From Thermoplasmata archaeon (GTDB taxonomy: Archaea > Thermoplasmatota > Thermoplasmata > WALJ01): a stretch of 64,000 nt of DNA. The stretch is taken from the NCBI GenBank assembly GCA_027006785.1, contig JALTFR010000042.1, forward strand, positions 30,113 to 94,112, given 5' to 3'. The position numbers and the translations under genes were made by a program. The notes below the pieces were generated by a model. That model did not search any database and had not been told where the DNA came from. It saw only the letters and a list, made by a program, of their open reading frames with translations. Below are positions 1 to 64,000 of the stretch, one piece after another; within the stretch, counting starts at the first letter, position 1, and each line of letters opens with the position of its first letter.

Positions 1-573
1 ATGAGGAAGGGGCACGAGGTCATATCTCTGCACATGGACAACCGCCCTTTCACGGACGATATTCATTTTGAGAAGGTCAAGATGCTTGTGAAAAGGCTTC
101 AGGAAGTGCACGGCAGGGAGATACCGCTGTATCTTGCACCCCACGGGATACCCTCCCAGGAGACAATAGCGAAGAACTGCACCCGCAGGTTCCAGTGCGT
201 GATGTGCAGGAGGATGATGTTCCGCACGGGCGAGGCCTTCGCAAGGAAGGTGGGTGCGGATGCGCTCCTCACCGGTGAATCCCTTGGACAGGTGGCATCA
301 CAGACCCTCAGGAACATAAGCACAGAGTCACAGGCCATAGACATTCCGGTCATACGGCCGCTAATCGGCTTCGACAAGGAAGAGATCATAGCGATAGCGA
401 AGGAGATAGGGACTTTCGATATCTCCATAATCCCATCGGTATGCTGCACGATAACACCTAAGAGGCCCAGCATAGATGCGAAAATAGATGACATTCTCAG
501 GGAGGAACAGAAGATAGATGTGAGCGCTCTTCTGGAGAAGGTGATGGAAGGGAGCGTTAGGGTGGATGTGTGA
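1..573 (+). CDS. thiI: tRNA sulfurtransferase / thiamine biosynthesis protein ThiI, C-terminal fragment (gene begins upstream of window)
   Basis: ThiI-specific 'LLTGESLGQVASQTLRNI' motif and C-terminal region; ORF runs from window edge. Confidence 0.8.
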   Translation: MRKGHEVISLHMDNRPFTDDIHFEKVKMLVKRLQEVHGREIPLYLAPHGIPSQETIAKNCTRRFQCVMCRRMMFRTGEAFARKVGADALLTGESLGQVASQTLRNISTESQAIDIPVIRPLIGFDKEEIIAIAKEIGTFDISIIPSVCCTITPKRPSIDAKIDDILREEQKIDVSALLEKVMEGSVRVDV

Positions 574-593
574 GAAAAAAATGCAATACGCAT

Positions 594-630
594 GCCATTC
601 GGGGAAATAATAGCAGAGAAACATATAAGG
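594..630 (+). repeat. Direct repeat copy 1 (19-nt perfect core tgccattcggggaaataat plus conserved tatataagg tail)
   Basis: Matches 4863..4900 at about 30/37 positions; sits 32 bp upstream of the mcrB-like start. Confidence 0.8.
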
Positions 631-661
631 CCTTTGAGTTTGAGAAAGAATAGGTTTATAT

Positions 662-3181
662 ATGGATGTTGCATTGCTTTTAAAAGGTGAGTGTATGATA
701 TATCATGAAGATGAATTTACTAAAATACCTTTTGACAATAGGGCAAAGGAGAGACTGAAACATATATACTCTATCTTATATTATCTTGAAAGAGGATATT
801 CCTATCGGAAATCTATCAAAGAAACACTGAAGAGATTTCCTAGAGTGCACAACGAGCCCACAATAGAATCAAAAGTTACGACAGAAATAGGTCTCAAAAA
901 AGAGAGTTTTATGGAGCTATACAAAAAGGGAGAGCTTTTGGACTACCTAATATCAAAAAATAACTTGAATGAACATGACGCCCAAATTTTTGCAGAGCTT
1001 TTGAGAGGGCATCGAATAAGAACTGATAAAAAATATTATGAGCAAAGTGCGGGAATGAACATAGAAAAGATCCTCAAACTGTGGAAAGATTCTCTAGAAA
1101 AGCAACCTGAAGGGGTACACTTTAAAACCTATTCGAGATATGCCAAAATTAAGAAAATGAAAGAAGAAGTGAGAGACTTTGTTTATGATCCTACAGAGGA
1201 AAACTTCATAAAATTCTGGAACGAAAAAGACATATATGCTGCTCAGAGGGTTGCATCTGCGCGAAATGTGTGGGATTCAAACAATTCTGAAATTTTGGTT
1301 AGAACCCTGTCTGAAATGCTGGATAGCGAAGAATTCAAAGAAGAATGGGTTGAAAATGTTAAAAATGCCCGTAAAGTTTTGTGGGAACTTTTTGGATTAT
1401 TGCATATCGAAAAGGTTCCTCCAATAAACTCATGTACTGAAAACGGACTGGAATTTTTTGGATACAGGGTTAAACAAGACTATAAAGATTTACTATCAAA
1501 ATTCAATGAATTCAAAGATGATGTTTATATGGAAAATACTGGTCACATAACCGCAGGAAAGGACTATGAAATTCCAATAAACTTGGAGATTGACCAACTC
1601 TTCAATGTGATAGATAAGGTAAAAGAGTCTGATCTGGAAAAGGCAGATACAGAAGAGGAAAGATTGCTATATGAGGCCGTTCTTAGGGCCAAAAAAGAAA
1701 TGGGATTGATATCTGAGACAGAAAAAGAGGATGAACACTATTTTTGGTTGAATGCGGACCCATCCAGATGGACAGTTGAAGAGATTCGTAACGGAGATGT
1801 GGTAACATACACTTCACATACCAAAAATGGAAACAAAAGGCACATGTATTCTGCGTTTCAGAAGGCTAAAAAAGGAGATAAGGTGATATTCTACGAGACC
1901 AGCCCTCACAGAAAGGTTGTGGCCCTGGGTATTGTTGAAAAAGGTCTGCACGAAGATTATGATGAAGAACATGGTGAAAATACAGAGGTAATTTCTATAA
2001 GATTTCTCCGAGATTTAGGTCCTATTGACAGAGAAGAATTAAAGACCGTTCCAGAATTGAGAGATTTTTTTCCATTGAAAAAAGGCGTACAAGGAAGCCT
2101 CTTTGAAATGACGGAGAGTGAATTCCATGCCATACTGAATTTCGCAGATGCTTATGAGAAAACAGAAAGGGCCTCGGGTTTGAAATGGAATGATTTAAAG
2201 CCTGTGATTAATCACCTTAATGATGAGAGATTTGAGATTGAAGGTGCGCTTTACTTCCCTTATAACATAAAGGAAGAACTTGAATTACGGATTGGTTCGG
2301 CCATCTCATCTGGAAAACACATAATCCTCATCGGACCGCCGGGAACCGGAAAATCCAAGCTTGCGAAGATGGTGTGTGAACACTACAAAGGTAAAGAAAA
2401 ATACATTATGAGCACTGCTAACTCAGATTGGTCCACCTTTGATACCATTGGAGGATACTTCCCAAGTTCTGATGGAAAACTGGAATTCAAGACCGGCATA
2501 TTCCTGAAATGTTTCCGTGACGAGGAAGGCAATGCAGATAACAAATGGCTGATAATAGATGAAATAAACAGGGCAGATATAGACAAAGCTTTTGGCTCTC
2601 TTTTCTCGGCCCTTACTGGAGATAACATAACACTGCCCTTTGAGATGAATGGAAAGCCGGTTAAAGTTATCGGAAACCCGGATGCTGAGATACCAGATAC
2701 ACCCAACTGTTTTGTGATTCCTGAAGATTGGAGGATAATAGCAACGATGAATACCTTCGATAAGTCCTCGCTCTATGAGATGAGCTATGCGTTCATGAGG
2801 CGCTTTGCTTTCATACCTGTTGGTGTGCCTGATGAGATCAGAGAGGATGATATTCGAAGGTATCTTAAATCCTGGAACTGCGAGAATGAAAGAATAGACA
2901 AAAAGAAACTTCTTGATATATGGCAGTCTGTCAATAAGATAAGAAAGATAGGTCCTGCCATCGTAAAAGATATATGTGAATTTGTAATCCGCACAGGTGA
3001 TGATTATGCCAGTGCAATTATCATGTATGTTCTCCCTCAGTTTGAGGGCTTGTCTGATGAAAAAATAATTTCGTTTATGAAAGACATAAGGGAAATCACC
3101 GGAGAGGCTGGGGCGGATAAAATAGAAAAATTCTCCTATGATTTCTTCTCGATTGAAAGGGTCGCTGAGAAGGAGTCCTGA
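662..3181 (+). CDS. mcrB: McrB-like GTPase (AAA+ of McrB family) with N-terminal uncharacterized ~340-aa domain and central EVE/PUA-like domain
   Basis: Walker A 'LIGPPGTGKSKLA'; McrB signatures 'IIDEINRADI' and 'ATMNTFDKS...FMRRFAF' (compare MNTADRS / RRRF); EVE-like 'KKGDKVIFYETSP...GSLFEMTESEFHAI'; 4-nt gap to McrC. Confidence 0.75.
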   Translation: MDVALLLKGECMIYHEDEFTKIPFDNRAKERLKHIYSILYYLERGYSYRKSIKETLKRFPRVHNEPTIESKVTTEIGLKKESFMELYKKGELLDYLISKNNLNEHDAQIFAELLRGHRIRTDKKYYEQSAGMNIEKILKLWKDSLEKQPEGVHFKTYSRYAKIKKMKEEVRDFVYDPTEENFIKFWNEKDIYAAQRVASARNVWDSNNSEILVRTLSEMLDSEEFKEEWVENVKNARKVLWELFGLLHIEKVPPINSCTENGLEFFGYRVKQDYKDLLSKFNEFKDDVYMENTGHITAGKDYEIPINLEIDQLFNVIDKVKESDLEKADTEEERLLYEAVLRAKKEMGLISETEKEDEHYFWLNADPSRWTVEEIRNGDVVTYTSHTKNGNKRHMYSAFQKAKKGDKVIFYETSPHRKVVALGIVEKGLHEDYDEEHGENTEVISIRFLRDLGPIDREELKTVPELRDFFPLKKGVQGSLFEMTESEFHAILNFADAYEKTERASGLKWNDLKPVINHLNDERFEIEGALYFPYNIKEELELRIGSAISSGKHIILIGPPGTGKSKLAKMVCEHYKGKEKYIMSTANSDWSTFDTIGGYFPSSDGKLEFKTGIFLKCFRDEEGNADNKWLIIDEINRADIDKAFGSLFSALTGDNITLPFEMNGKPVKVIGNPDAEIPDTPNCFVIPEDWRIIATMNTFDKSSLYEMSYAFMRRFAFIPVGVPDEIREDDIRRYLKSWNCENERIDKKKLLDIWQSVNKIRKIGPAIVKDICEFVIRTGDDYASAIIMYVLPQFEGLSDEKIISFMKDIREITGEAGADKIEKFSYDFFSIERVAEKES

Positions 3182-3182
3182 T

Positions 3183-4541
3183 ATGCCGGCAAAAGTCAAT
3201 GAAGAAACCATACTGAATGAAATCTCGGCAGATATCCCGCACTATCTTAGAAATGGAAGGATAGATGAGGTTATGAAATCTGCCGCAGAAGCGGATTTGA
3301 ACATAAAGGACCTGGACAGGCTTTTGAGGATACACTTCGTTCTTACAGAAAAGGTGAAAGAGTTCTCGGAAAAACTCGAAGGAAGGATAAGAAGAATAAA
3401 AACAACCGTCAGTTCACACAAGAGTGAATATCGAGGGCAGGTGAGAGGGCGCATATCATGGAAAGATACTTTTTCCAGAAGAATGGCCACAAATCCGCTG
3501 GATAAGACACTTTTCATGTGCGTTGAAAGGGAAAGGGAATATAATATCCCTGAAAACCTTGTGCTTAAACGAATTCTCCAGATAATCCACGATATAGTCT
3601 ATTCTGACCTGAAACCCGCCATAGACGGAAGATATAACTGGGTTGATATCTGGAGTGATGAAAAAGGTGTGAAAGAGGTTCTAAATTCGATTTATTTTAA
3701 GAATATATATCTGAAAAGGGTTTCTCTGGAGGACCTCCACATAACTGAGAACATGATTCAAAGGGCCAAAAAATCCAGGCAACCGCTTTATCGAGATGCT
3801 GCATATCTTCTGGAAAGGTACCGAAAGATAACAGGATATAACATAGACGAATCTGAAGCCCGTGAGCTCTTGAAGAACACATTCATAAAGCCTGAGAAAA
3901 CAGAGGAGCTTTTTGAGCTGTATTGGATAATAAAAATTATGAACTCCTTCGGAAAGGAAATCTGGAAGAAGCCCATTATTGAAAAAGACAACGATTCAGT
4001 CATTGCTGAAGGAATGTTTGGAGATTTCAGGTATGTTATTTATCACAACTCCACAGGCAGCTTTCATTTTCATGAAAAACTTCCTGATGACAATGATGAT
4101 CTTGCAAAAATCAATAAAGCATATCCGTTTTTGGCGAGAGAGGCGAAAGTTGTGGAAAAACTGAACGGGATGGTGGGTGTGGATGAAAATAGTCTCTGGG
4201 GTGGTCGCCCAGATATAGTGATAGAAAAATATCACAAAAACAGTGACGATCTCGTTTCTGTCTTCATAGCTGAAGTGAAATACACAAACAATAAACGCTA
4301 TGCGATTGAAGGACTGAAGGAACTTCTGGAATATCTGGCTTTTATAAAGAAAAATGAAGAATATCTGGAAAAGTTCAATTCGCTTTTTGAAGGACTTGAA
4401 AAGGTTAAAGGCGGTCTTTTCACAGACCAGATAGACAAATTTTCCATTTCTGAAGATGAGAAAATCTTCCACATCATGTTCGGGGATTCAGAAGATAAGA
4501 TACGAAAAAGGATTGTTGAACCTACGCCGGATATGGAATAG
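3183..4541 (+). CDS. mcrC: McrC-like nuclease subunit (N-terminal McrC domain with 'RGRISW' motif; C-terminal PD-(D/E)xK nuclease)
   Basis: ATG 1 nt after mcrB stop; 'YRGQVRGRISW'; C-terminal 'GRPDIVIEKY...FIAEVKY' PD..ExK motif. Confidence 0.7.
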   Translation: MPAKVNEETILNEISADIPHYLRNGRIDEVMKSAAEADLNIKDLDRLLRIHFVLTEKVKEFSEKLEGRIRRIKTTVSSHKSEYRGQVRGRISWKDTFSRRMATNPLDKTLFMCVEREREYNIPENLVLKRILQIIHDIVYSDLKPAIDGRYNWVDIWSDEKGVKEVLNSIYFKNIYLKRVSLEDLHITENMIQRAKKSRQPLYRDAAYLLERYRKITGYNIDESEARELLKNTFIKPEKTEELFELYWIIKIMNSFGKEIWKKPIIEKDNDSVIAEGMFGDFRYVIYHNSTGSFHFHEKLPDDNDDLAKINKAYPFLAREAKVVEKLNGMVGVDENSLWGGRPDIVIEKYHKNSDDLVSVFIAEVKYTNNKRYAIEGLKELLEYLAFIKKNEEYLEKFNSLFEGLEKVKGGLFTDQIDKFSISEDEKIFHIMFGDSEDKIRKRIVEPTPDME

Positions 4542-4862
4542 CTTCACTTAAATTTGATTCTTTACCTCTCTTCACCATCCTCTACACCTATCCATGCTCT
4601 CCCCTAACCCATTTCCTTTCCCTTCAGTTTTTCGATCCAGTGGAGGCTCTTCTCCATATCCCCTTTCCTTCCCATCTCCCTGAACATCTCAAGGCTTTCC
4701 TGCAGGTACTCCATGCCCTGCTCTCCCCCTGTGACGATGCCTTTCAGCCTGAGGTACCATCCCTGCCTCTCCCGAGATGAAAAGCGTGCGCCCATGCCCG
4801 CCTTCGGCATCCCTGAGGAGTGAATCCAGTTTCCCGAGCTCTGCCCCCCGGTCCGCAATGCC

Positions 4863-4900
4863 TGCCATTCGGGGAAATAATGGTATAAAGGTATATAAGG
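4863..4900 (+). repeat. Direct repeat copy 2 (same 19-nt core plus tatataagg tail)
   Basis: Identical core to 594..612; sits 250 bp upstream of the OLD-family gene. Confidence 0.8.
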
Positions 4901-5149
4901 GGTTTGGGGGGTAGATGTATATCTGTTATTTCAGAGGAAGAGCGCTCGGAGAGATAGATTTATATAATGAAAAGGCATAGTGTGGGTAAGATGATATGAT
5001 AAAGAGCGAAGGAGAACTGATGGTTTCGGTTAATCAAAAAAAGAGGAAAAGAACATGAGCAAGATTGCTACACGATTTGCCATAACATCGGTTAAACGGC
5101 TTCACACAGTGAATGCGCAGATTTTCAATAATCTTAGTGAGGAATAAGT

Positions 5150-6877
5150 ATGAAAATAAATACATTTTCAATAAAAAACTATAGATCAATCGTTGATAAA
5201 CAAGAGATAACTCTAAAAGATTTATCTATAATTATAGGTCCTAATAACGAAGGAAAATCTAACATATTAAACGCAATTACTTCTGCATTATCTATCTTAA
5301 AATCGTATGAGTATTCTTTCACCCACCTACTACGAAGATATTATCGAAAAATAGATCGTGATGAGCATACATCTTCTAGTTATGAAAGGACATCTTCTTA
5401 TAAGTGGGAGCGGGATTTTCCAATAAAGATGCAAGGCGAGAATAAGGATGGTAAGACGGTCTTCGAAGTCGTTTTTGATTTTACAAACGAAGAACTGAAA
5501 GATTTGAATAAATTAACTGGACTGAATCTCAATTACGATATTATTTTCACTTTGGAATTAGGAAAAGACTCAGAAAATATTAGTATAAATTATCCCGCAA
5601 ATCGTCGAATAAATTTGAACAAACGAAAAATAAAAATTTTAGAATATGTATCTCAACACATTGCTATTGAATATATCGGTTCTGTAAGAACTGCAGAAAG
5701 GACTGCTGACTTGATTGATAGTCTTATTAGAAGAGAACTTAATCAATTGGAATATAAAGCCGAATATGAACGGCTCTTAAAACGCTTAGAAAAAATGCAA
5801 GAACCCGTGTTAAAGAAAATATCAAAAGAGGTTAGCAAAAGCATTAAACAATTTTTGCCAAATGTGAAAAAGGTAGAAGTAACTTCTGTTGACCGCGTGA
5901 GGCGAATAATGCACGAATCATGTGAAGTTTATGTAGATGATGGAGATAAAACTCCGTTAGAATTAAAAGGTGATGGAATAAAGAGTCTGTTGGCCATATC
6001 ACTTATGCAACATCTTGCTAAGCAGAGGCATACTAACCAAGATATAGTGTTTGCTATTGAAGAGCCTAAAATTCATCTGCATCCCGATTCAATCCATAAA
6101 TTAAAAGAAGTTTTACTAGAGATATCTGAGCAATATCAAGTTATATTAACTACACATTCACCCATTTTTGTAGACAGAGGGCATCTTGATAGAAATATTC
6201 TTGTAACAAAAAATAAAATAAAAACGGTTCATGATATTTCTGAGATTAGAAACGAATTGGGCATCAGGGTTTCCGACAATTTGAAATCCGCCAGTCTAGT
6301 AATATTAACCGAAGGAGAAAACGATATTCAAATATTGAAATCGTGGTTGTTTGAAATGTCACCCAAGGTTAGAGATGCTTATGCCCGTGGGTTGTTTGCT
6401 TTCGCATCCATGGGTGGGTGTAAAAATCTTTCATATCAGGTAAACTTGCATCGGAATTTGATTTGCAGTGTATTGGTTTATCTGGATGCAGATTCTGACG
6501 GGAAATCTGCATACGAGAAAGCAAAAAGTGATGGTCTCCTTACAGATAAAGAAGTGTTCTTTCCTATTATCCGGTCATTCCGTGAAACGGAGATAGAAGA
6601 TTTAGTTAAAATTAGTATATATAAAAAAAATATTGAAGATAAATACGGGGTTAAATTGGAACGCGATATTTTCAAAAATAATAAAAATAAATGGTCTGTG
6701 AGAATTGGGGGGGTGTTTGAAAAGCAAGGAAAACTGTGGACTGGTGACATTGAGGCAGATGTAAAAAAAATAGTATGTGATGCAGTAGTAAGGGATGGTT
6801 TAAGAAGTCTAAAGCAGACTAACGCAGGTTCTATCAAAAATCTACAAAAAAGGATAGAAGAAGAATTAAATCTCTGA
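5150..6877 (+). CDS. OLD-family ATP-dependent nuclease (AAA_15/ABC-type ATPase + C-terminal TOPRIM); GajA-like, no helicase partner
   Basis: P-loop 'IIIGPNNEGKSNILNAI'; 'GDGIKSLLAISL'; Walker B 'IVFAIEEPKIHLHP'; H-loop 'ILTTHSP'; TOPRIM 'LVILTEGENDIQIL' and 'YLDADSDGKS'; SD tgagga upstream. Confidence 0.75.
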   Translation: MKINTFSIKNYRSIVDKQEITLKDLSIIIGPNNEGKSNILNAITSALSILKSYEYSFTHLLRRYYRKIDRDEHTSSSYERTSSYKWERDFPIKMQGENKDGKTVFEVVFDFTNEELKDLNKLTGLNLNYDIIFTLELGKDSENISINYPANRRINLNKRKIKILEYVSQHIAIEYIGSVRTAERTADLIDSLIRRELNQLEYKAEYERLLKRLEKMQEPVLKKISKEVSKSIKQFLPNVKKVEVTSVDRVRRIMHESCEVYVDDGDKTPLELKGDGIKSLLAISLMQHLAKQRHTNQDIVFAIEEPKIHLHPDSIHKLKEVLLEISEQYQVILTTHSPIFVDRGHLDRNILVTKNKIKTVHDISEIRNELGIRVSDNLKSASLVILTEGENDIQILKSWLFEMSPKVRDAYARGLFAFASMGGCKNLSYQVNLHRNLICSVLVYLDADSDGKSAYEKAKSDGLLTDKEVFFPIIRSFRETEIEDLVKISIYKKNIEDKYGVKLERDIFKNNKNKWSVRIGGVFEKQGKLWTGDIEADVKKIVCDAVVRDGLRSLKQTNAGSIKNLQKRIEEELNL

Positions 6878-6909
6878 GATTATCGCTTATTGAAAACAAC
6901 TCTATCCAT

Positions 6910-8283
6910 TCACTCAAACCGCACCTTCTGCCCCTCTTTGCTGTCCTCTATGATGATGCCGAGCGCCTTTAATCTGTCCCGTATCATGTCGGATGTCGCC
7001 CAGTCCCTATTCTCCCTTGCCTGCTTCCTTATGTCCAGAAGTATCTGTATTATCTCCATCTCCTTTCCCGATGACTGAGCGCTCGCGAAGAGATTGATTC
7101 CGAGGACATCTGCGATTTCCTTTGCTATTTTCAGGTATCCGGCTGTGAGGTTGGGGTTGTCCCTGTGCTTGTTGGCCTCGCTGAAGAGTGAGAAAAGGTT
7201 CGCTATGGCCTCCCTCGTGTTGAAGTCGTCGTCCATGACCTCGATGAACCTCTCCCTGAACTTCACGGCCTCCGAGATGTCCGGTTCGGAATCGCCGGCC
7301 ATTTCTTTGAGGGAGAGAGCGCTCCGCTTCATACTCTGCAAGGCCCTGTGAGTTTCTTCCAGATCATCGAAGCTGAAGTCTATCGGGCTCCTGTAATGCG
7401 TGTAAAGGAAGTAGAACCTGAGGGTGTCAGCGGGATACGTCTTCATCATCTCCCGTATGTTCAGGACATTTCCGAGGGACTTCGACATCTTCTCCCCTTT
7501 CAGGTTCAGGAATCCGGTGTGCAGCCAGTACCTCACGAAGGGCTCCTTTCCGCTGATGCTCTCCGCTATTGCTATCTCGGATTCGTGGTGCGGGAATATC
7601 AGGTCCTGCGCTCCCCCGTGCAGGTCATATTGCTCCCCGAAGTATGTGAATGTTATAGCCGTGTCCTCCACATGCCAGCCCGGCCTTCCCTTTCCCCAGG
7701 GCGATTCCCACCAGGGCTCTCCCTCCTTGTAGGCCTTCCAGAGCGCAAAGTCCTCGGGGTTCCTCTTGTTCTCGTCCGGGGCCACCCTTGCGCCGGCCTG
7801 AAGCTCGTCCATCTTCTGCCCGGACAGCTTCCCAAATCCTCCGAACTTGTTCACCTCGAAGTACACGCTCCCGTTGGATTCGTAGGCATATCCCTTCTCT
7901 ATGAGGGCCTGAACCTGACCGATTATCTCATCTATGTGGTCCGTGGCATTCGCATAAAGGTTCACGGAAGTGACACCCAGCGCCTCCATGTCCTCCATAA
8001 AGGCCTTTGTGTACTGCATAGCGAGTTCCTTTACGCTTATTCCCCTCTCGTTGGCCCTCTGTATCATCTTATCGTCAATGTCGGTGATGTTCATGAGATA
8101 GAATACCTGATATCCCCTGAACCTCAGGTATCTGGCTATCGCATCGAATGCGACATATGTTCTGGCATGGCCTATGTGTGGCATATCGTAGACCGTGGGG
8201 CCGCAGACGAACATGTTGACCCTGTTCCTCTTTATCGGCCTGAACTCTTCCTTCTCTCTTGTCAGCGTGTTGTATACCTGCAT
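6910..8283 (-). CDS. cysS: Cysteinyl-tRNA synthetase
   Basis: 'MQVYNTLTREKEEF' N-terminus; HIGH 'MPHIGHARTY'; KMSKS 'GEKMSKSLGN'. The ORF track extends to 8571 across the tRNA, so the downstream ATG is preferred. Confidence 0.85.
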   Translation of the reverse strand: MQVYNTLTREKEEFRPIKRNRVNMFVCGPTVYDMPHIGHARTYVAFDAIARYLRFRGYQVFYLMNITDIDDKMIQRANERGISVKELAMQYTKAFMEDMEALGVTSVNLYANATDHIDEIIGQVQALIEKGYAYESNGSVYFEVNKFGGFGKLSGQKMDELQAGARVAPDENKRNPEDFALWKAYKEGEPWWESPWGKGRPGWHVEDTAITFTYFGEQYDLHGGAQDLIFPHHESEIAIAESISGKEPFVRYWLHTGFLNLKGEKMSKSLGNVLNIREMMKTYPADTLRFYFLYTHYRSPIDFSFDDLEETHRALQSMKRSALSLKEMAGDSEPDISEAVKFRERFIEVMDDDFNTREAIANLFSLFSEANKHRDNPNLTAGYLKIAKEIADVLGINLFASAQSSGKEMEIIQILLDIRKQARENRDWATSDMIRDRLKALGIIIEDSKEGQKVRFE

Positions 8284-8296
8284 GAGATCACCGGAG

Positions 8297-8369
8297 TGGG
8301 CGAGGAGGGAATCGAACCCCCAGAAACCCGATCTGCAGTCGGGCACATTAGCCACTCTGTCACTCGCCC
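8297..8369 (-). tRNA. tRNA-Cys (anticodon GCA)
   Basis: Manual fold: 7-bp acceptor GGGCGAG/CTCGCCC; anticodon stem CCCGA/TCGGG; loop CTGCAGA (U33, GCA, R37); T-arm GGGGG-TTCGATT-CCCTC; 14 nt upstream of cysS on the same strand; discriminator reads A. Confidence 0.65.
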
Positions 8370-8472
8370 TTGCAGGCTGCGATTGGTATGCAGTATATGA
8401 AACTTTAGGAAAGTATGCGGAGATATCCTTAAATATTGTCTCCCTCTTTAGCACCAAAGGATGGTATAAGAA

Positions 8473-8763
8473 TTGACAGACATAAAACGACTCGTACTGG
8501 ATGTGCTTAAGCCCCACCACCCTTCCATCGTGGAGGTGTCTGAGAAACTGAGCGCTCTGAAAGGAGTGCATGGAGTGAACTGCAGCCTAGAAGAGGTTGA
8601 CCAGGAGACAGAGAGCATAAAGATAACAATAGAGGGAGATCACCTCGATTTTGACAGGATAAAGCTCACACTTGCCGACCTAGGAGCCGATATTCACTCC
8701 ATAGACAGTGTTTCGTCAGGCAGAAGAATAGTAGAAGAGGTCGAGACACCTCAGGACCGTTAA
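8473..8763 (+). CDS. DUF211-family small archaeal protein
   Basis: 'LVLDVLKPHHPSIVE...GVHGVNCSLEEVD...ITIEGDHLDFD...IHSIDSV' pattern; apparent TTG start. Confidence 0.5.
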   Translation: MTDIKRLVLDVLKPHHPSIVEVSEKLSALKGVHGVNCSLEEVDQETESIKITIEGDHLDFDRIKLTLADLGADIHSIDSVSSGRRIVEEVETPQDR

Positions 8764-9062
8764 TTCTCTTTCTCTTCCCTGTTATTTTTTATTATTTCAC
8801 CTACTTTTTTAAGAAGTTCTTGTTTCTTCATATCTGTGCTTACAAGAACCCTTCCCTCTTCCCTCCACCAGTGGGGGGGATATCGAACGTCATATTCCAC
8901 CGAATATTCCATACCCATCGATTTTACGGCGGAAAATATCTCAGGAAGCTTGGGATTCTCAACTGCAAGTGCCTTTGGAACCCTTCTTCCAGAACTTCTT
9001 TTAAGATGTGAATTGAAATAGGATGGCCAGAGGACCTTTTTGCCCTCTTTCCTTGAGACCAT
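8760..9062 (-). CDS. srp19: Signal recognition particle protein SRP19
   Basis: 'VLWPSYFNSHLKRSSGRRVPKALAVENPKLPEI' (archaeal SRP19 signature). Confidence 0.7.
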   Translation of the reverse strand: MVSRKEGKKVLWPSYFNSHLKRSSGRRVPKALAVENPKLPEIFSAVKSMGMEYSVEYDVRYPPHWWREEGRVLVSTDMKKQELLKKVGEIIKNNREEKEN

Positions 9063-9063
9063 A

Positions 9064-9444
9064 TCACTCCACCAGGACAGCGTTTATCGCTCCGTCCTGA
9101 CCGGGCCTTGAGGTTATCTTCGCATTGCCCACAGATGTCTTGATTATGGCTCCTTTGGTTATGATATTCCTCTGCACATAGTTCGGGTTCGCCGGATTCT
9201 CAACAACCGTTATTATCTCGGCCCTGACTGTCTTTCCTGTCTTAGGATCCCTTACATTTGCGTGATTCTCGGAGAGGATGCGCACCCTCGTGTTTCCTCC
9301 TCTTCCTCTCACTTTCTTTGTCCTCCTGTCACCTATGACAGCTGTCTGGAGCTCCGCCCCTATCTCGTACTTCCTCTTCTTTCTGAAGGAGTGATACCTT
9401 CCTCCTGTGGATTTCCTCACGGATCTGCCTTGCCAGAGAGCCAT
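9064..9444 (-). CDS. rps8e: 30S ribosomal protein S8e
   Basis: 'MALWQGRSVRKSTGGRYHSFRKKRKYEIG' N-terminus typical of S8e. Confidence 0.85.
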   Translation of the reverse strand: MALWQGRSVRKSTGGRYHSFRKKRKYEIGAELQTAVIGDRRTKKVRGRGGNTRVRILSENHANVRDPKTGKTVRAEIITVVENPANPNYVQRNIITKGAIIKTSVGNAKITSRPGQDGAINAVLVE

Positions 9445-9535
9445 GTTTTCACCTTTTCAGCGCCTATGAATACATTTGTTATATAAGCCTTGCTGGGAGA
9501 GTCGTACCGATGAATGGCACATATTGATGGGAAAG

Positions 9536-9543
9536 TTTAAATA
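9536..9543 (+). promoter_or_regulatory. TATA-like box (tttaaata-gg) in the S8e/dnaG divergent intergenic region
   Basis: Same T(A/T)TAAATAGG motif as upstream of 5S rRNA and the pilus ATPase; about 170 nt upstream of the preferred dnaG ATG. Confidence 0.3.
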
Positions 9544-9711
9544 GGTGTGCCACTAAGACTAATTGAAAATAGTCTATCACATCATTCCTTCATAAATTCA
9601 CATTCACTCTCAAACATGTCAGCTCAATATCCGAAAAACCCGGATTGGGGCATTAAGAGCAGCAGTACGAGGGAGAGATTTGTGGATGGACTATTTTCAG
9701 GAGATGATCAT

Positions 9712-11007
9712 ATGATCGACCCGAGTACAACGAAATACCTGATAAAAGCACATATAACCGCAGAAGGAGTTGTGGAAAAACCTGACGTGATAGGGGCCAT
9801 ATTCGGACAGACCGAGGGTCTTCTGGGAGAGGAACTGGACCTCAGGGATCTTCAGAAAGGCGCCAGGATAGGAAGGATAGAAGTAGAAGTGAAATCTGAG
9901 GGTGGAAAGTCACGAGGAGAGGTTCTGATACCATCTAGCCTTGACCAGGTTGACACCGCAATACTGGCCGCAGCCCTTGAAACTATAGACAGGATAGGGC
10001 CGTGTAAGGCCACGGTTTATGTTGAGAGCATAGCTGATGTAAGGGCTGAAAAGAGGCAGAAGATACTTGAAAGGGCGAAGGAGCTTCTGACAGACATGCT
10101 TCAGGAGTCCAAGACACTAGGAGGAAGCCTCGCTGATTCCATCAGAGACTCAGTTCACCTCGAAGAGATAACGAGTTACGGACCGGAAAAATGTCCTGCA
10201 GGACCTCTTGTGGACGTATCGGATGAGATTCTGATCGTTGAGGGCAGGTCTGATGTACTGAACTTGCTGAAACATGGAATAAAGAATACAATAGCCGTTG
10301 AAGGGACCAATGTTCCAAAGACAATACAGGAACTCAGCAAACAGAAGACCGCAACCGCATTCGTTGATGGGGACCGAGGCGGCACACTGATACTTAAGGA
10401 ATTGCTTCAGGTAGCTGAGATAGACTTCATAGCCAGAGCCCCACCGCACAACGAGGTGGAAGAACTTACTAGAAAACAGATAATGAAGGCCCTTAAAAAC
10501 AAAATGCCTGTTGCACAGTATATAGAGATGTATGGCATAGATAATGGCAGTACAAAGGATGCTCAGGAGAAAAAAGAGCCTCAGAACGGGAAGAACGGCA
10601 AAGGGAAGAATGACAACCAGATTGCACAGAAAAAAGATGAGAAAAAGGCACAGAAACCCGAGAAACAGGCCTCTAAGGAGAAAGAAAAGGAAGAGAAAAG
10701 GAAGAAACTCACGCCTCAGCAGGAGAAATTCTACGAGATGCTGAGAGATATGGCTGGAAAGAAGAAGGCAAGACTCCTGAACTCAAAAGGAGGAATAGTA
10801 ACGGAAGTTGCCACCGATGATCTGATAAAAATTCTTGGAAATGAAAAGAAATCCGTGAATGCGATAGTCTTCGACGGAGTGATAACTCAGAGGCTTGTGG
10901 ATATGGCTTACAAAAAAGGAGTTAAAATGATAGTTGGCATCAAAATGGGAAATGTGGCAAAACTTCCGTCTTCAATATCTGTGTGGACGAAAAAGGACTT
11001 TGAATGA
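9712..11007 (+). CDS. dnaG: Archaeal DnaG-type primase (TOPRIM), with a lysine/glutamate-rich insert
   Basis: 'MIDPSTTKYLIKAHITAEGVVEKPDVIGAIFGQTEGLL'; TOPRIM 'ILIVEGRSDVLNL...AVEGTN...FVDGDRGG'; SD aggag 8 nt upstream. The ORF track start at 9547 adds 55 atypical residues. Confidence 0.8.
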   Translation: MIDPSTTKYLIKAHITAEGVVEKPDVIGAIFGQTEGLLGEELDLRDLQKGARIGRIEVEVKSEGGKSRGEVLIPSSLDQVDTAILAAALETIDRIGPCKATVYVESIADVRAEKRQKILERAKELLTDMLQESKTLGGSLADSIRDSVHLEEITSYGPEKCPAGPLVDVSDEILIVEGRSDVLNLLKHGIKNTIAVEGTNVPKTIQELSKQKTATAFVDGDRGGTLILKELLQVAEIDFIARAPPHNEVEELTRKQIMKALKNKMPVAQYIEMYGIDNGSTKDAQEKKEPQNGKNGKGKNDNQIAQKKDEKKAQKPEKQASKEKEKEEKRKKLTPQQEKFYEMLRDMAGKKKARLLNSKGGIVTEVATDDLIKILGNEKKSVNAIVFDGVITQRLVDMAYKKGVKMIVGIKMGNVAKLPSSISVWTKKDFE

Positions 11008-11040
11008 GCGCGAATGCTCAAACACTCAAACCACTTACTC

Positions 11041-11051
11041 TTTTTTATTTT
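11041..11051 (+). terminator. Oligo-T tract between convergent dnaG and membrane-protein gene
   Basis: ttttttatttt immediately after the dnaG stop. Confidence 0.35.
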
Positions 11052-11069
11052 CGAAATAAAAAGTGGGAA

Positions 11070-11450
11070 TCACTTGATTCTTAGCTTTTTCTTCTTCTCG
11101 TTAAGTCTGTCCTCATATTCCTCTCCCAGATGCCATGCGATATCCTCCAGGTCCGGGAGGTTCCGCGTGAACTTCGATTTGCTGTTTGTCTCCATGAGAT
11201 CTTCAAACTTCTTCATCTTCCTTCTTGTGTCATAGAAGTACCATCCTCCGATGATAACGCCGAACGACGATAGAAGCAAAATCCAGTAATTCCATGCACC
11301 TATCGTGTTTATAGGTTTGTTTACCTCGTCGGGAAGATAGCTTTCTAACATAAAATATGAGAGAGATATCACCATACCTGCGATGCTGATTGCCAGTAGC
11401 GTTCCGGACAATACCAGGGCATGCTTTCTCATCCATTTTATTGCGCTCAT
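11070..11450 (-). CDS. Small membrane protein (2 TM plus charged C-terminal tail), hypothetical
   Basis: Two hydrophobic segments ('LVLSGTLLAISIAGMVISL', 'WNYWILLLSSFGVIIGGWYF'); internal ATG preferred over the track start 11591. Confidence 0.4.
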   Translation of the reverse strand: MSAIKWMRKHALVLSGTLLAISIAGMVISLSYFMLESYLPDEVNKPINTIGAWNYWILLLSSFGVIIGGWYFYDTRRKMKKFEDLMETNSKSKFTRNLPDLEDIAWHLGEEYEDRLNEKKKKLRIK

Positions 11451-11518
11451 GGGTTCACCGTCTGCGAGATATCTGCAGGGAATATATATGGTTTGGGGGC
11501 GAGAGCAGGGGGAAAGTT

Positions 11519-11534
11519 TATTAATGAATTCATT
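11519..11534. promoter_or_regulatory. Perfect 16-bp palindrome TTAATGAATTCATTAA about 45 bp upstream of the giant surface-protein gene
   Basis: Read directly; lies in the divergent intergenic region; candidate dimeric-regulator site. Confidence 0.4.
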
Positions 11535-11575
11535 AATCAATGAAAATACCCGGAGGGTATAACTGAGGAGATACG

Positions 11576-14500
11576 ATGAAAAAAATAGCATTAGCAGTCA
11601 GTATGATTCTTCTGCTGGGTTCTCTGTTCCCGGCAATTGTGATACTTGATGGAGAGGTAAGGGCAGAGCGCAGCAGTGAACCGGAAATAAAGTATACTTT
11701 GCATGCTCCCATAAGGATAGAGAACGATACGGATTTCGCAAACCAGGCGACGAGCGAAGGTTGGAGCGGAGATGGGAGCTCAGGAAATCCTTATCTGATA
11801 GAGAACTATGAGATAGACGCTCATGGGTCTGGAAGTGCCATTTACATTGGAAATACTACGGTTCATTTTACAATACGCTCATGTTATTTTTACAATACGA
11901 GTGATGTTTCATACCCGTATTATTATGGTTCTGGGTTGACCCTCCGTAATGTGACGACGGGAGTTGTGGAATCCAGCAGGATATGGAACAATGAGAACTA
12001 CGGGGTCTTTATGCAGTATTCGATGGGAGTCGTTGTATCCGGCAATAACATATCATACAATGACCAGAGAGGAATATATCTTATGGAATCCGTGAACAAT
12101 ACCATAGAGAACAACGGAATGTATGCTAACCAGTGGTATGGAATAGATCTCTCCACATATTCGAACAACAACAGCATCATAAACAATACCATACTGCGCA
12201 CGGCATCGCACGGCATCTCACTGTCCAACTGTAATGATACGGTTATAAGTAACAATACCATAAAGTACAACTCGCATTACGGGAGCATAGACCTCTCATA
12301 CTCGCTCGGGGCCGTGATAAAGAATAACACGATGGAAGACTATGACAGCCATGGTGGGATATATGTTTCAGGAGACCAGATGAGATACTGGAACACACAC
12401 GACATAGATACGAGCAATATCCTGAAAGGCAAGCCTGTCTACTACTGGAAGGACCGCACATCGGGTAGTGTTCCTTCGGATGCGGCGCAGGTCATCCTCG
12501 CCAACTGTTCGGGCGTATCTGTAGAGAACATGAACATCAGTATGGTTTACGAGGCCATACAGCTGGGTTTCTCAGACAAGAATCACATAAAAAATGTAAG
12601 CCTCTACAAAGATTCGTGGGGCGTGAGACTGCTGTATTCGGACCATAACATCCTTTCGGATAGCGAGATAAGAAACAATGATGACGGCATATGGATAGAC
12701 AGGTGCACGGAGAACACCATAAGGAACAACACCGTCGCGGATTCGAACTATTATGGAATATACATGGCTAGTTTTGATACGACCCCTGTTGTGTGGGGAA
12801 ACTCTTTCTACCACAATAATCTTATAAACAATGCGCATCAGTTATATTATAGCAGTAACAATGAAATAGACAGATGGAACCTGGCATATCCGCAGGGCGG
12901 GAATTTCTGGTCGAACTACAACGGTAACGATATCGAATGCGGAGAATCGCAGAACATATCCGGAAGCGATGGGATGGGGGATAGCCCTCTGACAATATAC
13001 GGGAATCAGGATGCATATCCGCTGATGGCGGCATGGGAAACAGCGCCAAAGGTCATCTCAAGCACCCCCGCAGACGGAGAGAATTCCGTTGCACTGGGAA
13101 AGAACATAAGCATCGTCTTCAGCAGGAGCATGAACACTTCGGTAATTCCCAAACTTCACCAGATAGATGGAACGGGTGTTGTCTATTCATTTTCTGGATG
13201 GTCCAGCACAAATCTGGAGAACGACACCGCAACATGGACTCATGATGACTGGAATGAGAAGGAATGGGTGGGCCTGGAACTCTGCAATTACTCCGATACT
13301 GAAGAGCGCTACGGATTGCCACACATATGGTCATTCAAGACAGTGGACCTCACTGCGCCCCATGTGTCATCGACTGACCCTGCAGACGGGGAGGCTTCCG
13401 TTTCTCTCGCTCAGGATGTGAAGGTCGTCTTCGATGAAAGCCTGGACACATCCGTCATTCCACAGTTCAGCGAACTGAGTTCTTCGGGAGTATCTTACAC
13501 CTTTGCGGGTTTTTCATCCACAAATGAAAATAACGACACCGCAACATGGACGCACGGTTCATGGCCCGAAAAATACGCGGTGGAACTGAAGGTCACGGGG
13601 GCAGAGGACAGCTCCGGTAATGTGATGGGTACGGCATATGTCTGGAACCTCACCACGGCCGACCTGACACCGCCGAATGTGATTGGGACAGAACCATATG
13701 ATGGAGAGACAGGTGTCAACAAATCGGTATCCATAGTGGTAGTGTTTTCGGAAGAGATGAACACTTCATACAATTCCGGCCACCCGACCCTTATTCTGGA
13801 GAACGGAACATACGGCGGAAGCTGGACATTCCTCGGGTGGAGCAGCACGAATGTTATGAACGATACGGCCAGATGGTCACATGATCCCTTCGAGGAAAGG
13901 GACAGGATATCACTGAGGGTGCAGAACTATGCGGACCTTGCGGGAAATGCGGGAAGCCCGTATGAATGGACATTCTACACCGAGGATACCCAGGCGCCTT
14001 CGATTACAAAGACAACCCCTGAACAGGGGGATTCCGGTGTGAACGAGAACGAGAATGTCACGATAACCTTCTCAGAAAGCATGAACACATCCGCACCACC
14101 GGTTATTACGCAGACCGGGGGAAATCCCGTAAATTACACATTCTCCCACTGGGAGAGCGTTTATGTGGCAAACGACACGGCCATCTGGACCCATGACCCA
14201 TGGTCATCGGAAGACTCCGTAACCCTCATGGTTTCAAATTACAGCGACCCTGCAGGGAACATCGGTGTCAATTACACATGGTCATTCGACATAAGAGACT
14301 ATGTGGGGCCCCATGTCCTGTCCACGGACCCTGCGGACGGCGATGTGTGGGTTCCTCTGGACAAGGTGGTTACCGTGGTCTTCTCAGAAACCATGAGCTA
14401 TGCCAGGGTCTATGGAGAAGTGGGGGTCACATACACATTCCTCGGATGGAGCACGACCTATGTCCACAATGACACCGGTATGTGGAGCCACACAAACTGG

Positions 14501-17437
14501 AGCGAGAACATGGACCTGCTGATATCTGTGGATAATCTTCAGGATGAGGCAGGAAATGCGGGAGACAAATATCAGTTCACCATACATACCGCAGACCTCA
14601 CGAAACCCCTGGTGAGCGACCTGACGCACCCCTACAATGGGCAGAAGAATGTAGCTTACGGCGCCAATGTGAGCGTCGTCTTCACGGAGTCCATGAACAG
14701 CTCGGTCACACCCACACTGGTTCAGAATGCTGGAGATATGGTGACCTACACCTTCCTCGGCTGGTTCACCACGGACAACGATAATGATACTGCGATATGG
14801 TCGCACGACGACTGGACCGATTCTGACACGGTCAACCTCACGGTTTCAAATTATAGTGACCGTGCAGGTAACATTGGTGATGCATATACATGGGAGTTCA
14901 GGGTTGAGGATCACACCGCCCCCCATGTGGTGGCCACCTCTCCCCCCGACGGAGCCATAAATGTCTCCGCACATCTGGCCAGTATAACGGTCACATGGTC
15001 GGAGCCGATGGACTCAAATGGAAATCCGGCATTGGACATCGTTGAATCGGACGGGGCAAGACCGAACATCGTATTTTACAGGTGGTTGAACGACACGACG
15101 GCGATTTTCAATGTCAGCGGAAACTTCTCGGAATCCGATAATATAGAACTGAGAGTTGGCACGGTACAGGATCCGTACAACAACGATGCGGTGACATATT
15201 ACTGGTGGATATACACCTACGACCCTGTTCCCCCGACTGTCTCTGATGCCATCCCTCTTCCGGGAGGTGCTGCGGAAAAGAACGCCACTGTTACAGTAGC
15301 ATTCAGCGAGAAGATGAATGAATCTGTCATTCCACAGATAACACAGGCGGACGGTGACCCGGGCAGCTGGGTCTTCCTCGGATGGAGCACAGGATACCAT
15401 AATGTTTCCGGAGAGATGAAAGAGGTGTCCGAGGCGAACTGGGCCCACAACAACTGGACCACCGACAGGGTTAACCTGACGGTATCCGGATACAGGGACA
15501 TATGCGGAAATTGGGGACAGCCGTATTCATGGGAATTCAATGTCTCTGTCTACGATGACCATTCCATGATACGGATAAACAGCAATGCGGAGTTCGCTAA
15601 CATGGCCTTATCCGAGGGATGGGCCGGGGACGGAAGTCCGGGCAACCCATACATCATCGAGTACTACGAGATAAACGGCGACGACGGAAGGGGAGGATAC
15701 TGCATTTACATAGGGAACACGACATCGAACTTCATAATACGCCATAACAAGCTGAACTACGCCTATACTGACAATGCGGTGTATCCATACTATCCGAGGG
15801 CATCCGTGGTCCTTTACAATGTCACGGGCGGAAAGGTGGAAGATAACAGCATGCTTGTGGAGTCGGATTTTGCAGTCTATACCTCTGAAAGCCAGAATGT
15901 GAACATAAGCGGGAACACCATACACAACGCATGGTGGAACGGAATGAACATAGAGGATTCGCAGTATATCACGATAGACGGGAACGAATTGACCGGCGGC
16001 GGGAACGGGCTTTACCTGAAGAACAGCCCGTATGCCAGCATACGCAGGAATATCCTGTCTCACAACGGTGACCAGCAGGGTATAACGCTCGAGAACTCAA
16101 GTTATGCGGTGCTCGTCGGGAATCTCATATCGGATTATGCCTATGGAATAGTCTTCGACCCCAGCGATGGAACGGATGTTAACATAACCCTGGAAGGAAA
16201 TGCCATGAAGAACTGCGGACTGATGATATGGGGATGGATGGCAGAGCACTGGACATCCCATACGATAGTGAACAACACCGTGAACAGCAGGCCGCTTGTG
16301 TTCCTGAACGGAGTGGATGATTCCCAGATAAACTACACTGTACAGGCCGGCCAGATATACCTGGTGGACTGCTACAATGTATCAGTGTCATATCAGTTCA
16401 TCGTAAGGGCAAGCATCGGCCTTTATGTGGCCATGTCACAGCACATAACCGTGGTGAACTCCACATTCGGATACAACAACTATGGAATATACATGGTGGG
16501 CAGCGACTCGAACCTGATATGGCACAACAACTTCGTGGGGAACGATGTGCAGGCCCATGATGACGGAGGCTCCGGAGATAACGCATGGAACGAGACCTAC
16601 CCGTATTCAGGAAATTACTGGGACGACTACGGAGGGAGCGATAACAACCTAGGGCCCGGGCAGAACTACCCGGGAAGCGACGGCATCGGGGATTCGCCCT
16701 ATTCGATAGACGGAGGCGGTGCGGAGGACAAATACCCGCTGATGAACCCGACGAACCTGACCCTGTACTACACTCCGGGATGGCACATGGTGGCCTTCCC
16801 GTGGCTCGACAGCCCGACGGATATAACGGATGTCCTCTCCGGGCAGTCATGGGACAGGGCAATGGTGTATGTCAACGGCACATGGCACACATACAATGCG
16901 AACAGGGATGCTAAGTTCAACGGAGATTTCCCGAAGATAGACAGGAGCATGGGGCTGTGGGTGAACTTCACGGACAACAGCACGCTGATAGCGCCCTCTC
17001 CGATACACACGGGAAACATAACCGTGTATCTACATCCGGGCTGGAACCTTGTGGAAGGCGGTCTGCCTTTCCTTGTCAGCGAGGTCTTTGAAGGAGTGGA
17101 TCACAGCCATGTGGAGAGCGCTAACCTGACGGACCCGTCTGAGATGGAGCACATGACGGAGAACGACACAATGATGCCGGGAAGGGGCTACTGGGTCTAT
17201 GTAGATGGGAATTACACGATAAGCATAGATACTGACCTCTTCGAGATAACCGTTCAGGAAGGACTCATCTATAACAGCCATCCTGTTCAGGACATGGATT
17301 CCGACCCTCCTGCAGATGTCAGCAGTTCAACAGCGCCTATCACAGACAATACGCCCGATCATACGCCTTTCATAGCGCTCTCGGTTGCGATCATCGGCAT
17401 GCTGGGAACAGCATGGGCCATAAGGAGAAGGCGCTGA
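11576..17437 (+). CDS. Giant (1953 aa) membrane-anchored surface glycoprotein: signal peptide, two right-handed beta-helix (NosD/PbH1-like) modules flanking at least 8 SbsA-type Ig-like domains, C-terminal TM anchor plus RRRR
   Basis: N-terminal 'MKKIALAVSMILLLGSLFPAIVIL'; repeated 'NNTI..N' beta-helix repeats at both ends; repeated 'VVFSESMNTSV.P'-type motif 8 times; C-terminal 'FIALSVAIIGMLGTAWAIRRRR'; dozens of N-x-S/T sequons; SD gaggag upstream. Confidence 0.8.
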   Translation: MKKIALAVSMILLLGSLFPAIVILDGEVRAERSSEPEIKYTLHAPIRIENDTDFANQATSEGWSGDGSSGNPYLIENYEIDAHGSGSAIYIGNTTVHFTIRSCYFYNTSDVSYPYYYGSGLTLRNVTTGVVESSRIWNNENYGVFMQYSMGVVVSGNNISYNDQRGIYLMESVNNTIENNGMYANQWYGIDLSTYSNNNSIINNTILRTASHGISLSNCNDTVISNNTIKYNSHYGSIDLSYSLGAVIKNNTMEDYDSHGGIYVSGDQMRYWNTHDIDTSNILKGKPVYYWKDRTSGSVPSDAAQVILANCSGVSVENMNISMVYEAIQLGFSDKNHIKNVSLYKDSWGVRLLYSDHNILSDSEIRNNDDGIWIDRCTENTIRNNTVADSNYYGIYMASFDTTPVVWGNSFYHNNLINNAHQLYYSSNNEIDRWNLAYPQGGNFWSNYNGNDIECGESQNISGSDGMGDSPLTIYGNQDAYPLMAAWETAPKVISSTPADGENSVALGKNISIVFSRSMNTSVIPKLHQIDGTGVVYSFSGWSSTNLENDTATWTHDDWNEKEWVGLELCNYSDTEERYGLPHIWSFKTVDLTAPHVSSTDPADGEASVSLAQDVKVVFDESLDTSVIPQFSELSSSGVSYTFAGFSSTNENNDTATWTHGSWPEKYAVELKVTGAEDSSGNVMGTAYVWNLTTADLTPPNVIGTEPYDGETGVNKSVSIVVVFSEEMNTSYNSGHPTLILENGTYGGSWTFLGWSSTNVMNDTARWSHDPFEERDRISLRVQNYADLAGNAGSPYEWTFYTEDTQAPSITKTTPEQGDSGVNENENVTITFSESMNTSAPPVITQTGGNPVNYTFSHWESVYVANDTAIWTHDPWSSEDSVTLMVSNYSDPAGNIGVNYTWSFDIRDYVGPHVLSTDPADGDVWVPLDKVVTVVFSETMSYARVYGEVGVTYTFLGWSTTYVHNDTGMWSHTNWSENMDLLISVDNLQDEAGNAGDKYQFTIHTADLTKPLVSDLTHPYNGQKNVAYGANVSVVFTESMNSSVTPTLVQNAGDMVTYTFLGWFTTDNDNDTAIWSHDDWTDSDTVNLTVSNYSDRAGNIGDAYTWEFRVEDHTAPHVVATSPPDGAINVSAHLASITVTWSEPMDSNGNPALDIVESDGARPNIVFYRWLNDTTAIFNVSGNFSESDNIELRVGTVQDPYNNDAVTYYWWIYTYDPVPPTVSDAIPLPGGAAEKNATVTVAFSEKMNESVIPQITQADGDPGSWVFLGWSTGYHNVSGEMKEVSEANWAHNNWTTDRVNLTVSGYRDICGNWGQPYSWEFNVSVYDDHSMIRINSNAEFANMALSEGWAGDGSPGNPYIIEYYEINGDDGRGGYCIYIGNTTSNFIIRHNKLNYAYTDNAVYPYYPRASVVLYNVTGGKVEDNSMLVESDFAVYTSESQNVNISGNTIHNAWWNGMNIEDSQYITIDGNELTGGGNGLYLKNSPYASIRRNILSHNGDQQGITLENSSYAVLVGNLISDYAYGIVFDPSDGTDVNITLEGNAMKNCGLMIWGWMAEHWTSHTIVNNTVNSRPLVFLNGVDDSQINYTVQAGQIYLVDCYNVSVSYQFIVRASIGLYVAMSQHITVVNSTFGYNNYGIYMVGSDSNLIWHNNFVGNDVQAHDDGGSGDNAWNETYPYSGNYWDDYGGSDNNLGPGQNYPGSDGIGDSPYSIDGGGAEDKYPLMNPTNLTLYYTPGWHMVAFPWLDSPTDITDVLSGQSWDRAMVYVNGTWHTYNANRDAKFNGDFPKIDRSMGLWVNFTDNSTLIAPSPIHTGNITVYLHPGWNLVEGGLPFLVSEVFEGVDHSHVESANLTDPSEMEHMTENDTMMPGRGYWVYVDGNYTISIDTDLFEITVQEGLIYNSHPVQDMDSDPPADVSSSTAPITDNTPDHTPFIALSVAIIGMLGTAWAIRRRR

Positions 17438-17453
17438 AAACCATTTCCCTACT

Positions 17454-17458
17454 TTTTA
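17454..17458 (+). terminator. Oligo-T tract after the giant gene
   Basis: ctttttatt 17 nt after the stop. Confidence 0.3.
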
Positions 17459-17494
17459 TTGCCGTGCCCTCGGAAACTTAAAATAGGATGAAAG

Positions 17495-17740
17495 ATGAGT
17501 ATAAACGGTGATAAGGTGCTCGTGAAACTGGAGATATACAGAGATGGGAAATACTGGTGCGCCAGAGGGATAGGGGAGGACATATTCACGCAGGGAAAGA
17601 CGCTTGACGAGCTTATGGACAACATAAGGGAGGCCGTAGAACTGCATTTCGAGGATGTTCTGGAGAGCGGGGAGGACATAAGGATACTCTCGATATCTGA
17701 GATAGAGGTGCGTTCAGTTGTCAAGGCTACCGGTAGTTAG
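17495..17740 (+). CDS. hicB: HicB-family antitoxin (UPF0150)
   Basis: 'IYRDGKYWCARGIGEDIFTQGKTLDELMDNIREAVELHFED' typical HicB/UPF0150 fold. Confidence 0.65.
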   Translation: MSINGDKVLVKLEIYRDGKYWCARGIGEDIFTQGKTLDELMDNIREAVELHFEDVLESGEDIRILSISEIEVRSVVKATGS

Positions 17741-17963
17741 CGGCGACGAACTGATAAGGCTTCTCACCCATATTGGTTATGAGATTGTAAGGCAGAAGGG
17801 CAGCCATGTCCGGCTGAGAAAGATGACGGATTTGGGAGAGCATAAGATAACCGTTCCAAGGCACCCTGAGATAGCAAAGGGAACCCTGAACGATATACTT
17901 TCAAAGGTGGCGCTCTGGAACGGCATACCTAAGGACAAACTCATCGAGATGCTGAAGAAGTGA
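17718..17963 (+). CDS. hicA: HicA-family mRNA interferase toxin
   Basis: 'LLTHIGYEIVRQKGSHVRLRK...ITVPRHPEIAKGTLNDILSKV' (YcfA/HicA signature); 23-nt overlap with hicB; apparent TTG start. Confidence 0.6.
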   Translation: MSRLPVVSGDELIRLLTHIGYEIVRQKGSHVRLRKMTDLGEHKITVPRHPEIAKGTLNDILSKVALWNGIPKDKLIEMLKK

Positions 17964-18016
17964 GAAATCAACAAACTTATTAAGCCGGGCATCAGTCGTA
18001 TTCCGTGCCCTCCTCG

Positions 18017-20743
18017 ATGCTGCACCCTTCAGTGAGGGATGCGGCCCGCAAGCTCGGAATACTCGAGGCCACGGAGGCGCAGAGCGCTGCCTTCGGCCCA
18101 ATGCTGTCGGGAAAGAATGTGCTTCTGATAGCGCCGACAGGGATGGGAAAGACCGAGGCTGCCATGCTGCCCGTATTTTCAAGGCTCATGGAGGAAAGGA
18201 GAAGGATCGGAGCGCTCTACATAACACCTTTGCGGGCGCTGAACCGTGACATGCTGAAGAGGCTCACAGAGTTCGGAAAGGAACTGGGGCTTCAGGTGGC
18301 AGTCAGGCACGGAGATACAACGGATAAAGAGCGGAGGATGCATGTTAAGGACCCTCCGGATGTGATGATAACCACGCCTGAGACCCTTCAGATAATGCTC
18401 ATCGGCTCGAAGCTGAGGGAGTTGCTGAAGAATGTCAGGTATGTTGTTGTGGATGAGATACACGAACTCGCGGACAGCGAGAGGGGAGCGCAGTTATCGG
18501 TTGTCCTTGAGAGGCTTGTGGAACTCTCCGGAGAATTCCAGAGGATAGGGCTGTCCGCAACGGTGGGTGATCCCGAGGAGATCGCAGCGTTCCTTTCCGG
18601 AAAGGGGAGGAGCGCTCTGATAGTGGATGTCTCGAGGGCAAGGGAGATGAGGATAGATGTGGAGATGCCGGAGCCTGAAGGAGAGGATGAGAAGGTCGCG
18701 GCCCTTCTCTCATCGGAAAAGGAATGGGTGGCATGCCTCAGGCGAGGGAGGGAACTGGTGGAGGAGAGCAAGGCATCGCTTCTCTTCGTGAATACCCGTG
18801 AGACAGGGGAAAAACTGGCCCTCCAGTACTCCATGCTGGGCTATGAGGACATGGAACTGCACCACGGCTCGCTAGCAAGGGATGTGAGAATAGAGGTGGA
18901 GAACAGGTTCAAGGCAGGGGAATTGAAGGCGCTCATCTGCACCTCATCGCTGGAACTCGGCATAGATGTGGGAAGGGTGGACAGGGTGGTGCAGTTCAAC
19001 TCTCCGCGCTCCGTCTCCCGCATGGTCCAGAGGGTCGGAAGGTCAGGGCACAGCATGGGAAAGGTGCCCATGGGAACGGTCATAGCCGTGAATGAGGACG
19101 AGTTCGCGGAAGGAGCGGTGATAGCCAGGAAGGCCATGCTGGGCGATGTGGAAAGAAAGAGGGTGAGGAAAAACAGCCTGAGCGTGCTGGCCAATCAGAT
19201 AACATCCATCGTTGTGGAGCGCAGGGAGATAGAGGCAGGGGAGATATACCAGATAGTGAGGCGAGCATATCCGTTCATTGAACTTGAAAGGGATGAGTTC
19301 GACGGCGTTGTTGAACAGCTCGTTGATATAAGGCAGATATGGAGGGACGGCGAGAGGCTGAGCAGGGGAAGGAACTCAAGAAAATATTTCTACGACAACA
19401 TCTCCATGATATCTGATGAGAGGTCGTACTGGGTCACGGACATAAACACGAGAAAGAGGGTGGCAAAACTGGACGAGAGGTTCGTTGCCGCCAACATAGA
19501 GCCCTTCTCGGTCTTCATCGTTCGCGGAAAGGCGTGGAGGGTTGTGGATATGGACGAGAACGGGATACTGGCCGAACCCGTGGGAGACCTGGGGAGCATA
19601 CCGTCATGGAGTGGAGAGGACCTTCCTGTGTCCTTCGAGGTGGCCATGGAAGTGGGAAGGCTGAGAAGGGAAAGGGAGTTTTCGAATTATCCTGTTAAAG
19701 AGGGTGACGGGGGGAGATATGTTCGATGGCTGGAGAGCGCTGAGAAGGAAGGGGGCATGGTGGCGACTGACAGGAGGATTGTGATTGAAGAAGGGGATTC
19801 CATAGTGATGAACGCCACCTTCGGCACCAATGTGAATTTGACGCTCTCCCATATCCTCGCTTCCCTTCTATCCGCAAGGTATGGAGCCAGCACAAACACC
19901 GCCGTTGACCCGTACCGGATAATGATACACGCATCCTTCTCGCTGAACGGGGAGATGATAGAGGAGACACTGAAGAACATAAGCCCTGCAACTCTTGAGG
20001 GCCTTCTGAGGGTCGTTCTGAAATCCTCAGACCCGTTCAAATGGAGGTTTCTCTATGCTGCGAAGAAGTTCGGCATAATCGAGAAAGGGGCTGACATGAG
20101 GAGCGTGAGGATGGACAGACTCATAGAGGTGTATCGTGGAACCCCGGTCTTCGAGGAGGCCATGAGGATGACCCTTGAAAAGGACATGGATGTTGAGAAC
20201 ACGGTGAATGTACTTGAGATGATACGCTCCGTGGAAATTGAAGTAGTGCGCTCCCGATTGACCGAAATAGGAAGGATGGGTCTTCGCCAGAAAGGGGGGC
20301 CTGTGCTGCCGTCGAGGCCGAGCAGGGAGATACTCGCCGCTGTGAAGAAGAGGATAGAGGGCACCGAGATAAGGCTGGTGTGCCTGAACTGCGGTAGCAT
20401 GTGGAGGGCCACGGTATCAGAGGTGGGGGATGATGTGAGGTGTCGGAGATGCGGTGCAAGGATGGTGGCCATGATAAGGCCGTATCAGAAGGAGTTTCGA
20501 GACCTCATTGAGAAAAAGGAACTGGAGCCCGAAGAACTGAAGAGGATGAAGTGGCTGGTGAAGAGCGCTGACCTCATAATGTACCACGGGCACAGGGGCG
20601 CGATGGTCCTTGCGGGAAGGGGTATAGGGCCTGACAGCGCAAATCGCATACTGTCACACTACCACCGTGACGAATGGGACCTTCTCAGAGAGATACTTCA
20701 GGCGGAGATAAACTACGCGAAGAACAGAAGGTTCTGGGATTAA
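18017..20743 (+). CDS. lhr: Lhr-type large DEAD/DEAH-box helicase with C-terminal Zn-ribbon
   Basis: 'MLHPSVRDAARKLGILEATEAQ' Lhr-like N-terminus; Walker A 'APTGMGKTEAAMLPV'; 'VVVDEIHELAD'; C-terminal 'CLNCGSMW...CRRCGARM'. Confidence 0.75.
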   Translation: MLHPSVRDAARKLGILEATEAQSAAFGPMLSGKNVLLIAPTGMGKTEAAMLPVFSRLMEERRRIGALYITPLRALNRDMLKRLTEFGKELGLQVAVRHGDTTDKERRMHVKDPPDVMITTPETLQIMLIGSKLRELLKNVRYVVVDEIHELADSERGAQLSVVLERLVELSGEFQRIGLSATVGDPEEIAAFLSGKGRSALIVDVSRAREMRIDVEMPEPEGEDEKVAALLSSEKEWVACLRRGRELVEESKASLLFVNTRETGEKLALQYSMLGYEDMELHHGSLARDVRIEVENRFKAGELKALICTSSLELGIDVGRVDRVVQFNSPRSVSRMVQRVGRSGHSMGKVPMGTVIAVNEDEFAEGAVIARKAMLGDVERKRVRKNSLSVLANQITSIVVERREIEAGEIYQIVRRAYPFIELERDEFDGVVEQLVDIRQIWRDGERLSRGRNSRKYFYDNISMISDERSYWVTDINTRKRVAKLDERFVAANIEPFSVFIVRGKAWRVVDMDENGILAEPVGDLGSIPSWSGEDLPVSFEVAMEVGRLRREREFSNYPVKEGDGGRYVRWLESAEKEGGMVATDRRIVIEEGDSIVMNATFGTNVNLTLSHILASLLSARYGASTNTAVDPYRIMIHASFSLNGEMIEETLKNISPATLEGLLRVVLKSSDPFKWRFLYAAKKFGIIEKGADMRSVRMDRLIEVYRGTPVFEEAMRMTLEKDMDVENTVNVLEMIRSVEIEVVRSRLTEIGRMGLRQKGGPVLPSRPSREILAAVKKRIEGTEIRLVCLNCGSMWRATVSEVGDDVRCRRCGARMVAMIRPYQKEFRDLIEKKELEPEELKRMKWLVKSADLIMYHGHRGAMVLAGRGIGPDSANRILSHYHRDEWDLLREILQAEINYAKNRRFWD

Positions 20744-20771
20744 TCTTTTATGAAGCGCACGATTCACGGGC

Positions 20772-21206
20772 ATGCAGTGGTGGATCTACGCCATAGGAAC
20801 GATGGTGCTCTTCGCGCTCACCAACTTCCTGGTGAAGGTGGCTGGAGAAGGAGGTATGGACAGCGTGTTCGCGGCGAACCTGATATGGCTCTCCGCAGGC
20901 GCTGTCGGCGTGGTGTTCATGATATACGGGCTTTACACCGGAAGCTTTCAGAGGGGCTTATCCGAAACGAACAGTAAGATGCTCCTTCTCCCGATAATCG
21001 CTGGAGTGTCCCTTGCCTTCGGGATGTACCTCATAAAGAAGGCCGTGACAGCCGGAGATGCCGGGCCCAGCGTTGCAATAGCCAATTCAAACGCGATAAT
21101 CGTCGCTCTCCTTGCCTGGATATTCCTGAACGAGGAACTGAGCATGAGCGAGATAGGGGGCATGGCCATGATAATCGGCGGAATAGTGGTCATGAGCGTG
21201 CTCTGA
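20772..21206 (+). CDS. EamA/DMT-superfamily small membrane transporter (half-size, 4-5 TM)
   Basis: Hydrophobic profile and 'LFALTNFLVKVAGEG' EamA-like start. Confidence 0.45.
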   Translation: MQWWIYAIGTMVLFALTNFLVKVAGEGGMDSVFAANLIWLSAGAVGVVFMIYGLYTGSFQRGLSETNSKMLLLPIIAGVSLAFGMYLIKKAVTAGDAGPSVAIANSNAIIVALLAWIFLNEELSMSEIGGMAMIIGGIVVMSVL

Positions 21207-21223
21207 CAAAGTTAATAATGTGA

Positions 21224-21466
21224 ATGCCATGCAGGGCCGTGAAGAGATACACGAAGCGCGTGAAAAAATGCCCGATGTGCGGGAGCACCGACCTTTACCT
21301 GGAGGCAGGAGGGGTCACGGGATACATATACCACTGCAACAACTGCGAGTACATAGGTGCCTTCGTTGTGGAGGAGGACATAGAATGGACGGAGGAAGAC
21401 GATGAAGAAAGCACTGGAGATACTGAGAAAAAAGAGAAAGCTCATAATGATGCATCAGAGCGCTGA
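21224..21466 (+). CDS. Small C4 zinc-ribbon protein with acidic tail
   Basis: 'CPMC...CNNC'; tail overlaps the DHH gene start. Confidence 0.35.
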   Translation: MPCRAVKRYTKRVKKCPMCGSTDLYLEAGGVTGYIYHCNNCEYIGAFVVEEDIEWTEEDDEESTGDTEKKEKAHNDASER

Positions 21467-22331
21467 CCCGGACGCCCTCGGTTCCGCCTATGCCATATCA
21501 AAGGTCTTCGGAGGAGATATAGATTTGAGCGGAGGGCTGAACAGACCTGCGAAAAGGATGCTTCCGATGCTCAAGGCAGAGGGAAAACTGATGCCCGATT
21601 ACTCCTCCTATGATGCGATAATCTCTGTTGATGCCGCTTCTCCCACGCAGCTTCCGGCGAAGGTGCATGTGGACCTCGTGATAGACCACCATATGAAAGG
21701 AGAGGACTGGGATGCGGATGTGCTTCTCATAGATGAGGATGCCTTCGCATGCACGCAGGTCGTCCTTGACCTGATAAGAGAGGCGGATGAGGAAATAGAT
21801 GAGGATGTGGCCTTCGCTCTCCTCGCCGGCATGTACTCAGACACAAAGAGGCTGAAGATAGGCGATGTGAGGCTCTTCGAGGACTTCACCGATATGCTCG
21901 AAATATCCGGCGCCGATATGGAGGACCTCGCGTCCATACTCGAGGATAGGGACATGTCCATAAGGATCTCCATAATGAAGGGCATGCAGAGGCTGAAGTT
22001 CGATACCTTTCGGGGCTTCATGATATGCACCACACATGTGAGATCATTTGAGAGCATGGTGGCCAACGCGCTGGTTGATGCCGGCGCTGACATAGCCTTT
22101 GTCGCTGCTCCCAGGAACGACGAGATAAGGGTGAGCGCCAGGGCATCGGACAGGGTTCTCAGGGAAGGCCTGCACCTCGGGGCCCTATTCAAAGAACTGG
22201 GAGCGGAGATAGACGGAGAAGGGGGAGGACACGACGGCGCTGCCGGATTCTCAACCTCGGGAGATATAGAGGCGGTGCTGAAGATGTGTATGACAAAGGC
22301 CATTGACACACTTAGGGCTCAAAAGCCTTAA
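21402..22331 (+). CDS. DHH/DHHA1 phosphoesterase (NrnA-like oligoribonuclease / archaeal RecJ-like)
   Basis: 'MMHQSADPDALGSAYA'; 'DLVIDHHM'; DHHA1 'GGGHDGAAGF'. Confidence 0.7.
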   Translation: MKKALEILRKKRKLIMMHQSADPDALGSAYAISKVFGGDIDLSGGLNRPAKRMLPMLKAEGKLMPDYSSYDAIISVDAASPTQLPAKVHVDLVIDHHMKGEDWDADVLLIDEDAFACTQVVLDLIREADEEIDEDVAFALLAGMYSDTKRLKIGDVRLFEDFTDMLEISGADMEDLASILEDRDMSIRISIMKGMQRLKFDTFRGFMICTTHVRSFESMVANALVDAGADIAFVAAPRNDEIRVSARASDRVLREGLHLGALFKELGAEIDGEGGGHDGAAGFSTSGDIEAVLKMCMTKAIDTLRAQKP

Positions 22332-22354
22332 TAACCCGTTGGAGATGAGGAACT

Positions 22355-23233
22355 GTGAAACCGGATGTCCAGAGCGAGAGAATAGAGGGGGGCTTCAGGC
22401 TCACCCGCGTAGGCGTAACAGGAGTGCGAAAGCCCATCAATGTGGAGCGCAACGGGAGAAAGCTGACGCTGACAGCCACATTTGACCTCTTCGTTGACCT
22501 TCCCTCGGAGCAGAGGGGTTCCCATATGTCCAGAAATCTGGAGGTGGTGGGAGAAATAGTGGATGAGAGCCTTGAAAGGCCGGTGAGCGCAATAGAGGAC
22601 CTTGCCGCCCAGATAACCGAGAAACTTCTCGTACGGCATGAGTATGCCAGCCGTGCGGAGGCTGTGATAAGGGCGGATTACTTCATGGAAAAGGAGACTC
22701 CGGGTGGAAGAAGGACCATAGAGGCCTATCGCATAGAGGGGCATGCCATCAACAGAAAAGGCGAAATTAAAAGATTCATAGGGGTTGAGGTTGTGGGGAT
22801 GAGCGCCTGTCCGTGCGCAATGGAAACGCTTAGGGCCATGCTGAAAGAGAAATACCCCGAGTTCAGCGAATGCATTGAAAAGATACCGATAATCACTCAC
22901 AATCAGAGAAACATAGTCACGATAAAGGTGCAGATACCCGATGGGATGAGCGTTGAAGCAGATGATTTAATAGATGTGGCAGAGCGCTCCCTGTCATCGC
23001 CTACCTTTGAGGTGCTGAAAAGGGATGATGAGGGAAGGGTTGTCTATGAGGCCCATGTGAACCCGAAGTTCGTTGAGGATGTGGTGAGGGATGCGCTCCA
23101 CAACCTTCTCCTGAAATACCCGGATATGCCAGATGCAACAGAGGTCACCGTGAAGAGCGAGAGCGAGGAGTCCATACACAAGCACAACGCATTTGCCGAG
23201 AGGACGACGACATTCGGGGAATTGAGAAAATAG
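22355..23233 (+). CDS. mptA: GTP cyclohydrolase MptA (FolE2/GTP cyclohydrolase IV family)
   Basis: 'KPDVQSE...FRLTRVGVTGVRKP...EQRGSHMSRN'; GTG start after SD ggagatgagg. Confidence 0.7.
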   Translation: MKPDVQSERIEGGFRLTRVGVTGVRKPINVERNGRKLTLTATFDLFVDLPSEQRGSHMSRNLEVVGEIVDESLERPVSAIEDLAAQITEKLLVRHEYASRAEAVIRADYFMEKETPGGRRTIEAYRIEGHAINRKGEIKRFIGVEVVGMSACPCAMETLRAMLKEKYPEFSECIEKIPIITHNQRNIVTIKVQIPDGMSVEADDLIDVAERSLSSPTFEVLKRDDEGRVVYEAHVNPKFVEDVVRDALHNLLLKYPDMPDATEVTVKSESEESIHKHNAFAERTTTFGELRK

Positions 23234-23268
23234 ATTATTAAAAACAAAAATGAAATAAAAGGGTTTTC

Positions 23269-26200
23269 TCAGAAAGACGAAACGCCCGATTCATCCTCCT
23301 GCTCTCTCTGAGGTGGGTTTTCCCCGGAGCTCTGTGGCGGTGCTTCTTGAACAGGTGGCTGGCTCTGCATTGGCATCACGGGATTCGTTTCCGGAGGTCT
23401 CTTTCTCTTTGCAATAAGTACTGCTGCGATGATGCCCACTATGACCAGTATCAGCAGAATGTACAGCCATGGCATACCGGATGAAGACTTCTTGCTGGCG
23501 GGAAGTTCCACTGCAGGAATATTTTTATGCTCTCCGGGAGAGACGCTTGTCTCAATCGTTTTCTTCTCATATCCATCCTTTGATACGGCCAGTGTGTGGT
23601 TCCCCGCATGAACCTCTATCTCGAAATGGCCGCTGGCATCCGTTATCGCTGTTTCTCCGGTATCAAGTCTTACCGTTGCCCCCTCTATCGGGTTCCCATT
23701 CTCATCCGTGACGGTTCCGGTTATGGTGGCCATATCTTCTGGAGCATTGTGTGCAGTCGTGAAATTCCATGTGTAATCCAGCCTATTGCCTGCCAGATCG
23801 GAGCCTGTTACATGAACCACATATTTCCTGCCGTGCTCCAGTTCAGAAGAGGGTGTGAATGTAAGGGTCCTTCCGCTCCAGCTAATATTTCCAGATAGGC
23901 CATCGCCAATTACCTTCACTGTGCTGACATTCATGTCCTCGGAGAATCTCACTGTTATCGTCGTATCAACGGACACATTGTTTCCTGTGGGAGATGCACT
24001 TGTAACTGAGGGTGGTGTGGTATCGGTTTCAAATCCAGCACTGGCGGTTTTTTCGTTCCCTGCACGATCTACCGCCTTAACTTCCACAGTATGGCGCCCA
24101 TCAGATATTCCAGTGAAGTCATAAGAGGTGTTCTTTCCGACGCCTATCCATGAACCCCTGTCCATTCTCACTTCGTAGTGGTCTATCTTTGAGGTGTTGT
24201 CCGAAGCATGCCACCGAACGGTCATGGAATCCGTGTTGAAAAGTCCTCCGTCTTCCGGAGAGTCTATGCTCAGATCAGGGACTATTGTATCGTATCCGGC
24301 TATGGCTTCGGCACTGTTCTTCTCCTCGCTCTTTCCCGAAGCGTCCGATGCCTTAGTGTAGAACTGATAATATCCATCACCATCGCTGAAGATGAAGTCC
24401 CTGCTTCCAGTCCATGATGTGCCCGATATGGATATGGTCACATACTTGATCCATGCGGACCATGTTGAGTTATCCTCGCTGAAGCGATAGTATATCGTTA
24501 TATTTGACAACTCTTTGTCATCGCTAGCAGTTAGTTCGAGAGTGACCTTGGATGTGTGCCAGTAGGGGGTGACCGGAGATGTGCTGGATGTGGGTGCCTG
24601 TGAATCCAAGGTTTCGGTGGTGAAGCTCCATGAATAATCATCCTTCGGAGAGCCTTCCGACGTGCCGTTTTTGTTGCCGTCCAGACTGTTGCCATTTGTA
24701 TCATTGGCTATGCTACCGTCCACTTTGACGGTGTATGTGGTCCCTCCCTCCAGATCTGAAGACGAAGTGAATGTCATGGTTCTTTTCGCTGCATCCCATG
24801 AGAAATCCCCTGTTATCGCCGGGTTTATAGAAAAGGCCTTTTCCACACTGCTGGTGTTCATGCTCTCATTGAATGTTATTGTTATAGCGGAACTGACAGA
24901 TATATCTGTACCTGTTGGAGAAACAGATACGACTGTTGGCGGTGTGGTGTCCGTTGATTCTGTGGTAAAATCGAAAGAGTAAGGAGCTCCTGAAAGTGTG
25001 TTTCCAGCAGTGTCATTTGCAGATGTTATGTTCATCCAGTATCTCGTTGCAAGAGCAAAACTTGCATGTGAGAGTGTTGCCTGTGTTTTATCGGAATTCC
25101 ATGAGACACTCCATCCGCCGGGGTCCGGTTCGCAGGTGAAATTGAATGTGCTGGCATCTATGGATTCTGAGAAGGATATCACCACATCCTGAGTGATGGA
25201 AACGCCTGTTGCTCCATCCGATGGGTTGGTCGAGCTCACTGTGGGCTGTGTGCCGTCATAGGTATAGGATGAGGCTTCCGGCGCATCGCCCGATGAAGGT
25301 GCGGACTCTCCATCACCCACGGCCATCCACCCATATGTTCCATCAGAGGGTATGGTCCAGTCGTATTGGCCATCTATGCTGGAATCGCTTCCGATGTGCG
25401 TCCATGTGTTGCCATTGTCCGTGGTGTAGTAGAGATCAACGGATGAAACGCCTACCTCATAGGTGTATTCTATGGTTATGTGTGCCACATTGGAAGGGTC
25501 GCTATTGGTTGGGCCGGTGGCCGTTGCCGTGTGTGAGGATGCAGAGACTGTATCAAAGCTCCATGTATGGTCCGCCTGAGTGTTTCCTGCCACATCCTCA
25601 GCTCCACTTACCGTGAGTTCTATGGTGTCGCTGTTATCCCAGTCGTTATGGGTCCATGTTGCGGTGTCGTTATCAACATTTGTTGTAGTCCATCCCGCAA
25701 ATGTGTATGTTACGGATGTTCCCGATGTCTGGGACAGCGTTGGGGTTACGGATGTGTCCATGCTCTCATCGAATATAACAACAATATCCTGACCTACGGA
25801 AACCTCTGTTGCTCCATCCGATGGGTTGGTCGAGCTCACTGTGGGCTGTGTGCCGTCATAGGTATAGGATGAGGCTTCCGGCGCATCGCCCGATGAAGGT
25901 GCGGACTCTCCATCACCCACGGCCATCCACCCATATGTTCCATCAGAGGGTATGGTCCAGTCGTATTGGCCATCTATGCTGGAATCGCTTCCGATGTGCG
26001 TCCATGTGTTGCCGTTGTCCGTGGTATAGTAGAGGTCCACGGATGTTGCTCCCGTGTCATTATCGTATGTTATCGTTATGTCCGCAACATTGGAAGGGTC
26101 GCTGTTGGTTGGGCCTGTGGCCGTTGCCGTTGGGCCTGAAGCGATTGTGAAATTCCACGAATAAGGTGAGCCCGACAGTCCGTCCATATCCGTATAGTTT

Positions 26201-29200
26201 GACACCTTGAGTTCCACATTGTCGGAATATGACCAATCATTATGGCTCCATGTTGCCGTATCATTGTCTGTATGTGTGCTACTCCACCCTAAGAATGTCC
26301 ATCCACCTGGGTCTGTACCTCCGGTCTGCACAATGTCCGGTGTTACGGTAGTATCCATTTCCTTGCTGAAAATGACCTGCACATCCTGGGATGCAGACAC
26401 ATCCGATGAACCGTCGGAGGGATGCTCTTCTATGACTGAGGGTGGAACTGTCGAGGTGAGCCATTCGATTATCCTGTACATGAGCAGTGTTCTATTTGCG
26501 GCACCGTTGACATCCGCAAAGTCAAAGGCTGTATAAACAACCCTGTAAACACCTGTGTCCGCTCTCGTTGCCACATAGGTGGGGGTCGGTTCGGTAAAGA
26601 ATGTTATGCCTCCATTTACAGGCGTATTATTGGTCCAGTAGCCCCATAGATTCGGGTTTGAATCTCCCTGATGTGCCGTGAAATTCAGGCCGTCACTGAT
26701 CGGGTCTCCCGCAGAGCCATTCAAAACATACGGCGTGTGCCCGCCATAGTAGTTTTGATAACTAGAATGCAGATATGTCCGATACCAGTTGCTCCAGCCA
26801 TTTGTTCCTGCATCCACTCCGGCCAGACTGCTTGAGAAATAGAGCCTTCCTCCATCATCAAGATATGTGCCAAGATTTGCTCTATCGCTCACATCCAGTG
26901 TCGGGACAGAGCCCCATGAAGTACCATAATCATTTCCCGTGAACCAGATGACAACATCGTGCATCTCCAGGGTGTTGAGGTCAGGGCTTCCCCAGTTCTG
27001 GACATCCCAGAAGTTATAGGAGTAGTTATTGTCGTCCAGAGCCGTGTAGTACCAGTTCTCTGTGTCCAATCCGGAATCGTCGTCCACCACAAGGATTGGA
27101 GCGAGAGCCTGAGTTAGAATCTCAGAACTAACATTCGCATCAGTATCGTTCTGCGATATTGCAATTATGTGTGCGATATCATAGTCTCCTAGATTTGCGC
27201 CTGAGGGAATGTCCACCTTTACGGTTATGTTAGCACTTTCCCGGGAGTTCAGGCTTATCTGACTTATCGTATTTGTCCCTGTTGAATCATAGATCGTGGT
27301 CGTCCATGTATTGTTTGATACCGTAAGATTGTAGCTGTCTGGCACATCACCGGAGTTTGTAATACGTAGGGTGTAATTAACGGTGGTAGAAGAATCTCCA
27401 AATCTCGATGCCGATGATGGAGTTAGAACGACGCCATAGGGGTATGTCAGCCAGTGAATTATCCTATACATCAGTTGGTCTCTGACACTCGAATCATTTA
27501 AATATGCAAAGTCAAAACCAGAATAAACTACTCTGTATATTCCAGTATCCATTCTTATTATTCCTGCATCGGAATTTTCAGTGAAATTGAAGGAAACCAC
27601 ACTCCCATTCACCGGTGATAGTTCCATCGTATGTCCTATAAGATTTGTATCATAGTCTCCAACTCCGGTATGGAGAACCATCCCATCTCCTATCGGATCA
27701 TGATTAAGGCCCGTGTAATTGGTTGCATAGGACCAATAGGCATTAACCAGTTCAGCATGAAGATATTCTTCATGCCACGCGCTCCACCCATTAGCCCAGT
27801 AAGCATCTACGGCAGCGGCTCCACTTGAGAAATACAGCCTTCCGCCATTATCCAGATAATCTCCGAGGTTCTGCCTGTCGGTTGCAGTAAGTGTATGGGT
27901 GCCACTATATCCATCGTCGTTCCCGGTGAACCAGATGACAACATCGTGCATCTCCAGGGTGTTGAGGTCAGGGCTTCCCCAGTTCTGGACATCCCAGAAG
28001 TTATAGGAGTAGTTATTGTCGTCCAGAGCCGTGTAGTACCAGTTCTCTGTGTCCAATCCGGAATCGTCGTCCACCACAAGGATTGGAGCGAGAGCCTGAG
28101 TTAGAATCTCAGAACTAACATTCGCATCAGTATCGTTCTGCGATGTTGCAATTATGTGTGCGATATCATAGTCTCCCGGATTTGCACCTGCGGGAAAGTC
28201 CACCCTCACAGTTATATTTGCACTTTCATTAGAATTCAGGCTTATCTGGCTTATGGGGTTTGTGCCTGTCGCATAGATCGTTGTGGGCCATGCGTTGTCT
28301 GAAACAGAGAGGTTGTAAGTGTCGTTGTTGGTTCCGATATTGTGTATGGTAAGATTGTACCATACCGATGTTCCTAAATCTCCCAAAGAGTGTTGATTTT
28401 CTGGAGTGATGGATACCAGATAGGGAAGATATGTGGAGGTCCCTTCAACTGCAAGAATGAGGTTTTCCAGCAGTTTGGAGTATCCGTGTGACCATGCCCA
28501 TTCCACAGTTTGACCGGTGGCTATCACTCGCCCATCTCCCCAGGGATAGTCCAGAAGCACAGGGTATGAACTCCCAGAATCTCCTTCGCTCAACACCGTG
28601 TCTGCCCATAAAGGCCAATCTGTAAAGTATCGGTGATATGAATTGTGCCAATTATCCAACTCTGTGTCTGTGATATTGTTCGGAAGTGTGAGGAACGGAT
28701 GGTCTGGGTAGGATATGTTGACAGTATCTCCTTCATTGTAAGTGGAGGATAGGCCACAAGGTATATCGTTGAAATCCCCCCAGTCATCGGCATGTATGTT
28801 AAGAATGCCACCGTTCTCCACATAGGATTCGAACCATTGTTTGTTATCAGATATTGCGGAATAAAGCGATGAGTCCTGCCCGTCGCCTCCGACAATTATC
28901 ACCTTATCATATGCTGAGAGATTTACTGCGCCAATGTCTCCTGGACCATATACGGTGTAGGGAATCCCCCACTCGCTCAGTATATCTCTTATTGCGGGCA
29001 AATCCCAGGGGTCCTTGGTTTGGAAAAGCGCGACGTGATGGGGGCCGTGCAGATAATAGGTTCTTATCTGTGCGTCATCTTGTACACTAGTGTCATTTTG
29101 CGATGAGGCAACAATTGCAGAGATATCGTGATCCCCCAAGTTGGCATCGGATGGAATGCCAACCTTTACCGTTATATTTGCGCTTTCACCGGAATTCAAG

Positions 29201-31467
29201 CTTATCTGGGTTATCGGATTCGTGCCAGTCATATCATAAATCGTCGTGGGCCAAGTATTGTTTGATACTGTGAGGTTATATGTGTCCGGAACATTACCTG
29301 AATTTATAATAGTGAGTGTGTAGTTAACGGTGGTGGAAGGATCTCCGAATCTCGATGCTGATGAAGGGGTGAGTGCTACACCATAGGGGGTGGTCAGCCA
29401 GTGGATTATCCTGTGCATGAACTGGTCTCTGGTGGATGAGTCATTCACATACGCGAAGTCGAAGGAGCTGTATACCACCCTGTATGTGCCAGTATTTGCC
29501 CTTATCAGCCCTGCTTCTGAGTTTCCGCTGTAGTTGAACGATACGATCCCGCCGTTTATTGGGTTGTTCCTTCCATGATATCCCCATAGGTTCCAATCCA
29601 CATCACCTGTTCCGGTCTGCAGGACCATACTGTCTCCTATCGAGTCGTAAGGGACGCCGTTGAAAGTGTAGGAACCGCCCCAGTACTCATCTATGAACTG
29701 TGCATGCAGGTATGTCTCATACCAGCCATCCCACCCGTTGTTCCAGTATGCATCCACTCCAGCCAGACTGCTGGAGAAATACAATCTTCCTCCGTTATCC
29801 AGATAATCTCCGAGGTTCTGCCTGTCGCTTGCTGTGAGGGTATAACCATTCCAACCATCGTCGTTCCCTGTGAACCAGATAGTGACATTGTGCATCTCCA
29901 GGGTGTTGAGGTCGGGGCTACCCCAGTTCTGGACATCCCAGAAGTTGTATTCATAGGCGTTATCGTCCAGAGCATCGTAGTACCAGTTCTCGGTGTCCAA
30001 TCCGGAATCGTCGTCCACCACGAGGATTGGGGCAGAGACCTGCGTGGTTATTGTTGATGTCTCGCTCGTATTCGTATCGTTCTGCGATGCTGCGGTTATG
30101 TAGGTGATATCATAGTCTCCCGGATTTGCGCCTGAGGGAATGTCCACCTTTACGGTTATGTTCGCACTTTCCCCGGAATTCAGGCTTATCTGGCTTATCT
30201 GGTTTGTTCCGCTTGCATCATATAGTGTTGTCGTCCATGTGTTGTCTGATACCGAGAGGTTGTAAGTGTCGTTGTTGGCACCATAATTTCCTATTGACAG
30301 AGCATACCACACGGTATCCCCTGGGTTATTGATAGAGTGTTGGTTGGCTGGCCTCAACAACATACGATATGGCGGTGGGATGTAGATGAATTCTATGGCC
30401 AGCCCATCTGTTATGCCCTGACTGTTATAGAGATACTGAAGGCCATCCGTCCCATCGCTGTTTTCGATGCCCACGGTCGCACTGCTGCTGTTGGCATTGC
30501 CCATCGACTCATACTGGAACCATATCTCCCCTGTCTCGTTGAGTATGGCCTCGAATTTCATGGGCCCATATCCTGAAAGAGTCCACCAATCGTCCCATTC
30601 CACTATAAACTGACGGTGTGGTTCTGTACCGATTAGCTGATAATATATACTTCCTCCATTACTTTGAAGGTCATCCCAGAACGGACAGATTATATTGCTC
30701 GGATCACCTGTGCTATGGATTGGAGCGTTGTCATACGCTCCAGAACCTGCCCCGAAACTTATAAGCCCGTTTGTGCTGAAATAGACACTGTCGTATTTGT
30801 TTTCATAAAAAGAAAAATCGAAGCCTATCGTTGCTGAGCCATAATTGTCATCACCCGTAACTCCAGAATCGGTCCCTGTCGAGTTTATCTCTATCCAGTT
30901 ATAGTTCACGGACGGATTTCCCGTACTGTTCACCCAGATATATCCCCAGTTATCCGGGCCGCCTGAATCTGACGGGTTCGGTCCCGGTTCTGCACTTCGG
31001 GTGCCCTCGCCAGTTCGTGTTCTTTTACTGACGGTAAAGGATGATTGTCTTGCCGAATCCCACGATGGCAAACTAGATTTATCCTCGCGATTCTTTATGT
31101 GCTGGGCATACAATGAGTTTAACTCGTTATCTTGCAGAAGTATCATATTCTTGTGCCCGCCTGTTGCCTCTGGATTCAAATAATGTTTTTCAAGCAATTG
31201 GTTGCGATTTTCCTTTTCTATCCTACGGTTGACCTGTTGTTCCAGTGAAACTCCATTCTCTTTTGCATTATCATTTCCAAGATTCTTCACCGCTTCGGGC
31301 CCTGCCAGAGCAGTGGATGGAGAAGTCTCATTGACTGTTACTTCATCCCCATTCACATACATTGCATTTCCCGAAATCAGAACGCCCATCCCAGATAGCA
31401 GAAGTATTGCTACAATTATAACTGAAACAAGCGTTTTTCTATTATTCCCATCCGTATTCTCTTTCAT
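23269..31467 (-). CDS. Giant (about 2730 aa) membrane-anchored surface glycoprotein/adhesin with internal tandem repeats, at least 5 SbsA-type Ig domains, a carboxypeptidase-regulatory-like domain, and a C-terminal TM plus Pro/Gln-rich cytoplasmic tail
   Basis: N-terminal 'MKENTDGNNRKTLVSVIIVAILLLSGMGV' preceded by SD aggagg; three copies of 'APILVVDDDSGLDTENWYY...'; two copies of 'ATATGPTNSDPSNVA...YDGTQPTVSSTNPSDGAT'; 'TITGTVTDENGNPIEGATVRLD'; C-terminal 'MPWLYILLILVIVGIIAAVLIAKRKR'. The ORF track start 31506 is 13 codons longer. Confidence 0.8.
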   Translation of the reverse strand: MKENTDGNNRKTLVSVIIVAILLLSGMGVLISGNAMYVNGDEVTVNETSPSTALAGPEAVKNLGNDNAKENGVSLEQQVNRRIEKENRNQLLEKHYLNPEATGGHKNMILLQDNELNSLYAQHIKNREDKSSLPSWDSARQSSFTVSKRTRTGEGTRSAEPGPNPSDSGGPDNWGYIWVNSTGNPSVNYNWIEINSTGTDSGVTGDDNYGSATIGFDFSFYENKYDSVYFSTNGLISFGAGSGAYDNAPIHSTGDPSNIICPFWDDLQSNGGSIYYQLIGTEPHRQFIVEWDDWWTLSGYGPMKFEAILNETGEIWFQYESMGNANSSSATVGIENSDGTDGLQYLYNSQGITDGLAIEFIYIPPPYRMLLRPANQHSINNPGDTVWYALSIGNYGANNDTYNLSVSDNTWTTTLYDASGTNQISQISLNSGESANITVKVDIPSGANPGDYDITYITAASQNDTNTSETSTITTQVSAPILVVDDDSGLDTENWYYDALDDNAYEYNFWDVQNWGSPDLNTLEMHNVTIWFTGNDDGWNGYTLTASDRQNLGDYLDNGGRLYFSSSLAGVDAYWNNGWDGWYETYLHAQFIDEYWGGSYTFNGVPYDSIGDSMVLQTGTGDVDWNLWGYHGRNNPINGGIVSFNYSGNSEAGLIRANTGTYRVVYSSFDFAYVNDSSTRDQFMHRIIHWLTTPYGVALTPSSASRFGDPSTTVNYTLTIINSGNVPDTYNLTVSNNTWPTTIYDMTGTNPITQISLNSGESANITVKVGIPSDANLGDHDISAIVASSQNDTSVQDDAQIRTYYLHGPHHVALFQTKDPWDLPAIRDILSEWGIPYTVYGPGDIGAVNLSAYDKVIIVGGDGQDSSLYSAISDNKQWFESYVENGGILNIHADDWGDFNDIPCGLSSTYNEGDTVNISYPDHPFLTLPNNITDTELDNWHNSYHRYFTDWPLWADTVLSEGDSGSSYPVLLDYPWGDGRVIATGQTVEWAWSHGYSKLLENLILAVEGTSTYLPYLVSITPENQHSLGDLGTSVWYNLTIHNIGTNNDTYNLSVSDNAWPTTIYATGTNPISQISLNSNESANITVRVDFPAGANPGDYDIAHIIATSQNDTDANVSSEILTQALAPILVVDDDSGLDTENWYYTALDDNNYSYNFWDVQNWGSPDLNTLEMHDVVIWFTGNDDGYSGTHTLTATDRQNLGDYLDNGGRLYFSSGAAAVDAYWANGWSAWHEEYLHAELVNAYWSYATNYTGLNHDPIGDGMVLHTGVGDYDTNLIGHTMELSPVNGSVVSFNFTENSDAGIIRMDTGIYRVVYSGFDFAYLNDSSVRDQLMYRIIHWLTYPYGVVLTPSSASRFGDSSTTVNYTLRITNSGDVPDSYNLTVSNNTWTTTIYDSTGTNTISQISLNSRESANITVKVDIPSGANLGDYDIAHIIAISQNDTDANVSSEILTQALAPILVVDDDSGLDTENWYYTALDDNNYSYNFWDVQNWGSPDLNTLEMHDVVIWFTGNDYGTSWGSVPTLDVSDRANLGTYLDDGGRLYFSSSLAGVDAGTNGWSNWYRTYLHSSYQNYYGGHTPYVLNGSAGDPISDGLNFTAHQGDSNPNLWGYWTNNTPVNGGITFFTEPTPTYVATRADTGVYRVVYTAFDFADVNGAANRTLLMYRIIEWLTSTVPPSVIEEHPSDGSSDVSASQDVQVIFSKEMDTTVTPDIVQTGGTDPGGWTFLGWSSTHTDNDTATWSHNDWSYSDNVELKVSNYTDMDGLSGSPYSWNFTIASGPTATATGPTNSDPSNVADITITYDNDTGATSVDLYYTTDNGNTWTHIGSDSSIDGQYDWTIPSDGTYGWMAVGDGESAPSSGDAPEASSYTYDGTQPTVSSTNPSDGATEVSVGQDIVVIFDESMDTSVTPTLSQTSGTSVTYTFAGWTTTNVDNDTATWTHNDWDNSDTIELTVSGAEDVAGNTQADHTWSFDTVSASSHTATATGPTNSDPSNVAHITIEYTYEVGVSSVDLYYTTDNGNTWTHIGSDSSIDGQYDWTIPSDGTYGWMAVGDGESAPSSGDAPEASSYTYDGTQPTVSSTNPSDGATGVSITQDVVISFSESIDASTFNFTCEPDPGGWSVSWNSDKTQATLSHASFALATRYWMNITSANDTAGNTLSGAPYSFDFTTESTDTTPPTVVSVSPTGTDISVSSAITITFNESMNTSSVEKAFSINPAITGDFSWDAAKRTMTFTSSSDLEGGTTYTVKVDGSIANDTNGNSLDGNKNGTSEGSPKDDYSWSFTTETLDSQAPTSSTSPVTPYWHTSKVTLELTASDDKELSNITIYYRFSEDNSTWSAWIKYVTISISGTSWTGSRDFIFSDGDGYYQFYTKASDASGKSEEKNSAEAIAGYDTIVPDLSIDSPEDGGLFNTDSMTVRWHASDNTSKIDHYEVRMDRGSWIGVGKNTSYDFTGISDGRHTVEVKAVDRAGNEKTASAGFETDTTPPSVTSASPTGNNVSVDTTITVRFSEDMNVSTVKVIGDGLSGNISWSGRTLTFTPSSELEHGRKYVVHVTGSDLAGNRLDYTWNFTTAHNAPEDMATITGTVTDENGNPIEGATVRLDTGETAITDASGHFEIEVHAGNHTLAVSKDGYEKKTIETSVSPGEHKNIPAVELPASKKSSSGMPWLYILLILVIVGIIAAVLIAKRKRPPETNPVMPMQSQPPVQEAPPQSSGENPPQREQEDESGVSSF
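25205..25430. repeat. Near-identical ~230-bp DNA repeat, copy A, inside the giant gene (600-bp period)
   Basis: Virtually identical to 25805..26030 (only about 5 mismatches seen); flanks are diverged. Confidence 0.8.
25805..26030. repeat. Near-identical ~230-bp DNA repeat, copy B
   Basis: See copy A. Confidence 0.8.
26941..27160. repeat. Near-identical ~220-bp DNA repeat, copy A, inside the giant gene (980-bp period)
   Basis: Identical run 'gaaccagatgacaacatcgtgcatctccagggtgttgaggtcagggcttcccc...' also at 27921..28140; a diverged third copy near 29880..30100. Confidence 0.8.
27921..28140. repeat. Near-identical ~220-bp DNA repeat, copy B
   Basis: See copy A. Confidence 0.8.
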
Positions 31468-31582
31468 CCATATGCCTCCTCGATCTTTAAATTTCCAGAT
31501 AGACATCTGGAAATACTATATATAGTTTTCTCAGATTACAACTCTATGCGCTCTCCGCTTGTGAAAAATAGCAAAACATATT

Positions 31583-36098
<4,516 letters not shown>

Positions 36099-36099
36099 C

Positions 36100-36882
36100 A
36101 TGCCAGGCCCCCTCTCCATTCTCCTTAATCCGACTCTTATAAAAATAGAGCTTCTGGTGGCTGTGGCATTTCTACCATCCCTGATATATGTGAGATGGAT
36201 AAGGAACGCCGAGAGGTATAACAGGGAGCCGTGGGGCGCCATAGCCCTTGTTTTCATCTGGGGCGCCATAACAGCGATAGTGATATCTCTCGCACTTGAG
36301 GTGTTTCTCTATCATATATACGGCGAATACGTCACCAGGATGTATGAATTCCTCCAGAACAACGAGACCATGAACGCACTTGTCCTGACCTGCATAATTG
36401 CCCCTTTCGTAGAAGAAGGTGCAAAAGCCCTTGGGGTGTACCTTGCAAAAAGACATATCTTCGAACTTGAGGATGGTTTCATCTATGGAGCGGCAGCGGG
36501 GCTGGGATTCGCCGCAACGGAGAATCTTTTCTATGAATCAGGAACCCTGATGACCTATGGCTTGCTGGCCTATGCACTTATTGTCATCATAAGGAGCCTT
36601 TCATCGGCTCTGCTTCACGGGAGCGCTACAGCGGTGAGCGGATACGGCATAGCCAGAAAACACATTTACGGGCGCTCTTTCATACCATTCTTCCTTCTTG
36701 CTGTCCTGATGCATGCGAGCTTTAATTTACTTGCCTCCTTTTCCCTTGTATTTGAGGGCATCTCCCTGCCTCTGCTCGGCTTCGGGCTTGTGATAGTCTT
36801 CGGAGTCTCCTCCTTCATGCTTGTAAGAAGAAAGATTCAGGAACTGGATTCCATGAGGCGCATTATGCGATATGGTGGTTGA
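36100..36882 (+). CDS. PrsW-family intramembrane protease
   Basis: Multi-TM; 'APFVEEGAKALG', 'GFAATENLFY', 'SALLHGSATAVSG' motifs; ATG 2 nt after the gyrA stop. Confidence 0.55.
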   Translation: MPGPLSILLNPTLIKIELLVAVAFLPSLIYVRWIRNAERYNREPWGAIALVFIWGAITAIVISLALEVFLYHIYGEYVTRMYEFLQNNETMNALVLTCIIAPFVEEGAKALGVYLAKRHIFELEDGFIYGAAAGLGFAATENLFYESGTLMTYGLLAYALIVIIRSLSSALLHGSATAVSGYGIARKHIYGRSFIPFFLLAVLMHASFNLLASFSLVFEGISLPLLGFGLVIVFGVSSFMLVRRKIQELDSMRRIMRYGG

Positions 36883-37176
36883 GTGGCAGTAAGAGACTTC
36901 AGAAAGAGATACATAGCATTCCTCACGGAGGACACGATGAGCAGAAAGGAGATGATATACCACCTGAACAGGATAGGGAAAGAGATAGGCGTCAGGATAA
37001 CGCTGACTGTCTTCGAGGGCGACAGAGGCATAGTGCTTGTGAAACACACAGAACAGAAAAAGACAATAGATGCACTGAATCGCTATGAAAAAGCCAGTAT
37101 AAGAACCCTAAAGACCTCTGGAACCATCAAAAAGGCGAAAATGGCTCTTGATAACGCAAAAATGGGAGATGAATAG
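36883..37176 (+). CDS. rnp2: RNase P protein subunit Pop5 (Rnp2)
   Basis: 'VRDFRKRYIAFLTED...TLKTSGTIKKAK'; GTG start immediately after the PrsW stop. Confidence 0.55.
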   Translation: MAVRDFRKRYIAFLTEDTMSRKEMIYHLNRIGKEIGVRITLTVFEGDRGIVLVKHTEQKKTIDALNRYEKASIRTLKTSGTIKKAKMALDNAKMGDE

Positions 37177-37208
37177 ATGAAGAATGGGGAGAATAGTTAA
37201 GAGGTCTC

Positions 37209-37697
37209 TCACTGCTCATCGAGCTCCCATATCTTATCACCTATGGAATGAACGGTCTTTACGGCCTTTCCACTGCTTTTTTCGACCATTTCAGTCCCGC
37301 TCATCAAAGCCATGCCTATAACAAGGGGTTTACCGTGCTTTTCCTCTCTGACCCATACTACATCCCCACTGGAAATCCCCGGATCGGCATCCACTATTCC
37401 GGGTGCCATAACATCCGCACCATTGTAAAGGAATCTCACCGCTCCGCTGTCCACGGTTACGTATTTTTTAGATGGCTCTGACTCAAGAATGCCCCTGATT
37501 GATGGGAACGCTCTTCCCTCTATTATAAGACCCAGTACCTTTCCGTGTGCGAATATGAGGGTGATGTCACCCATCTCTGCAAGGTCGACATCATCCCCTG
37601 CTGAAAACGGAGAAGAACCCGCATATCCCTCCATCTCCGCCTCAAGTCTTTTTACCTCCTTTTTCCGTATTCTCCTGCGTTTTCTGTAAATTGCCAT
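37209..37697 (-). CDS. PUA-domain RNA-binding protein (Tma20/MCT-1-like, COG2016 type)
   Basis: 'MAIYRKRRRIRKKEVKRLEAEM'; PUA region 'VTVDSGAVRFLYNGADVMAPGIV...GDVVWVREEKHGKPLVIGMALMSG'. Confidence 0.55.
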   Translation of the reverse strand: MAIYRKRRRIRKKEVKRLEAEMEGYAGSSPFSAGDDVDLAEMGDITLIFAHGKVLGLIIEGRAFPSIRGILESEPSKKYVTVDSGAVRFLYNGADVMAPGIVDADPGISSGDVVWVREEKHGKPLVIGMALMSGTEMVEKSSGKAVKTVHSIGDKIWELDEQ

Positions 37698-37701
37698 GGT
37701 A

Positions 37702-38847
37702 TCACCAGGTGCTCTTCTTACCGTCAACAGCCTCTTTTATGCGCTCTCTCCACCACAGCCCTTCTTCGTCGTCCGGAAAATAGAAGAGATATCTTTCGAT
37801 GAACTGAAGTGCGGCCCCCATCTTCCCGTTGTTGTACATCAGCTCAGCCCTTTTAAGCCATGCTTCCTCTCCGTGTTTGAGCTTTATCGCCTTCCTGTAC
37901 TCCTTATCCGCCTCGTCAACTATACCCTGAACCGCAAATATGTTCCCTTTCAGTATGCGCAAATGGGCGAAATCCGGCCTTAGAGTGATGGCCCTCGATA
38001 TGAACTGAAGTGCGGCCCCCCAGCGCCTTGTGGCAAGAGCCACGGAAGCCTTTCCTTCCCATGCATCCACCCACTTATCGTTAAGGCGTAATGCCGCCGT
38101 ATATGCCTCATCAGCGCTCTCTGTCATCTCAAGCCCCTCGTAAGCCCGCCCTATGCCTGTCATGGCCCTCGGATTGCTGTCATATTCGGGAACCATGCGA
38201 TACAGATCCAGCGCTCCCTGAAAATCTCCGCTCTTCCTTGCAAGATATGCCTGATTCACGAATATGTGCCCCCTGTGAGGCATTATCCTTTCGCCTTCAG
38301 ATAGATAATTTCGGACCTTCTCATCAAGTGCATATGCGATTTCATTCCTGTCCTTGGGTGATATCCCCCTGAGATATCGCAACCTCATGCGGGAGAAGTA
38401 ATAGAGAGATGCCAGCCGGCACAGGGTATCCTCATCAGCAGAGGAAATAAAATCGGAAAGTGATTCTGCCGCCTTCATAAGGTGAGAGAGGTTATCTATG
38501 TCCTGAACGGTGGGCTCCATGCGCTCCGCATCCTCAAGATAGAGTGGGACATCCATATGTGCCATATACATATTTATCTTCCAGAAAAGGGTCTTCGCAT
38601 CGGATTTTTCCGGATTCTTAGGAATCTTTATATCTTCCTTCAGAGATGGTGCATCTATGAAACTCTCCCTGTCATGTGCGAGTGAGAGAACAAGAAGGCT
38701 GTTTCTGGAGATGACATCCGGAACGCTGTCCCCTATGAGAAAATCACGACAATGCCAGAGTGGGTTCTCTTCAAATGCTCTGGCTGCACATTCCCCGCAA
38801 AGCTGGAAATCACCGGCCTCCTTTCCGCAAACGATACACTGCATCAC
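37702..38847 (-). CDS. TPR-repeat protein with N-terminal zinc ribbon
   Basis: 'CIVCGKEAGDFQLCGECAARAF'; multiple TPR-like helical repeats (W..A..Y..AL). Confidence 0.5.
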   Translation of the reverse strand: MMQCIVCGKEAGDFQLCGECAARAFEENPLWHCRDFLIGDSVPDVISRNSLLVLSLAHDRESFIDAPSLKEDIKIPKNPEKSDAKTLFWKINMYMAHMDVPLYLEDAERMEPTVQDIDNLSHLMKAAESLSDFISSADEDTLCRLASLYYFSRMRLRYLRGISPKDRNEIAYALDEKVRNYLSEGERIMPHRGHIFVNQAYLARKSGDFQGALDLYRMVPEYDSNPRAMTGIGRAYEGLEMTESADEAYTAALRLNDKWVDAWEGKASVALATRRWGAALQFISRAITLRPDFAHLRILKGNIFAVQGIVDEADKEYRKAIKLKHGEEAWLKRAELMYNNGKMGAALQFIERYLFYFPDDEEGLWWRERIKEAVDGKKSTW

Positions 38848-38949
38848 CCATGAGATGTCCTTTAAGAATAAAAAACCTTTCCTGCAAAAAAGTGCAAAGC
38901 TTTATATACGGGTTCTGAGTAGGCGACTTGCTCCTCAAGGAGGAATACA

Positions 38950-39411
38950 ATGACAGGCGTTAGAGATGTACCTGCAGATATGCTCATAGAGAAGAGCGCT
39001 CAGAAGCTGAAAGAAATCGAAGATATATATCCGCCTAAATGGGCACAGTATGTCAAGACAGGCATACACAGGGAAAAAAGCCCGATTGACCCCGACTGGT
39101 GGTATATACGCTCGGCAGCCATACTCAGAAAGGTCTATATCCACGGACCGATAGGCGTTATGAGGCTGAGCGCCATGTTCGGAGGAAAGGTGGACCGGGG
39201 CTCAAAGAGGTTTCATCCTTCGAGAGGAAGCAGGTCCGTTATACAGACAAGTCTTCTTCAACTGGAAAGGGCAGGATTTGTTATAAAGGACGGAAAGAAG
39301 GGAAGAAAGATAAGCCCGGCAGGCCAGAAGTTCCTTGACAATACTTCATATGAGGTGATGAAAGAAATAGCTGAGACAAGGCCTGAGATGAAAAAATACC
39401 TTAAAAAGTGA
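38950..39411 (+). CDS. rps19e: 30S ribosomal protein S19e
   Basis: 'PPKWAQYVKTGIHREKSPIDPDWWYIRSAAILRKVYIHGPIGV...GSRSVIQTSLLQLERAGFV'. Confidence 0.8.
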   Translation: MTGVRDVPADMLIEKSAQKLKEIEDIYPPKWAQYVKTGIHREKSPIDPDWWYIRSAAILRKVYIHGPIGVMRLSAMFGGKVDRGSKRFHPSRGSRSVIQTSLLQLERAGFVIKDGKKGRKISPAGQKFLDNTSYEVMKEIAETRPEMKKYLKK

Positions 39412-39746
39412 TGGAAATGGAAGACAAAGAGCTGGAAGAGATAAAGAAGAGGAAGATGCTGGAACTCCAGAGGCAGCAGGAGATGGCTGCCATGCAGGAG
39501 GAACAGATGAAGCAGCTGGAACTGGAAAGGGCTGCGCTCCTCAGACAGATAACCACGCCTGAAGCACGGGAAAGGCTCGCAAGGCTGAAGATGGCCCACC
39601 CAGAGATAGCGGAGAGCGTGGAGAACCAGCTCATTGCACTGGCCCAGTCGGGAAGGCTGGACCGCATAATAGATGATGATACTCTCAAGATGATACTTGA
39701 AAGGGCGGTACCGAAAAAGAGAGAGATAAGGATAGAAAGAAGGTGA
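39408..39746 (+). CDS. PDCD5/TFAR19-like dsDNA-binding protein
   Basis: '[37 protein letters not shown]'. Confidence 0.6.
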
Positions 39747-39750
39747 AAAG

Positions 39751-39906
39751 ATGGCCAGTCACAAACCGTATGGAAAGAAGCTCAGACTTCTCAGGAAAGT
39801 GAAGCAGAACAGGCGTGTTCCAGCATGGGTAATGCAGAGGACTGACAGGAACTTCATGAGGCATCCCAAACAGAGGAACTGGAGAAGGGGGAGACTCAAA
39901 CTGTGA
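39751..39906 (+). CDS. rpl39e: 50S ribosomal protein L39e
   Basis: Manual translation '[51 protein letters not shown]'; below the ORF-track size cutoff. Confidence 0.75.
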
Positions 39907-39915
39907 GGTGATATC

Positions 39916-40182
39916 ATGGTGGATGATGAAATAGAGAGATTCTATACCATTTCCTTCGGAAAGCTCAAAAACATACCCCGCACCCAGAGAGCACCTCGGG
40001 CGATAAAGCATATACGTGAATTTGCAGCCAGACACATGAAGGCAGAGGAAGAGGACATCTGGATAGATCACCGGGTAAACGAAATGGTCTGGGCAAGGGG
40101 AAAGAAGAAGCTTCCCTCTCGCATCAGGGTGAAGATAATAAAGTTCGAGGATGTCGTAGAGGTCCTCCCACCGGAAGAGTGA
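39916..40182 (+). CDS. rpl31e: 50S ribosomal protein L31e
   Basis: 'RAPRAIKHIREFAARHMK...IWIDHRVNEMVWARGKKKLPSRIRV'. Confidence 0.75.
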   Translation: MVDDEIERFYTISFGKLKNIPRTQRAPRAIKHIREFAARHMKAEEEDIWIDHRVNEMVWARGKKKLPSRIRVKIIKFEDVVEVLPPEE

Positions 40183-40183
40183 G

Positions 40184-40843
40184 ATGTTAAAGCTTCTGGA
40201 ATTCAATTCCAACCCCTTCTTAGGGGTCATGGGCCTGGCCACAGAGCGCTTCGCACTTGTACCCCGAGGCCTCCCGGAAGAAACTGTCAAAGAGGTTGAG
40301 AAAGCCCTTGATGTCCCTGCAATAGAGATGCATGTTGGCGGTTCGATTCTTCTTGGCTCCCTCATAGCATCCAATTCGAAAGGTGCTGTCGTATCCTATA
40401 TCATAGAGGAAGATGAGCTGAAAGAACTGGAGAAGTATGTAGATGTGCTTGTACTTGAGGACAAACACAATGCCGCCGGAAACAACATACTGGTGAACGA
40501 CAATTTCGCTCTTATACACCCGAATATAAGTGCAAGATGGGTGAGAAAGATAGAGGATGTTCTGGGTGTTCCTGCAAAGAAGGGCACTGTGGCAGACATA
40601 CCCACGGTCGGCTCTGCGGCTGCAGTTACTGATAAAGGTGGACTCGCTCATCCGGAGGCGGATGATGGAGAGCTGGAATACCTGAAAGACCTCTTCGAAG
40701 TCCCTTTCTACAGGGGCACCGCAAACTATGGCAGCGGTTTCGTGGGTGCGTGCATGATTGCAAACTCAAAAGGAGCTGTCGTGGGAAACACGACAACAAA
40801 TGTTGAGATCAGCCGCATCGAGGACGCTTTTGACCTTCTCTGA
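40184..40843 (+). CDS. eif6: Translation initiation factor 6 (aIF6)
   Basis: 'NPFLGVMGLATERFALVP...' five-fold pseudo-repeat typical of eIF6; conserved position after L31e. Confidence 0.75.
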   Translation: MLKLLEFNSNPFLGVMGLATERFALVPRGLPEETVKEVEKALDVPAIEMHVGGSILLGSLIASNSKGAVVSYIIEEDELKELEKYVDVLVLEDKHNAAGNNILVNDNFALIHPNISARWVRKIEDVLGVPAKKGTVADIPTVGSAAAVTDKGGLAHPEADDGELEYLKDLFEVPFYRGTANYGSGFVGACMIANSKGAVVGNTTTNVEISRIEDAFDLL

Positions 40844-40880
40844 GCAAAATATTTTATAGGTTGTTCTTCTTCCCCATTTC

Positions 40881-41720
40881 ATGCTTAAAAAGCCCCTTGC
40901 GGCTCTGGTCTTACTCGTACTTATGCTCTCTGCGATAGCGTCAGGTTCAGGCACATCCGGCATGAGTGTCACGGACTATGTCTGCGACCCAACATACACG
41001 AACCACATTTTCTCAAATTTCTCAAATCCCATCATATACCCCGGAAATACGGGAAACCTGAGATTCAGGTTGAACAACCCTTACAACATGACCATGCACA
41101 ACATCTCCCTGACAGCAGAGATATATGCATTTGCAACGCTTGAGGAGTACAGAACAATAGACGAGACCTTCAATGATGCTCCTATAATAGAACAGAGCGG
41201 AAGCAGATTGTACAATGACCGTGTCAGTGAACTCCTGCCCTCTATGAACATAAGCTATTCCCTCAGCATGAAAACGGAAAAAGGAACGCCTCAGGGCGTG
41301 TACTATGTACGATTTATACTTGAATTCGATTACTCCAACTCAACGAATAACTCTGCAAGCCACTTTATCATGCTCTCCATGTCATATTACTCCAAAGAGC
41401 AGTGGAAATATGCAGCACAGGAACCCACCGATTCCGATATGCCCTATTACAGACACGGAATAAACGTGACATATCTCAGTCTCTTCCACCCTGTTGATGC
41501 CATCATACCGTTCACAAGCTTTTCAGTCCACAAAGGAATACCGAAATGGCCGATGTTCGTCCTCGAAGGAGCTGCCGCATTCTTCGCCGTACTGTCATAT
41601 ATGTATTACATGAATGACAACTATGGAAAATACAGATGGTTAGACGAGAAGACCAAGCAGATGTCTGGCAAATACCAGAAGTTTAGGAGAAGACTTTACG
41701 AGAGGGCGCGCCAGAAGTGA
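40881..41720 (+). CDS. Secreted/membrane-anchored N-glycosylation-rich hypothetical protein
   Basis: Signal peptide 'MLKKPLAALVLLVLMLSAIASGSG'; C-terminal TM 'FVLEGAAAFFAVLSYMYY' plus basic tail; many N-x-S/T. Confidence 0.4.
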   Translation: MLKKPLAALVLLVLMLSAIASGSGTSGMSVTDYVCDPTYTNHIFSNFSNPIIYPGNTGNLRFRLNNPYNMTMHNISLTAEIYAFATLEEYRTIDETFNDAPIIEQSGSRLYNDRVSELLPSMNISYSLSMKTEKGTPQGVYYVRFILEFDYSNSTNNSASHFIMLSMSYYSKEQWKYAAQEPTDSDMPYYRHGINVTYLSLFHPVDAIIPFTSFSVHKGIPKWPMFVLEGAAAFFAVLSYMYYMNDNYGKYRWLDEKTKQMSGKYQKFRRRLYERARQK

Positions 41721-42779
41721 CGGATGATCTATATCTCCGATTTCACCTATTATTCTCCTTGAATTCTCGTTGTTAAGCTCGTGAATTATCTTTTCCATGT
41801 CCTTCTCCGACAGCCGGGCGTAGATTTTTCTTATGTACATGCCGTTCTTTATCTCCTTTCCGACTGATGAGCTCCATGCCCTCTGATATGCAGATAATAA
41901 TGGTAGGCACTCCTTATCCTTATCAAATGACTCAGATAGGGCATCTACCAGCATTTGGGCAGCGCTGAGCCCGGGATAAAGTCCTCCTCCCGAGAGGGGC
42001 TTTACCTGCACTGCCGAGTCTCCCACAAGAGCCACACCGGGCCCAACGATGTTTCTAGAATAACCTATGGGTATTGAACCGCCATATATGGACAGAGAGT
42101 GCCTTTCAAGCTCAGAAAAACGCTTTTTCAGTATGTCCTGGGCCGAAGGGTCACCTGAACTTGCAGTACCTATGAGCGAACCCTCATCCAGAGGAATCTG
42201 CCACGTGAAAAATGAGGATTCCGGTTCAGGCCATATCCTGACCTCGTCCACTTCTTCCGGGGACTGTGCCTGAAATGCCCCGAGAATCTCTCTGGGCCGG
42301 TCCATATCGAATCTTCTTGCGACCAGTGAACTGGCTCCGTCCGCACCCACTACGAAACGGGAGCGCACCTTCACTTTTTCACCCGATGAGCTCAAAGTCG
42401 TTATCATTCCCCTTCCATCCTTCTCGAATGAGACGACCCTCGCACCAAGCATTATATCCGCACCCGCACGTATGGCTGAAGATGCAAGCTCTCTGTCAAA
42501 CATAGCCCTATCTATGGCTATTGCCTTCACATCTCCCGACTCTATGAGAAGTTCTTCAGAGCCCGAGTACACGATGGCGGACCTGAGTTTCTTTTTTACC
42601 ACCCGCCGACTTGAGCCAGCCATATCGAGAACACGGGGACTCACAAGCCCAGAACACTGCAGAGGCCGCCCAATCTCTCTGTGCTCTTCCACGATAAGTA
42701 CTGAAAAACCCTTTTCTGCCATACCTCTGGCAACAAAAGAGCCTGCCGGTCCTCCGCCGACCACCAGGACATCATACAT
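41640..42779 (-). CDS. Geranylgeranyl reductase family (digeranylgeranylglycerophospholipid reductase-like) flavoprotein
   Basis: FAD fold 'YDVLVVGGGPAGSFVARGMAEKGFSVLIVEE'; GGR-like 'GDSAVQVKPLSGGG'. Confidence 0.7.
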   Translation of the reverse strand: MYDVLVVGGGPAGSFVARGMAEKGFSVLIVEEHREIGRPLQCSGLVSPRVLDMAGSSRRVVKKKLRSAIVYSGSEELLIESGDVKAIAIDRAMFDRELASSAIRAGADIMLGARVVSFEKDGRGMITTLSSSGEKVKVRSRFVVGADGASSLVARRFDMDRPREILGAFQAQSPEEVDEVRIWPEPESSFFTWQIPLDEGSLIGTASSGDPSAQDILKKRFSELERHSLSIYGGSIPIGYSRNIVGPGVALVGDSAVQVKPLSGGGLYPGLSAAQMLVDALSESFDKDKECLPLLSAYQRAWSSSVGKEIKNGMYIRKIYARLSEKDMEKIIHELNNENSRRIIGEIGDIDHPSLLARPLVKSSPKLLVFARHLLGLLV

Positions 42780-42783
42780 CCTA

Positions 42784-43524
42784 TCACTTCGGCGTTATCC
42801 CTCTGTTCGTGACGGAATACTCCATGATGCCCAGCCTCTCAGGATGGTTACGAACCTTCTGAATTATGAGATAATGGATGAAATTCCTGTCCTTTCTCTG
42901 TTTCTCCAGCTCTATTATCGCATCCACGATTTCTTCAACTCCGCTCTCCGTCTTCGGTTCATGCACCCCTTTCAACATGGTCACCAGCACAACACCCCTC
43001 TGATGCTGGCTATGGGCCTTTATCGTTCTAAGGGCCGACATGACCTGCTGAGGATCATAATATTCGAGGAAGAAATCAAGGGAATCTATTATGACTCTGA
43101 AAGGGGGCTTCAGCTTTGATATCTCATAAGTGACCTTCGTGAGAAAATTGACTCCTTTTGATATGTCCTGCTCCCTCAATCTCTTCAGGTCGCGTATGGT
43201 AACTCCTTCCTGACGATAACGACTTATCTCAACCTCCCTTGCAAGGACCTTCTCGTAGTATTCGCCACCTATGTTGACTATGTTAATATTGGGGTCCCAT
43301 CCGAAATGTTCCATTGTCTTTTTGACATCCTCGTCCCGTTCGTTGGTGGTGAAGTATATGACATTCTCCTTTCCCACGCCGGCGGATGCAAACTGCTTGG
43401 CAAAGAGTTCCGTACCCGAACCCGGTGAGCCCTGCACCAGTATCATGAAACCCTCGGGAACTCCACCGAGAAAATTGTCCAGTTCAGGAATTCCTATTGC
43501 TCTGTGACCGGACTCCATTACCAT
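42784..43524 (-). CDS. KaiC/RecA-superfamily ATPase-like protein with degenerate P-loop
   Basis: 'GIPELDNFLGGVPEGFMILVQGSPGSGTELFAKQF' (GxxGxGTE, no Lys); Walker B-like 'RVIIDSLDFF'. Confidence 0.6.
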   Translation of the reverse strand: MVMESGHRAIGIPELDNFLGGVPEGFMILVQGSPGSGTELFAKQFASAGVGKENVIYFTTNERDEDVKKTMEHFGWDPNINIVNIGGEYYEKVLAREVEISRYRQEGVTIRDLKRLREQDISKGVNFLTKVTYEISKLKPPFRVIIDSLDFFLEYYDPQQVMSALRTIKAHSQHQRGVVLVTMLKGVHEPKTESGVEEIVDAIIELEKQRKDRNFIHYLIIQKVRNHPERLGIMEYSVTNRGITPK

Positions 43525-44096
43525 TCCTCCGTTATCTCTATACGCTCATCACATACCATTGTCAGGGCATGGTCTATCTCATCCGAGCTCTGCTCCTTTA
43601 TTGACAACACTATGGTGTATGCATTCTTAGACCTCAGGCTGTTGAAAAGTATGTGCATGAACTCCGAGAGTATCCTTATATTGTTGTGTATGGCAAGAGA
43701 GTTTATGGAATCTATGAATATGAGCTTTCCTCTCTTGGGATCCAGCTTTCTCAGAAGATACTCAACCTTCAGCATTATGTTTTCCAGCATGGTTGCGCTC
43801 TCCACATAGAGCACGTGCCCGTTCGTCGTCTTATTGTCCATGAGAACGCTTGAACCACAATCCACGAAGTATATGTGGTCTCTTTTCATCTCCAGCAGGT
43901 CCATCACATTTATTATGGAGGCAGCCGGAAGGGTAGAATTTATGTATATCACGTCAAGATTCTTCTCTATTGAGACTTTTTCCGTAAGTGTACGAATAAC
44001 ATCGAAATAGCTCTCGGAGCTGACCTCAAGGGCTATGACCGATGCCTCACTTATGCCCTTCATCTTCTCGTATGCCTGATCCATCACTCCCATCAC
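43518..44096 (-). CDS. RecA-fold domain protein lacking a P-loop (DUF835-like), middle gene of the KaiC-like cassette
   Basis: 'KLIFIDSINSLAIHN' Walker-B-like strand, no GK[ST]; 7-nt and 4-nt overlaps with neighbours. Confidence 0.45.
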   Translation of the reverse strand: MMGVMDQAYEKMKGISEASVIALEVSSESYFDVIRTLTEKVSIEKNLDVIYINSTLPAASIINVMDLLEMKRDHIYFVDCGSSVLMDNKTTNGHVLYVESATMLENIMLKVEYLLRKLDPKRGKLIFIDSINSLAIHNNIRILSEFMHILFNSLRSKNAYTIVLSIKEQSSDEIDHALTMVCDERIEITEEW

Positions 44097-44862
44097 TCGC
44101 CACCTCCTTTGAGCATCGGAACAAGAAGGACACCTATCGGTGTGAGATCGAGCACGTATTTTGCACGGGAGTGACTGGTGCCCCTCATCTTGACGACCTG
44201 AAGCGTCCTCAGAAGGTCGCCTCTACGCTCATAGTTTCCCATCAGTATTATACCGTCTGCAATGGCCTCCTCAACACCGTACGTGGAATATCTCGCGTCG
44301 GATGGCAGTATTTCAGAGACAAGAAGGCTCGTACATCCCAGCTGCGAGAGCTTCTTCCCGAGTTTGAGTATGAAATCGCGTATCTTCTCCTCGGTCTTCA
44401 GCTGGAAGCATACAGATGTCACGGAGTCTATGACGAGCCTCTTTATGTTGAGCTCCTTTACGATGTCCCCGAGAGCATTGACAAGAAGGTCGATCTCTTC
44501 AAAGGAGAACTCGGATTTCTGAAGGCCCAGCCGTTCATATATGGCAGGCATATCTATGAATATCAGTTTTCCCTTCTTCAAAAGGTCCTCACTGAAGAAC
44601 TCATAGGGAATAAGGTTTGCAAGAAGCTTTTCTGAGGCCTCTGTTACCGAGACAAAAAGGCAGTTCTCACCGTAGAGAGCTCCGTGGACAAGAAACTCCA
44701 GACTGGTTGTTGTCTTACCCGTACCGCAACTTCCTGTTACAAGTACGGTGTTTCCCCGGGGTATCCCGCCGTTCAAAATTGCGTCGAGAGTGTCTATTCC
44801 TGTGCGGCATCGGGGTCTGTCAGAAGATTTTGCTGAGCCTTTCTTTGCAGTCTCTGAGGTCA
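44093..44862 (-). CDS. KaiC-like RecA-superfamily ATPase (intact Walker A/B)
   Basis: 'GIDTLDAILNGGIPRGNTVLVTGSCGTGKTTTSLEF'; Walker B 'RLVIDSVTSV'; start preferred at 'MTSETAKKG'. The track start 45064 adds an atypical Cys/Phe-rich extension. Confidence 0.65.
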
Positions 44863-45090
44863 TCGCAGGGGTATGAGCGCTACATACATATATCTTTTTT
44901 GCCACAGAACTCGAAAATGACCCTGTGATGTGAAAAGTTGAAAAATAAACAAGATATGTAAAGTAGCTTGAAAAAGTGTGGTTTTTTCGTGTCTGACAAA
45001 AGAAAAACCTTATATACCCATCTTCCATACAAGATGTTGTGCCCGATGAGGGGCTGAAACACAAGATGTGTGATAGACAGAGGTAGATAG

Positions 45091-45555
45091 ATGAGATGCC
45101 CGTACTGTGGAAGTGTAGACACCAAAGTCGTGGATTCCCGCTACTCCGAAGACATGGAAGCGATACGCAGGAGGAGAGAGTGCCTTAACTGCGGAAAGAG
45201 GTTCACAACATATGAAAGGGTTGAGATCGCTCCGATAATCGTGATAAAAAAGAACGGAGAGAAAGAGGAGTTCAACGCTGAAAAGATAAAGAAAGGGATG
45301 AAGCGCGCCTGCGAAAAGAGGCCTATAAACGAGGAGGACATCGACATAGCAGTGCGGGAGATTGAGAGAGACCTGAGAAAAAGGGATTCCATCGAGGTTT
45401 CAAGCATGGAAATAGGTGAGATGGTCATGGAAAAACTTAGGTCGATGGACAAGGTTGCATACATCCGGTTCGCCTCGGTCTATCGCGAGTTCGAGGACGT
45501 GGAAACGTTCCAGAAGGAAATAAACCTGATATTGGAAAAATACGGAGGCAGATAG
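45091..45555 (+). CDS. nrdR: Transcriptional repressor NrdR (Zn-ribbon + ATP-cone)
   Basis: 'MRCPYCGSVDTKVVDSRYSEDMEAIRRRRECLNCGKRFTTYERVE'. Confidence 0.85.
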   Translation: MRCPYCGSVDTKVVDSRYSEDMEAIRRRRECLNCGKRFTTYERVEIAPIIVIKKNGEKEEFNAEKIKKGMKRACEKRPINEEDIDIAVREIERDLRKRDSIEVSSMEIGEMVMEKLRSMDKVAYIRFASVYREFEDVETFQKEINLILEKYGGR

Positions 45556-45556
45556 A

Positions 45557-48025
45557 ATGGGACTGGAAAAAGTAAGGAAAAGAGACGGAAGGGTCGTGGA
45601 TTTCGACCAAACGAAGATAACTGAGGCCATAAAGAAGGCATTCATAGCCAAGGGTTATATGCCCGAGACAGCCAACCTGCTGTCTAAGAGCCTTGCGGAC
45701 AAGGTTGTCGGAAAACTTGAGAAGAGGTTTGCAGACGAGATACCTGAGATAGAGGACATTCAGGACCTTGTTGAAGCCACCCTTATAGAAGAGAACTTCA
45801 GCAAGGTCGCAAAAGCATACATATTGTACAGAAAGCAGAGAGAGGATGTGAGGAAGCTCAAGGAAACGATGCTCGAGGTTGATAGAGTAATGGACGGCTA
45901 CCTCGACAGAATAGACTGGAGGGTGAATGAGAACAGCAATTCCGATTACTCTCTTTCAGGGCTCCTGATGCATGCGGCAGGCTCCGTTGTTGCGAACTAT
46001 GTACTCACAAAAGTATATCCGAAGGAGATTGCGGATGCCCACAGGAACGGTGATTTCCACATACACGACCTTTCCATGGGAATAGCCGGTTACTGTGCCG
46101 GATGGAGCCTAAAACAGCTTCTTACAGAGGGTTTCAACGGTGTTGACGGAAAGGTTGCGTCATCTCCGCCAAAACACCTTGAGACAGCGCTCGGCCAGAT
46201 GGTCAATTTCCTCGGAACCCTTCAGAACGAATGGGCGGGTGCAATGGCATTTTCCTCCTTCGACACATATCTCGCACCCTTTGTCAGAGTGGACAACCTG
46301 AATTACAAACAGGTAAAGCAGGCCATACAGCAGTTCGTGTTCAGCCTGAATGTCGCAAGCAGGTGGGGCGGACAGACTCCCTTCACCAACATAACTCTGG
46401 ATTGGGTCGTTCCAGAGGATATGAAGGAAGAACCCGCCATAGTTGGAGGAAAGCTGGCCGACTTCAATTACGGGGATCTTCAGAAGGAAATGGATGTGAT
46501 CAACAAGGCATTCATAGAGGTCATGATGGACGGAGATGCCAACGGCAGACCGTTCACATTCCCGATACCCACATACAATATAACATCGGATTTCGACTGG
46601 GACAGCGAGAACGCCACATTGCTCTTCGATATGACCGCAAAATATGGCCTGCCCTACTTCCAGAACTTCATAAACAGCGACCTCAACCCGGGAGATGTCA
46701 GGTCAATGTGCTGCAGGCTCCAGCTGAACCTGAAGGAACTTAAGGCAAAGACAGGAGGTCTCTTCGGTTCCGGAGAGTGCACGGGTTCCATCGGAGTGGT
46801 GACTCTGAACATGCCCCGGATAGGATACCTTTCAAAGACGAAGGAGGAGTTCTTCGAGAGGATAGCGAAGCTCATGGACCTTGCAAAGGAGTCCCTTGAG
46901 ATAAAGAGAAAGGTTGTCAACCGGAACATGGAAAATGGCCTTCTGCCCTATACCAAGAGATATCTCGGAACGCTGGACAACCACTTTTCCACCATAGGCC
47001 TGGTGGGAATGAACGAAGCCGCACTCAACTTCATGGGTAAGGACATAGGAAGTGAAGAGGGAAGGAAGTTCGCAATAGAGGTGCTGAACTTTATGAGGGA
47101 CAAACTGACACAGTTCCAGGAAGAGACCGGACACATATACAACCTCGAGGCTACGCCTGCAGAGGGAACTTCCTACAGGCTTGCGAGGATTGATAAAGAG
47201 AAGTATCCGGACATCATAACCGCCGGAGAGGACGAGCCATACTATACCAACTCCACCCAGCTTCCAGTGGGATACACGGATGATATCTTCGAGGCCCTCG
47301 ACCTTCAGGATGACCTTCAGAAGCTCTATACCGGCGGAACCGTCCTTCACGGATTCCTCGGCGAAGAACTGGACAATGCGGAGTCCTGCAAGCTCCTTGT
47401 CAGGAGGATAGCGGAGAATTACAGGCTACCATACTACACGATAACACCGACATTCTCCATATGCAAGCAGCACGGATACATACCGGGTGAGCACTTCACC
47501 TGCCCCAAGTGCGGAGAGCCCACAGAGGTCTATTCGAGGGTTGTGGGCTACTTCAGGCCGGTCCAGAACTGGAACAAGGGAAAGAAGGAGGAATTCAAGG
47601 AGAGGCTTGAGTTCAACATAAAGAAGAGGGGCATAAGGCCGCCCGCACAGCATGCCGTTTCTGCACCCAAACCCGCTGAAGAGGGCCCTGCAATGGATAT
47701 AATGAGTTCCTCGTCCCCACAGGCTAGCGGAGAGGTTGCAGCGGAAGTAACGCCCATCTCTGCCGGAATACCTGAGGAGAAGAGTGTTGCAAAGTACATC
47801 TTCTTCTGGGCCGAACACTGCCCCCACTGCCCGGCGGTAAAGATGTATCTGGCGGATAAGGCTGCGGACATCCCGGGAGAACCAGTAAACGTTGACACGG
47901 AAGAAGGCAGGGAACTTGCCCTCAAATACGATATAATTGGCACTCCAACAGTGATACTTCTGGATGAGAGCGGTAATGAGCTGTCAAGGGTCAACAACAT
48001 CGGAGGACTGCGCAAATGGTTGTAA
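45557..48025 (+). CDS. nrdD: Anaerobic (class III) ribonucleoside-triphosphate reductase NrdD with N-terminal ATP-cone and C-terminal CPHC thioredoxin-fold fusion
   Basis: ATP-cone 'KVRKRDGRVVDFDQTKI'; Zn-site 'CPKCG'; glycyl-radical motif 'RVVGYFRPV'; C-terminal 'YIFFWAEHCPHCPAVKMYL...IIGTPTVILLD'. Confidence 0.85.
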   Translation: MGLEKVRKRDGRVVDFDQTKITEAIKKAFIAKGYMPETANLLSKSLADKVVGKLEKRFADEIPEIEDIQDLVEATLIEENFSKVAKAYILYRKQREDVRKLKETMLEVDRVMDGYLDRIDWRVNENSNSDYSLSGLLMHAAGSVVANYVLTKVYPKEIADAHRNGDFHIHDLSMGIAGYCAGWSLKQLLTEGFNGVDGKVASSPPKHLETALGQMVNFLGTLQNEWAGAMAFSSFDTYLAPFVRVDNLNYKQVKQAIQQFVFSLNVASRWGGQTPFTNITLDWVVPEDMKEEPAIVGGKLADFNYGDLQKEMDVINKAFIEVMMDGDANGRPFTFPIPTYNITSDFDWDSENATLLFDMTAKYGLPYFQNFINSDLNPGDVRSMCCRLQLNLKELKAKTGGLFGSGECTGSIGVVTLNMPRIGYLSKTKEEFFERIAKLMDLAKESLEIKRKVVNRNMENGLLPYTKRYLGTLDNHFSTIGLVGMNEAALNFMGKDIGSEEGRKFAIEVLNFMRDKLTQFQEETGHIYNLEATPAEGTSYRLARIDKEKYPDIITAGEDEPYYTNSTQLPVGYTDDIFEALDLQDDLQKLYTGGTVLHGFLGEELDNAESCKLLVRRIAENYRLPYYTITPTFSICKQHGYIPGEHFTCPKCGEPTEVYSRVVGYFRPVQNWNKGKKEEFKERLEFNIKKRGIRPPAQHAVSAPKPAEEGPAMDIMSSSSPQASGEVAAEVTPISAGIPEEKSVAKYIFFWAEHCPHCPAVKMYLADKAADIPGEPVNVDTEEGRELALKYDIIGTPTVILLDESGNELSRVNNIGGLRKWL

Positions 48026-48717
48026 TGAACGGGATGCAGAACACTTCGTTCATAGACTATCCCGGGAAGATAGTCACCACCATCTTCTTCGGGAACTGCA
48101 ACTTCCGCTGCCCCTATTGCCACAACTCCGACCTGGTCTTCAACAGGGACCTTCCGCAGATCGAGCACACGGTACTGCTGGAGCATCTGAAGAAGAGAAA
48201 GGGCATGCTGGACGGTATATGCATAACAGGGGGTGAGCCCACCCTCCATCCCGACCTTCCCGAACTGATAAGGGATGTGAAGGAACTGGGCTTCCTTGTT
48301 AAACTGGACAGCAACGGAACGAACCCGCGCATGCTGGAGGGACTCTTCTCCGACGGGCTGGTGGATTACATCGCAATGGACATAAAGGCACCAAAGGAGA
48401 AATACTCCGAGGTCGTGAAGGTGAATGTCAACATGGATCTCATTCAGCAGAGCATAGACCTGATACGAGAGATGGCTCCGGACTACGAGTTCAGGACCAC
48501 CATACCCAGGGAACTGCTCACCGAAGACGACATAATGTCCATAGGAGAGTGGATAAAGGGGGCGAAGAGGTATGCGCTCCAGCAGTTCAAGCCGAACAAG
48601 CCGCTTGACCCCGCATGCCTGGAATGCCATGGATATACCAAAAAGGAAATGGATGCCATGGCAGAGCGCCTGAAAGGGTACTTCGACGAGGTCCTGGTGC
48701 GGGCAAAGGACGACTGA
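48016..48717 (+). CDS. nrdG: Anaerobic RNR activating enzyme (radical SAM) NrdG
   Basis: 'GNCNFRCPYCHN' CxxxCxxC; 10-nt overlap with nrdD. Confidence 0.8.
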   Translation: MVVMNGMQNTSFIDYPGKIVTTIFFGNCNFRCPYCHNSDLVFNRDLPQIEHTVLLEHLKKRKGMLDGICITGGEPTLHPDLPELIRDVKELGFLVKLDSNGTNPRMLEGLFSDGLVDYIAMDIKAPKEKYSEVVKVNVNMDLIQQSIDLIREMAPDYEFRTTIPRELLTEDDIMSIGEWIKGAKRYALQQFKPNKPLDPACLECHGYTKKEMDAMAERLKGYFDEVLVRAKDD

Positions 48718-48750
48718 AAACCTTTTAAACCATACTTCACTTCCATTTTT

Positions 48751-48945
48751 ATGAGCGATATACCTCCTCACAAACACTGTCCCGTATGCGGGATATCTAT
48801 ACCTCCCGACCAGGAATTCTGCTCCAGAAAATGCGAGAAAGTATGGGAAGATGCCATGAGAAAGAAGAAGAAAAGTGCATACCTGCTGTGGGCTCTCATG
48901 GGCATACTGGTTGCTGTGGGAGTGTGGATGATGCTGGGGAAATGA
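48751..48945 (+). CDS. DUF2116-type zinc-ribbon small membrane protein
   Basis: 'HCPVCGISIPPDQEFCSRKCEK' plus C-terminal TM. Confidence 0.5.
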   Translation: MSDIPPHKHCPVCGISIPPDQEFCSRKCEKVWEDAMRKKKKSAYLLWALMGILVAVGVWMMLGK

Positions 48946-48946
48946 C

Positions 48947-49930
48947 ATGATATGTGTGGGCGGGACCTTTGAACACCTCCATGCGGGGCACAGGAAACTC
49001 CTGGAAACGGCATTCTCAATCGGAGGAAAGGTATACATCGGCCTGAGCACCGATGAGTTCGCATCCAAGGGACGGGAAAGGGATGTGCTTCCGTACGAAG
49101 TCAGAAGGAAGAACCTTATGAAGTACCTCGAGAGCATGGGATACGAGGATTATGATATAGAGCCCCTCGACGACAGAGTCGGAAGGTGTCTTGAAAAGGA
49201 GTGCAGCGAACTGGTTGTTTCGGAGGAAACTGAGGCTGTTGCCTCGGAGATAAACAGGACGCGCTCCGCCCTGGGCCTTCCTCAGATGAGAGTGCATGTG
49301 GTGCCCTATGTCCTTGCCGATGATTTCAGGCCCATAAGTTCCACAAGGATACATGCTGGAGAGATAGATGAGGACGGAAGGTTGAAACGCCCGCTCAAAG
49401 TAGCGGTTGGCTCGGTGAATCCAAACAAAGTTGAAGCGGTGAGATCCGTGCTATCCGAGTTCTACGATGATGTGGTCGTGCAGGGCATCGGTGTTGACCC
49501 CGGAGTTCCAGAACAACCGTTCAATGAGGACACGGTGAAAGGGGCGATGAACCGTGCCAGAAAGGCACTGAAAGGATGGGAGGATGCGGACCTGGGGGTC
49601 GGTATAGAGGCAGGGCTCGTTCTGGAAAGGACGACCGGACGGTACTATGATGTGCAGTACTGTGCCATAATGGACAGAACCGGATGGGTCACGGTAGGAC
49701 ATGGACCCGGGTTCTACTATCCGAAGAAGGTCATGTCCAGAGTTAGCGAGGGCATAAGCATAGGGGATGCCATGAAAGTGGCTTACGGTGAGGGGGACAT
49801 AGGATATCGGCAGGGCGCAATCGGTTTCCTCACAAAGGGACATTACGACAGGAAGAGGCTCAGCGAGAACGCCGTTATGATGGCCTTCGTTCCCAGGATA
49901 AAAAAAGAGGATTACAGGGAAGAGGTTTAG
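48947..49930 (+). CDS. Fusion: archaeal-type phosphopantetheine adenylyltransferase (N-terminal) + YjjX/DUF84 non-canonical purine NTPase (C-terminal)
   Basis: N-terminal '[20 protein letters not shown]' (nucleotidyltransferase H.GH); C-terminal '[19 protein letters not shown]...[25 protein letters not shown]' (DUF84 pattern). Confidence 0.6.
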
Positions 49931-51558
49931 AACTCGTCGTTTCCGAAGTCGCCGCCACCTCCGCCCGAGGACTTGCTCTCATTTCCTTTTGCGGCTATGA
50001 CGTCATCTATACGCAGCACCATGGTGGCAACATCGGTCGCAGCGCTTATGGCCTGTCTGTCCACCCTTATCGGCTCGACGACATTGCGCTCCCTCATATC
50101 CACAATATCACCTGTGAATACGTCCAATCCCGCGCTGCGTTTTCCGTCCTTGTGAGCCTTTCTCAGCTTTATGAGTGTGTCGATGACATCCAGTCCCGCA
50201 TTCTCTGCCAGAGCACGGGGTATTCCTTCGAGCGCATCGGCAAATGCCTCTATGGCCATCTGCTCCCTTCCTCCGATGGTGGCTGCATAATCCCTGAGCT
50301 GGAGGGCGATCTCCACTGCGCTGGCACCGCCGCCTGCCACAAGTTTTCCGTCCTCAAGGGCTATCGCAACTGTGTGAAGGGCATCATTTAGGATTCTTTC
50401 CACCTCGTTCACGACATGCTCGCTTCCTCCGCGTATTAGTATGCTCACGGATCTGGGGTTCTTGCATTCCATCACGAATGTCATGTCGTCATCGCCTATC
50501 TTCCTCTCCTCGACGAGGCCTGCATTTCCAAGATCATCCTTGGTTAGCTCGTCCAGACCGGTGACTATATTTGCTCCTGTTGCCCTTGCAAGCTTCTCCA
50601 TATCCGACTTCTTTACCCTGCGAACCGCATATATGCCCTCCTTTGCCATAAAGTGCTGGGCCATGTCGTCTATTCCCTTCTGACAGAATACGACATTGGC
50701 ACCCGTTGCCCTGACCTTCTCGACCATGTCTCTCAGCATCTTCTCTTCCTGGTCTAAGAAGGCCTGTATCTGAGAGGGGTCATTTATGCGTATATTCGCA
50801 TCTATCTCTGTCTTCTTTATTTCCATTGGTGCATTTATAAGTGCTATCCTTGCATTCTTAACGGAAGAGGGCATGCCGGGATGCACCTTCTCTTTGTCAA
50901 GTATTACTCCTTCTATCAGCTCTGTATCGCCTATCGAGCCCCCGTTCTTCTTCTCCACCTTTATGCTGTCCATATCCACCCGATATACCTTTCCGTCCTT
51001 TTCGGCAACGCTCTTGACGGCCTTCACCACAAGCTCTGCCAGATATTTCCTTGTCTCACCCTCTGCGCTCTTTCCTGTCATGGATGTAATCGCTATGCTC
51101 TTCAGTATCTCGTCGTCGCTCAGGTCTATTTCCTGTCCAAGGTCTTCCAGTATCTCGAAGGCCTTTGCGGATGCCATCTGATATCCTCTGGTTATGGTGG
51201 TGGAATGCACGTTCTCTTCGAGAAGTTCCTGTGCTCTGCTTAGAAGTTCACCTGCAAGAACTACGGCCGTTGTCGTTCCGTCACCGCATTCCTGGTCCTG
51301 GGACTTGGCAACCTCGATTATCATCTTTGCTGCAGGATGGACAACATCCATTTCCTTCAGGATGGTAACCCCGTCATTGGTTATTGTCACATCTCCCATA
51401 CTATCAACCAGCATCTTGTCCATCCCTTTCGGACCGAGTGTTGTCCTGACCGCATCCGCTATTGCCTTTGCAGCCTCGATGTTCTTCATCTGAGCGCTCT
51501 TTCCGGATTCCCTTTCCGTTCCTTCCTTCAGGATATATATGGGTGTTCCTCCGAGCAT
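49927..51558 (-). CDS. ths: Thermosome subunit (group II chaperonin)
   Basis: '[12 protein letters not shown]', '[21 protein letters not shown]'; C-terminal Gly-rich tail. Confidence 0.9.
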
Positions 51559-51634
51559 CTCACATCACCTCTATTCGAGTATGAATGCTCTTCTATTTAA
51601 GCATTTCTGAAAGATAGCGTCTCGACTCCGACAG

Positions 51635-51643
51635 TTATAAATA
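51635..51643 (+). promoter_or_regulatory. TATA box (ttataaata-gg) for the pilus ATPase operon
   Basis: About 45 nt upstream of the preferred ATG at 51684; SD gaggtgg between. Confidence 0.4.
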
Positions 51644-51683
51644 GGGATGGAGAATATACCCATCTGCTGAGGTGGCATATTAT

Positions 51684-53363
51684 ATGGCAGAATCAAGCAA
51701 GGTTTCAGAAAAGGATTCGAAGAAATTCGATCTCTTCTCAATAATGGAGCCATTCATACGTAAAACTCCAAAAAAGATAATGATACCCGCAAAGGAGGCG
51801 GAAGAAAAGAGCGACGAGGGTTCCATATACACGAACATACCTCCGATAACGGACCCCAACATAGACATTCTGGAAATAAAGCCCGTTATTGAGGATTTTG
51901 CATATGCCAGAATAATATATGACAATGCCAACAGCGAATACATATATGAAGCCATAGAACCTCAGTTGAATGATAAGGAAAAGGAATACCTGACACTGAT
52001 AAAGGATTCTCTCAGCAAGACAATGGACTACGAGTGGGAGAAACTTGCCGACCATGACAAAAGAGAATACCTTGTGGAGAGCATAGAAAGTTTCATTAAA
52101 AGCCGAAATATAGAACTTCCGGATGTCAGCAGGGAGAAGGTGATGTACTACCTTGTGAGGGATTTCATAGGATACGGTCGAGTTGATATCCTGATGAAAG
52201 ACGACGACATAGAGGATATCTCCTGCGATGGTACCAATATTCCGATATTCATATTCCATAAGAAGTATGAGTCAATAAAAACCACCGTGAAATTCGAAGA
52301 AGACGAGATTCTGGATTCATTTATAATATCCCTCGGGCAGCGCTGCGGAAAGAACATATCCGTGGCAACACCAATTCTAGATGGTACCAGCAAGGAAGGT
52401 CACAGGATTCAGGCCACTTATTCACACGAGGTCACCACCAGAGGCTCGTCCTTCACAATAAGGAGATTCAAAGAGAAGCCCTTCACACCTGTGGAACTCG
52501 TGAAATTCAAAACTGCCTCTCCCGAGATGATAGCTTACCTCTGGATGATGGTTGAAAACGGAAAATCCCTCATCGTCTGCGGAGGCACTGCCTGTGGAAA
52601 GACCGCAACCCTCAACGCTATAAGTCTGTTCATACCTCCTGGAGCGAAGATAGTCACCATGGAGGATACCCGGGAGATAAACCTGCCGCATGAGAACTGG
52701 ATACCCGGTGCAACAAGGAGCGGTGTGGGGGAAAGAGGTGCCGATGGAAAGGCCGCGGGTGAGATTGATATGTACGACCTTGTGAGGGCAGCATTGAGGC
52801 AGAGGCCGAACTACATCATAGTCGGAGAGGTCAGAGGTAAGGAAACATACACCATGTTCCAGGCCATGGCAACGGGCCATACCACATATACCACCATGCA
52901 CGCCGATTCCGTAAAATCCATGGTTCACAGGCTTGAGAACCCACCTATCAATACGCCAAGAATACTTCTTACCGCCCTCAATCTCGTCATAATCCAGAGT
53001 TTTGCCAGACTTAAGGATCAGCAGGTTAGGAGAATAAAAGAGATTGTTGAAATAGTCGGCTTCGAGGCGGAGACCAATGAACTCGTAACAAATCAGGTCT
53101 ATGCTTGGAATCAGATAACGGATAGCTTTATATATAAGGGTCATAGCTTTATACTGGATGCGATTATGGAAATGAAGAATATGACACACGAGGATATGCA
53201 GAATGAGATGGACAGGAGAACCGAGGTTATCGAATATATGGTAAAAAAGGACATAACGGATTACAGGGAGATTGCTAAGATAATCACTGCTTATTACAAA
53301 GACCCCGAAGAGACGATAGACCGTATTAGAGAAGAACTTGCGGAGGAAGAGAATGAGTCCTGA
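51684..53363 (+). CDS. FlaI/TadA/GspE-family secretion ATPase (pilus/archaellum-type), paralog 1
   Basis: Walker A 'CGGTACGKTATLNA'; 'IIVGEVRGKETY'; His-box 'TTMHADS'. Confidence 0.8.
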   Translation: MAESSKVSEKDSKKFDLFSIMEPFIRKTPKKIMIPAKEAEEKSDEGSIYTNIPPITDPNIDILEIKPVIEDFAYARIIYDNANSEYIYEAIEPQLNDKEKEYLTLIKDSLSKTMDYEWEKLADHDKREYLVESIESFIKSRNIELPDVSREKVMYYLVRDFIGYGRVDILMKDDDIEDISCDGTNIPIFIFHKKYESIKTTVKFEEDEILDSFIISLGQRCGKNISVATPILDGTSKEGHRIQATYSHEVTTRGSSFTIRRFKEKPFTPVELVKFKTASPEMIAYLWMMVENGKSLIVCGGTACGKTATLNAISLFIPPGAKIVTMEDTREINLPHENWIPGATRSGVGERGADGKAAGEIDMYDLVRAALRQRPNYIIVGEVRGKETYTMFQAMATGHTTYTTMHADSVKSMVHRLENPPINTPRILLTALNLVIIQSFARLKDQQVRRIKEIVEIVGFEAETNELVTNQVYAWNQITDSFIYKGHSFILDAIMEMKNMTHEDMQNEMDRRTEVIEYMVKKDITDYREIAKIITAYYKDPEETIDRIREELAEEENES

Positions 53364-54369
53364 AGTGAGCGATGCGTTCAAAGGCCTTGATACGAAGAAA
53401 TGGAGCCTTTTCCACACCAAAAGAGTGAAGACAGGCGACGTAATAGAGGGTTATGGGCCACATATAGTCTATCTGCCAAAAGAGGCTGTTCCGAGCCAGA
53501 TAAAGCTCACTCCATTTCAGCAGACCGCTCTGAGGATAATGGGAAAAAAGGCGGAGAAAGAGGTGGAAAAATACCCTGATCTGGATGAATGGCTGGTAAA
53601 GGCAAGGATGAGGATGAGGGCGGAGGAATACATTGCGTACGTGCTTCTGACAACATATCTAATGTGGGCAATAGCCGGTGTCCTTGCTATCATCTTCATA
53701 GCGCTCTACAGCGTAATTGGAGTTCTTTCGATAATGATTGCTATTATAATGATAATGATCGCTTTCATGATCAAACCTCTCATGCTTTCGATGCCTAAAT
53801 CGAAGGCAAAGTCCAGGGGCAGGAACATAGATAAAAAACTGGCATCCGCAATGTCATTCGTCGCATCACTGGCATCCGCCGATGTCAACGTTGATGTCAT
53901 ATTCAAGGAACTGGCAAAACAACCAATATATGGAGAGATTCAAAAAGAGGCCGAATGGATAACGAGAGACACAGAACTTCTTGGCATAGATATTCTAAAT
54001 GCCATAAAGGAAGGAGCAAGAAGAAGCCCCTCGGTAAAATGGCAGGACTTCCTTCAGGGAGTGGTTACCACATCCACGTCAGGCGGACAGCTGAAACCGT
54101 ACTTCATAGTCAAACTGCAGGAATTCGAGAAGGACAGCCAGCTTGATAACAAGAGAAGGACTGAAACTCTGGGAATGATGGCAGAATCGTATGTCACCGT
54201 GGTCGTTGCGTTCCCACTGTTCCTTATAGTTATCATCGCTATCATGGCGATAACCAACGGACAGGCCGAATCCAGCATACCTATGCTGTATGCGGTGGAT
54301 GCCCTTATGATACCTGGCTCGCAGGGTGTGTTCATTTACATCATGTGGGGTCTTACACAGGAGGCTTGA
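53353..54369 (+). CDS. Single-T2SSF-domain platform protein (TadB/EpdJ-like half of FlaJ)
   Basis: TM segments plus T2SSF domain 'LASAMSFVASLASADVNVDVIFKELAKQ...LNAIKEGARRSPSVKWQDFLQGV'. Confidence 0.65.
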   Translation: MSPEVSDAFKGLDTKKWSLFHTKRVKTGDVIEGYGPHIVYLPKEAVPSQIKLTPFQQTALRIMGKKAEKEVEKYPDLDEWLVKARMRMRAEEYIAYVLLTTYLMWAIAGVLAIIFIALYSVIGVLSIMIAIIMIMIAFMIKPLMLSMPKSKAKSRGRNIDKKLASAMSFVASLASADVNVDVIFKELAKQPIYGEIQKEAEWITRDTELLGIDILNAIKEGARRSPSVKWQDFLQGVVTTSTSGGQLKPYFIVKLQEFEKDSQLDNKRRTETLGMMAESYVTVVVAFPLFLIVIIAIMAITNGQAESSIPMLYAVDALMIPGSQGVFIYIMWGLTQEA

Positions 54370-54370
54370 A

Positions 54371-55288
54371 ATGGCAGAAGACAGTTTCGATCTGGAAAAA
54401 GCGAAGAAAACCGCAAAAAACATCCTCTACATCTCCTTGGCCATAGCCATGATATTCATAGTGGTGGGTCTCCTAGAAACGATAGGTGCAGTTGATATAC
54501 CCCCATTCTCAGCATTCGATTACTTCATATTCGCAATAATGACGATCATGGGCCCTTATGGAATCTATAAGGGAAAGATAGACAAGACCATAGATGAGAT
54601 CGAGAAGAGGCTCCCGGACTTCCTGAGGGATGTCGCAGAGGCTGGAAGGTTCGGTATGACCCTGGCGGACGCCATAGTGGTCGCAGCATCCGGAAGATAT
54701 GGGAAATTGACTCCCGAGATAAAGAAGATGGCCGCACAGATTCAGTGGGGTGTTCCTGCAACACAGGCGCTCAAGCTCTTTGCGGACAGAATAGATACCC
54801 CTCTTGTCAGAAGGGTCACCACGATAGTCATAAAGTCCTCGGACGCAGGAGGTAATGTGGCAGATGTCCTTTCAATGGTCTCCCACAGCGTCAAAGAGGT
54901 CCACCATGCAAAAGAGGAGTTAAGCATAGAGATGGTGACATATCTGGCGGTCATTTACATAGCTTTCATGGTCTTCATAGCCACCATACTCATCCTTGAC
55001 CTGACATTCCTGCCTCAGATGGAACAGGCAGGAGAGGCTCTTTCGGGTTCTGGTGACATAGGTGGTGGGGCAGGTTCAGTTACACTGATACAGTCCCAGT
55101 ACATACCCGAGATAGAATTCATATTCACCCTTACGATCATGATACATGGTGTCGGTGATGGGCTGGTAGCTGGAATCCTCTATAAAGGAAAGATATCTGA
55201 GGGAATGAAACATGCATTCATAATGGTCTTCATAGGGTTCATCACATTCAGGATTCTCTTTGGAGGCATAGGAGTATTAGGAGGTTGA
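54371..55288 (+). CDS. Single-T2SSF-domain platform protein (TadC/EpdK-like half of FlaJ)
   Basis: ATG 1 nt after the previous stop with SD caggagg; 'FLRDVAEAGRFGMTLADAIVVAASG...WGVPATQALKLFADRIDTPLVRRV'. Confidence 0.65.
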   Translation: MAEDSFDLEKAKKTAKNILYISLAIAMIFIVVGLLETIGAVDIPPFSAFDYFIFAIMTIMGPYGIYKGKIDKTIDEIEKRLPDFLRDVAEAGRFGMTLADAIVVAASGRYGKLTPEIKKMAAQIQWGVPATQALKLFADRIDTPLVRRVTTIVIKSSDAGGNVADVLSMVSHSVKEVHHAKEELSIEMVTYLAVIYIAFMVFIATILILDLTFLPQMEQAGEALSGSGDIGGGAGSVTLIQSQYIPEIEFIFTLTIMIHGVGDGLVAGILYKGKISEGMKHAFIMVFIGFITFRILFGGIGVLGG

Positions 55289-55292
55289 TTAG

Positions 55293-56960
55293 ATGTCAGG
55301 AACAGAGGTTAAAGAGAAGAAGGGAGAAATGCCTGCGCCAGGGTTCAAAGAGCGGGTGGTCTCCTTTGCCATAGGAAAGACCCCGGTCAAGATAATGCTT
55401 CCAAAAGAGAAGACATCCAGAGACCTTTCAAAGGAGATTACTCTGATACCCAAAATCGTGGACATGCATGTGAATGAGATTGAGATAGAACCCGTTGAAG
55501 AACCGTACTCTTATGTGAGAATAAAGTATGATACGATTTCCAACGAGTACCTATATGAGGTCATAGAACCCCAGTTGAATGACGATGAAGAGGAAGTTCT
55601 GATAGCTGTGAGAAAGATTCTTGTTGACCGCTTCTCACTTGTTGACAAGGAAGAAATGGACAAGAGGGAAGATATTCTCAGAGAGATGACAGAAGATGCC
55701 ATAGATGAGACAGGGATAGAGCTCAGCGAGGTTTCACGTGAAAGGATTTTCTACTACATAAAAAGGGATTTCCTCGGCTTCGGCGCCATACATGTTCCCA
55801 TGATAGAGAAACAGGTCGAGGATATATCCTGCGACGGTGTGAACATCCCAATATACATCTACCACAGGAAGTACGGCTCCATAAAGTCGAACATAAAGTT
55901 CGAGAGCGCTGAAGAACTGGATAATTTCGTTGTGTGGCTGGCACAGAGGTCCGGAAAACACATCTCGGTTGCAAGCCCGATGCTGGATGCGACCATGCCG
56001 GATGGCTCCAGACTTAACGAAACACTTGGAACCCATGTTACAAAGAGAGGCTCTTCCTTCACAATAAGGCGTTTCAAAGAGGACCCGTTCACTCCGATAG
56101 ACCTCATAAGATTCAAGACAATGAGCTCGGAGATGATGGCTTATCTCTGGATCGCCATAGAGAACGGGCAGTCCATGCTCATATGTGGAGGTACTGCGTC
56201 TGGTAAGACCACCACGCTGAACGCAGTCCTTCTGTTCATTCCTCCTCAGATGAAGATTGTAAGTATAGAAGATACAAGAGAACTCAACCTTCCGCATGAA
56301 AACTGGGTTCCGACCCTTACGAGGAGCGGTTTCGGCGCAAAGAATACAGTAACGGGAAAAGCGGCTGGAGAGATAGATATGTTCGACCTTCTGGCTGCAG
56401 CATTGAGGCAGAGGCCACAGTATATGATGGTCGGAGAGGTTCGAGGTGCCGAGGCATATGTGGTCTTTCAGGCAATGGCAACGGGAAAGAGCGCGTACAC
56501 CACATTCCACGCAGAGGATGTTCAGGCAATGGTGCACAGGCTTGAAAATGACCCGATAAACCTGCCAAGGTCGCTCATAGCAGCTCTGGATATCGTTCTT
56601 CTGCAGGGACAGGTGAAGGTCGGAAAGAACATGACGAGGAGGGTTAAAGGACTTATAGAGATAGTCGGAACCGACCCTCAGACAGACGAACTGATAACAA
56701 ACAACGCATACATGTGGAACCCTGCAGACGACACATTTAACTACAGCGGACACAGCTATGTGTATGAAAAGGTCGCACTTTCCAAGAACTGGTCTGCCAG
56801 AGAGATGGAACGCGAAGTGAAAAGGAGAAAGGACATCCTGGATTACATGAGGAAGATTGAGGTCAGCAACTACAGAGAGGTCGCCCGCATAGTCTCCGCA
56901 TACTACAAGGACAAGAAGAAGGTCATGGAAGAGGTCAGAAGGGTGCTCGAAGAGGAATGA
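55293..56960 (+). CDS. FlaI/TadA/GspE-family secretion ATPase, paralog 2
   Basis: Walker A 'CGGTASGKTTTLNA'; 'MVGEVRGAEAY'; 'TTFHAED'; same domain order as paralog 1. Confidence 0.8.
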   Translation: MSGTEVKEKKGEMPAPGFKERVVSFAIGKTPVKIMLPKEKTSRDLSKEITLIPKIVDMHVNEIEIEPVEEPYSYVRIKYDTISNEYLYEVIEPQLNDDEEEVLIAVRKILVDRFSLVDKEEMDKREDILREMTEDAIDETGIELSEVSRERIFYYIKRDFLGFGAIHVPMIEKQVEDISCDGVNIPIYIYHRKYGSIKSNIKFESAEELDNFVVWLAQRSGKHISVASPMLDATMPDGSRLNETLGTHVTKRGSSFTIRRFKEDPFTPIDLIRFKTMSSEMMAYLWIAIENGQSMLICGGTASGKTTTLNAVLLFIPPQMKIVSIEDTRELNLPHENWVPTLTRSGFGAKNTVTGKAAGEIDMFDLLAAALRQRPQYMMVGEVRGAEAYVVFQAMATGKSAYTTFHAEDVQAMVHRLENDPINLPRSLIAALDIVLLQGQVKVGKNMTRRVKGLIEIVGTDPQTDELITNNAYMWNPADDTFNYSGHSYVYEKVALSKNWSAREMEREVKRRKDILDYMRKIEVSNYREVARIVSAYYKDKKKVMEEVRRVLEEE

Positions 56961-56961
56961 A

Positions 56962-59067
56962 TTGAGACTCGCCGATATTGTAGACAGAGAAATAGCGGAC
57001 ATATTCGCAGAGGAAGGGATAGATGAGCTATATGATACGCAGGTATCGCCGCTTATGGCCGTGCAGAGTGGGAAAAGCGTCGTTGTGGCATACCCGACAG
57101 CCAGCGGTAAATCTCTGATAGCGTATGCAGGTGCTCTTCGCTCAGTTCTTAACGGAAAAAAGGCCCTGTATATGGTCCCTTTGAGAGCTCTCGCATCGGA
57201 AAAATACGAAGACCTTATGAGCTTCCGGAAGATCGGTGTCAGGGTTGGCATAAGCACGGGAGATTACGACAGAAGGGATGAGAGGCTGGGCAGGAACGAC
57301 ATAATCATAGCCACATCCGAGAAGATAGACTCTCTTATACGACATAAAGCAGGGTGGATGAGCGAGATAGGTACGATAATAGCAGATGAGGTCCACCTGA
57401 TTAACGATGCTAGCCGCGGGCCGACCATGGAGGTCACGCTCTCCAAACTGAGAAAACTGAATCCGGAATCTCAGGTCATCGCTCTCTCGGCAACCATAAG
57501 CAACTCGGATGATATCGCGGAGTGGCTGAACGCAGAGCATTTCAGAAGCGAGTGGAGGCCTGTTTCCCTTAGAAAAGGAATATATTATGACAGAAGCATA
57601 TCCTTCACGGATGGAGAGGAAAGGGGGCTCGGAAGGGCAGGGGTTGAGGGAATCGTATCCGATGCCCTGAAACGCGGTGGTCAGGCCCTCGTTTTCGTAT
57701 CCACACGAAGATACACGGAATCTCAGGCTGAAAAGCTGATTGATATTGCACGCAGCCATCTCGGGCCTCTGGATACCTCGGAGATTGCTGACCTCGGAGA
57801 TGACAGGACCGCAGACAGACTTTTAAAATGCCTGAAAGGAAGGGTTGCCTTTCACCATGCCGGGCTCTCATCGTTGCAGAGAAAGACCGTGGAGTCTCTC
57901 TTTAAAGAGCGAAAGATAGCGGTGATAGTTGCGACACCCACACTTGCAGCCGGAATAAACCTGCCTGCAAAGACCGTGGTGGTGAGAGATACCAAGAGAT
58001 ACGATATATCCGGATACGGGTGGATGGATCTGCCTGTCATGGAGGTGGAACAGATGCTCGGAAGGGCTGGAAGGCCGAAATACGATAAAGAGGGAGAGGG
58101 AGTGATAGTGGCGAAGACGAAGGAGGATGTCGAAAGGATACAGGAGAGGTATCTAGAAGGGGACAGCGAGCCTGTGAGGTCCGCACTCGGTTCCGAGGAG
58201 TCCCTGAGAACGCATACTCTGGCACTGATATCCACCTTCGGCATATCCTCCGAGGATGAGCTGTATGAATTCTATTCCTCAACATTCTACGGAAAACAGA
58301 ACGATGTCCGCAGCCTTGAAAGGAGCATATGGAGGGTTCTTCAATTCTTATTTGACAACGACCTGATTGAGATGGGCAGCGGAGAGCTCAGGCCCACGGA
58401 TTTCGGGATACGAACATCGGAGACATACATAGACCCGATGAGCGCCGTCATAATAAGAAAGGCCCTTGAGAGCCCTGATGAGATAAGCGATTTCGGATAC
58501 CTGCATACAATCGGCCTGACCCCCGACATGTACACGTTATATCCGAAGAAAAAGGAGGAGAAGACGGTATACGGGCTCATAGAGAGCGATGGATATGAGA
58601 CCCCGATAAGCCCTTACGATGTCAGGGAGGCGCTCTATGTCGGCGCTTTCAAGGTTGCTCTTGTCCTCAATGACTGGATAGACGAGGTTCCGGAAAAGAG
58701 GATTACGGAAGACTGGTCAATATATCCTGGAGACCTCGCATCAAGGGTGGAACTGGCAGAATGGCTCATAACATCCGCAAGGGAGCTTTCAAGGCTCTTC
58801 CGCCCCGAAGATACTCACAGGCTGTCCGTTCTTGGAGAGAGGATACACCACGGGGTTAGGCCGGATGTGCTCAACATGATGAAACTTGAAGGCATCGGAA
58901 GGACCAGAGGGAGAGCGCTCTACAGAGCAGGATTCCGCAGCATATCGGAGCTTGCGAGGGCAAGCGAAGATGAGCTCATGGCGGTTCCCGGAATCGGCGA
59001 GGCACTGGCAAAGAGGATAAAGAAACAGGTTGGTGGCAATACATACCGGGCGTACTGGGAAGTTTAA
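56962..59067 (+). CDS. hel308: Hel308/Hjm Ski2-like DNA helicase
   Basis: Walker A 'AYPTASGKSLIA'; 'IIADEVHLIND'; C-terminal HhH 'GIGRTRGRALYRAGFRSISELA'. Confidence 0.85.
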   Translation: MRLADIVDREIADIFAEEGIDELYDTQVSPLMAVQSGKSVVVAYPTASGKSLIAYAGALRSVLNGKKALYMVPLRALASEKYEDLMSFRKIGVRVGISTGDYDRRDERLGRNDIIIATSEKIDSLIRHKAGWMSEIGTIIADEVHLINDASRGPTMEVTLSKLRKLNPESQVIALSATISNSDDIAEWLNAEHFRSEWRPVSLRKGIYYDRSISFTDGEERGLGRAGVEGIVSDALKRGGQALVFVSTRRYTESQAEKLIDIARSHLGPLDTSEIADLGDDRTADRLLKCLKGRVAFHHAGLSSLQRKTVESLFKERKIAVIVATPTLAAGINLPAKTVVVRDTKRYDISGYGWMDLPVMEVEQMLGRAGRPKYDKEGEGVIVAKTKEDVERIQERYLEGDSEPVRSALGSEESLRTHTLALISTFGISSEDELYEFYSSTFYGKQNDVRSLERSIWRVLQFLFDNDLIEMGSGELRPTDFGIRTSETYIDPMSAVIIRKALESPDEISDFGYLHTIGLTPDMYTLYPKKKEEKTVYGLIESDGYETPISPYDVREALYVGAFKVALVLNDWIDEVPEKRITEDWSIYPGDLASRVELAEWLITSARELSRLFRPEDTHRLSVLGERIHHGVRPDVLNMMKLEGIGRTRGRALYRAGFRSISELARASEDELMAVPGIGEALAKRIKKQVGGNTYRAYWEV

Positions 59068-59089
59068 TCTATGAAAGAGATTTCCGGTC

Positions 59090-59662
59090 ATGCTCAGCGA
59101 GAAAGGTGCCCGTGTGGAGGAGTCGCTTCTTGTCCTCATAGACTTTCAGGAAAGGCTCTTTCCATCGGTTGACGAAAGATACAGGAAAAGGATACTTGAT
59201 TCGGTTCCGAAACTGGCAAAGGCCGCAAAGATACTGGGTATTCCAGTAATACACACTGAACAGTATCCCAAGGGCCTTGGAAAGACGATTCCCGATATCG
59301 CAAAACATCTGGATACTAAGCCCATAGAGAAGAGCTCTTTCAGTTGTTTTGGCTCCGAGAAGTTCAGGGACGCTGTTGTGGAAAGCACCGCGAGATACCT
59401 CATAATAGCCGGAATAGAGACCCACATATGCGTCAATCAGACCGTCTTTGACTCGATGGACATGGGCTATACCCCGATACTCGTGGAGGATGCGACGGGG
59501 AGCCGGAGGACGTCGGACCATGAAATCGCAGTTAGAAAGATGGAGAACAACGGTGTTCTGGTAGAGAGCTCGGAGATGTTGATATATGAATGGCTGGAGA
59601 GCGCGGGCAACAGAAATTTCAAAAGGATACTGGAACTTGTAAAGGAAAATGAAAAAGATTGA
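59090..59662 (+). CDS. Isochorismatase-family hydrolase (nicotinamidase-like)
   Basis: 'SLLVLIDFQERLF', 'LIIAGIETHICV' (catalytic Cys context). Confidence 0.6.
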   Translation: MLSEKGARVEESLLVLIDFQERLFPSVDERYRKRILDSVPKLAKAAKILGIPVIHTEQYPKGLGKTIPDIAKHLDTKPIEKSSFSCFGSEKFRDAVVESTARYLIIAGIETHICVNQTVFDSMDMGYTPILVEDATGSRRTSDHEIAVRKMENNGVLVESSEMLIYEWLESAGNRNFKRILELVKENEKD

Positions 59663-59687
59663 GATATTTAATGGGGCAGGCCCGGCC

Positions 59688-60425
59688 TCAGTAGTTCTCA
59701 ACCCTCGGAGCGAGAAGATACTTCACCGAACCATTTCCAGATGCTATATCAAAAGAAAGGTCCAGCGGGTAATCACTGCCTATCTTCAGAGTTACGTTAG
59801 GGCTCTTTATTGTGGAGATTATCTTCGAAAAATAATCCAGCGGATATGTGCTTTTTGCAGGGGCCTTGACATCCAGTTCTATAAGGTCCTCTTTTGACAG
59901 GTGGAGGCTTGCCTGATCCGCCCCCTCGGACTTGGAGGTAAGGTCAAAACCATTCTCATCTATCATCAGGATTATGTTATCGCCTATTGATTTGGCGGCA
60001 CTCACCCCCTTCTTTATCTCAACTACAGGAGCGATGACCTTCGCCGGAAGGTCCAGACTGGGGACCTTGGGCTCGGTCATGTTGCTGTCATCTATCAAGG
60101 GCATCTTCCTTGTTATGTTTCCGACCTTTACTATGAAGAGATTGGACTCCTCATCCTTATCAAGGGTTGTATCCGCATCCAGAGAGCCAAGCTTGAGGAC
60201 ATCTCTGAGCTTCTCCATATCAACACCGAAAGATGTATCGTCCGCATCATATTCCTCGAATGCAGAACTGTTAAGGTCAAGTGCAATCATGGCTATTCTC
60301 GATGGATCTACAGCCTTGATATGTATGCCTTTGTCATCTATGTCGAACCTGGCTTCCGGAACGAGCGTGTATATTATATCTGCCATTTCTCTCAGTATAT
60401 TGAGTTTGCTCTTTGCATGGAACAT
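59688..60425 (-). CDS. pcn: DNA polymerase sliding clamp PCNA
   Basis: 'MFHAKSKLNILREMADIIYTLVPEARFDIDDKGIHIKAVDPSRIAMI' PCNA N-domain; TATA-like ttttataag on the minus strand about 31 nt upstream. Confidence 0.8.
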   Translation of the reverse strand: MFHAKSKLNILREMADIIYTLVPEARFDIDDKGIHIKAVDPSRIAMIALDLNSSAFEEYDADDTSFGVDMEKLRDVLKLGSLDADTTLDKDEESNLFIVKVGNITRKMPLIDDSNMTEPKVPSLDLPAKVIAPVVEIKKGVSAAKSIGDNIILMIDENGFDLTSKSEGADQASLHLSKEDLIELDVKAPAKSTYPLDYFSKIISTIKSPNVTLKIGSDYPLDLSFDIASGNGSVKYLLAPRVENY

Positions 60426-60478
60426 GTTATCACTCAGGTAACGAGCATTTTCTTATAAAACTTGCGAGTGGAGAAAGC

Positions 60479-60486
60479 TATAAATA
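60479..60486 (+). promoter_or_regulatory. TATA box (tataaata-gg) of the 5S rRNA gene
   Basis: Centred about 26 nt upstream of the 5S 5' end. Confidence 0.55.
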
Positions 60487-60507
60487 GGATATCGAATTAG
60501 ACGGAAT

Positions 60508-60629
<122 letters not shown>

Positions 60630-60634
60630 TTTTT
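60630..60634 (+). terminator. Oligo-T terminator after 5S rRNA, followed by a hairpin (actctttc/gaaagagt)
   Basis: ttttt immediately after 5S; inverted repeat 60636..60658. Confidence 0.45.
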
Positions 60635-60697
60635 CACTCTTTCATGTGAGAAAGAGTAAAGGTTTTAATATCGCTTTGAATAAGGGGGAACGATAAC

Positions 60698-62587
60698 ATG
60701 AAAAAACGCTTTCTCGTTGCAACTATGGCCATAGTTTTCGCGGCCATGCAGATATCCATGCTCGGAGCAGGTGTTGCCAGTGCTGATACACAGGTTAACG
60801 GAGGATATACCGAATGTGATACGACCCTTCAGATGATACCTATGACACATACGATAGGTGGAGGGACCATACACTGGCATATCACCGGAGAGAATGCAAA
60901 GGAACTCCGAACGCTCATACTGGAAAGACTTGACAATGCCAGTATAAATTATGAAGGAAGGCTTCTGCTTCCCAATGACACTGCAGCCGGTAGAAAACAG
61001 GGAGTGATAGATGAGGCCGAAGTATGGGCCTATGTTGCAGCTGGAGATCATTCTTTCCTTCAGAACTATCTTCAGGGAATACAGAAGATGTGGGTGAATA
61101 ACCAAACAGGTGTCTTTGAGATGAATCCCTCCGGAGATAATTACAAAAGCATAATGTTCCATGGTGTGGATATAACGAGGGCGTCCCTCTCGAATAACAG
61201 AATGTATGTGGATACGAGCGGACTTCTGAACCAGGGTGTGGACTCCACTGCAGATATTGACATCTTCATGACAATAAGCATGAAGGACACCGTAAGGGTC
61301 AATGACATAGACCTGTCCAATCCGGCAGTGCTCGAGGCTCCTTTCAGATGCCTCACAGCCTTCGACAGGAATGGGGATGCCATTGATACAGTTAATTATC
61401 ATGGGGACGGAAGTATGCAGCACTGGACAATCAGTGTTGGGTTTGACAGCTTCTACAATCCAGAGATTAGAACAGGTAAACTCTATCTGATTCGGACTCC
61501 TGCCGGCGAATTATACAGGTATCAGGGAAATGTTCAGGACGGTTCCATCATACAGGAGAGTATGCAGCACAGTGATTTCAACCCTGTTGAGAACCCCCAG
61601 ATACTCTTCATAATCATGATGGTCTTCGGCTATCTTACGGTTGCTCTACCCGGTCATTTCTATCTGAAATACAGGAGCAAATACCCCAAAAAACACCGGA
61701 GCGAGGCGAAGAAACTTAAGGGTGTTCACTGGACCGCAAGGATATTCCTGCTGCTCCTGATACTCCTCTATTTCTGGCCTGTTCTCGGTACTTTCTACCT
61801 GACGGGAGCGATGTACATCGGACTGAGTGTGGGATTCGTAATAATCTCCGGAGCCGTCGGAAAGTTCGCATATGAACGTGCGGAAAATGCCATACCTCCG
61901 GAGTATTTCGAGAAAAAGGAGAAGAAAAAAGTGCGTACATTTGCCCCGGTTGCCCCTCTCAGCGATGACCTGGAGGCCGAACCGTACATATCGGATACCG
62001 AAAAGATACACTGCATCCGCTGCGGAGCACTCATAACCATAAAGAACGGTGAAAACCTCCTTAAGGTCAAATGTCCGGTCTGCGGAGCACTTCAGAAAAA
62101 GGTTGAAAGGGGATACAACCACCTTATACTAGACAGCAACCTGACCAACACCTACAATATGTTCGCTGACTTCCTCAGGGATGGAGATACCGCACTCTGC
62201 ATGAGCACAACAATGCCCGGTAAACTCAAAAGAAACTACGGACTGTCGGGCAAACTTAAGTGCGTATGGCTGACCTCAGCAGGTGGGAAGGACACTCTGG
62301 ATCCGGGAGACATAAATAAGATTGCAGAGACCGTTGAACGGTTTGCAGAGAAATTCCCGGCATCACTGGTTCTCTTCGATGGACTCGAGTATATGGTTGT
62401 TGACCACGGCTTTGACGCGGCATCGAGATTCCTGAAGAGAATCACAGACGTGGCCTCCATGAAGGATATCACTCTCCTCGTTCCGATAAATCCTGCATCT
62501 CTGACAGAAGAGGAGCTCACGGCGCTCAAGGCCATATTCGACAGGGTCGAAGCGCTGGAGGATATAGATGAAAGGGAATTCTTCTGA
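60698..62587 (+). CDS. Receptor-like membrane protein: secreted N-terminal domain, TM block, cytoplasmic zinc ribbon + DUF835/degenerate KaiC-like domain
   Basis: Signal peptide 'MKKRFLVATMAIVFAAMQISMLGAGVASA'; TMs about aa 300-390; 'CIRCGAL...CPVCGAL'; C-terminal 'LVLFDGLEYMVVDHGF...ITLLVPINPASLTEEELTALK'. Confidence 0.5.
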   Translation: MKKRFLVATMAIVFAAMQISMLGAGVASADTQVNGGYTECDTTLQMIPMTHTIGGGTIHWHITGENAKELRTLILERLDNASINYEGRLLLPNDTAAGRKQGVIDEAEVWAYVAAGDHSFLQNYLQGIQKMWVNNQTGVFEMNPSGDNYKSIMFHGVDITRASLSNNRMYVDTSGLLNQGVDSTADIDIFMTISMKDTVRVNDIDLSNPAVLEAPFRCLTAFDRNGDAIDTVNYHGDGSMQHWTISVGFDSFYNPEIRTGKLYLIRTPAGELYRYQGNVQDGSIIQESMQHSDFNPVENPQILFIIMMVFGYLTVALPGHFYLKYRSKYPKKHRSEAKKLKGVHWTARIFLLLLILLYFWPVLGTFYLTGAMYIGLSVGFVIISGAVGKFAYERAENAIPPEYFEKKEKKKVRTFAPVAPLSDDLEAEPYISDTEKIHCIRCGALITIKNGENLLKVKCPVCGALQKKVERGYNHLILDSNLTNTYNMFADFLRDGDTALCMSTTMPGKLKRNYGLSGKLKCVWLTSAGGKDTLDPGDINKIAETVERFAEKFPASLVLFDGLEYMVVDHGFDAASRFLKRITDVASMKDITLLVPINPASLTEEELTALKAIFDRVEALEDIDEREFF

Positions 62588-62588
62588 G

Positions 62589-62975
62589 ATGAAGGTGGCA
62601 GTTGCCGCGCTCTTCATCAGCGAGGGAAAGGAGTCTATGAGGAGAGAAGAGGCGCTCGCTGCAATATCCTTCAGAAGAAGGTGGATGAATCCAGAACTGG
62701 CAGAGCTTTTCATCAAAAAAGCACTTGATTCTGGTTTTATAACAGAGGATAAAGGGCGGCTGAAACCCTCATTCGACCCGTCGGAAATCGATATTCCCTT
62801 CGGATATTACTTTGACGAGAGATTGCTGGAAGAGGACGAAGACATTCCTGAAGAGGCTCTTTCCATGGACTATCCCTTCACAGACCGGGTTAAATACATA
62901 CTGTACCTGATGAAAGAGGGAAAGGACATCGACGAAGAGCTTAAAATTGCAAAGAAAGAACTACTCGGCAAATGA
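62589..62975 (+). CDS. Small acidic hypothetical protein (DUF2240-like?)
   Basis: 'ALAAISFRRRWMNPELAELFIKKALDSGFITED-GRLKPSFD' pattern; ATG 1 nt after the upstream stop. Confidence 0.3.
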   Translation: MKVAVAALFISEGKESMRREEALAAISFRRRWMNPELAELFIKKALDSGFITEDKGRLKPSFDPSEIDIPFGYYFDERLLEEDEDIPEEALSMDYPFTDRVKYILYLMKEGKDIDEELKIAKKELLGK

Positions 62976-62991
62976 AAAGAGGGAAAGGTTT

Positions 62992-64000
62992 TCAGCTGAC
63001 AAAATCGATTTCATCCGATTCTTCTTCTGCGCCCCCGAAGCTCCTTGATTCCGAGCCAACTATCTGATTGGACTTAACACCAGTTATAACTATCAGTACC
63101 CGTATTGTCCTCTCGAGTTCGGGTTCCACAGAGCAGCCCCATATTATTCTCGCCTGAGGGCTTATGCTCTCGCTAACCATCTTCGCAGCTCTCTCGGCCT
63201 CTCCGACAGTCATGTCCGGCCCGCCAACCACCCTTACGAGAGCGCCTTTTCCTTCACTTATATCCACATCACCCAGAAGTGGGGATGTCAGTGCCTCTTT
63301 CATAGCCACCTCGACCCTGTCTGATGCGGCATCGGATTCACCTATGCCTATTATGGCCATCCCCGCACCCTCCATAATGGTGCGAACGTCGTTATAGTCC
63401 AGGTTTACAAGCCCTGGTTTGGTGATTATCTCGGTAAGGCCCTTTATGGACTGCATGAGTATCTCGTCCGCAACCTTGAAAGCAGCCTCAAGTGGCATGT
63501 GAGGGACGAGCTCCAGCAGCTTATCGTTTGGTATAACTATCGTTGTATCACAGACCCTTCTGAGCTTCTCCACACCCTTCACTGCATTCTCCATCCTCTT
63601 TATTCCTTCGGCCTTGAAGGGGAGGGTAACAACGGCCATCACTAGTGCACCGGCTTCCTTTGCCTTTCTGGCGGTATAATATGCCGTACCTGTTCCCGTT
63701 CCTCCACCCATACCTGCAGTAATGAAGACTATGTCCGCATCTCCGATGGCATTTTCAATTTCATCCTCTGCCTCCTGAGCGGCTTTTTCTCCTATTTCCG
63801 GAATAGCACCTGCACCGAGGCCTCTTGTAAGCTTCTTGCCGGTGAGTATCTTCTTATGTGCCTTTATGGTGAGAAGATGCTTTGCATCCGTATTGAGAGC
63901 GATGAGGTCCGCCCCGACTATTCCTTCCTCGTAAAGCCTGTTCACTGTGTTTGAGCCTCCGCCACCGCAGCCAAGTATCCTTATCTTGACCTGCAGACTT
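62992..64000 (-). CDS. ftsZ: Cell division GTPase FtsZ (N-terminus beyond window end)
   Basis: Reverse-complement of the window end gives 'KVKIRILGCGGGGSNTVNRLYEEG'; 'GTGTGTAYYTA' tubulin signature GGGTGTG; T7 loop region. Confidence 0.85.
   Translation of the reverse strand, partial: SLQVKIRILGCGGGGSNTVNRLYEEGIVGADLIALNTDAKHLLTIKAHKKILTGKKLTRGLGAGAIPEIGEKAAQEAEDEIENAIGDADIVFITAGMGGGTGTGTAYYTARKAKEAGALVMAVVTLPFKAEGIKRMENAVKGVEKLRRVCDTTIVIPNDKLLELVPHMPLEAAFKVADEILMQSIKGLTEIITKPGLVNLDYNDVRTIMEGAGMAIIGIGESDAASDRVEVAMKEALTSPLLGDVDISEGKGALVRVVGGPDMTVGEAERAAKMVSESISPQARIIWGCSVEPELERTIRVLIVITGVKSNQIVGSESRSFGGAEEESDEIDFVS

Follow-up and report, generated by a model that had tools for sequence, protein, structure and literature searches.

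Gene content and composition of the thiI-cysS interval

The interval between thiI and cysS harbours three plus-strand genes, the remnant of a fourth gene on the opposite strand and two copies of a short direct repeat (positions are those of the window, i.e., the whole stretch of 64,000 nucleotides analysed):

1-573, 3' part of thiI (left flank)
590-636, first (orphan) copy of direct repeat D1, flanked by the stop of thiI and the start of mcrB
695-3181, plus strand, gene 1, McrB-like GTPase of 828 aa (Pfam AAA_5 and EVE, PDB McrB matches)
3183-4541, plus strand, gene 2, predicted McrC-like partner of 452 aa, with helices and a beta-hairpin at the N-terminus and a PD-(D/E)xK nuclease at the C-terminus
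4604-4868, minus strand, pseudogene, internally deleted remnant of an AAA_16/TPR NTPase
4860-4906, second copy of direct repeat D1, joined to the pseudogene start
5021-5149, plus strand, leader of the OLD cassette (conserved), with a 30-codon ORF at 5055-5147
5150-6877, plus strand, gene 3 (old), OLD-family ATPase/Toprim nuclease of 575 aa (Pfam AAA_15, PADLOC Old, PDB matches)
6910-8280, minus strand, cysS, convergent with old
8296-8369, minus strand, tRNA-Cys, beyond cysS and followed by DUF211, SRP19 and S8e

The three plus-strand reading frames of the original prediction are real (662-3181, the longest ORF, of 839 aa; 3138/3183-4541; 5150-6877, 575 aa), and the flanking genes (thiI, cysS, tRNA-Cys, DUF211, SRP19 and S8e) agree with the earlier description, which had named all of these but DUF211. 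The start of gene 1 requires a correction. Its longest ORF begins at 662, while the true start is most likely the ATG at 695, which gives 828 aa, stands behind GGTGAG and a TTTATATA box, agrees with the N-termini of homologues (MIY/MVY...) and is also the start called in an independent assembly of this organism (L001). Exact-protein look-ups of the 839-aa ORF and of P0127 yielded no match. For gene 2, which starts 1 nt after the stop of gene 1, the database contains an identical 452-aa protein (P0001). The independent assembly ends 137 nt inside gene 3.

The cluster is compositionally foreign with respect to its flanking genes. Its G+C content is 0.383 in mcrB, 0.393 in gene 2 and 0.332 in old, compared to 0.531 in thiI, 0.535 in cysS and 0.484 in the whole window. 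The third codon positions display the same pattern, with GC3 values of 0.27-0.42 in the cluster against 0.68-0.74 in the flanking genes, and old marks the extreme with 0.27. The only Rfam match within window positions 1-12000 is tRNA-Cys. Scans for sigma-70 promoters and terminators did not exceed shuffled sequences, and these models do not apply to archaea.

A divergent McrBC-like pair

The following domains and motifs are recognised in the two genes of the pair, of which the first seven belong to gene 1 and the last two to gene 2:

695-1039, plus strand, N1 module, all-helical, residues ~1-115 (AF2 model, pLDDT 90.8)
1061-1732, plus strand, N2 module, all-helical, residues ~123-346 (motifs WELFG..H...P..N and EIDQLFNVIDKV)
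1742-2140, plus strand, EVE (PUA-like) domain, a putative modified-base reader (Pfam EVE)
2186-3178, plus strand, McrB GTPase (AAA+) domain (motifs in the next three rows)
2333-2356, plus strand, Walker A, GPPGTGKS, in the GTPase domain
2549-2575, plus strand, Walker B, LIIDEINRA, in the GTPase domain
2747-2767, plus strand, NxxD signature MNTFDKS, McrB residues 685-691
4209-4214, plus strand, P343-D344 of the PD-(D/E)xK motif
4272-4280, plus strand, E364-V-K366 of the PD-(D/E)xK motif

The prediction of gene 1 as a McrB-family GTPase with an EVE domain is borne out by Pfam AAA_5 (3.1e-17, 63.3 bits against a cut-off of 22), by Pfam EVE (PF01878; 2e-9, scoring 38 bits where the cut-off is 23, and spanning positions 3-144 of the 145 in the profile) and by PDB sequence matches to the McrB proteins of E. 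coli (6hz4_A and 6ut6_A, 1.1e-14) and T. gammatolerans (6ut3_A, 1.2e-12). The Walker A, Walker B and NxxD motifs are invariant, the latter (MNTFDKS) across three aligned McrB homologues; NxxD is defined as the McrB signature motif in PMC11090510. The NCBIfam McrB model (NF008457; 9.9e-16) aligns to the GTPase core only, and its 57.5 bits are far under the equivalog cut-off of 637. We interpret the sequence of gene 1 as that of a McrB family member, not an ortholog of EcoKMcrB. It likewise differs from the NxD-clade McrBC systems known as CoCoNuT, as the motif is NxxD and not NxD, and as the models of McrB residues 1-359 and of the whole of gene 2 contain no extended coiled-coil domain (longest helix 25 residues).

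The region in front of the GTPase had been described as a novel N-domain plus EVE. The EVE domain stands, but the count of two modules does not, since three are found. Neither N1 nor N2 is covered by Pfam, and neither is unique to gene 1. N1 is 47% identical to the N-terminal part of HNH endonucleases of 227 aa and is elsewhere fused to HNH, NOV_C, Mrr_N and CSD/Zn-finger domains and to other McrB GTPases. As to N2, each of the nine full-length proteins checked joins this module to an AAA_5 domain of McrB type. The claim that this reader region differs from those of characterised McrBs is correct for E. coli, where the reader is ADAM/DUF3578 as opposed to N1+N2+EVE, but fusions of EVE to McrB are not new. 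They have already been described (Bell et al.; PMC7641849, PMC11090510) as the commonest EVE fusion, with EVE N-terminal to the McrB GTPase as it is here; the present protein departs from them in that EVE is the third of three modules, preceded by N1 and N2 from outside Pfam, and occupies a variable slot. L002, a close relative, has nothing in this slot between N2 and the GTPase, and another homologue (P0248) carries a different insert there.

Structurally, the model of N2 resembles HhH-GPD DNA glycosylases to a modest degree. N2 contains a near-invariant P-x-x-N at residues 242-245. Glycosylases are absent from the results of an N2 profile search against the PDB and from Pfam scans of 19 N2 sequences, nor did we find a module of this kind mentioned in PMC11090510. 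We treat the resemblance as a lead only. N1 and N2 add two uncharacterised candidate readers to the repertoire of Type IV restriction, and if N2 should truly be derived from a DNA glycosylase, folds of base-excision repair would be connected with modification-dependent restriction.

Gene 2 had been called McrC, to be verified with the profiles PF10117 and PF04411, and this verification failed. Gene 2 has no match in Pfam, NCBIfam, PADLOC or PDB-sequence searches (phmmer and hmmsearch, including a 40-sequence profile), and PF10117 (McrBC), PF04411 (PDDEXK_7) and PF09823 (DUF2357) match neither gene 2 nor the 40 family members. An hhalign comparison with E. coli McrC was likewise not significant. 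Weak matches to DUF6826 in nine of the 40 members remain below the cut-off and cover the nuclease core only. We assign gene 2 to McrC nonetheless, because of its predicted fold, its motif and the conserved gene order. The AlphaFold model (pLDDT 81.6) has a PD-(D/E)xK fold as its core, and the PD…ExK residues are invariant across 40 homologues. N-terminal to the nuclease the model displays a long beta-hairpin (residues ~75-119) and a helical bundle, as in McrC. In a Foldseek search against the PDB, McrC chains of two organisms occupy ranks 1, 2, 3 and 5 with full-length alignments of ~460 columns (6hz4_M, E 3.6e-5, probability 1.0; 6ut6_G; 6ut7_G; 6ut5_G), although the TM-scores are only 0.20-0.28. 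Homologues of gene 2 follow AAA_5 McrB-like genes in L002 (Thermoplasmata) and on two further contigs (L083, L084), in hosts that include Haloarchaeobius and Chloroflexota.

Alternatively, gene 2 could be an unrelated PD-(D/E)xK nuclease recruited to an AAA+ GTPase, i.e., an analogue and not a homologue of McrBC with another mode of coupling. We regard this as unlikely. McrC chains are its leading full-length structural matches, and a McrC-like hairpin and helical bundle stand ahead of the nuclease; moreover, the sole hhalign match to McrC falls on the G-x-x-RGRI stretch of the latter, and gene 1 next to it encodes a genuine McrB GTPase of the NxxD type.

The McrC-like family comprises 250 matches at E ≤ 0.001 among 8000 candidates scored and ranges over Haloarchaea, Asgard archaea, Chloroflexota, Planctomycetes and Zixibacteria, annotated only as "hypothetical". 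IMG/VR contains no relatives of it, for which reason a viral origin of the family was rejected. As the Pfam, NCBIfam and PADLOC models miss this family, censuses of defence systems probably undercount such a McrBC subtype, especially in archaea. It is tempting to go further and regard N2 as the hallmark of a McrB subfamily, in which a derived and possibly catalytically dead HhH-GPD glycosylase domain acts as a base-flipping reader, is combined with an exchangeable EVE-type reader and is partnered by a deep-branching McrC clade that current profiles overlook; we offer this extended reading tentatively and consider it rather doubtful.

The pair thus described resembles the McrBC systems of E. 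coli K-12 and Thermococcus gammatolerans (6HZ4, 6UT6, 6UT5) in its AAA+ GTPase with Walker A, Walker B and NxxD motifs, its N-terminal reader modules and its tightly spaced downstream PD-(D/E)xK partner with a McrC-like predicted overall fold, but is unlike them in that the partner has no detectable similarity to McrC sequence profiles. We infer all biochemical activities and targets at this locus from such characterised systems. The pair would be a divergent Type IV (McrBC-like) restriction system with three putative nucleic-acid-reading modules ahead of the GTPase. By analogy with E. coli and T. gammatolerans, the reader modules would bind modified bases of invading DNA and the McrB GTPase would then hexamerise. 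The N-terminal hairpin region of the McrC-like protein would insert into the ring and stimulate GTP hydrolysis, upon which its PD-ExK domain would cleave the DNA.

A stand-alone OLD nuclease and the region that separates it from the pair

The following motifs of an OLD protein are recognised in gene 3:

5237-5263, plus strand, Walker A of the ABC ATPase
6053-6085, plus strand, EEP..H of the ABC ATPase
6149-6163, plus strand, H-loop of the ABC ATPase
6302-6331, plus strand, Toprim E388-G-xx-D392 (catalytic)
6479-6505, plus strand, Toprim D446xD448 (catalytic)
6584-6604, plus strand, Toprim E481/E483/D484 (catalytic)

Its placement in the OLD family, as originally predicted, is upheld by Pfam AAA_15 (7e-30, 105 bits), by PADLOC, in which the Old model (1.6e-36) outscores the GajA models (1.6e-23), and by PDB sequence matches to Thermus scotoductus OLD (1.3e-11) and GajA (8.5e-11). 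The ATPase residues G30..K36-S37, E304-E305-P306, H309 and H336 are invariant, as are the Toprim residues E388-G-x-x-D392, D446-x-D448 and E481/E483/D484 in 32 OLD homologues. Pfam OLD-like_TOPRIM is sub-threshold on gene 3 itself (E 0.036, 15.1 bits against 23.2), while two homologues with 37-42% identity (P0140 and P0230) pass it at the same position.

Neither a helicase nor a retron RT or AriB partner lies beside old; upstream are the pseudogene and the short leader, and a helicase does not follow old because the downstream gene is the convergent cysS. The similarity to GajA of Gabija, a Class 2 OLD, extends over residues 1-407 (E ~1e-10), but the GajB/UvrD-like helicase gene that would complete a Gabija system is missing after old. 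From its sequence, gene 3 is best described as an intact stand-alone (Class 1-type) OLD ATPase/Toprim nuclease. Class 1 OLD proteins are stand-alone genes with variable neighbourhoods in both prokaryotic domains (PMC12796447; PMC7049728), and defence by them has already been described (PMC12392090). Gene 3 shares with phage P2 Old, Thermus scotoductus OLD (6P74) and Vibrio cholerae OLD the single ~575-aa chain of ABC ATPase and Toprim with intact catalytic residues, as well as the stand-alone position in a variable neighbourhood (PMC7049728, PMC12392090, PMC12796447); it differs in its archaeal host and in its low identity to the solved structures (E 1e-11, in the ATPase part only). By analogy with the Thermus scotoductus and Vibrio cholerae proteins, the ABC ATPase would govern a two-metal Toprim nuclease, which in the course of an infection would introduce nicks or cuts into DNA.

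The closest homologues of old are found on low-GC contigs of other organisms, and full-length relatives occur in bacteria and on viral contigs, the latter with 32-37% identity. The cassette including ~130 nt upstream has 74% nucleotide identity to low-GC metagenome contigs; the leader by itself is ~74% identical to the regions upstream of OLD homologues on three unrelated contigs (L170-L172) and partially so on a fourth (L173). The 30-codon ORF inside the leader was considered as a partner gene of old and not accepted as such: substitutions fall equally on all codon positions (9/9/10 mismatches), and the ORF may be non-coding.

In Sulfolobales, a class of archaeal OLD proteins has been described that is essential and does not serve defence (PMC12796447), so that old might be thought of as a housekeeping, Cran1-like cell-cycle ATPase/nickase. 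However, Cran1 is specific to Sulfolobales and has a conserved neighbourhood (PMC12796447), whereas old is missing from the closest assembled relative, has the extreme GC3 mentioned above and finds its nearest homologues on low-GC contigs and others in bacteria and on viral contigs. We give this role almost no credence and continue to regard old as a defence gene.

Upstream of old, the remnant of the AAA_16/TPR gene is best understood by comparison with L002, in which the gene is intact (959 aa). Window positions 4619-4760 align with the 3' end of the L002 gene and positions 4757-4800 with its 5' end. As the remnant thus holds both gene ends side by side, ~2.5 kb are missing from it. The pseudogene has 63% identity to the L002 gene (tblastn) and a host-like G+C content of 0.573. 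The AAA_16/TPR gene was not retained as a known defence STAND, as PADLOC gave generic TPR models only. Neither the remnant, located in 4542-5149, nor the 47-nt repeat D1 had been noticed in the first reading of the sequence.

The two D1 copies are 79% identical and bracket the McrBC pair together with the pseudogene remnant. The window contains their 19-nt core TGCCATTCGGGGAAATAAT exactly twice, where no occurrence is expected by chance. On the minus strand, copy 1 corresponds to a promoter-like region and the first codons (ATGGCA) of the AAA_16/TPR gene. We interpret D1 as a duplication of the promoter and 5' end of this gene, because it contains the AAA_16/TPR start codon and a TATA-like upstream region; an att site is rejected on the same grounds.

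The original prediction presented the co-location of McrBC and OLD as a plausible combination; we find no evidence that the two act together. Genes in defence islands sometimes cooperate, and the three genes are adjacent, on the same strand and all low in G+C, as would suit one integrated system in which OLD serves, e.g., as a back-up or abortive effector upon inhibition of McrBC. Against this stand ~600 nt with the opposite-strand pseudogene that part the pair from old, TATA-like and SD-like elements for each, and the difference in G+C content (0.33 in old compared to 0.39 in McrBC). Each system is also found alone: McrBC-like pairs occur with no OLD nearby in L002, Haloarchaeobius and Chloroflexota, and OLD homologues (38-70% identity) have unrelated neighbours. 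An integrated system is very improbable, and McrBC and OLD would be neighbours, not partners.

Variability and history of the interval

Our scans of genome contigs and of metagenome contigs with CysS yielded one close relative with the interval fully assembled (L002 = L003 = L090); the contigs of two further relatives (L004, L005) end after cysS and an adjoining 5S rRNA. The interval of L002 contains an EVE-less McrB (N1-N2-GTPase, 56-68% identity) and a counterpart of gene 2 (48% identity), but no OLD, and its McrBC pair likewise has a low G+C content (0.40-0.41). In more distant Thermoplasmata, thiI directly follows cysS, and the convergent junction of the two genes is lineage-specific. The low G+C content and the different content in L002, L004 and L005 support the view that the cluster is accessory and not core, although its variability is seen in few genomes, the interval being completely assembled in a single close relative. 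The island had been pictured as wedged between thiI and cysS. Its location is as described, but a clean insertion between conserved neighbours is not what we observe, as L002 has a diverged McrBC pair there and the junction is lineage-specific. Marks of a mobile element are likewise missing: no integrase or transposase gene lies within window positions 1-12000, D1, the sole repeat at its flanks, duplicates the promoter and 5' end of the decayed gene, and tRNA-Cys lies beyond cysS.

The homologous, low-GC pair in the thiI-cysS interval of L002 suggests another history, in which the McrBC pair has descended vertically at this locus while evolving fast, and only OLD has arrived recently. This we take seriously, though we lean somewhat against it. 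The 48-68% protein identity of the pair is far below the 75-93% of the flanking proteins, EVE is present in one of the two genomes only, the two place the pair differently with respect to the AAA_16/TPR gene, and the duplicated promoter fragment brackets the McrBC module here.

We consider it probable that the thiI-cysS interval is a small hotspot of defence genes in an uncultured lineage of Thermoplasmata and contains two independent nuclease systems of foreign composition, i.e., the divergent McrBC-like pair and the stand-alone OLD, together with one decayed gene. As such it is fairly ordinary, and unusual only in its unannotated sensor domains and its very divergent McrC partner. Beyond this annotation gap and the candidate readers, the locus reflects routine gene flux at a defence hotspot and opens no long-standing question.

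In the history that we favour, OLD would have come as a compact cassette from a low-GC donor, and the AAA_16/TPR gene between the two systems would have been lost through internal deletion. The McrBC module would have been rearranged along with a duplicated copy of the AAA_16/TPR promoter region. Among all other loci compared, the D1 core is confined to L001, which represents the second assembly of this organism and possesses both copies.

Genes of the thiI-cysS interval

The original prediction placed three plus-strand genes between thiI and cysS/tRNA-Cys, and these are confirmed by the ORF list, the flanking genes, the base composition and the gene calls of L001, which is a second, independent assembly of this organism. 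The ORF list gives the three as 662-3181, 3138-4541 and 5150-6877. A GGTGAG sequence and a TTTATATA box lie upstream of the ATG at 695, which in the alignment is in register with the N-termini of homologues, and we therefore take the first two genes as 695-3181 and 3183-4541. The L001 calls have gene 1 at 828 aa and gene 2 at 452 aa, separated by 1 nt; the 452-aa version is identical to a database protein (P0001).

Features of the interval and its flanks
1-573, 3' part of thiI, flank of the cluster
590-636 and 4860-4906, direct repeat D1, 47 nt
695-3181, plus strand, gene 1 (McrB-like), start ATG 695
3183-4541, plus strand, gene 2 (McrC-like)
4604-4868, minus strand, AAA_16/TPR remnant
5021-5149, conserved OLD leader
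5150-6877, plus strand, gene 3 (OLD)
about 6910-8280, minus strand, cysS
8296-8369, minus strand, tRNA-Cys

The cluster has a GC content of 0.33-0.39 (GC3 0.27-0.42), the flanking genes 0.53 (GC3 0.68-0.74) and the whole window 0.484. The mechanical cysS ORF (6910-8571, minus strand, 553 aa) reads upstream across tRNA-Cys; the real gene encodes about 456 aa, matching relatives.

The McrB-type GTPase and its McrC-like partner

Gene 1 is an McrB-type GTPase with a four-part architecture (N1, N2, EVE, GTPase). Its predicted family and EVE domain are borne out by Pfam (AAA_5, 3e-17; EVE, 2e-9; each over its cut-off) and by the closest solved structures, E. coli McrB (1e-14) and T. gammatolerans McrB (1e-12); the NCBIfam model of E. 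coli McrB matches the GTPase core alone, far under the equivalog cut-off. Judged by its motifs (Walker A GPPGTGKS, Walker B LIIDEINRA and the signature MNTFDKS), gene 1 belongs to the canonical NxxD clade in the scheme of PMC11090510 and differs from the NxD/CoCoNuT clade. It joins EVE to an McrB GTPase as do published fusions (PMC7641849, PMC11090510).

The reader region had been described as a novel N-domain plus EVE. The EVE part stands, but the 350 residues before it form two separable modules, both also met in other proteins. N1 (about residues 1-115) shares 47% identity with the N-terminal part of 227-aa HNH endonucleases, and the fusion partners seen for it in an exhaustive HMMER search are NOV_C, Mrr_N, CSD/Zn-finger and further McrB GTPases, one of which also carries MrcB_N. 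N2 spans about residues 123-346 and has the motif EIDQLFNVIDKV; it is present in roughly 100 clusters and is joined to McrB-type AAA_5 in all nine full-length proteins checked, sometimes with EVE or MrcB_N as well. Just two further clusters in the exhaustive search combine N1 and N2. What lies between N2 and the GTPase varies: EVE fills this slot here, the slot is empty in the McrB of the one fully assembled close relative (L002), and it holds an unlike insert in the 883-aa homologue P0248, suggesting an exchangeable reader cassette. P0248 is the sole N1+N2 McrB cluster beyond the L002 type, and its insert (alignment columns about 350-600) is unannotated.

Structural matches of N2 (score)
T. 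maritima 8-oxoguanine glycosylase 3n0u_A (151 residues aligned, 18% identity), 7.7
Pa-AGOG, 5.2
MagIII, 5.2
Pab-AGOG, 4.9
MutY, 4.8
Endonuclease III, two entries, 4.6 and 4.5
NTHL1, 4.3
Mag1, 4.2

A glycosylase-like fold of N2 is possible on structural comparison. Going by the HhH-GPD pattern, its near-invariant P-x-x-N…FFG stretch might equal the Asp-containing segment, with Asn replacing Asp.

Gene 2 had been predicted to be McrC with a PD-(D/E)xK nuclease domain. The predicted fold, the invariant PD…ExK (P343-D344 and E364-V-K366, in 40 homologues) and the place behind McrB-like genes agree with this, but the McrC sequence models are silent. The protein has no match in Pfam, NCBIfam, PADLOC or PDB-sequence searches, its family profile (40 members) none in PDB, and the 40 members scanned singly none in Pfam; hhalign gives no significant alignment to E. 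coli McrC, its sole local match (27 columns) lying on the G-x-x-RGRI stretch, and gene 2 falls outside the curated McrC families. The family is large, spread across archaea and bacteria, and its named members are nearly all labelled "hypothetical protein". Three other organisms have a homologue directly 3' of an McrB-like AAA_5 gene: the Thermoplasmata relative L002, Haloarchaeobius salinus (partner EVE+AAA_5 of 877 aa, pair close to a pAgo gene) and a Chloroflexota MAG. Predicted fold and context, rather than sequence, make it very probable that gene 2 works like McrC. The Haloarchaeobius salinus locus (3361-13395), where a PDDEXK_4 protein, an AAA_14/DUF4143 ATPase and the Piwi-domain (pAgo) gene neighbour the pair, looks like a defence island.

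The OLD nuclease and its relation to McrBC

The assignment of gene 3 to the OLD family holds, with Pfam AAA_15 at 7e-30, PADLOC Old at 1.6e-36 (beating every GajA model) and PDB matches to the Thermus scotoductus Class 1 OLD (1.3e-11) and to GajA (about 1e-10). The Toprim Pfam model is sub-threshold here (E 0.036), and homologues sharing 37-42% identity with this protein score above the threshold at the same position. Among 32 aligned sequences the residues of Walker A, EEP/H, H-loop, E-G-x-x-D, DxD and E/E/D are invariant, and the window protein keeps them all; on sequence it is an intact stand-alone OLD nuclease and fits the Class 1 definition (PMC7049728, PMC12796447). In the ORF list its neighbours include neither a helicase, as Gabija would have, nor a reverse transcriptase or AriB. 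Membership in the housekeeping Cran1 class of Sulfolobales is unlikely, as the gene is missing from the nearest relative (L002), its composition is extreme, and close homologues sit on unrelated low-GC contigs.

The OLD cassette (about 5021-6880) shares 74% nucleotide identity with metagenome contigs of GC 0.37, extending about 130 nt 5' of the OLD start. Upstream of OLD on unrelated contigs lies a conserved sequence with blocks AAACGGCTTCAC ... ATTTTCAATAA (positions 187-337 in L170 and 251-299 in L173). This leader overlaps a 30-codon ORF (5055-5147) with substitutions even across codon positions, so it could act in regulation or as RNA instead of encoding a peptide.

The proposal of McrBC plus OLD as a noteworthy combination finds no support, and the analysis gave none for a coupling of the two systems. 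The two are separated by 600 nt and a minus-strand pseudogene, and a separate TTTATATA box and a GAGGA sequence precede OLD. OLD homologues have unrelated neighbours, e.g., a HEPN protein or an unannotated 775-aa protein, and the McrBC-like pairs of L002, Haloarchaeobius salinus and Chloroflexota are without OLD. Viral contigs carry OLD relatives, and IMG/VR has none of the McrC-like family. The predicted families are mostly right, and both EVE-McrB fusions and defence by Class 1 OLD have been described before (PMC7641849, PMC11090510, PMC12392090); mildly new are the widespread McrC-like family that present profiles miss, the unannotated putative readers N1 and N2, and the possible glycosylase-like fold of N2.

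Variability and rearrangement of the locus

Among the few close relatives available for synteny comparison, the same three genes are not syntenic throughout in the thiI-cysS interval, as expected of a variable, non-core island, but the McrBC pair is common to L002. In that genome (also L003 and L090) CysS is 90% identical, McrB is N1-N2-GTPase without EVE, and OLD is absent. Identities are 56% and 68% for McrB (two aligned parts), 48% for gene 2 and 75-93% for flanking proteins; its McrBC pair is likewise of low GC (0.40-0.41). The L001 contig ends at window position 5286, 137 nt inside OLD, which could reflect strain-level presence/absence or a coverage drop in a low-GC region.

Gene orders
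L002: thiI, 89-aa ORF, aminotransferase (minus), AAA_16/TPR (minus), two small ORFs, McrB, McrC-like, cysS (minus)
Window: thiI, [repeat], McrB, McrC-like, AAA_16/TPR remnant (minus), [repeat], OLD, cysS (minus)

At the same locus L002 has an intact AAA_16/TPR NTPase gene of 959 aa. The GC-rich remnant (GC host-like, 0.57) keeps sequence from both ends of that gene and lacks about 2.5 kb between them, so it is a pseudogene. The D1 copies, which flank McrBC and the pseudogene on either side, share 79% identity and contain a perfectly matching 19-nt core beyond chance expectation. Read on the minus strand, D1 comprises the decayed gene's start codon and the TATA-like region upstream of it, which speaks for a duplicated promoter and 5' end, produced by duplication or rearrangement, and against an att site. 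The window arrangement may have arisen by tandem duplication followed by deletions, or by cassette exchange.

In two related MAGs (L004, L005; CysS 87-88% identical) a 5S rRNA gene (9091-9212 and 6020-6141) lies 40 nt past cysS, after which the contigs end. In the window it is at 60508-60629, about 53.6 kb away, as would fit a large inversion of that length, one breakpoint of which coincides with the island/cysS boundary. In more distant Thermoplasmata (L006 1638-3779, L007 1005-2982) thiI follows cysS on the same strand after about 100-150 nt, so the convergent arrangement of the window is derived and its thiI/cysS junction is lineage-specific. Farther along the window, the product of 11576-17437 (plus strand) is 1953 aa long, is rich in internal repeats and has a hydrophobic segment at its C-terminus; it is presumably a surface protein.

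Follow-up and report, generated by a model that had tools for sequence, protein, structure and literature searches.

The locus between thiI and cysS of a Thermoplasmata archaeon raises the question of whether the direct repeat that brackets its McrBC-type module records how the module arrived or serves to control it. In the window (the whole stretch of DNA analysed, 64,000 nucleotides), a scan located the 19-mer TGCCATTCGGGGAAATAAT exactly at two sites; the identity of the two cores and the position of the second agreed with the earlier note, and the first lay at 593-611 instead of 594-612. Only these two matches were obtained with up to three mismatches allowed, and 0 of 100 shuffled sequences gave any. 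A third core copy was absent from the 64-kb window even with up to four mismatches allowed, and the 5.4 kb to its left contained no further one.

By gapped local alignment, the repeat was a single 54-column block (582-636 against 4854-4906) with 78% identity, longer than the ~37 bp first proposed. The block comprised 42 matches, 10 mismatches and one 2-nt indel (z = 9.7), and none of 500 shuffles equalled it. Similarity of the flanks outside the block was no higher than that of shuffled sequence, and its ends were sharp. The core was perfect and the remainder of the block ~66% identical, with imperfect homology reaching 11 and 24 nt past the core; given this divergence, a perfect 19-nt run was only mildly unusual (P = 0.055). 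The motif ATATAAGG followed both cores (623-630 and 4893-4900), as had been noticed, at a distance of 11 nt (10 nt counting the preceding c/t) and not 9 nt. Neither an RNA family match nor a folding signal was found. Mis-assembly of the two copies was unlikely because an independent ENA metagenome scaffold (L028), 100% identical over window positions 1-5286, also held both of them. The 54-base direct repeat bracketing the McrBC module is real. The features of the locus are collected in the table, in which L020 is a relative described below.

Table. Features of the thiI-cysS interval, in window coordinates.
Feature	Position	Strand	Evidence and remarks
thiI 3' part (short form, PP-loop ThiI, ~210 aa)	1..573	+	Pfam ThiI 7.7e-50; conserved left flank
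Repeat copy 1	582..636		thiI-proximal; on the minus strand a promoter-like stub, then a T7 run; local alignment, z = 9.7
Core copy 1, TGCCATTCGGGGAAATAAT	593..611		Perfect 19 nt; minus-strand ATG 598-596; 596-611 (16 nt) identical in L020
Candidate TATA box of copy 1, CCTTATATG	622..630	-	Sequence; resembles the S8e promoter CAAGGCTTATATA of the same window
Putative McrB-specific TATA box, TTTATATA	655..662	+	Sequence; outside the repeat; presumed function
McrB-like protein	662..3181	+	Pfam EVE 2e-09, AAA_5 3e-17; NCBIfam McrB; PDB 6hz4, 6ut3; GC 0.38
McrC-like PD-(D/E)xK nuclease partner (predicted)	3138..4541	+	Probable start 3183, 452 aa; family alignment, AF2 model, fold search
Gene X remnant	4604..4868	-	265 nt, GC 0.57; translations, tblastn coordinates
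Repeat copy 2	4854..4906		54-column block heading the X remnant; local alignment
Core copy 2	4863..4881		Perfect 19 nt; X minus-strand ATG 4868-4866; 4866-4882 (17 nt) identical in L020
Candidate TATA box of copy 2, CCTTATATA	4892..4900	-	Sequence; centred ~27 nt upstream of the X ATG (4868)
OLD-family ATPase-nuclease	5150..6877	+	Pfam AAA_15 7e-30, PADLOC Old 1.6e-36; second low-GC cassette, GC 0.33
cysS	6910..8283	-	Pfam tRNA-synt_1e 2e-120; conserved right flank; 90% identical to L020 cysS

The bracketed genes form a McrBC-type module, a McrB-type GTPase with an adjacent McrC-fold partner. In the McrB-like protein (828 aa if the alternative start at 695 is used), a ~350-aa N-terminal region of no assigned function is followed by an EVE domain and an AAA+ GTPase domain of the McrB type; the NCBIfam McrB match of the protein (9.9e-16) fell below the equivalog cut-off, and its PDB matches were 6hz4 (1.1e-14) and 6ut3 (1.2e-12). 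The EVE domain suggests the reading of modified bases. The McrC-like gene overlaps the McrB-like gene, and no sequence match to its product was found in Pfam, PADLOC, NCBIfam or PDB. In its family alignment the motif GRPD...GEVKY was invariant, and a fold search with its AF2 model (pLDDT 85) returned McrC chains as the top four PDB matches (best E = 1.1e-05, with low TM-scores of 0.2-0.3). McrBC type IV restriction systems that use EVE readers have the same layout, in which the gene for the EVE domain and McrB-type GTPase overlaps the next one, for a McrC-fold PD-(D/E)xK nuclease. The present system, of putative activity, differs from them in the extra N-terminal region and in a partner that is too diverged for the McrC models of Pfam, PADLOC and NCBIfam.

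The order of elements was thiI, stub/core, McrBC, X remnant, core, OLD and cysS. The McrBC module thus lies between the two copies, but it is not exactly bounded by them as had been claimed: between the end of the McrC-like gene at 4541 and copy 2 lie a 62-nt spacer and the GC-rich X remnant. The GC content was 0.38/0.39 in McrBC, 0.33 in OLD, 0.57 in the X remnant and 0.53 in thiI and cysS; the bracketed segment is thus not one element with clean bounds but a mosaic, in which low-GC McrBC is combined with a GC-rich, host-like remnant. A separate Toprim domain was not detected by Pfam in the OLD protein. Copy 1 ends 26 nt ahead of the first possible McrB start (662) or 59 nt ahead of the second (695), and copy 2 ends 244 nt ahead of the OLD start (5150). 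Each of these genes has a putative TATA box of its own, TTTATATA, nearer its start (for OLD at 4959-4967, nearer than copy 2), so the proposal that the copies are the promoters of McrB and OLD was less apt than a reading on the opposite strand.

On the minus strand, each copy looks like the core promoter of a gene X together with its first five codons, because a candidate TATA box lies ~27 nt upstream of an ATG; the geometry in copy 1 is the same as in copy 2. The contexts of the two boxes, AAAGGCCTTATATG and AAACCCCTTATATA, match the promoter CAAGGCTTATATA of S8e in the same window; the candidate box of X, centred 27 nt before its start, thus stands in a context used by a known gene of the same genome. 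The left end of the block falls at X codon 5-6, and its right end precedes the minus-strand TATA box by ~6 nt; on a leaderless promoter the unit would therefore reach from about -38 to +15. That X has an active promoter here and starts without a leader is inferred from the sequence, and a window-wide histogram of TATA positions was too noisy to reveal a general -26 TATA or leaderless architecture in this genome.

Gene X itself was probably a minus-strand gene for an AAA_16-type ATPase and is now decayed. Its 36-aa N-terminal piece (4868 to 4761) ends at the start of the Walker A motif; a C-terminal piece of 51 aa (4759 to 4607) is attached to it in a different frame. The N-terminal piece matched AAA_16 only (E = 0.013, residues 7-36 on profile positions 5-34), the C-terminal piece matched no identifiable family, and no homologue beyond X itself was found among 5.8 billion clusters. 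The identity of X is weak, since it comes from this E-value over 36 residues, with an unidentifiable C-terminal piece and no homologue.

Loci of relatives were found by using thiI orthologues at 96-73% identity as anchors. In L020, thiI and cysS are only 580 bp apart, the interval is occupied by a ParE toxin-antitoxin (TA) pair, and the order cysS-DUF211-SRP19-S8e on the right is as in the window. A single core, 16-17 nt, stands just downstream of thiI, as had been predicted for a relative lacking McrBC, and these 16-17 nt are all that the two sites have in common; no second core flanks the TA cassette. Since OLD is missing from L020 as well as McrBC, what varies is the entire interval from thiI to cysS. 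In the closer relative L022, the spacer locus holds a different AT-rich gene. The left part of copy 1 is orthologous in place to the spacer of L022: with the offset unchanged, 25/38 positions were identical, and of 949 offsets this was the best. With conserved core-gene flanks in L020, varying defence or TA content and cargo of lower GC than the flanks, the thiI-cysS interval is a variable defence-gene hotspot in this Thermoplasmatota clade, as sampled in three lineages (the window genome, L020 and L022).

The core itself behaved differently in the two relatives. At the orthologous site of L020 it was identical at 16-17 of 17 positions, whereas four-fold sites were only 41-50% identical between the genomes, giving a neutral probability of ~3e-6. 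Synonymous sites between the window genome and L020 are near saturation, and the core must therefore have been either selected or exchanged. In L022 it was down to 14/19, a drift hard to reconcile with uniform selection on the core. The L022 stub is also visibly dead, with a 13-nt deletion and its ATG changed to ATA, and in L020 the TATA box has been replaced; both are consistent with a decaying promoter. As X is dead in all genomes seen and the TATA box is lost in L020, present-day promoter function fails to explain the conservation of the core.

The explanation that we favour, and to which we give about an even chance, is that the homology-driven addition of a cassette brought two alleles of one spacer into tandem. 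The repeated 54-nt unit would be the BRE/TATA-to-start core promoter of the decayed X with its first five codons; copy 2 would still head the 265-nt remnant, and copy 1 would be a bare stub in the ancestral position beside thiI, the two copies representing the two parental alleles of the same spacer. The cassette may have entered from a circular intermediate by a single crossover in the spacer common to both, for which the 19-nt core would be the simplest place, or by homology-facilitated illegitimate recombination anchored in thiI. If the left side came from the recipient, the left part of copy 1 should be orthologous in place to L022, as it is. The core could have been kept by selection on the initiation region, now or in the past, or by exchange between lineages. 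The order of these events is inferred, and neither parental haplotype (thiI-stub-core-OLD or thiI-Xremnant-core-McrBC) was found. Of the routes that the earlier note had allowed, site-specific or homologous recombination, recombinational insertion with duplication of a promoter fits best; a site-specific event has no support, as no recombinase was found in the segment or among the large ORFs scanned out to 55 kb, and no core-like sites at the other junctions. The repeat would thus be a scar left by the gain of a cassette, and no self-mobile element would have used it as an att site.

When DNA integrates by the Campbell-type (single-crossover) or the homology-facilitated illegitimate route, the shared homology ends up as direct repeats. 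The locus resembles the products of such integration in that the insert lies between two copies of resident sequence, with one flank of copy 1 resident by its L022 orthology, and in that the copies are perfect where a crossover needs identity and diverged outside. It differs in the very short homology (54 nt, 19 of them perfect) and in a mechanism that is deduced; donor and empty recipient haplotypes of the locus were both unobserved.

The conservation of the core can also be read as that of an operator or upstream activating site, selected for a factor that controls the plus-strand module downstream (McrBC, OLD or the L020 ParE TA pair), the duplication having given each module its own site. 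This we consider unlikely, even though the core, always in one orientation, stands ahead of a defence or TA module on the plus strand in three of three cases, stays perfect over 16-17 nt between genomes with near-saturated synonymous sites and in a block otherwise ~66% identical, and, with two copies in the window, is not a generic promoter element; in the ~70 kb of the genome available, it was not seen upstream of many unrelated genes, the outcome that had been named as fatal to an insertion scar. The next plus-strand TATA box stands at a variable distance from the core (~43 nt for McrB, ~77 nt for OLD and ~31 nt for the L020 TA pair), the dyad symmetry of the core is weak (a 4-bp CATT/AATG only), no regulator gene is adjacent, and the closer relative let the core drift. 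An operator would also leave unexplained why the block ends at X codon 5-6 and why a minus-strand TATA box is so well placed. At the other extreme, the repeat may have neither function nor special mechanism, being a local tandem or slippage duplication or a gene conversion between two leftovers, with the L020 core a lucky survivor between two rearrangement junctions. The presence of only two copies, the mild improbability of the perfect run and the drift in L022 all suit such an origin, but the identity in L020 against its neutral expectation, and the 4.2 kb of foreign low-GC DNA that a tandem duplication would not put between the copies, make it very improbable.

Archaeal integrative elements include tyrosine-recombinase proviruses and plasmids that sit in tRNA genes between attL/attR direct repeats. 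By analogy, the core could be the att crossover site of a recombinase encoded elsewhere, McrBC and the X remnant having integrated between attL and attR and the hotspot arising from repeated targeting. Short perfect repeats around 4.27 kb of foreign DNA, the single copy at the same place in L020 (where a different cassette occupies the site), and a core that is the same in lineages with spacers that cannot otherwise be aligned, as if incoming elements re-supplied the site, are what it would produce. It is nevertheless distinctly unlikely: no integrase, recombinase or transposase was found in the bracketed segment, its neighbours, the remainder of the island or the 20 large ORFs covered from 11 to 55 kb, the DNA between the copies is mosaic with a host-like remnant, and imperfect homology 11 and 24 nt past the core is atypical of a fresh attL/attR pair. 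Furthermore, the core is missing from the OLD/cysS and McrC/X junctions and from the far side of the L020 TA cassette, the site lies outside any tRNA gene, and searches of viral, genome and metagenome collections gave no related match. A bolder version, in which the hotspot is defined by the 16-19-nt core CATTCGGGGAAATAAT as a site dedicated to recombination or capture, with the recombinase elsewhere and each cassette (McrBC, OLD, ParE TA) delivered beside a core copy, is highly doubtful; if true, it would amount to a cassette-capture system for archaeal immunity genes without a linked integrase.

An integron-like cassette array was rejected: at the McrC/X and OLD/cysS junctions the best matches to the core were 10/19, no better than in random segments, and no integrase was found in the DNA scanned. 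Nothing at the locus suggests a new kind of system; the repeat is most likely a scar of an ordinary kind, though with an unusually well conserved core. The unexplained point of the locus is that these 16-17 nt have stayed identical despite near-saturated neutral sites.

Work on bacteria has described defence hotspots that core genes flank and that lack mobile-element genes; they are proposed to exchange through homologous recombination of their flanks, and how they are filled is an open question (PMC10250203). The Pseudomonas aeruginosa core defence hotspots (cDHS) described there share with thiI-cysS two housekeeping flanks, variable low-GC defence content, the absence of mobile-element genes and homologous flanks as the proposed route of exchange. 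The present hotspot differs in being archaeal, in its far smaller size (0.6-6.3 kb against a cDHS median of 26 kb), in being seen in only a few genomes, and in the nearest tRNA gene, tRNA-Cys, which lies beyond cysS, away from the hotspot edge. It also contains an internal direct repeat of its spacer that would record one addition event, and such a scar bears on how these hotspots fill. If cassette addition through the shared spacer is the right explanation, the locus is a small, readable example of a core-gene-flanked defence hotspot growing in an uncultured archaeon, in which cassettes join via the shared spacer and leave behind promoter stubs and dead pieces of defence-like genes.

The 19-nt core (TGCCATTCGGGGAAATAAT) was found in two exact copies in the window. 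These remained the only two sites when up to three mismatches were allowed, and none of 100 dinucleotide-preserving shuffles gave a match; a third copy was not detected in the 64-kb window even with up to four mismatches. Both cores were followed downstream by ATATAAGG. A gapped local alignment showed that the repeat, described in the earlier note as ~37 bp long, was one block of 54 columns with 42 matches, 10 mismatches and one 2-nt indel (z = 9.7, 0/500 shuffles). Identity was perfect over the core and about 66% in the remainder of the block, and on both sides the flanking similarity was at the level of shuffled sequences. The earlier note had placed the second core correctly and the first one base off. 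Furthermore, an independently assembled metagenome scaffold of the same population, L028 (ENA ERZ23495671 scaffold_257), was 100% identical to window positions 1–5286 and carried both copies, which indicated that the arrangement was no artefact of the window's assembly. L028 stopped 136 nt into the OLD gene, identical up to there, and this break may reflect strain heterogeneity of the OLD cassette.

The 19-mer gave four matches in a genome collection and 11 in a metagenome collection, all with unrelated flanks and in bacteria or contigs of unknown origin. These counts equalled the chance expectation in collections that exclude this genome, for which the scope was ~70 kb. A 17-mer search of viral contigs gave one match, which lay in a giant-virus MAG and is compatible with chance. 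No core-like site was found with a degenerate core at the other cassette junctions (McrC/X and OLD/cysS), and neither Rfam nor folding of both strands gave a signal for an RNA element at the window copies. Judged on the ~70 kb of genome and the relatives' loci, the 19-mer was not the generic promoter element that the earlier note had named as the outcome contrary to its reading.

Coordinates of the repeat copies and of the features within and around the bracketed segment
Feature	Position	Strand	Remark
thiI, short form	1–573		window begins inside the gene
Block, copy 1	582–636		
Core, copy 1	593–611		
ATATAAGG, copy 1	623–630		
TTTATATA box of McrB	655–662		outside the repeat
McrB-like gene	662 or 695 to 3181		EVE domain and McrB-type GTPase domain
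McrC-like partner gene	3138 or 3183 to 4541		overlaps McrB-like gene
X remnant	4604–4868	minus	ATG at 4868, tail end at 4604
Block, copy 2	4854–4906		
Core, copy 2	4863–4881		
ATATAAGG, copy 2	4893–4900		
TTTATATA box of OLD	4959–4967		outside the repeat
30-codon ORF	5055–5147	plus	
OLD-family gene	5150–6877		beyond copy 2; PADLOC Old 1.6e-36
cysS	6910–8283	minus	after OLD; then tRNA-Cys
tRNA-Cys (GCA)	8296–8369	minus	
Very large ORF	11576–17437	plus	1953 aa
Very large ORF	23269–31506	minus	2745 aa

The McrB-like protein was supported by Pfam (EVE and AAA_5), NCBIfam (McrB, 1e-15) and the solved McrB structures 6hz4 and 6ut3. Its partner matched nothing in Pfam, PADLOC or NCBIfam and no PDB sequence; its family, with 499 representatives, has the PD-(D/E)xK-type motif GRPD...GEVKY as an invariant feature, and the four best PDB matches of its confident AlphaFold model (pLDDT 85) were McrC chains. 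The McrBC label therefore holds for the gene pair. The large region of the McrB-like protein before EVE (residues 1–350; window 662–1700, plus strand) showed no family match, and residues 278–373 weakly matched PADLOC models of GajB (UvrD-like helicase) in their C-terminal part. The GC content was 0.38–0.39 in McrBC, 0.33 in OLD, 0.53 in the flanking core genes and 0.57 in the patch that coincides with the X remnant; hence two low-GC cassettes lay between core genes, parted by a GC-rich patch. That the McrBC segment was exactly bounded was thus an overstatement, as the X remnant also lay between the copies. The segment, its neighbours and the 20 large ORFs examined up to 55 kb contained no recombinase gene. 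The 30-codon ORF (MSKIATRFAITSVKRLHTVNAQIFNNLSEE), preceded by a purine-rich stretch, ended 2 nt ahead of the OLD start codon; it may serve OLD as a leader peptide or small partner, and it showed no similarity to anything else in the window.

On the minus strand, an ATG inside copy 2 opened the remnant of the decayed gene X, which encodes MAGIADRGAELGKLDSLLRDAEGGHGRTLFISGEAG and passes by a frame shift into a 51-residue tail. The sole Pfam match of the N-terminal piece was a weak one to AAA_16 (E = 0.013), residues 7–36 falling on profile positions 5–34, from the domain start up to Walker A. When a large protein collection was searched for an intact X orthologue, the only homologue was the remnant itself on L028 (100% identical), so the predicted AAA_16-type identity is only moderately supported. 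Both copies, aligned on the ATG, read AAA(GG/CC)CCTTATAT(G/A), 22 nt, ATGGCA, with the centre of a predicted TATA box ~27 nt upstream of the X ATG. This is the standard archaeal TATA-to-start distance, given which the X mRNA would be leaderless. The S8e ribosomal-protein gene of the same window has an evident TATA box, CAAGGCTTATATA, in the same context, which is therefore one used by this genome; a window-wide histogram of TATA-to-ATG distances was too noisy to reveal a −26 peak or leaderless architecture. The 54-nt block would thus span about −38 to +15 of X, a putative core promoter plus five codons, and the McrB and OLD genes had boxes of their own nearer their starts. From the copy 1 ATG, 13 codons lead up to a T7 tract and the thiI end, so copy 1 was regarded as a stub. 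The tract, A7 on the plus strand (574–580), directly follows the thiI stop, ~20 nt past the stub ATG, and would be an archaeal termination signal limiting antisense transcription into thiI.

The organism was placed in Thermoplasmatota by CysS. CysS-anchored contigs (L005–L008) gave no synteny, as they ended at cysS or had different neighbours, and the informative loci of relatives were found with ThiI as anchor. The relative L020 (GCA_054002815.1; ThiI 85% identical) had only 580 bp between thiI and cysS, containing just an antitoxin/ParE pair, and shared with the window the right-hand neighbours cysS, DUF211, SRP19 and S8e. Hence, the whole thiI–cysS interval was the variable unit, and it is a small defence/TA hotspot between core genes; remnants of the L020 TA genes were not found in the window. 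Similar core defence hotspots have been described in Pseudomonas; they carry no mobile-element genes, and movement by homologous recombination of the flanks has been proposed for them (PMC10250203).

As the earlier note had expected of a relative lacking McrBC here, L020 carried a single core (tttCATTCGGGGAAATAATg), 43 nt past the thiI stop codon. The remaining spacer could not be aligned with either window copy, and a proposed similarity of its left flank to the 5' coding region of X (the left flank of copy 2) was not significant (z = 0.3). Four-fold degenerate sites of thiI, cysS, DUF211 and S8e were 41–52% identical between the two genomes, and a neutral 16-mer would remain identical with a probability of ~3e-6; therefore the core was selected or exchanged between lineages. 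The L020 core also lies within a locus-specific inverted repeat (10655–10725, plus strand; CCTGTC...GACAGG and TTCATTC...GAATGGA), missing from both window copies, whose predicted fold was more stable than shuffles (z = −2.7).

In a closer relative, L022 (ThiI 96%, four-fold identity 0.56), the first 38 nt past the thiI stop matched the window at 25/38 positions at the same offset, the best of 949 offsets, which placed copy 1 in the ancestral position. In its stub the core had drifted to 14/19, with a ~13-nt deletion abolishing the TATA-to-ATG spacing and ATG changed to ATA. The downstream gene of L022 was considered as a McrB-like allele and rejected, as tblastn gave no matches. The more distant L023–L027 lacked the core and had different genes following thiI. 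In these, an 86-aa gene without Pfam match overlapped the thiI stop (L023 6514–6774, L025 10303–10563, L024 7710–7814); neither the window nor L020 nor L022 had it, and L026/L027 carried a truncated form with a PQQ/beta-propeller protein (at least 821 aa) behind it. Copy 1 as a relic of this gene (L023, L025, L026) seemed plausible by eye and in MAFFT and was dropped because local alignments gave z ≤ 1.7 against shuffles.

The best-supported reading is that the duplicated promoter is that of the dead opposite-strand gene X. The recombination with promoter duplication proposed in the earlier note is retained in this form, with the promoter reassigned to X and the variable unit extended to the whole hotspot. 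The ancestral spacer would have had the order thiI, X (opposite strand), X promoter, cassette slot, cysS, and X would have decayed unequally among lineages, so that one allele kept a bare stub and another a 265-nt remnant, and their slots were filled with different cassettes. A segment donated by one allele could then have joined the other by homology-driven recombination, either through a circular intermediate and a single crossover in the shared promoter block, most simply within the 19 identical bases, or through homology-facilitated illegitimate recombination with its anchor in thiI. Either route would give thiI – stub/core – McrBC – X remnant – core – OLD – cysS. This addition of a cassette in tandem, to which we give roughly an even chance, accounts for more of the facts than any rival: the sharp block ends at X codon 5–6 and just upstream of the TATA, copies that are perfect where a crossover requires identity and diverged elsewhere, a host-like GC-rich fragment between low-GC cassettes, resident DNA on the left of copy 1, and the absence of a recombinase gene. 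No parental haplotypes were found for it, and the perfect L020 core, despite the loss of X and TATA there, is only incompletely explained; it calls for earlier selection on the initiation region together with recent, independent death of the gene, for a different function, or for exchange among lineages. Such a scar would add an instance to a type of feature already known, and the core conservation is its one unexplained point.

That striking conservation, together with the position of the core ahead of McrBC, OLD and the L020 TA pair in the same orientation, would suit an operator or upstream site shared by plus-strand modules. We consider this unlikely, since the distance from core to next TATA varies (~31 to 77 nt), the dyad symmetry is slight, no regulator gene lies nearby and the core has drifted in L022. 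Conservation in L020 contradicts a neutral leftover, which is highly improbable. An att site served by a recombinase encoded elsewhere would explain perfect direct repeats and the one copy in a relative; nevertheless, the locus lacks an integrase, the inserted DNA is a mosaic, imperfect homology continues past the core, the McrC/X and OLD/cysS junctions carry no core-like sites and the L020 cassette has no second flanking core, all of which make it improbable.

Additionally, 12 nt separate the tRNA-Cys gene from the start of cysS, which follows it on the same strand; arrangement and spacer are also conserved in L020, and this cognate tRNA/synthetase pair looks co-transcribed. The two very large ORFs lie in housekeeping surroundings (Lhr helicase, gyrase A/B, NrdD, thermosome and a KaiC-like pair).

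What the first reader, a model, noticed from the sequence alone, without database searches (positions are those of the whole stretch)
662..1720. Uncharacterised ~340-aa N-terminal domain on the McrB-like protein, ahead of an EVE/PUA-like module
Residues 1 to about 345 ('...KETLKRFPRVHNEPTIESKV...FIKFWNEKDIYAAQRVASARNVWDS...') match no motif I recognise. They are followed by a segment with EVE-like hallmarks (KKGDKVIFYETSP...; GSLFEMTESEFHAI) and then the GTPase. Known McrB homologues carry one reader domain, so two stacked N-terminal modules suggest a novel specificity or regulatory domain.
Basis: inference. Interest (0 to 1): 0.5.

Follow-up and report, generated by a model that had tools for sequence, protein, structure and literature searches.

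The report
Dead DNA-glycosylase-like reader on archaeal McrB
The unexplained front third of this archaeal restriction-enzyme gene encodes two separate domains, a small DNA-binding-like helical domain and a fold resembling a DNA-repair glycosylase that lacks its usual catalytic aspartate, which probably serve as extra sensors for chemically modified virus DNA, an idea first reported for bacteria in 2025.

Summary
ORF 662-3181 is an McrB-type GTPase with an EVE domain, and nothing upstream of the EVE matches Pfam, NCBIfam, PADLOC, PHROGs or PDB sequences.

The ~340 aa are not one domain, and the gene most likely starts at ATG 695.
- Residues 12-117 are a rare ~105-aa helical domain. Seven relatives are known, and some are fused to an HNH nuclease instead.
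- Residues 132-346 are a ~215-aa all-helical module. It defines a family of about 157 clusters (50% identity), absent from Pfam. In all 83 members with a Walker A motif it lies upstream of that motif, and it is combined with zero to four PUA/EVE-type readers.

The helix-hairpin-helix is followed, at the canonical 20-residue spacing, by Pro-Ile-x-Asn instead of the catalytic Asp (Asn 85%, Asp 2%). The catalytic Lys position is not conserved.

Best reading: an inactivated glycosylase used as a base-flipping sensor, like the 'iEndoIII' sensor of END nucleases (2025 preprint, which mentions McrB fusions). I rate it a new variant of a known kind, of moderate interest.

The parts
655..690 (+). Likely expression signals for the true start: TTTATATAT (655-663, TATA-box-like) and GGTGA (686-690, Shine-Dalgarno-like), 4 nt before ATG 695
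   Evidence: Read directly from the sequence. Their function is inferred.
695..3181 (+). mcrB-like gene with corrected start (828 aa). Domain order: helical N-domain, glycosylase-like module, EVE, McrB GTPase.
   Evidence: Orthologues start at the equivalent Met. The identical 828-aa product is called in ENA assembly ERZ23495671.
695..1012 (+). N-terminal ~105-aa helical domain (residues 12-117 of ORF 662), HTH-like, probably DNA-binding
1055..1699 (+). ~215-aa all-helical module (residues 132-346 of ORF 662) with an HhH-GPD DNA-glycosylase-like fold, predicted to be catalytically inactive
1340..1456 (+). Helix-hairpin-helix followed by a Gly/Pro loop ending in Asn instead of Asp (EEWVENVKNA-RKVLWELFG-LLHIEKVPPIN-SCTENGLEF). 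Key codons: Lys238 at 1373-1375, invariant Glu242 at 1385-1387, Asn256 at 1427-1429.
   Evidence: DSSP of the model shows helices 216-221, 226-236 and 246-254 in Met12 numbering. Column counts over 100 sequences give Glu 100%, Pro 92%, and Asn 85% / Asp 2%. The hairpin-to-Asn spacing of 20 residues equals the hairpin-to-Asp spacing in Ogg2 sequences. hhalign pairs PPIN with the Ogg2 AIID motif, but at a probability of only 0.2%.
1742..2140 (+). EVE (PUA-like) modified-base reader domain. It lies within a 175-aa segment that is replaced by a 24-aa linker in the syntenic orthologue.
   Evidence: Pfam PF01878, E 2e-9, above the gathering score. In Met12 numbering, window residues 337-511 have no counterpart in L001.
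2318..3181 (+). McrB-type AAA+ GTPase. Walker A GPPGTGKS is at 2333-2356, Walker B LIIDEINR at 2549-2572, and the NxxD signature (MNTFDK) at 2747-2764.
   Evidence: Pfam AAA_5 (E 3e-17), NCBIfam McrB (E 1e-15), PDB 6hz4 and 6ut3.
3183..4541 (+). McrC-like partner (452 aa) with a PD...(E)VK nuclease motif (GGRPDIVI at 4200, AEVKY at 4269)
   Evidence: It is the conserved neighbour of the mcrB-like gene in L001, L005 and L006, at 41-49% identity, and the P-D-I...E-V-K motif is invariant. It has no Pfam or PDB sequence hit, so its identity as McrC is inferred.

Best explanation
The 5' third of this archaeal (Thermoplasmata-like) mcrB gene encodes two independent specificity-type modules upstream of the EVE domain.

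(1) Residues 12-117 form a small helical, helix-turn-helix-like domain that probably binds DNA.

(2) Residues 132-346 form a highly diverged member of the HhH-GPD DNA-glycosylase fold, most like Ogg2/AGOG 8-oxoguanine glycosylases. The canonical catalytic Asp is replaced by Asn, and the catalytic Lys position is not conserved across the family.

The glycosylase scaffold has most likely been co-opted as a non-catalytic sensor that flips out and inspects unusual (modified or hypermodified) bases. Together with the EVE reader it would load the McrB GTPase hexamer onto modified foreign DNA. GTP-driven translocation would then activate the McrC-like PD-(D/E)xK nuclease to cut.

Shown:
- the domain boundaries
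- the family and its near-exclusive association with McrB GTPases
- the confident all-helical model
- the fold-level resemblance
- the residue conservation pattern

Inferred:
- the residue equivalence Asn = catalytic Asp
- loss of catalysis
- base flipping
- the type of modification sensed
- cooperation with EVE
For: Family and context:
- The module is a discrete, mobile unit. In P0001-3 it starts at residue 1.
- In 150 representatives it lies at varied positions. It is upstream of the Walker A motif in all 83 proteins that have one, and 78 of the 86 proteins of 500 aa or more have a Walker A.
- A Pfam census of 57 members gives AAA_5 in 44, EVE in 17, MrcB_N in 3 and DpnI_C in 2. It therefore travels with known modified-DNA readers in the position where McrB specificity domains sit.
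- Its reader partners are swapped or absent: no EVE in the syntenic orthologue, another PUA-like domain in P0007, and two EVE domains plus others in L005 and L006.

Fold:
- AF2 pLDDT is 91-98 over the module.
- Foldseek independently ranks 14 MutY, EndoIII or MagIII chains first.

Active site:
- There is a helix, a 4-residue hairpin and a helix. Exactly 20 residues after the hairpin comes (F/Y)G-x-LHIE-xx-P-I-x-N. The same spacing ends in the catalytic Asp in SsoOgg, MjaOgg and TM1821.
- That column is Asn 85, Thr 7, Ser 5, Asp 2 out of 100. The Lys-equivalent column is Asn 25, Lys 16, Ser 11, Gly 11.
- hhalign independently pairs PPIN with AIID, Tyr274 with the Ogg2 'kkY' motif, and EID with 'eLDL'.

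Precedent:
- END nucleases use an inactivated EndoIII/Ogg-like domain as a sensor of hypermodified bases. The same sensor was reported fused to a NucS-like nuclease and to an McrB-like GTPase (PMC12191111).

Setting:
- The gene lies in a low-GC defence islet next to an OLD-family nuclease.
Against: - None of 41 members hits any glycosylase Pfam family even at E<=10.
- I had no model coordinates, so Asn = catalytic Asp rests on spacing, secondary structure and a non-significant profile alignment.
- A second register (helix 226-236 as HhH helix 1) cannot be excluded. In that register the Asp helix would be missing rather than mutated.
- The family keeps an invariant Glu (Glu242) and near-invariant Glu309/Asp311. 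These could form a non-canonical active site.
- The window protein itself has Lys at the Lys-equivalent position.
- No experiment exists for any family member.
Confidence: 0.55

Rival explanations
1. The module is a catalytically active, non-canonical DNA glycosylase. It would excise a modified base from invading DNA using the invariant Glu242 and/or Glu309/Asp311 (and Lys238 in this protein). The resulting abasic sites would either be toxic to the virus themselves or mark the DNA for McrBC cleavage.
For: - The fold is that of DNA glycosylases.
- One Glu is invariant in 100 of 100 sequences, and an E-I-D motif is 95% / 89% conserved.
- The window protein has Lys at the position equivalent to the Ogg2 catalytic Lys.
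- Glycosylases are known antiviral effectors (Brig1, cited in PMC12191111).
- From established knowledge, monofunctional HhH enzymes such as MutY use a Glu.
Against: - The residue at the canonical Asp position is Asn in 85% and Asp in only 2% of members.
- Lys is present in only 16%.
- From established knowledge, Asp-to-Asn substitutions strongly impair or abolish catalysis in hOGG1, MutY and EndoIII and are used to trap substrates.
- The EID motif has a structural counterpart (eLDL) in Ogg2 that is not catalytic.
- The module is almost always coupled to a GTPase-nuclease machine that already supplies the killing activity.
Confidence: 0.15
2. The glycosylase resemblance is coincidental or irrelevant. 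The helical module would be a structural or regulatory element that does not read bases, for example an oligomerisation, auto-inhibition or partner-docking domain that controls the McrB hexamer or recruits McrC.
For: - The structural scores are modest and there is no sequence-profile support.
- A subgroup of haloarchaeal proteins has the module without any GTPase.
- Some proteins have two copies.
Against: - Two different structure-comparison programs converge on one superfamily.
- The HhH / Gly-Pro loop spacing matches it exactly.
- The module occupies the variable N-terminal slot used by specificity domains and is shuffled with EVE, PUA, MrcB_N and DpnI_C readers.
- It is not needed for the McrB-McrC interaction in characterised systems, where McrC binds the GTPase ring (PMC11090510 introduction).
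Confidence: 0.2

Closest known systems
iEndoIII sensor domain of END nucleases (END-PaCF1, END-Mag; bioRxiv 2025, PMC12191111)
   Same: Both are an HhH DNA-glycosylase fold (EndoIII/Ogg-like) without the canonical catalytic residues. Both are used as the sensing module of a modification-dependent restriction enzyme. That paper lists fusions to an McrB-like GTPase. END-Mag resembles archaeal Ogg enzymes, as does this module.
   Different: - END domains are detectable by HHpred against EndoIII and PF21790. This family gives no Pfam hit at E<=10 and only 0.2% hhalign probability to Ogg2.
- Here the module is N-terminal and stacked with an EVE domain and an extra HTH-like domain.
- All six genome loci recovered, and the two members with named organisms, are archaeal (Thermoplasmata, Halobacteria, Thermococcus, Pyrohabitans).
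- Direct homology to the END C-terminal domain could not be tested because no sequence was available.
Ogg2 / AGOG archaeal 8-oxoguanine DNA glycosylases (TM1821 3N0U, MjaOgg 3FHF, SsoOgg 3FHG, Pa-AGOG 1XQP)
   Same: These are the best structural matches. They share the order of elements: helix-hairpin-helix, then a 20-residue spacer to the Asp position, then a Tyr helix, then an (E/L)-(I/L)-D helix.
   Different: - Asp is replaced by Asn, and the Lys is not conserved.
- No sequence-profile similarity is detectable.
- The module is never the whole of a complete protein here; it is fused to McrB GTPases or other domains.
- It sits in defence islands rather than a repair context.
EVE-McrB and other multi-reader McrBC type IV restriction systems (Bell et al. 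2020, PMC7641849; Bell et al. 2024, PMC11090510)
   Same: The same GTPase with the NxxD signature, an adjacent nuclease partner, an EVE reader N-terminal to the GTPase, and extra N-terminal domains.
   Different: Neither census describes this helical module or the small N-terminal domain. The McrC-like partner here is too diverged to hit DUF2357/McrC models.
Winged-helix / HTH modification sensors fused to HNH or PD-(D/E)xK nucleases (DpnI, HhiV4I; PMC11037411)
   Same: The small N-terminal domain is helical and HTH-like. Like those sensors, it is found fused directly to an HNH nuclease.

Membership tests
McrB (GTPase subunit of McrBC type IV restriction) | AAA+ GTPase domain with Walker A, Walker B and the Nx(x)xD signature | tested here: met
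   Pfam AAA_5 E 3e-17. NCBIfam McrB E 1e-15, though far below that equivalog model's cut-off. PDB E. coli McrB 6hz4 E 1e-14. Motifs GPPGTGKS, LIIDEINR and MNTFD are present.
McrB (GTPase subunit of McrBC type IV restriction) | Operon partner McrC: DUF2357 N-domain plus PD-(D/E)xK nuclease | tested here: inconclusive
   A 452-aa gene starts 2 nt after the mcrB stop and is conserved next to mcrB in L001, L005 and L006. The P-D-I...E-V-K motif is invariant. There is no Pfam or PDB sequence hit, even with a 3-sequence profile.
EVE / PUA-like modified-base readers | Match to the EVE profile above the curated threshold | tested here: met
   PF01878, residues 361-493, 38 bits against a cut-off of 23.
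HhH-GPD DNA glycosylase superfamily | Characteristic all-helical fold containing a helix-hairpin-helix | tested here: met
HhH-GPD DNA glycosylase superfamily | Sequence-profile membership (PF00730 HhH-GPD, PF22175 Ogg-HhH, PF09171 AGOG, PF21790 OGG-like) | tested here: not met
   No glycosylase family appears among the hits of 41 members at E<=10. hhalign against 87 PF22175 proteins gives a probability of 0.2%.
HhH-GPD DNA glycosylase superfamily | Conserved catalytic Asp after the Gly/Pro-rich loop, about 20 residues after the hairpin | tested here: not met
   The spacing and the Pro are conserved, but the residue is Asn 85, Thr 7, Ser 5, Asp 2 out of 100. The equivalence is inferred from spacing and from the hhalign pairing.
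HhH-GPD DNA glycosylase superfamily | Catalytic Lys at the start of HhH helix 2 (bifunctional members only) | tested here: not met
   The column is Asn 25, Lys 16, Ser 11, Gly 11. The window protein does have Lys there.
END nucleases / iEndoIII sensor | Glycosylase-fold domain lacking catalytic residues, fused to a nuclease or to an McrB-like GTPase | tested here: met
   Fold. Missing Asp and Lys. Fusion to the McrB GTPase. Definition taken from PMC12191111. The catalytic-residue equivalence is inferred.
END nucleases / iEndoIII sensor | Sequence homology to the END-PaCF1 or END-Mag C-terminal domain | not tested
   No END sequence was available in the tools, and the paper's supplements are not held.
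END nucleases / iEndoIII sensor | Restriction of phages with hypermodified DNA | not testable with these tools
   This needs plaque assays.
Helix-turn-helix DNA-binding domains (for the N-terminal ~105 aa) | Recognisable HTH fold or profile | tested here: inconclusive

The most novel reading that the evidence does not exclude
The module would found a previously unrecognised 'HhH-GP-Asn' family, seen so far mainly in archaea. It would be independent of the bacterial END iEndoIII domains. It would either read archaeal-virus-specific DNA modifications or retain a non-canonical glycosylase chemistry built on the invariant Glu. The ~105-aa N-terminal domain would be a second new modification or sequence sensor shared between McrB and HNH type IV enzymes.
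Probability: 0.35. Interest if true: 0.6.

Novelty: new variant of a known kind. Interest (0 to 1): 0.45.

Why it matters
Type IV restriction enzymes are defined by what their reader domains recognise. This adds a glycosylase-derived reader family of about 157 clusters that no domain library captures. It also extends the recent 'dead glycosylase as sensor of hypermodified DNA' idea from bacterial END nucleases to archaeal McrBC systems.

The stack of an HTH-like domain, a dead glycosylase and an EVE domain on one motor suggests combinatorial broadening of target range. These domains could also be mined as tools for detecting modified bases.

In practical terms, hundreds of proteins labelled 'AAA family ATPase', 'MoxR-like ATPase' or 'hypothetical protein' can now be given a testable domain annotation.

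Tried and rejected
- **Sequence libraries.** I searched Pfam at E<=10 (whole region, halves, 41 family members, short stand-alone members), NCBIfam, PADLOC, PHROGs and PDB sequences with a single sequence and a profile. There were no meaningful hits. The weak PADLOC GajB and Pfam MTR4/RNR hits were rejected as chance.
- **Alternative start.** I considered that residues 1-131 might be non-coding or a mis-called start, because three homologues begin at the module. I rejected this because the N-domain is conserved in P0006, P0007 and P0151-4 at 43-56% identity.
- **Coiled-coil or CoCoNuT-type McrB.** Rejected. The GTPase has NxxD rather than NxD, and the model is globular (PMC11090510).
- **hhalign against Ogg2.** I ran the module against an Ogg2 profile built from 87 proteins, retrieved with a remembered SsoOgg fragment. 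The result was not significant and I used it only for register.
- **hhalign of the haloarchaeal C-domain against the module.** Probability was 2.7%, which is suggestive only.
- **Fold libraries.** The AFDB50 fold library was unavailable.
- **END sequences.** The supplements of the END paper are not held.
- **McrC-like protein.** A profile search against PDB and Pfam found nothing.
Full report
**What is there**

The window opens with the 3' end of thiI. A low-GC stretch (0.32-0.42, against about 0.5 in the flanks) then runs to cysS. The first gene in it is ORF 662-3181 (+).

Pfam places an EVE domain at residues 361-493 and an AAA_5 domain at 553-715. NCBIfam's McrB model and the solved E. coli and T. 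gammatolerans McrB structures match the C-terminal half. Walker A, Walker B and the NxxD signature are all present.

The next gene (3183-4541) has no family hit. It is nevertheless the conserved neighbour of the mcrB-like gene in three related loci, and it keeps an invariant P-D-I...E-V-K nuclease motif. I therefore treat it as a diverged McrC.

Nothing upstream of the EVE domain matches Pfam, NCBIfam, PADLOC, PHROGs or PDB sequences. The raw observation is correct.

**Corrections to the anatomy**

The gene most likely starts at ATG 695, not 662.
- Orthologues begin at the equivalent Met.
- GGTGA lies 4 nt upstream, and ATG 662 sits inside a TTTATATAT element.
- An independent gene call in a public metagenome assembly gives exactly the 828-aa product.

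The '340-aa domain' is two units.
- A word-seeded search of 5.8 billion proteins with residues 1-353 found only three relatives. All of them cover only residues ~134-335, and in all of them that segment starts at residue 1.
- The first ~105 residues recur only in P0006 and P0007 and in four short metagenomic proteins.
- In locus L007 this small domain is followed by an HNH nuclease, after a frameshift in the assembly. P0151 and P0152 break off just as an HNH-type segment begins.

**The module family**

An exhaustive HMMER profile search of 1.84 billion cluster representatives found 157 proteins at E<=1e-3 and 122 at E<=1e-10.
- In all 83 proteins that have a Walker A motif, the module lies upstream of it.
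- 78 of the 86 proteins of 500 aa or more have a Walker A.
- Five proteins have two module copies.
- A Pfam census of 57 members gives AAA_5 in 44, EVE in 17, MrcB_N in 3 and DpnI_C in 2. None of them has any hit on the module itself.
- Sources label these proteins 'hypothetical protein', 'AAA family ATPase', 'MoxR-like ATPase' or 'McrB'.

All six genome loci recovered are archaeal: Thermoplasmata, haloarchaeal plasmids and chromosomes, and Pyrohabitans. The two members with named organisms, from Thermococcus and Haloarchaeobius, are archaeal as well.

Domain shuffling around the module is plain.
- The syntenic Thermoplasmata orthologue (L001) has the N-domain and the module but no EVE. In Met12 numbering, window residues 337-511 are replaced there by a 24-aa linker.
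- P0007 carries a different PUA-like domain.
- The Halorubrum and Haloferax proteins carry a PUA-like domain, the module, another reader and two EVE domains ahead of a closely related GTPase.

It had already been contradicted by Bell et al. 2020.

**Fold**

I modelled residues 12-353 with a 41-sequence alignment. The module has pLDDT 91-98 and about twelve helices. The N-domain was uncertain in this model.

- Ten HhH-GPD glycosylases are among the top 45 hits.
- They are the only hits that combine long alignments with low rmsd.

Foldseek ranks 14 MutY, EndoIII or MagIII chains first, although none is significant (E>=0.5).

Sequence methods see nothing. No glycosylase Pfam family appears for 41 members at E<=10. 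hhalign against 87 Ogg2 proteins gives a probability of 0.2%. The assignment is therefore fold-level and of moderate strength.

**Active-site logic**

In the model, helix 216-221, a four-residue hairpin and helix 226-236 (Met12 numbering) form a helix-hairpin-helix. Next comes the loop LHIEKVPPIN and then helix 246-254.

Counting from the residue after the hairpin, the Asn is residue 20. In SsoOgg, MjaOgg and TM1821 the catalytic Asp is likewise residue 20 after the G-I-G hairpin. From memory, the same holds for EndoIII and MutY.

Over 100 family sequences:

| Position | Residue counts |
|---|---|
| Asp-equivalent | Asn 85, Thr 7, Ser 5, Asp 2 |
| Preceding Pro | 92% conserved |
| Lys-equivalent | Asn 25, Lys 16, Ser 11, Gly 11 (Lys in the window protein) |
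| Glu in HhH helix 2 | invariant |
| E-I-D motif | 95% and 89% conserved |

The non-significant hhalign alignment is collinear with this register. It pairs PPIN with AIID, a conserved Tyr with the Ogg2 'kkY', and EID with 'eLDL'.

The family therefore looks like 'HhH-GP-Asn'. From established knowledge, that substitution strongly impairs or abolishes catalysis in hOGG1, MutY and EndoIII while preserving lesion binding. I had no coordinates, so this equivalence is inferred, not shown.

**The small N-domain**

Its alternative fusion to an HNH nuclease is the classic reader-nuclease architecture of type IV enzymes. A DNA-binding or sensing role is therefore likely, but unproven.

**Comparison with the literature**

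The 2024 McrBC census (PMC11090510) and the 2020 EVE survey (PMC7641849) do not describe these domains.

The closest precedent is the 2025 preprint on END nucleases (PMC12191111). It describes an inactivated EndoIII/Ogg-like domain that senses diverse hypermodified bases. The authors note fusions of that sensor to a NucS-like nuclease and to an McrB-like GTPase. I could not test direct homology to their domains because no sequences were available.

**Verdict**

There are two domains and a shifted start, and stacking of N-terminal modules is common.

The larger module is most likely a catalytically dead glycosylase fold serving as an additional modified-base sensor on an EVE-McrBC type IV restriction system.

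- The concept is known as of 2025.
- This family's sequence divergence is new, as is its archaeal distribution so far, its 'GP-Asn' signature, its stacking with EVE, and the extra HTH-like domain shared with HNH enzymes.

I rate it a new variant of a known kind, of moderate interest.

Noticed in passing
window 4604-4858 (-): This is a remnant of a large ATPase/TPR regulator gene. It is 63% identical to the C-terminus of the intact 1044-aa gene in L001 and has host-like GC (0.49). It is stranded between the McrBC cassette and the OLD-family gene. In L001 the intact gene lies upstream of mcrB, so the cassette sits at a different position in the two genomes.
   Followed up: partly
window 5150-6877 (+): A solo OLD/GajA-like gene (ABC-type ATPase, weak TOPRIM match; PADLOC Old 1.6e-36, AriA 3.9e-32) lies in its own very low-GC cassette (0.32-0.37). 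No GajB-like or AriB-like partner is called next to it.
   Followed up: no
window 3183-4541 (+): The McrC-like partner has no detectable similarity to DUF2357/McrC models or to solved McrC, even as a three-sequence profile. It is nevertheless conserved beside this McrB subfamily, with an invariant PD...EVK motif. It is a very diverged McrC lineage.
   Followed up: partly
P0062, P0065-67, P0070, P0072, P0075-77, P0081, P0083, P0084 (e.g. Haloarchaeobius WP_435320815.1): These are 450-480-aa proteins (the one looked up is from Haloarchaeobius). They have the module but no GTPase. Instead they carry a ~250-aa C-terminal domain with no Pfam hit. hhalign of that domain against the module is collinear but weak (2.7%), so it may be a diverged second copy. 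Their genomic context was not examined.
   Followed up: partly
L007 4001-4592; P0151, P0152: The small N-terminal domain also occurs directly in front of an HNH endonuclease. In L007 the gene is interrupted by a frameshift or deletion in the metagenome assembly.
   Followed up: partly
L002 12646-16152 (-), L003 6117-9623 (-): On two haloarchaeal plasmids, the module-bearing McrBC pair lies next to a 1168-aa gene with a PLD-like N-terminal motif and an SNF2-type helicase. This resembles the SWI2/SNF2-nuclease system that Bell et al. 2020 linked to stand-alone EVE proteins.
   Followed up: no
L004 7968-10480; L006 11299-13272: In Pyrohabitans the mcrB homologue is split into two ORFs (readers, then GTPase) and lies near an integrase. 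In Haloferax a DUF262/GmrSD-like gene lies close by. Both are signs of mobile defence islands.
   Followed up: no
P0004, P0032, P0041, P0105, P0148: These five family members give two separate matches to the module profile. The second match is full-length in P0004 and P0032 and partial in the other three.
   Followed up: no

Follow-up and report, generated by a model that had tools for sequence, protein, structure and literature searches.

A single giant gene of an uncultured archaeon, encoding a probable surface protein, contains two pairs of identical DNA tracts, each set within protein repeats whose segments outside these islands mostly share only 44–82% amino acid identity. The gene lies in a 64-kb stretch of one contig (64,000 nucleotides, referred to here as the window), and its sequence indicates that the tracts are very probably the product of recent and recurrent intragenic gene conversion among paralogous modules of old origin. 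This adds a further case of a well-known process and reveals no new mechanism.

Organization of the gene and its product

The gene consists of one long open reading frame, the major modules of which are as follows, all coordinates being those of the window.

23269..31506, minus strand: giant putative surface-protein gene, a single ORF of 2745 aa
29362..30381, minus strand: unit U1 (Ig + B1), aa 376-715
28435..29361, minus strand: unit Ig (A2) + C domain, aa 716-1024, between U1 and U2
27415..28434, minus strand: unit U2 (Ig + B2), aa 1025-1364
26407..27414, minus strand: unit U3 (Ig + B3), aa 1365-1700
25207..26406, minus strand: R1 + R2, two 200-aa Big_5 + X units, aa 1701-2100, period 600 nt

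The gene end at 31467 given in a preliminary description corresponds to the annotated start of database copy P0001 (Met14 of the full ORF; 2732 aa; one member, on one contig), and the ORF reaches 31506. The protein comprises, in order, an N-terminal hydrophobic segment (aa 24-49), a NIDO-like domain and four Ig-like + GATase1-like units; next come the Big_5/X repeats, an fn3-like domain, a CarboxypepD_reg domain and a C-terminal transmembrane anchor (aa 2675-2702) with KRKR after it. The number of N-x-S/T sequons is 65, compared with 44.5 +/- 5.7 in shuffled sequences. Labelling the product a surface glycoprotein is consistent with the hydrophobic and transmembrane segments and with the sequon enrichment, which together suggest a modular, membrane-anchored surface protein that is probably N-glycosylated.

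The protein repeats were found by BLAST comparison of fragments against the whole; a self-BLASTP of the entire protein returned the self-match alone. Units U1, U2 and U3, each an Ig domain plus a 'B' domain, are ~330 aa in length, and an Ig + 'C' unit between U1 and U2 accounts for their spacing of 649 aa. R1 (aa 1701-1900) and R2 (aa 1901-2100) are 200 aa each, and the arrangement thus agrees with the earlier account of three repeats of ~330-650 aa and two of ~200 aa. Tandem Repeats Finder reports no repeats for the gene, since the periods exceed 500 nt. Mismatches between repeats outside the tracts are concentrated on the third positions of minus-strand codons (e.g. 93/70/156), with pN/pS of 0.3-0.5, showing that the giant minus-strand ORF is the selected frame.

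Two identical tracts within diverged repeats

Tract 1 is shared by U2 and U3, with a more distant counterpart in U1, and tract 2 by R1 and R2.

27926..28176, minus strand: tract 1, U2 copy (aa 1111-1194; perfect core 27926..28144)
26939..27189, minus strand: tract 1, U3 copy (aa 1440-1523; perfect core 26939..27157)
29870..30120, minus strand: homologue of tract 1 in U1 (offset 2931), an older, diverged third copy, ~79% identical
30106..30195, minus strand: older U1/U3 patch (U1 aa 438-467), 93-95% identical to U3 aa 1415-1444
25806..26013, minus strand: tract 2, R1 copy (aa 1832-1901)
25206..25413, minus strand: tract 2, R2 copy (aa 2032-2101)

The two copies of tract 1 are identical over 219 nt without interruption, and over 251 nt with one mismatch (27158, non-synonymous, Thr/Ile), at a period of 987 nt. 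The tract takes in the end of the Ig domain, the linker and strands beta1-beta3 of the B domain, the position in the fold being taken from a predicted structure. The identical part accounts for 21-25% of the period, and the U2/U3 pair as a whole is 68% identical. Tract 2 is a perfect 208-nt repeat at a period of 600 nt, of which it makes up ~35%, and R1 and R2 as a whole are 75% identical; its R1 copy spans the X domain and extends into the initial residues of the Big_5 domain that follows.

The preliminary description had reported near-identical DNA cores in mostly diverged protein repeats, and in this it was correct. Its pairing of 25205..25430 with 25805..26030 holds as given (98.7% identity). 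Its second pairing, 26941..27160 with 27921..28140, is right as to near-identity, which is 99.5% at offset 987, but its coordinates are 7 nt out of register and yield 23% identity. The more diverged third copy that it placed near 29900 is the U1 homologue listed above, and self-comparison of the gene confirms that divergence is not uniform across the repeat units.

The U1 homologue is itself heterogeneous, with 85-88% identity to tract 1 in the B-domain part and ~60% in the linker part. The older U1/U3 patch corresponds on the U3 side to 27175..27264, where U2 is 80-87% identical, and perfect runs of 33-40 nt are common to U1 and U2/U3.

High-identity repeats within the window are restricted to this gene, and no further copies of either tract are present in the 64 kb. 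The other giant gene of the contig (11576..17437), which encodes six Big_5 domains, has no DNA-level repeats.

Synonymous divergence and mosaic structure

Sliding-window dS is 0.00 within both tracts, whereas most windows in the flanks are saturated (dS >1). For U2/U3, dS ranges from 1.1 to saturated from ~30 codons upstream of the tract and again from immediately downstream. For R1/R2 it does so more than ~45 codons upstream, is graded (0.26-0.93) closer to the tract, and the alignment collapses just downstream. The 5' edges of the tracts are thus graded over ~30-45 codons, with identity rising from 76% to 88% to 100%. Because dS is zero inside the tracts and saturated in the flanks, protein-level selection cannot explain the identity, and the flanks must be old.

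When the codon columns of the same alignments were shuffled 20000 times, the longest perfect run averaged 21-25 nt and never exceeded 57-67 nt; the observed runs were reached in 0/20000 shuffles for either pair. In the three-way alignment of U1, U2 and U3 the closest pair switches along the length in the order 12, 13, 23, 12, 13, 12. Clustering of informative sites is significant for each class: a run of 45 '23' sites (0/20000 shuffles), a run of 10 '13' sites (4/20000) and a run of 13 '12' sites (30/20000). The recent intragenic conversion proposed earlier is therefore supported both by the contrast in dS between the tracts and their near-saturated flanks and by the mosaicism of the three units.

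GC3 is slightly higher in the tracts (0.61 and 0.57) than gene-wide (0.51), the samples being small; we count the slightness of this rise against the conversion reading.

The same data bear on the possibility that the identical stretches are what is left of a young partial duplication, or of a very recent cycle of expansion and contraction by two-step unequal crossing-over. In favour are the tandem, in-frame arrangement at periods of 987 and 600 nt, the fact that unequal crossing-over relies on the same machinery, and the ability of expansion followed by contraction to yield an identical mosaic. A simple recent duplication, however, predicts identity over the whole period rather than over 21-25% or ~35% of it, and both flanks are old (dS >1). 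The two-step version is formally indistinguishable from conversion and is less parsimonious; taken together, we regard these histories as quite unlikely.

Zero synonymous divergence could also arise if an embedded element, whether RNA, regulatory site or antisense ORF, froze the synonymous sites. Antisense ORFs at 25209..25616 and 25809..26150 (plus strand) do begin at the low-coordinate edges of the tract 2 copies, but long antisense ORFs are present all along the gene, and substitutions outside the tracts track the minus-strand codon phase. Tracts 1 and 2 are unrelated to each other, and tract 1 is not under strict nucleotide constraint, since its U1 copy differs by ~21%. A scan of the gene against Rfam at E <= 1 gave no match except one chance match outside the tracts, and no notable inverted repeats were found in the tracts, the only pair being of 15 nt and 80% complementary. 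We consider selection at the nucleotide level highly improbable.

Relatives, other assemblies and the fidelity of the sequence

The gene is known from a single metagenome-assembled contig, and this one assembly (P0001) traverses both repeats. Exact look-up of the giant protein, GyrB (with two starts), MptA and the DHH gene identified no second assembly of the locus; the only match to the window is a 4.8-kb Logan contig (SRR10312495), 100% identical and 18 kb from the gene. The nearest relatives in a protein search have ~36-40% identity over about a quarter of the protein (best, 38% over 27%). No close orthologue was found in a scan of a genome collection, which gave distant bacterial fn3-like matches only, or in a scan of a metagenome collection, where the best match was 41% over the C-terminal third.

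An assembly or polishing artefact, in which one consensus was written into two similar copies or the contig was mis-joined through a repeat, has to be weighed given this single source. Bubble-popping or polishing with multi-mapped reads could render identical two tracts that differ by a few percent, and lengths of 208-251 nt fall within the span that short-read assemblers still bridge, which may introduce an ascertainment bias. Such errors, however, can only sharpen an island that is already similar, and cannot create one within flanks that are 35-55% different. Each tract has four flanks that differ from one another, and only the tandem order X-T-Y-X'-T-Y' would give a path through all of them. 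The graded 5' edges look like biological decay rather than a cut in an assembly graph, and the Big_5 repeats of the neighbouring giant gene, on the same contig, have no such islands.

An unrelated assembly shows the same pattern. P0003, from an independent Thermoplasmatota metagenome-assembled genome (GCA_040753455.1), is a relative with a perfect 533-nt tract in a diverged repeat of 900-nt period. Five of the 120 giant surface proteins listed, P0003 included, have islands of 100% amino acid identity of at least 80 aa inside internal repeats, and homogenised islands are by this count common in repeated surface-protein genes. We therefore judge an artefact unlikely; a strain-chimera assembly was also considered and rejected. 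The earlier suggestion that the region is prone to assembly collapse is plausible, and short-read assembly, read mapping and variant calls should be considered unreliable at 25206..26013 and 26939..28176.

The predicted fold of the B domain

The B domain, which carries tract 1, is predicted to have a GATase1-like alpha/beta fold. It has no Pfam match, and a sequence search against the PDB returned no matches. Prediction of a whole Ig+B unit from a 4-sequence alignment folded the Ig part alone (overall pLDDT 45), and the model used here (pLDDT 79) was obtained from an alignment of the B domain only, with two metagenomic homologues. Foldseek matched this model, at E-values between 3e-8 and 1e-5, to structures that include 4jqs, 5fms, 3rht and 1qdl; for 4jqs, 5fms and 3rht (3e-8 to 3e-6) TM-scores are ~0.6 at 10-15% sequence identity. 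The resemblance is to the ThuA-like, IFT52 N-terminal (GIFT) and class I glutamine amidotransferase-like fold.

The possibility that the domain is a class I glutamine amidotransferase enzyme was rejected, as the Cys-His-Glu triad is absent and the domain shares the fold of the enzyme without its catalytic residues; B1, B2 and B3 contain zero cysteines, and the amidotransferase nucleophile is accordingly missing. Unlike the proteins matched, the B domains are also repeated within one protein and, to judge from its sequence, extracellular.

A model for the exchange

All donor and acceptor modules (U1/U2/U3 and R1/R2) lie inside one ORF. We propose that the internal modules arose by old duplications and then drifted to synonymous saturation, and that later homologous recombination between misaligned modules copied short stretches onto a paralogue with no change in copy number. 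The exchange would have been non-reciprocal, that is, gene conversion, with ~220-250 nt copied between U2 and U3 and ~210 nt between R1 and R2. RadA-dependent repair is the likely route: a break or gap would be mended with the neighbouring repeat as template, either within the same chromosome or from a different genome copy. Seeding probably occurs in the segments held most similar by selection on the protein, and copying probably stops where divergence or an indel blocks heteroduplex; the longest stretches of unbroken identity in the U1/U2/U3 alignment fall within the N-terminal portion of the B domain, which is conserved.

Tract 1 was most likely copied from U2 to U3. Immediately 3' of the tract, and again further 5', U3 is the unit that differs from the other two; because of this, and because the 85-88% identity between U1 and the tract equals the U1-U2 level, U2 is favoured as the donor and U3 is the likely acceptor. 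In the linker part, where U1 is ~60% identical, the direction is ambiguous. The older, partly decayed U1-U3 and U1-U2 patches indicate that conversion has been repeated over time.

As a by-product, conversion would leave identical direct repeats with periods of 987 and 600 nt, which could serve as substrates for the loss or gain of whole modules. Such changes would stay in frame, as both periods are multiples of 3. Differences between strains in repeat number or mosaic pattern, as the preliminary description expected, may occur.

Relationship to known systems

Gene conversion is documented in archaea, both in the equalisation of genome copies in Haloferax volcanii (PMC11276520) and between tandem mtrA paralogues (mtrA-1/mtrA-2 domains) of methanogens (PMC4632066). 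The present case resembles these in the apparently non-reciprocal exchange between close paralogous sequences, in the divergence of neighbouring parts, and in having an archaeal host with standard recombination proteins. It differs in that the partners are not separate genes or copies of the chromosome but modules of one ORF, and in that the tracts are short (~0.2 kb) and very recent.

Periscope proteins (PMC8201768), found on the surface of bacteria, contain long arrays of domain repeats that are identical at the DNA level, and their length varies from strain to strain. The protein described here is similarly large, composed of globular domain repeats and predicted to be anchored at the surface, and identity of the repeat DNA likewise provides a recombination substrate for which deletion or expansion would be in frame. 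It lacks, however, a long array that is DNA-identical over the whole repeat: identity covers only ~210-250 nt per 600-987-nt unit, the units overall are 68-75% identical, there are 2-3 copies, the units comprise two domains (Ig + GATase1-like, Big_5 + X), and the host is archaeal.

In Neisseria pilE/pilS, Borrelia vlsE and Anaplasma msp2, silent donor cassettes are copied into one expression site and the product is diversified. Here too short conversion tracts would make mosaic surface-protein sequences, although donor and acceptor are both expressed, as modules of a single ORF, and the effect of the exchange is to homogenise them. Cassette-type antigenic variation was rejected, there being no silent copies of the tracts within the 64-kb window. 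A diversity-generating retroelement was rejected as well: the tracts differ at 0-1 positions, edge mismatches affect all bases and follow codon phase, and no reverse transcriptase domain was found in the ORFs scanned. That scan, which covered most (not all) ORFs of at least 200 aa in the window, likewise found no transposase or site-specific recombinase.

Biological implications

A further suggestion, which we put forward as speculative and rather doubtful, is that recurrent conversion keeps the islands fresh and that they act as built-in recombination sites for switching module number. If this were true, a population would be able to alternate between protein forms that have two or three Ig-B modules and one or two of the Big_5-X type, losing or gaining 329 or 200 residues in frame at each step, and the protein would be an archaeal counterpart, with multi-domain units, of the bacterial variable-length Periscope surface proteins. 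At least one other giant surface protein of the Thermoplasmatota has an island of this type, which would fit a habit shared across the family.

The gene offers a clean, quantifiable case of what is very probably recent conversion within the coding sequence of a giant, predicted surface protein from an uncultured archaeon. The case suggests that homologous recombination is active on homologies of ~0.2 kb in this Thermoplasmatota-type lineage, and it marks two sites at which in-frame loss or gain of modules may be possible.

The giant gene and its setting

The second giant gene of the window is a single open reading frame (23269..31506, minus strand) of 2745 aa. Its database copy, P0001, begins at Met14 of this frame (window 31467), which accounts for the end coordinate of 31467 in the preliminary description; P0001 comprises a single member sequence, from a single NCBI contig (102 kb). 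The neighbouring genes are archaeal chromosomal genes, with those for a DnaG-type primase, Lhr helicase, MptA, and DNA gyrase B and A directly upstream, and a thermosome, PCNA, a Hel308-type helicase, an anaerobic ribonucleotide reductase, and KaiC/RadA-like ATPases elsewhere in the window, together with a lone 5S rRNA and a tRNA-Cys. Named relatives of the thermosome are Thermoplasmata/Thermoplasmatota MAGs (66-69% identity), and two source-named matches of the giant protein, P0003 and P0098, carry the label Candidatus Thermoplasmatota.

Domain order of the giant protein, from Pfam and self-comparison
~aa 180-375, NIDO-like domain
aa 376-715, U1, Ig-like (NEW3/FixG_C-type) + B
aa 716-1024, Ig + C unit
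aa 1025-1364, U2, Ig + B
aa 1365-1700, U3, Ig + B
aa 1701-1900, R1, Big_5 + X, 200 aa
aa 1901-2100, R2, Big_5 + X, 200 aa
after R2, more Big_5 and fn3-like domains, a CarboxypepD_reg domain, and the anchor

A hydrophobic segment (aa 24-49) lies at the N-terminus, and a transmembrane segment (aa 2675-2702) followed by KRKR at the C-terminus; with the excess of N-x-S/T sequons (65, versus 44.5 +/- 5.7 in shuffles), these suggest an anchored, N-glycosylated surface protein.

DNA-identical tracts within diverged repeats

DNA self-comparison bears out the earlier observation of near-identical islands within drifted repeats: divergence is not uniform, with two tracts at 100% identity inside aligned pairs that are 68% (U2/U3) and 75% (R1/R2) identical overall.

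26939..27157 = 27926..28144, tract 1, common to U2 and U3, 219 nt perfect, offset 987 nt
25206..25413 = 25806..26013, tract 2, common to R1 and R2, 208 nt perfect, offset 600 nt
~29870..30120, third, diverged copy of tract 1, 79% identical

With a single non-synonymous mismatch, tract 1 reaches 27189/28176 (251 nt). The pairing 25205..25430 = 25805..26030 was right as first described (98.7% over 226 nt), as was the more diverged third copy, placed near 29900. For 26941..27160 = 27921..28140 the near-identity stands (99.5% at offset 987), but the register was 7 nt off, giving 23% as paired. In 20000 shuffles of codon columns the longest perfect run averaged 21-25 nt and never exceeded 67 nt. 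No other high-identity repeats occur elsewhere in the 64-kb window, including the giant gene at 11576..17437 with its six Big_5 domains.

Tract 1 covers the last Ig strand, the linker, and B-domain strands beta1-beta3 (as positioned on the B model); it straddles the Ig/B boundary and is therefore not a domain-sized duplication. A fresh duplication is unlikely, as it predicts identity across the entire 600- or 987-nt period, which is not observed. GC3 is 0.57 and 0.61 in the tracts, versus 0.51 for the whole gene and 0.38-0.45 in the U2 flanks; this might hint at GC-biased conversion, in samples too small to tell.

Synonymous divergence and mosaic structure

In codon alignments dS is 0.00 throughout both tracts. 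For U2/U3 it is 0.36-0.39 in windows spanning each edge of tract 1, and 1.1 to saturated from ~30 codons upstream and immediately downstream; for R1/R2 it is 0.26-0.93 over ~45 codons upstream of tract 2 and 1.1 to saturated farther out, with identity collapsing just downstream. Mismatches outside the tracts are concentrated at minus-strand third codon positions (pN/pS 0.3-0.5) and, given the high flank dS, the units are therefore old and the protein under purifying selection. By their synonymous sites the tracts are young, a pattern that selection on the protein cannot yield.

Along the Ig-B alignment the closest pair switches from U1-U2 to U1-U3, U2=U3 (tract 1), U1-U2, U1-U3, and again U1-U2, with one U1-U3 patch reaching 93-95% identity over U1 aa 438-467. 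Informative sites are significantly clustered: the run of 45 sites uniting U2 and U3 was matched in 0 of 20000 shuffles, that of 10 uniting U1 and U3 in 4 of 20000, and that of 13 uniting U1 and U2 in 30 of 20000. Such switching and clustering are classically the mark of gene conversion that has acted repeatedly between paralogous repeats. Recent intragenic gene conversion within the giant gene, as proposed in the preliminary description, is thus well supported by zero dS in the tracts, old flanks, and mosaic Ig-B units.

An assembler could have homogenised near-identical copies into identical ones, but this could only sharpen islands already similar, and leaves unexplained the graded tract edges, the island-free neighbouring giant gene, and an independent example in P0003; moreover, each tract has four distinct flanks, and the tandem path alone uses all of them. 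A contig stitched from two strains was rejected, since it needs saturated-dS alleles with a 100% island, itself requiring recombination. It is improbable that the tracts embed a functional element at the nucleotide level: an Rfam match and meaningful inverted repeats are both lacking, antisense ORFs are present all through the gene, and the third copy of tract 1 has been free to diverge. Most, though not all, mechanical ORFs of at least 200 aa in the window were scanned, and none encodes a reverse transcriptase, transposase, or site-specific recombinase; a DGR was rejected on the lack of a reverse transcriptase among these ORFs and of an adenine-specific mismatch pattern, and cassette-type variation on the lack of silent tract copies in the 64-kb window.

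Direction and edges of the tracts

U3 is the most divergent unit directly 3' of tract 1 and farther 5', and U1 is 85-88% identical to tract 1 over its B-domain part; on this evidence U2 is the more likely donor and U3 the acceptor, with ambiguity in the linker part. Read in the direction of the gene, each tract is graded at its 5' edge and sharply bounded at its 3' edge, the latter lying at the start of an indel-containing loop (tract 1) or of a Big_5 domain in which divergence is much higher (tract 2); these positions fit a model in which divergence would halt heteroduplex extension. The P0003 tract also has a graded 5' edge, and on its 3' side about a dozen third-position mismatches precede a collapse of identity. 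The asymmetry, anecdotal with three cases, could mean that heteroduplexes extend preferentially in one direction, or that several events had a common stop point.

Relatives and the B domain

No close orthologue of the giant protein was found in the protein, genome-contig, and metagenome-contig collections searched. The independently assembled P0003 (Thermoplasmatota MAG GCA_040753455.1, locus L008, 2917..8490), more distantly related within the family, shows the same pattern: it contains a perfect tract of 533 nt inside a repeat of 900-nt period, and the flanks drop to ~35-40% nucleotide identity. Among the 120 giant surface proteins retrieved, five (P0003, P0017, P0024, P0085, and P0096) have islands of 100% amino-acid identity, at least 80 aa long, inside internal repeats; with the P0003 tract, these indicate that the phenomenon is common in this protein class.

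The B domain (~225 aa) has no Pfam model and occurs in three copies.

26392..27111, minus strand, B3
27412..28098, minus strand, B2
29362..30045, minus strand, B1

An AlphaFold model of B only (pLDDT 79) matches ThuA-like, IFT52 N-terminal (GIFT), and class I glutamine-amidotransferase-like (GATase1) structures (Foldseek E 3e-8 to 1e-5; TM ~0.6). All three copies lack cysteine, and the fold is therefore amidotransferase-like without the enzyme's catalytic residues. A B-domain profile matched 6264 cluster representatives, 615 of them at E<=1e-30; the domain is often present several times in proteins of 1000-6000 aa, and B looks like an extracellular domain family of wide distribution. Of the first 120 relatives, P0002 alone carries it (one clear copy and one marginal match), and the triplication is therefore lineage-specific.

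Other loci of the window

The first giant gene (11576..17437, plus strand) encodes 1953 aa with NosD/right-handed beta-helix repeats and six Big_5 domains; unlike the second it has no DNA-level internal repeats, and the two share one 68-nt, 81% match (13188..13255 versus 25636..25703). What looks like a small defence island (662..6877; GC 38-41% versus ~50%) contains an AAA_5 + EVE-domain, McrB-like protein (662..3181), an adjoining 467-aa ORF without Pfam match, and an AAA_15/AAA_21 ATPase (5150..6877). The tRNA-Cys (8296..8369, minus strand) lies within the 5' extension of the mechanical cysteinyl-tRNA synthetase ORF (6910..8571, minus strand); the Pfam catalytic-domain match starts at residue 110, so cysS probably has its true start downstream of the tRNA, which would place the two side by side on the same strand. 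In 51672..56960 the gene order is T2SSE-T2SSF-T2SSF-T2SSE, with two genes for T2SSF membrane proteins enclosed by two paralogous genes for PilB-like (T2SSE) ATPases; the arrangement resembles a type IV pilus/archaellum-like locus of archaea in which the ATPase is duplicated. The stretch 48084..52862 is matched at 100% identity by Logan contig SRR10312495_204535 (4779 bp), and run SRR10312495 therefore contains the same strain; the contig stops at 52862, near a 73%-similar paralogous stretch (52440..52838 versus 56046..56447). The 5S rRNA gene (60508..60629, plus strand), with no 16S or 23S nearby, lies between the PCNA and DUF835 protein genes.

Relation to known systems

Archaeal precedents for concerted evolution by gene conversion exist among tandem paralogues (PMC4632066) and between genome copies (PMC11276520), and the mechanism in the giant gene matches; its tracts add a new example of this well-known process. 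Functionally, the nearest analogues are the bacterial 'Periscope' surface proteins, in which repeats identical at the DNA level make intragenic recombination and changes in length possible (PMC8201768), but the giant gene falls outside that definition, with only ~1/4 to 1/3 of each unit identical and two or three copies. Its repeat periods are in frame (987 = 3 x 329, 600 = 3 x 200). The most interesting reading, if true, is one we regard as improbable: that identical in-frame direct repeats would allow the giant gene to lose or gain modules.
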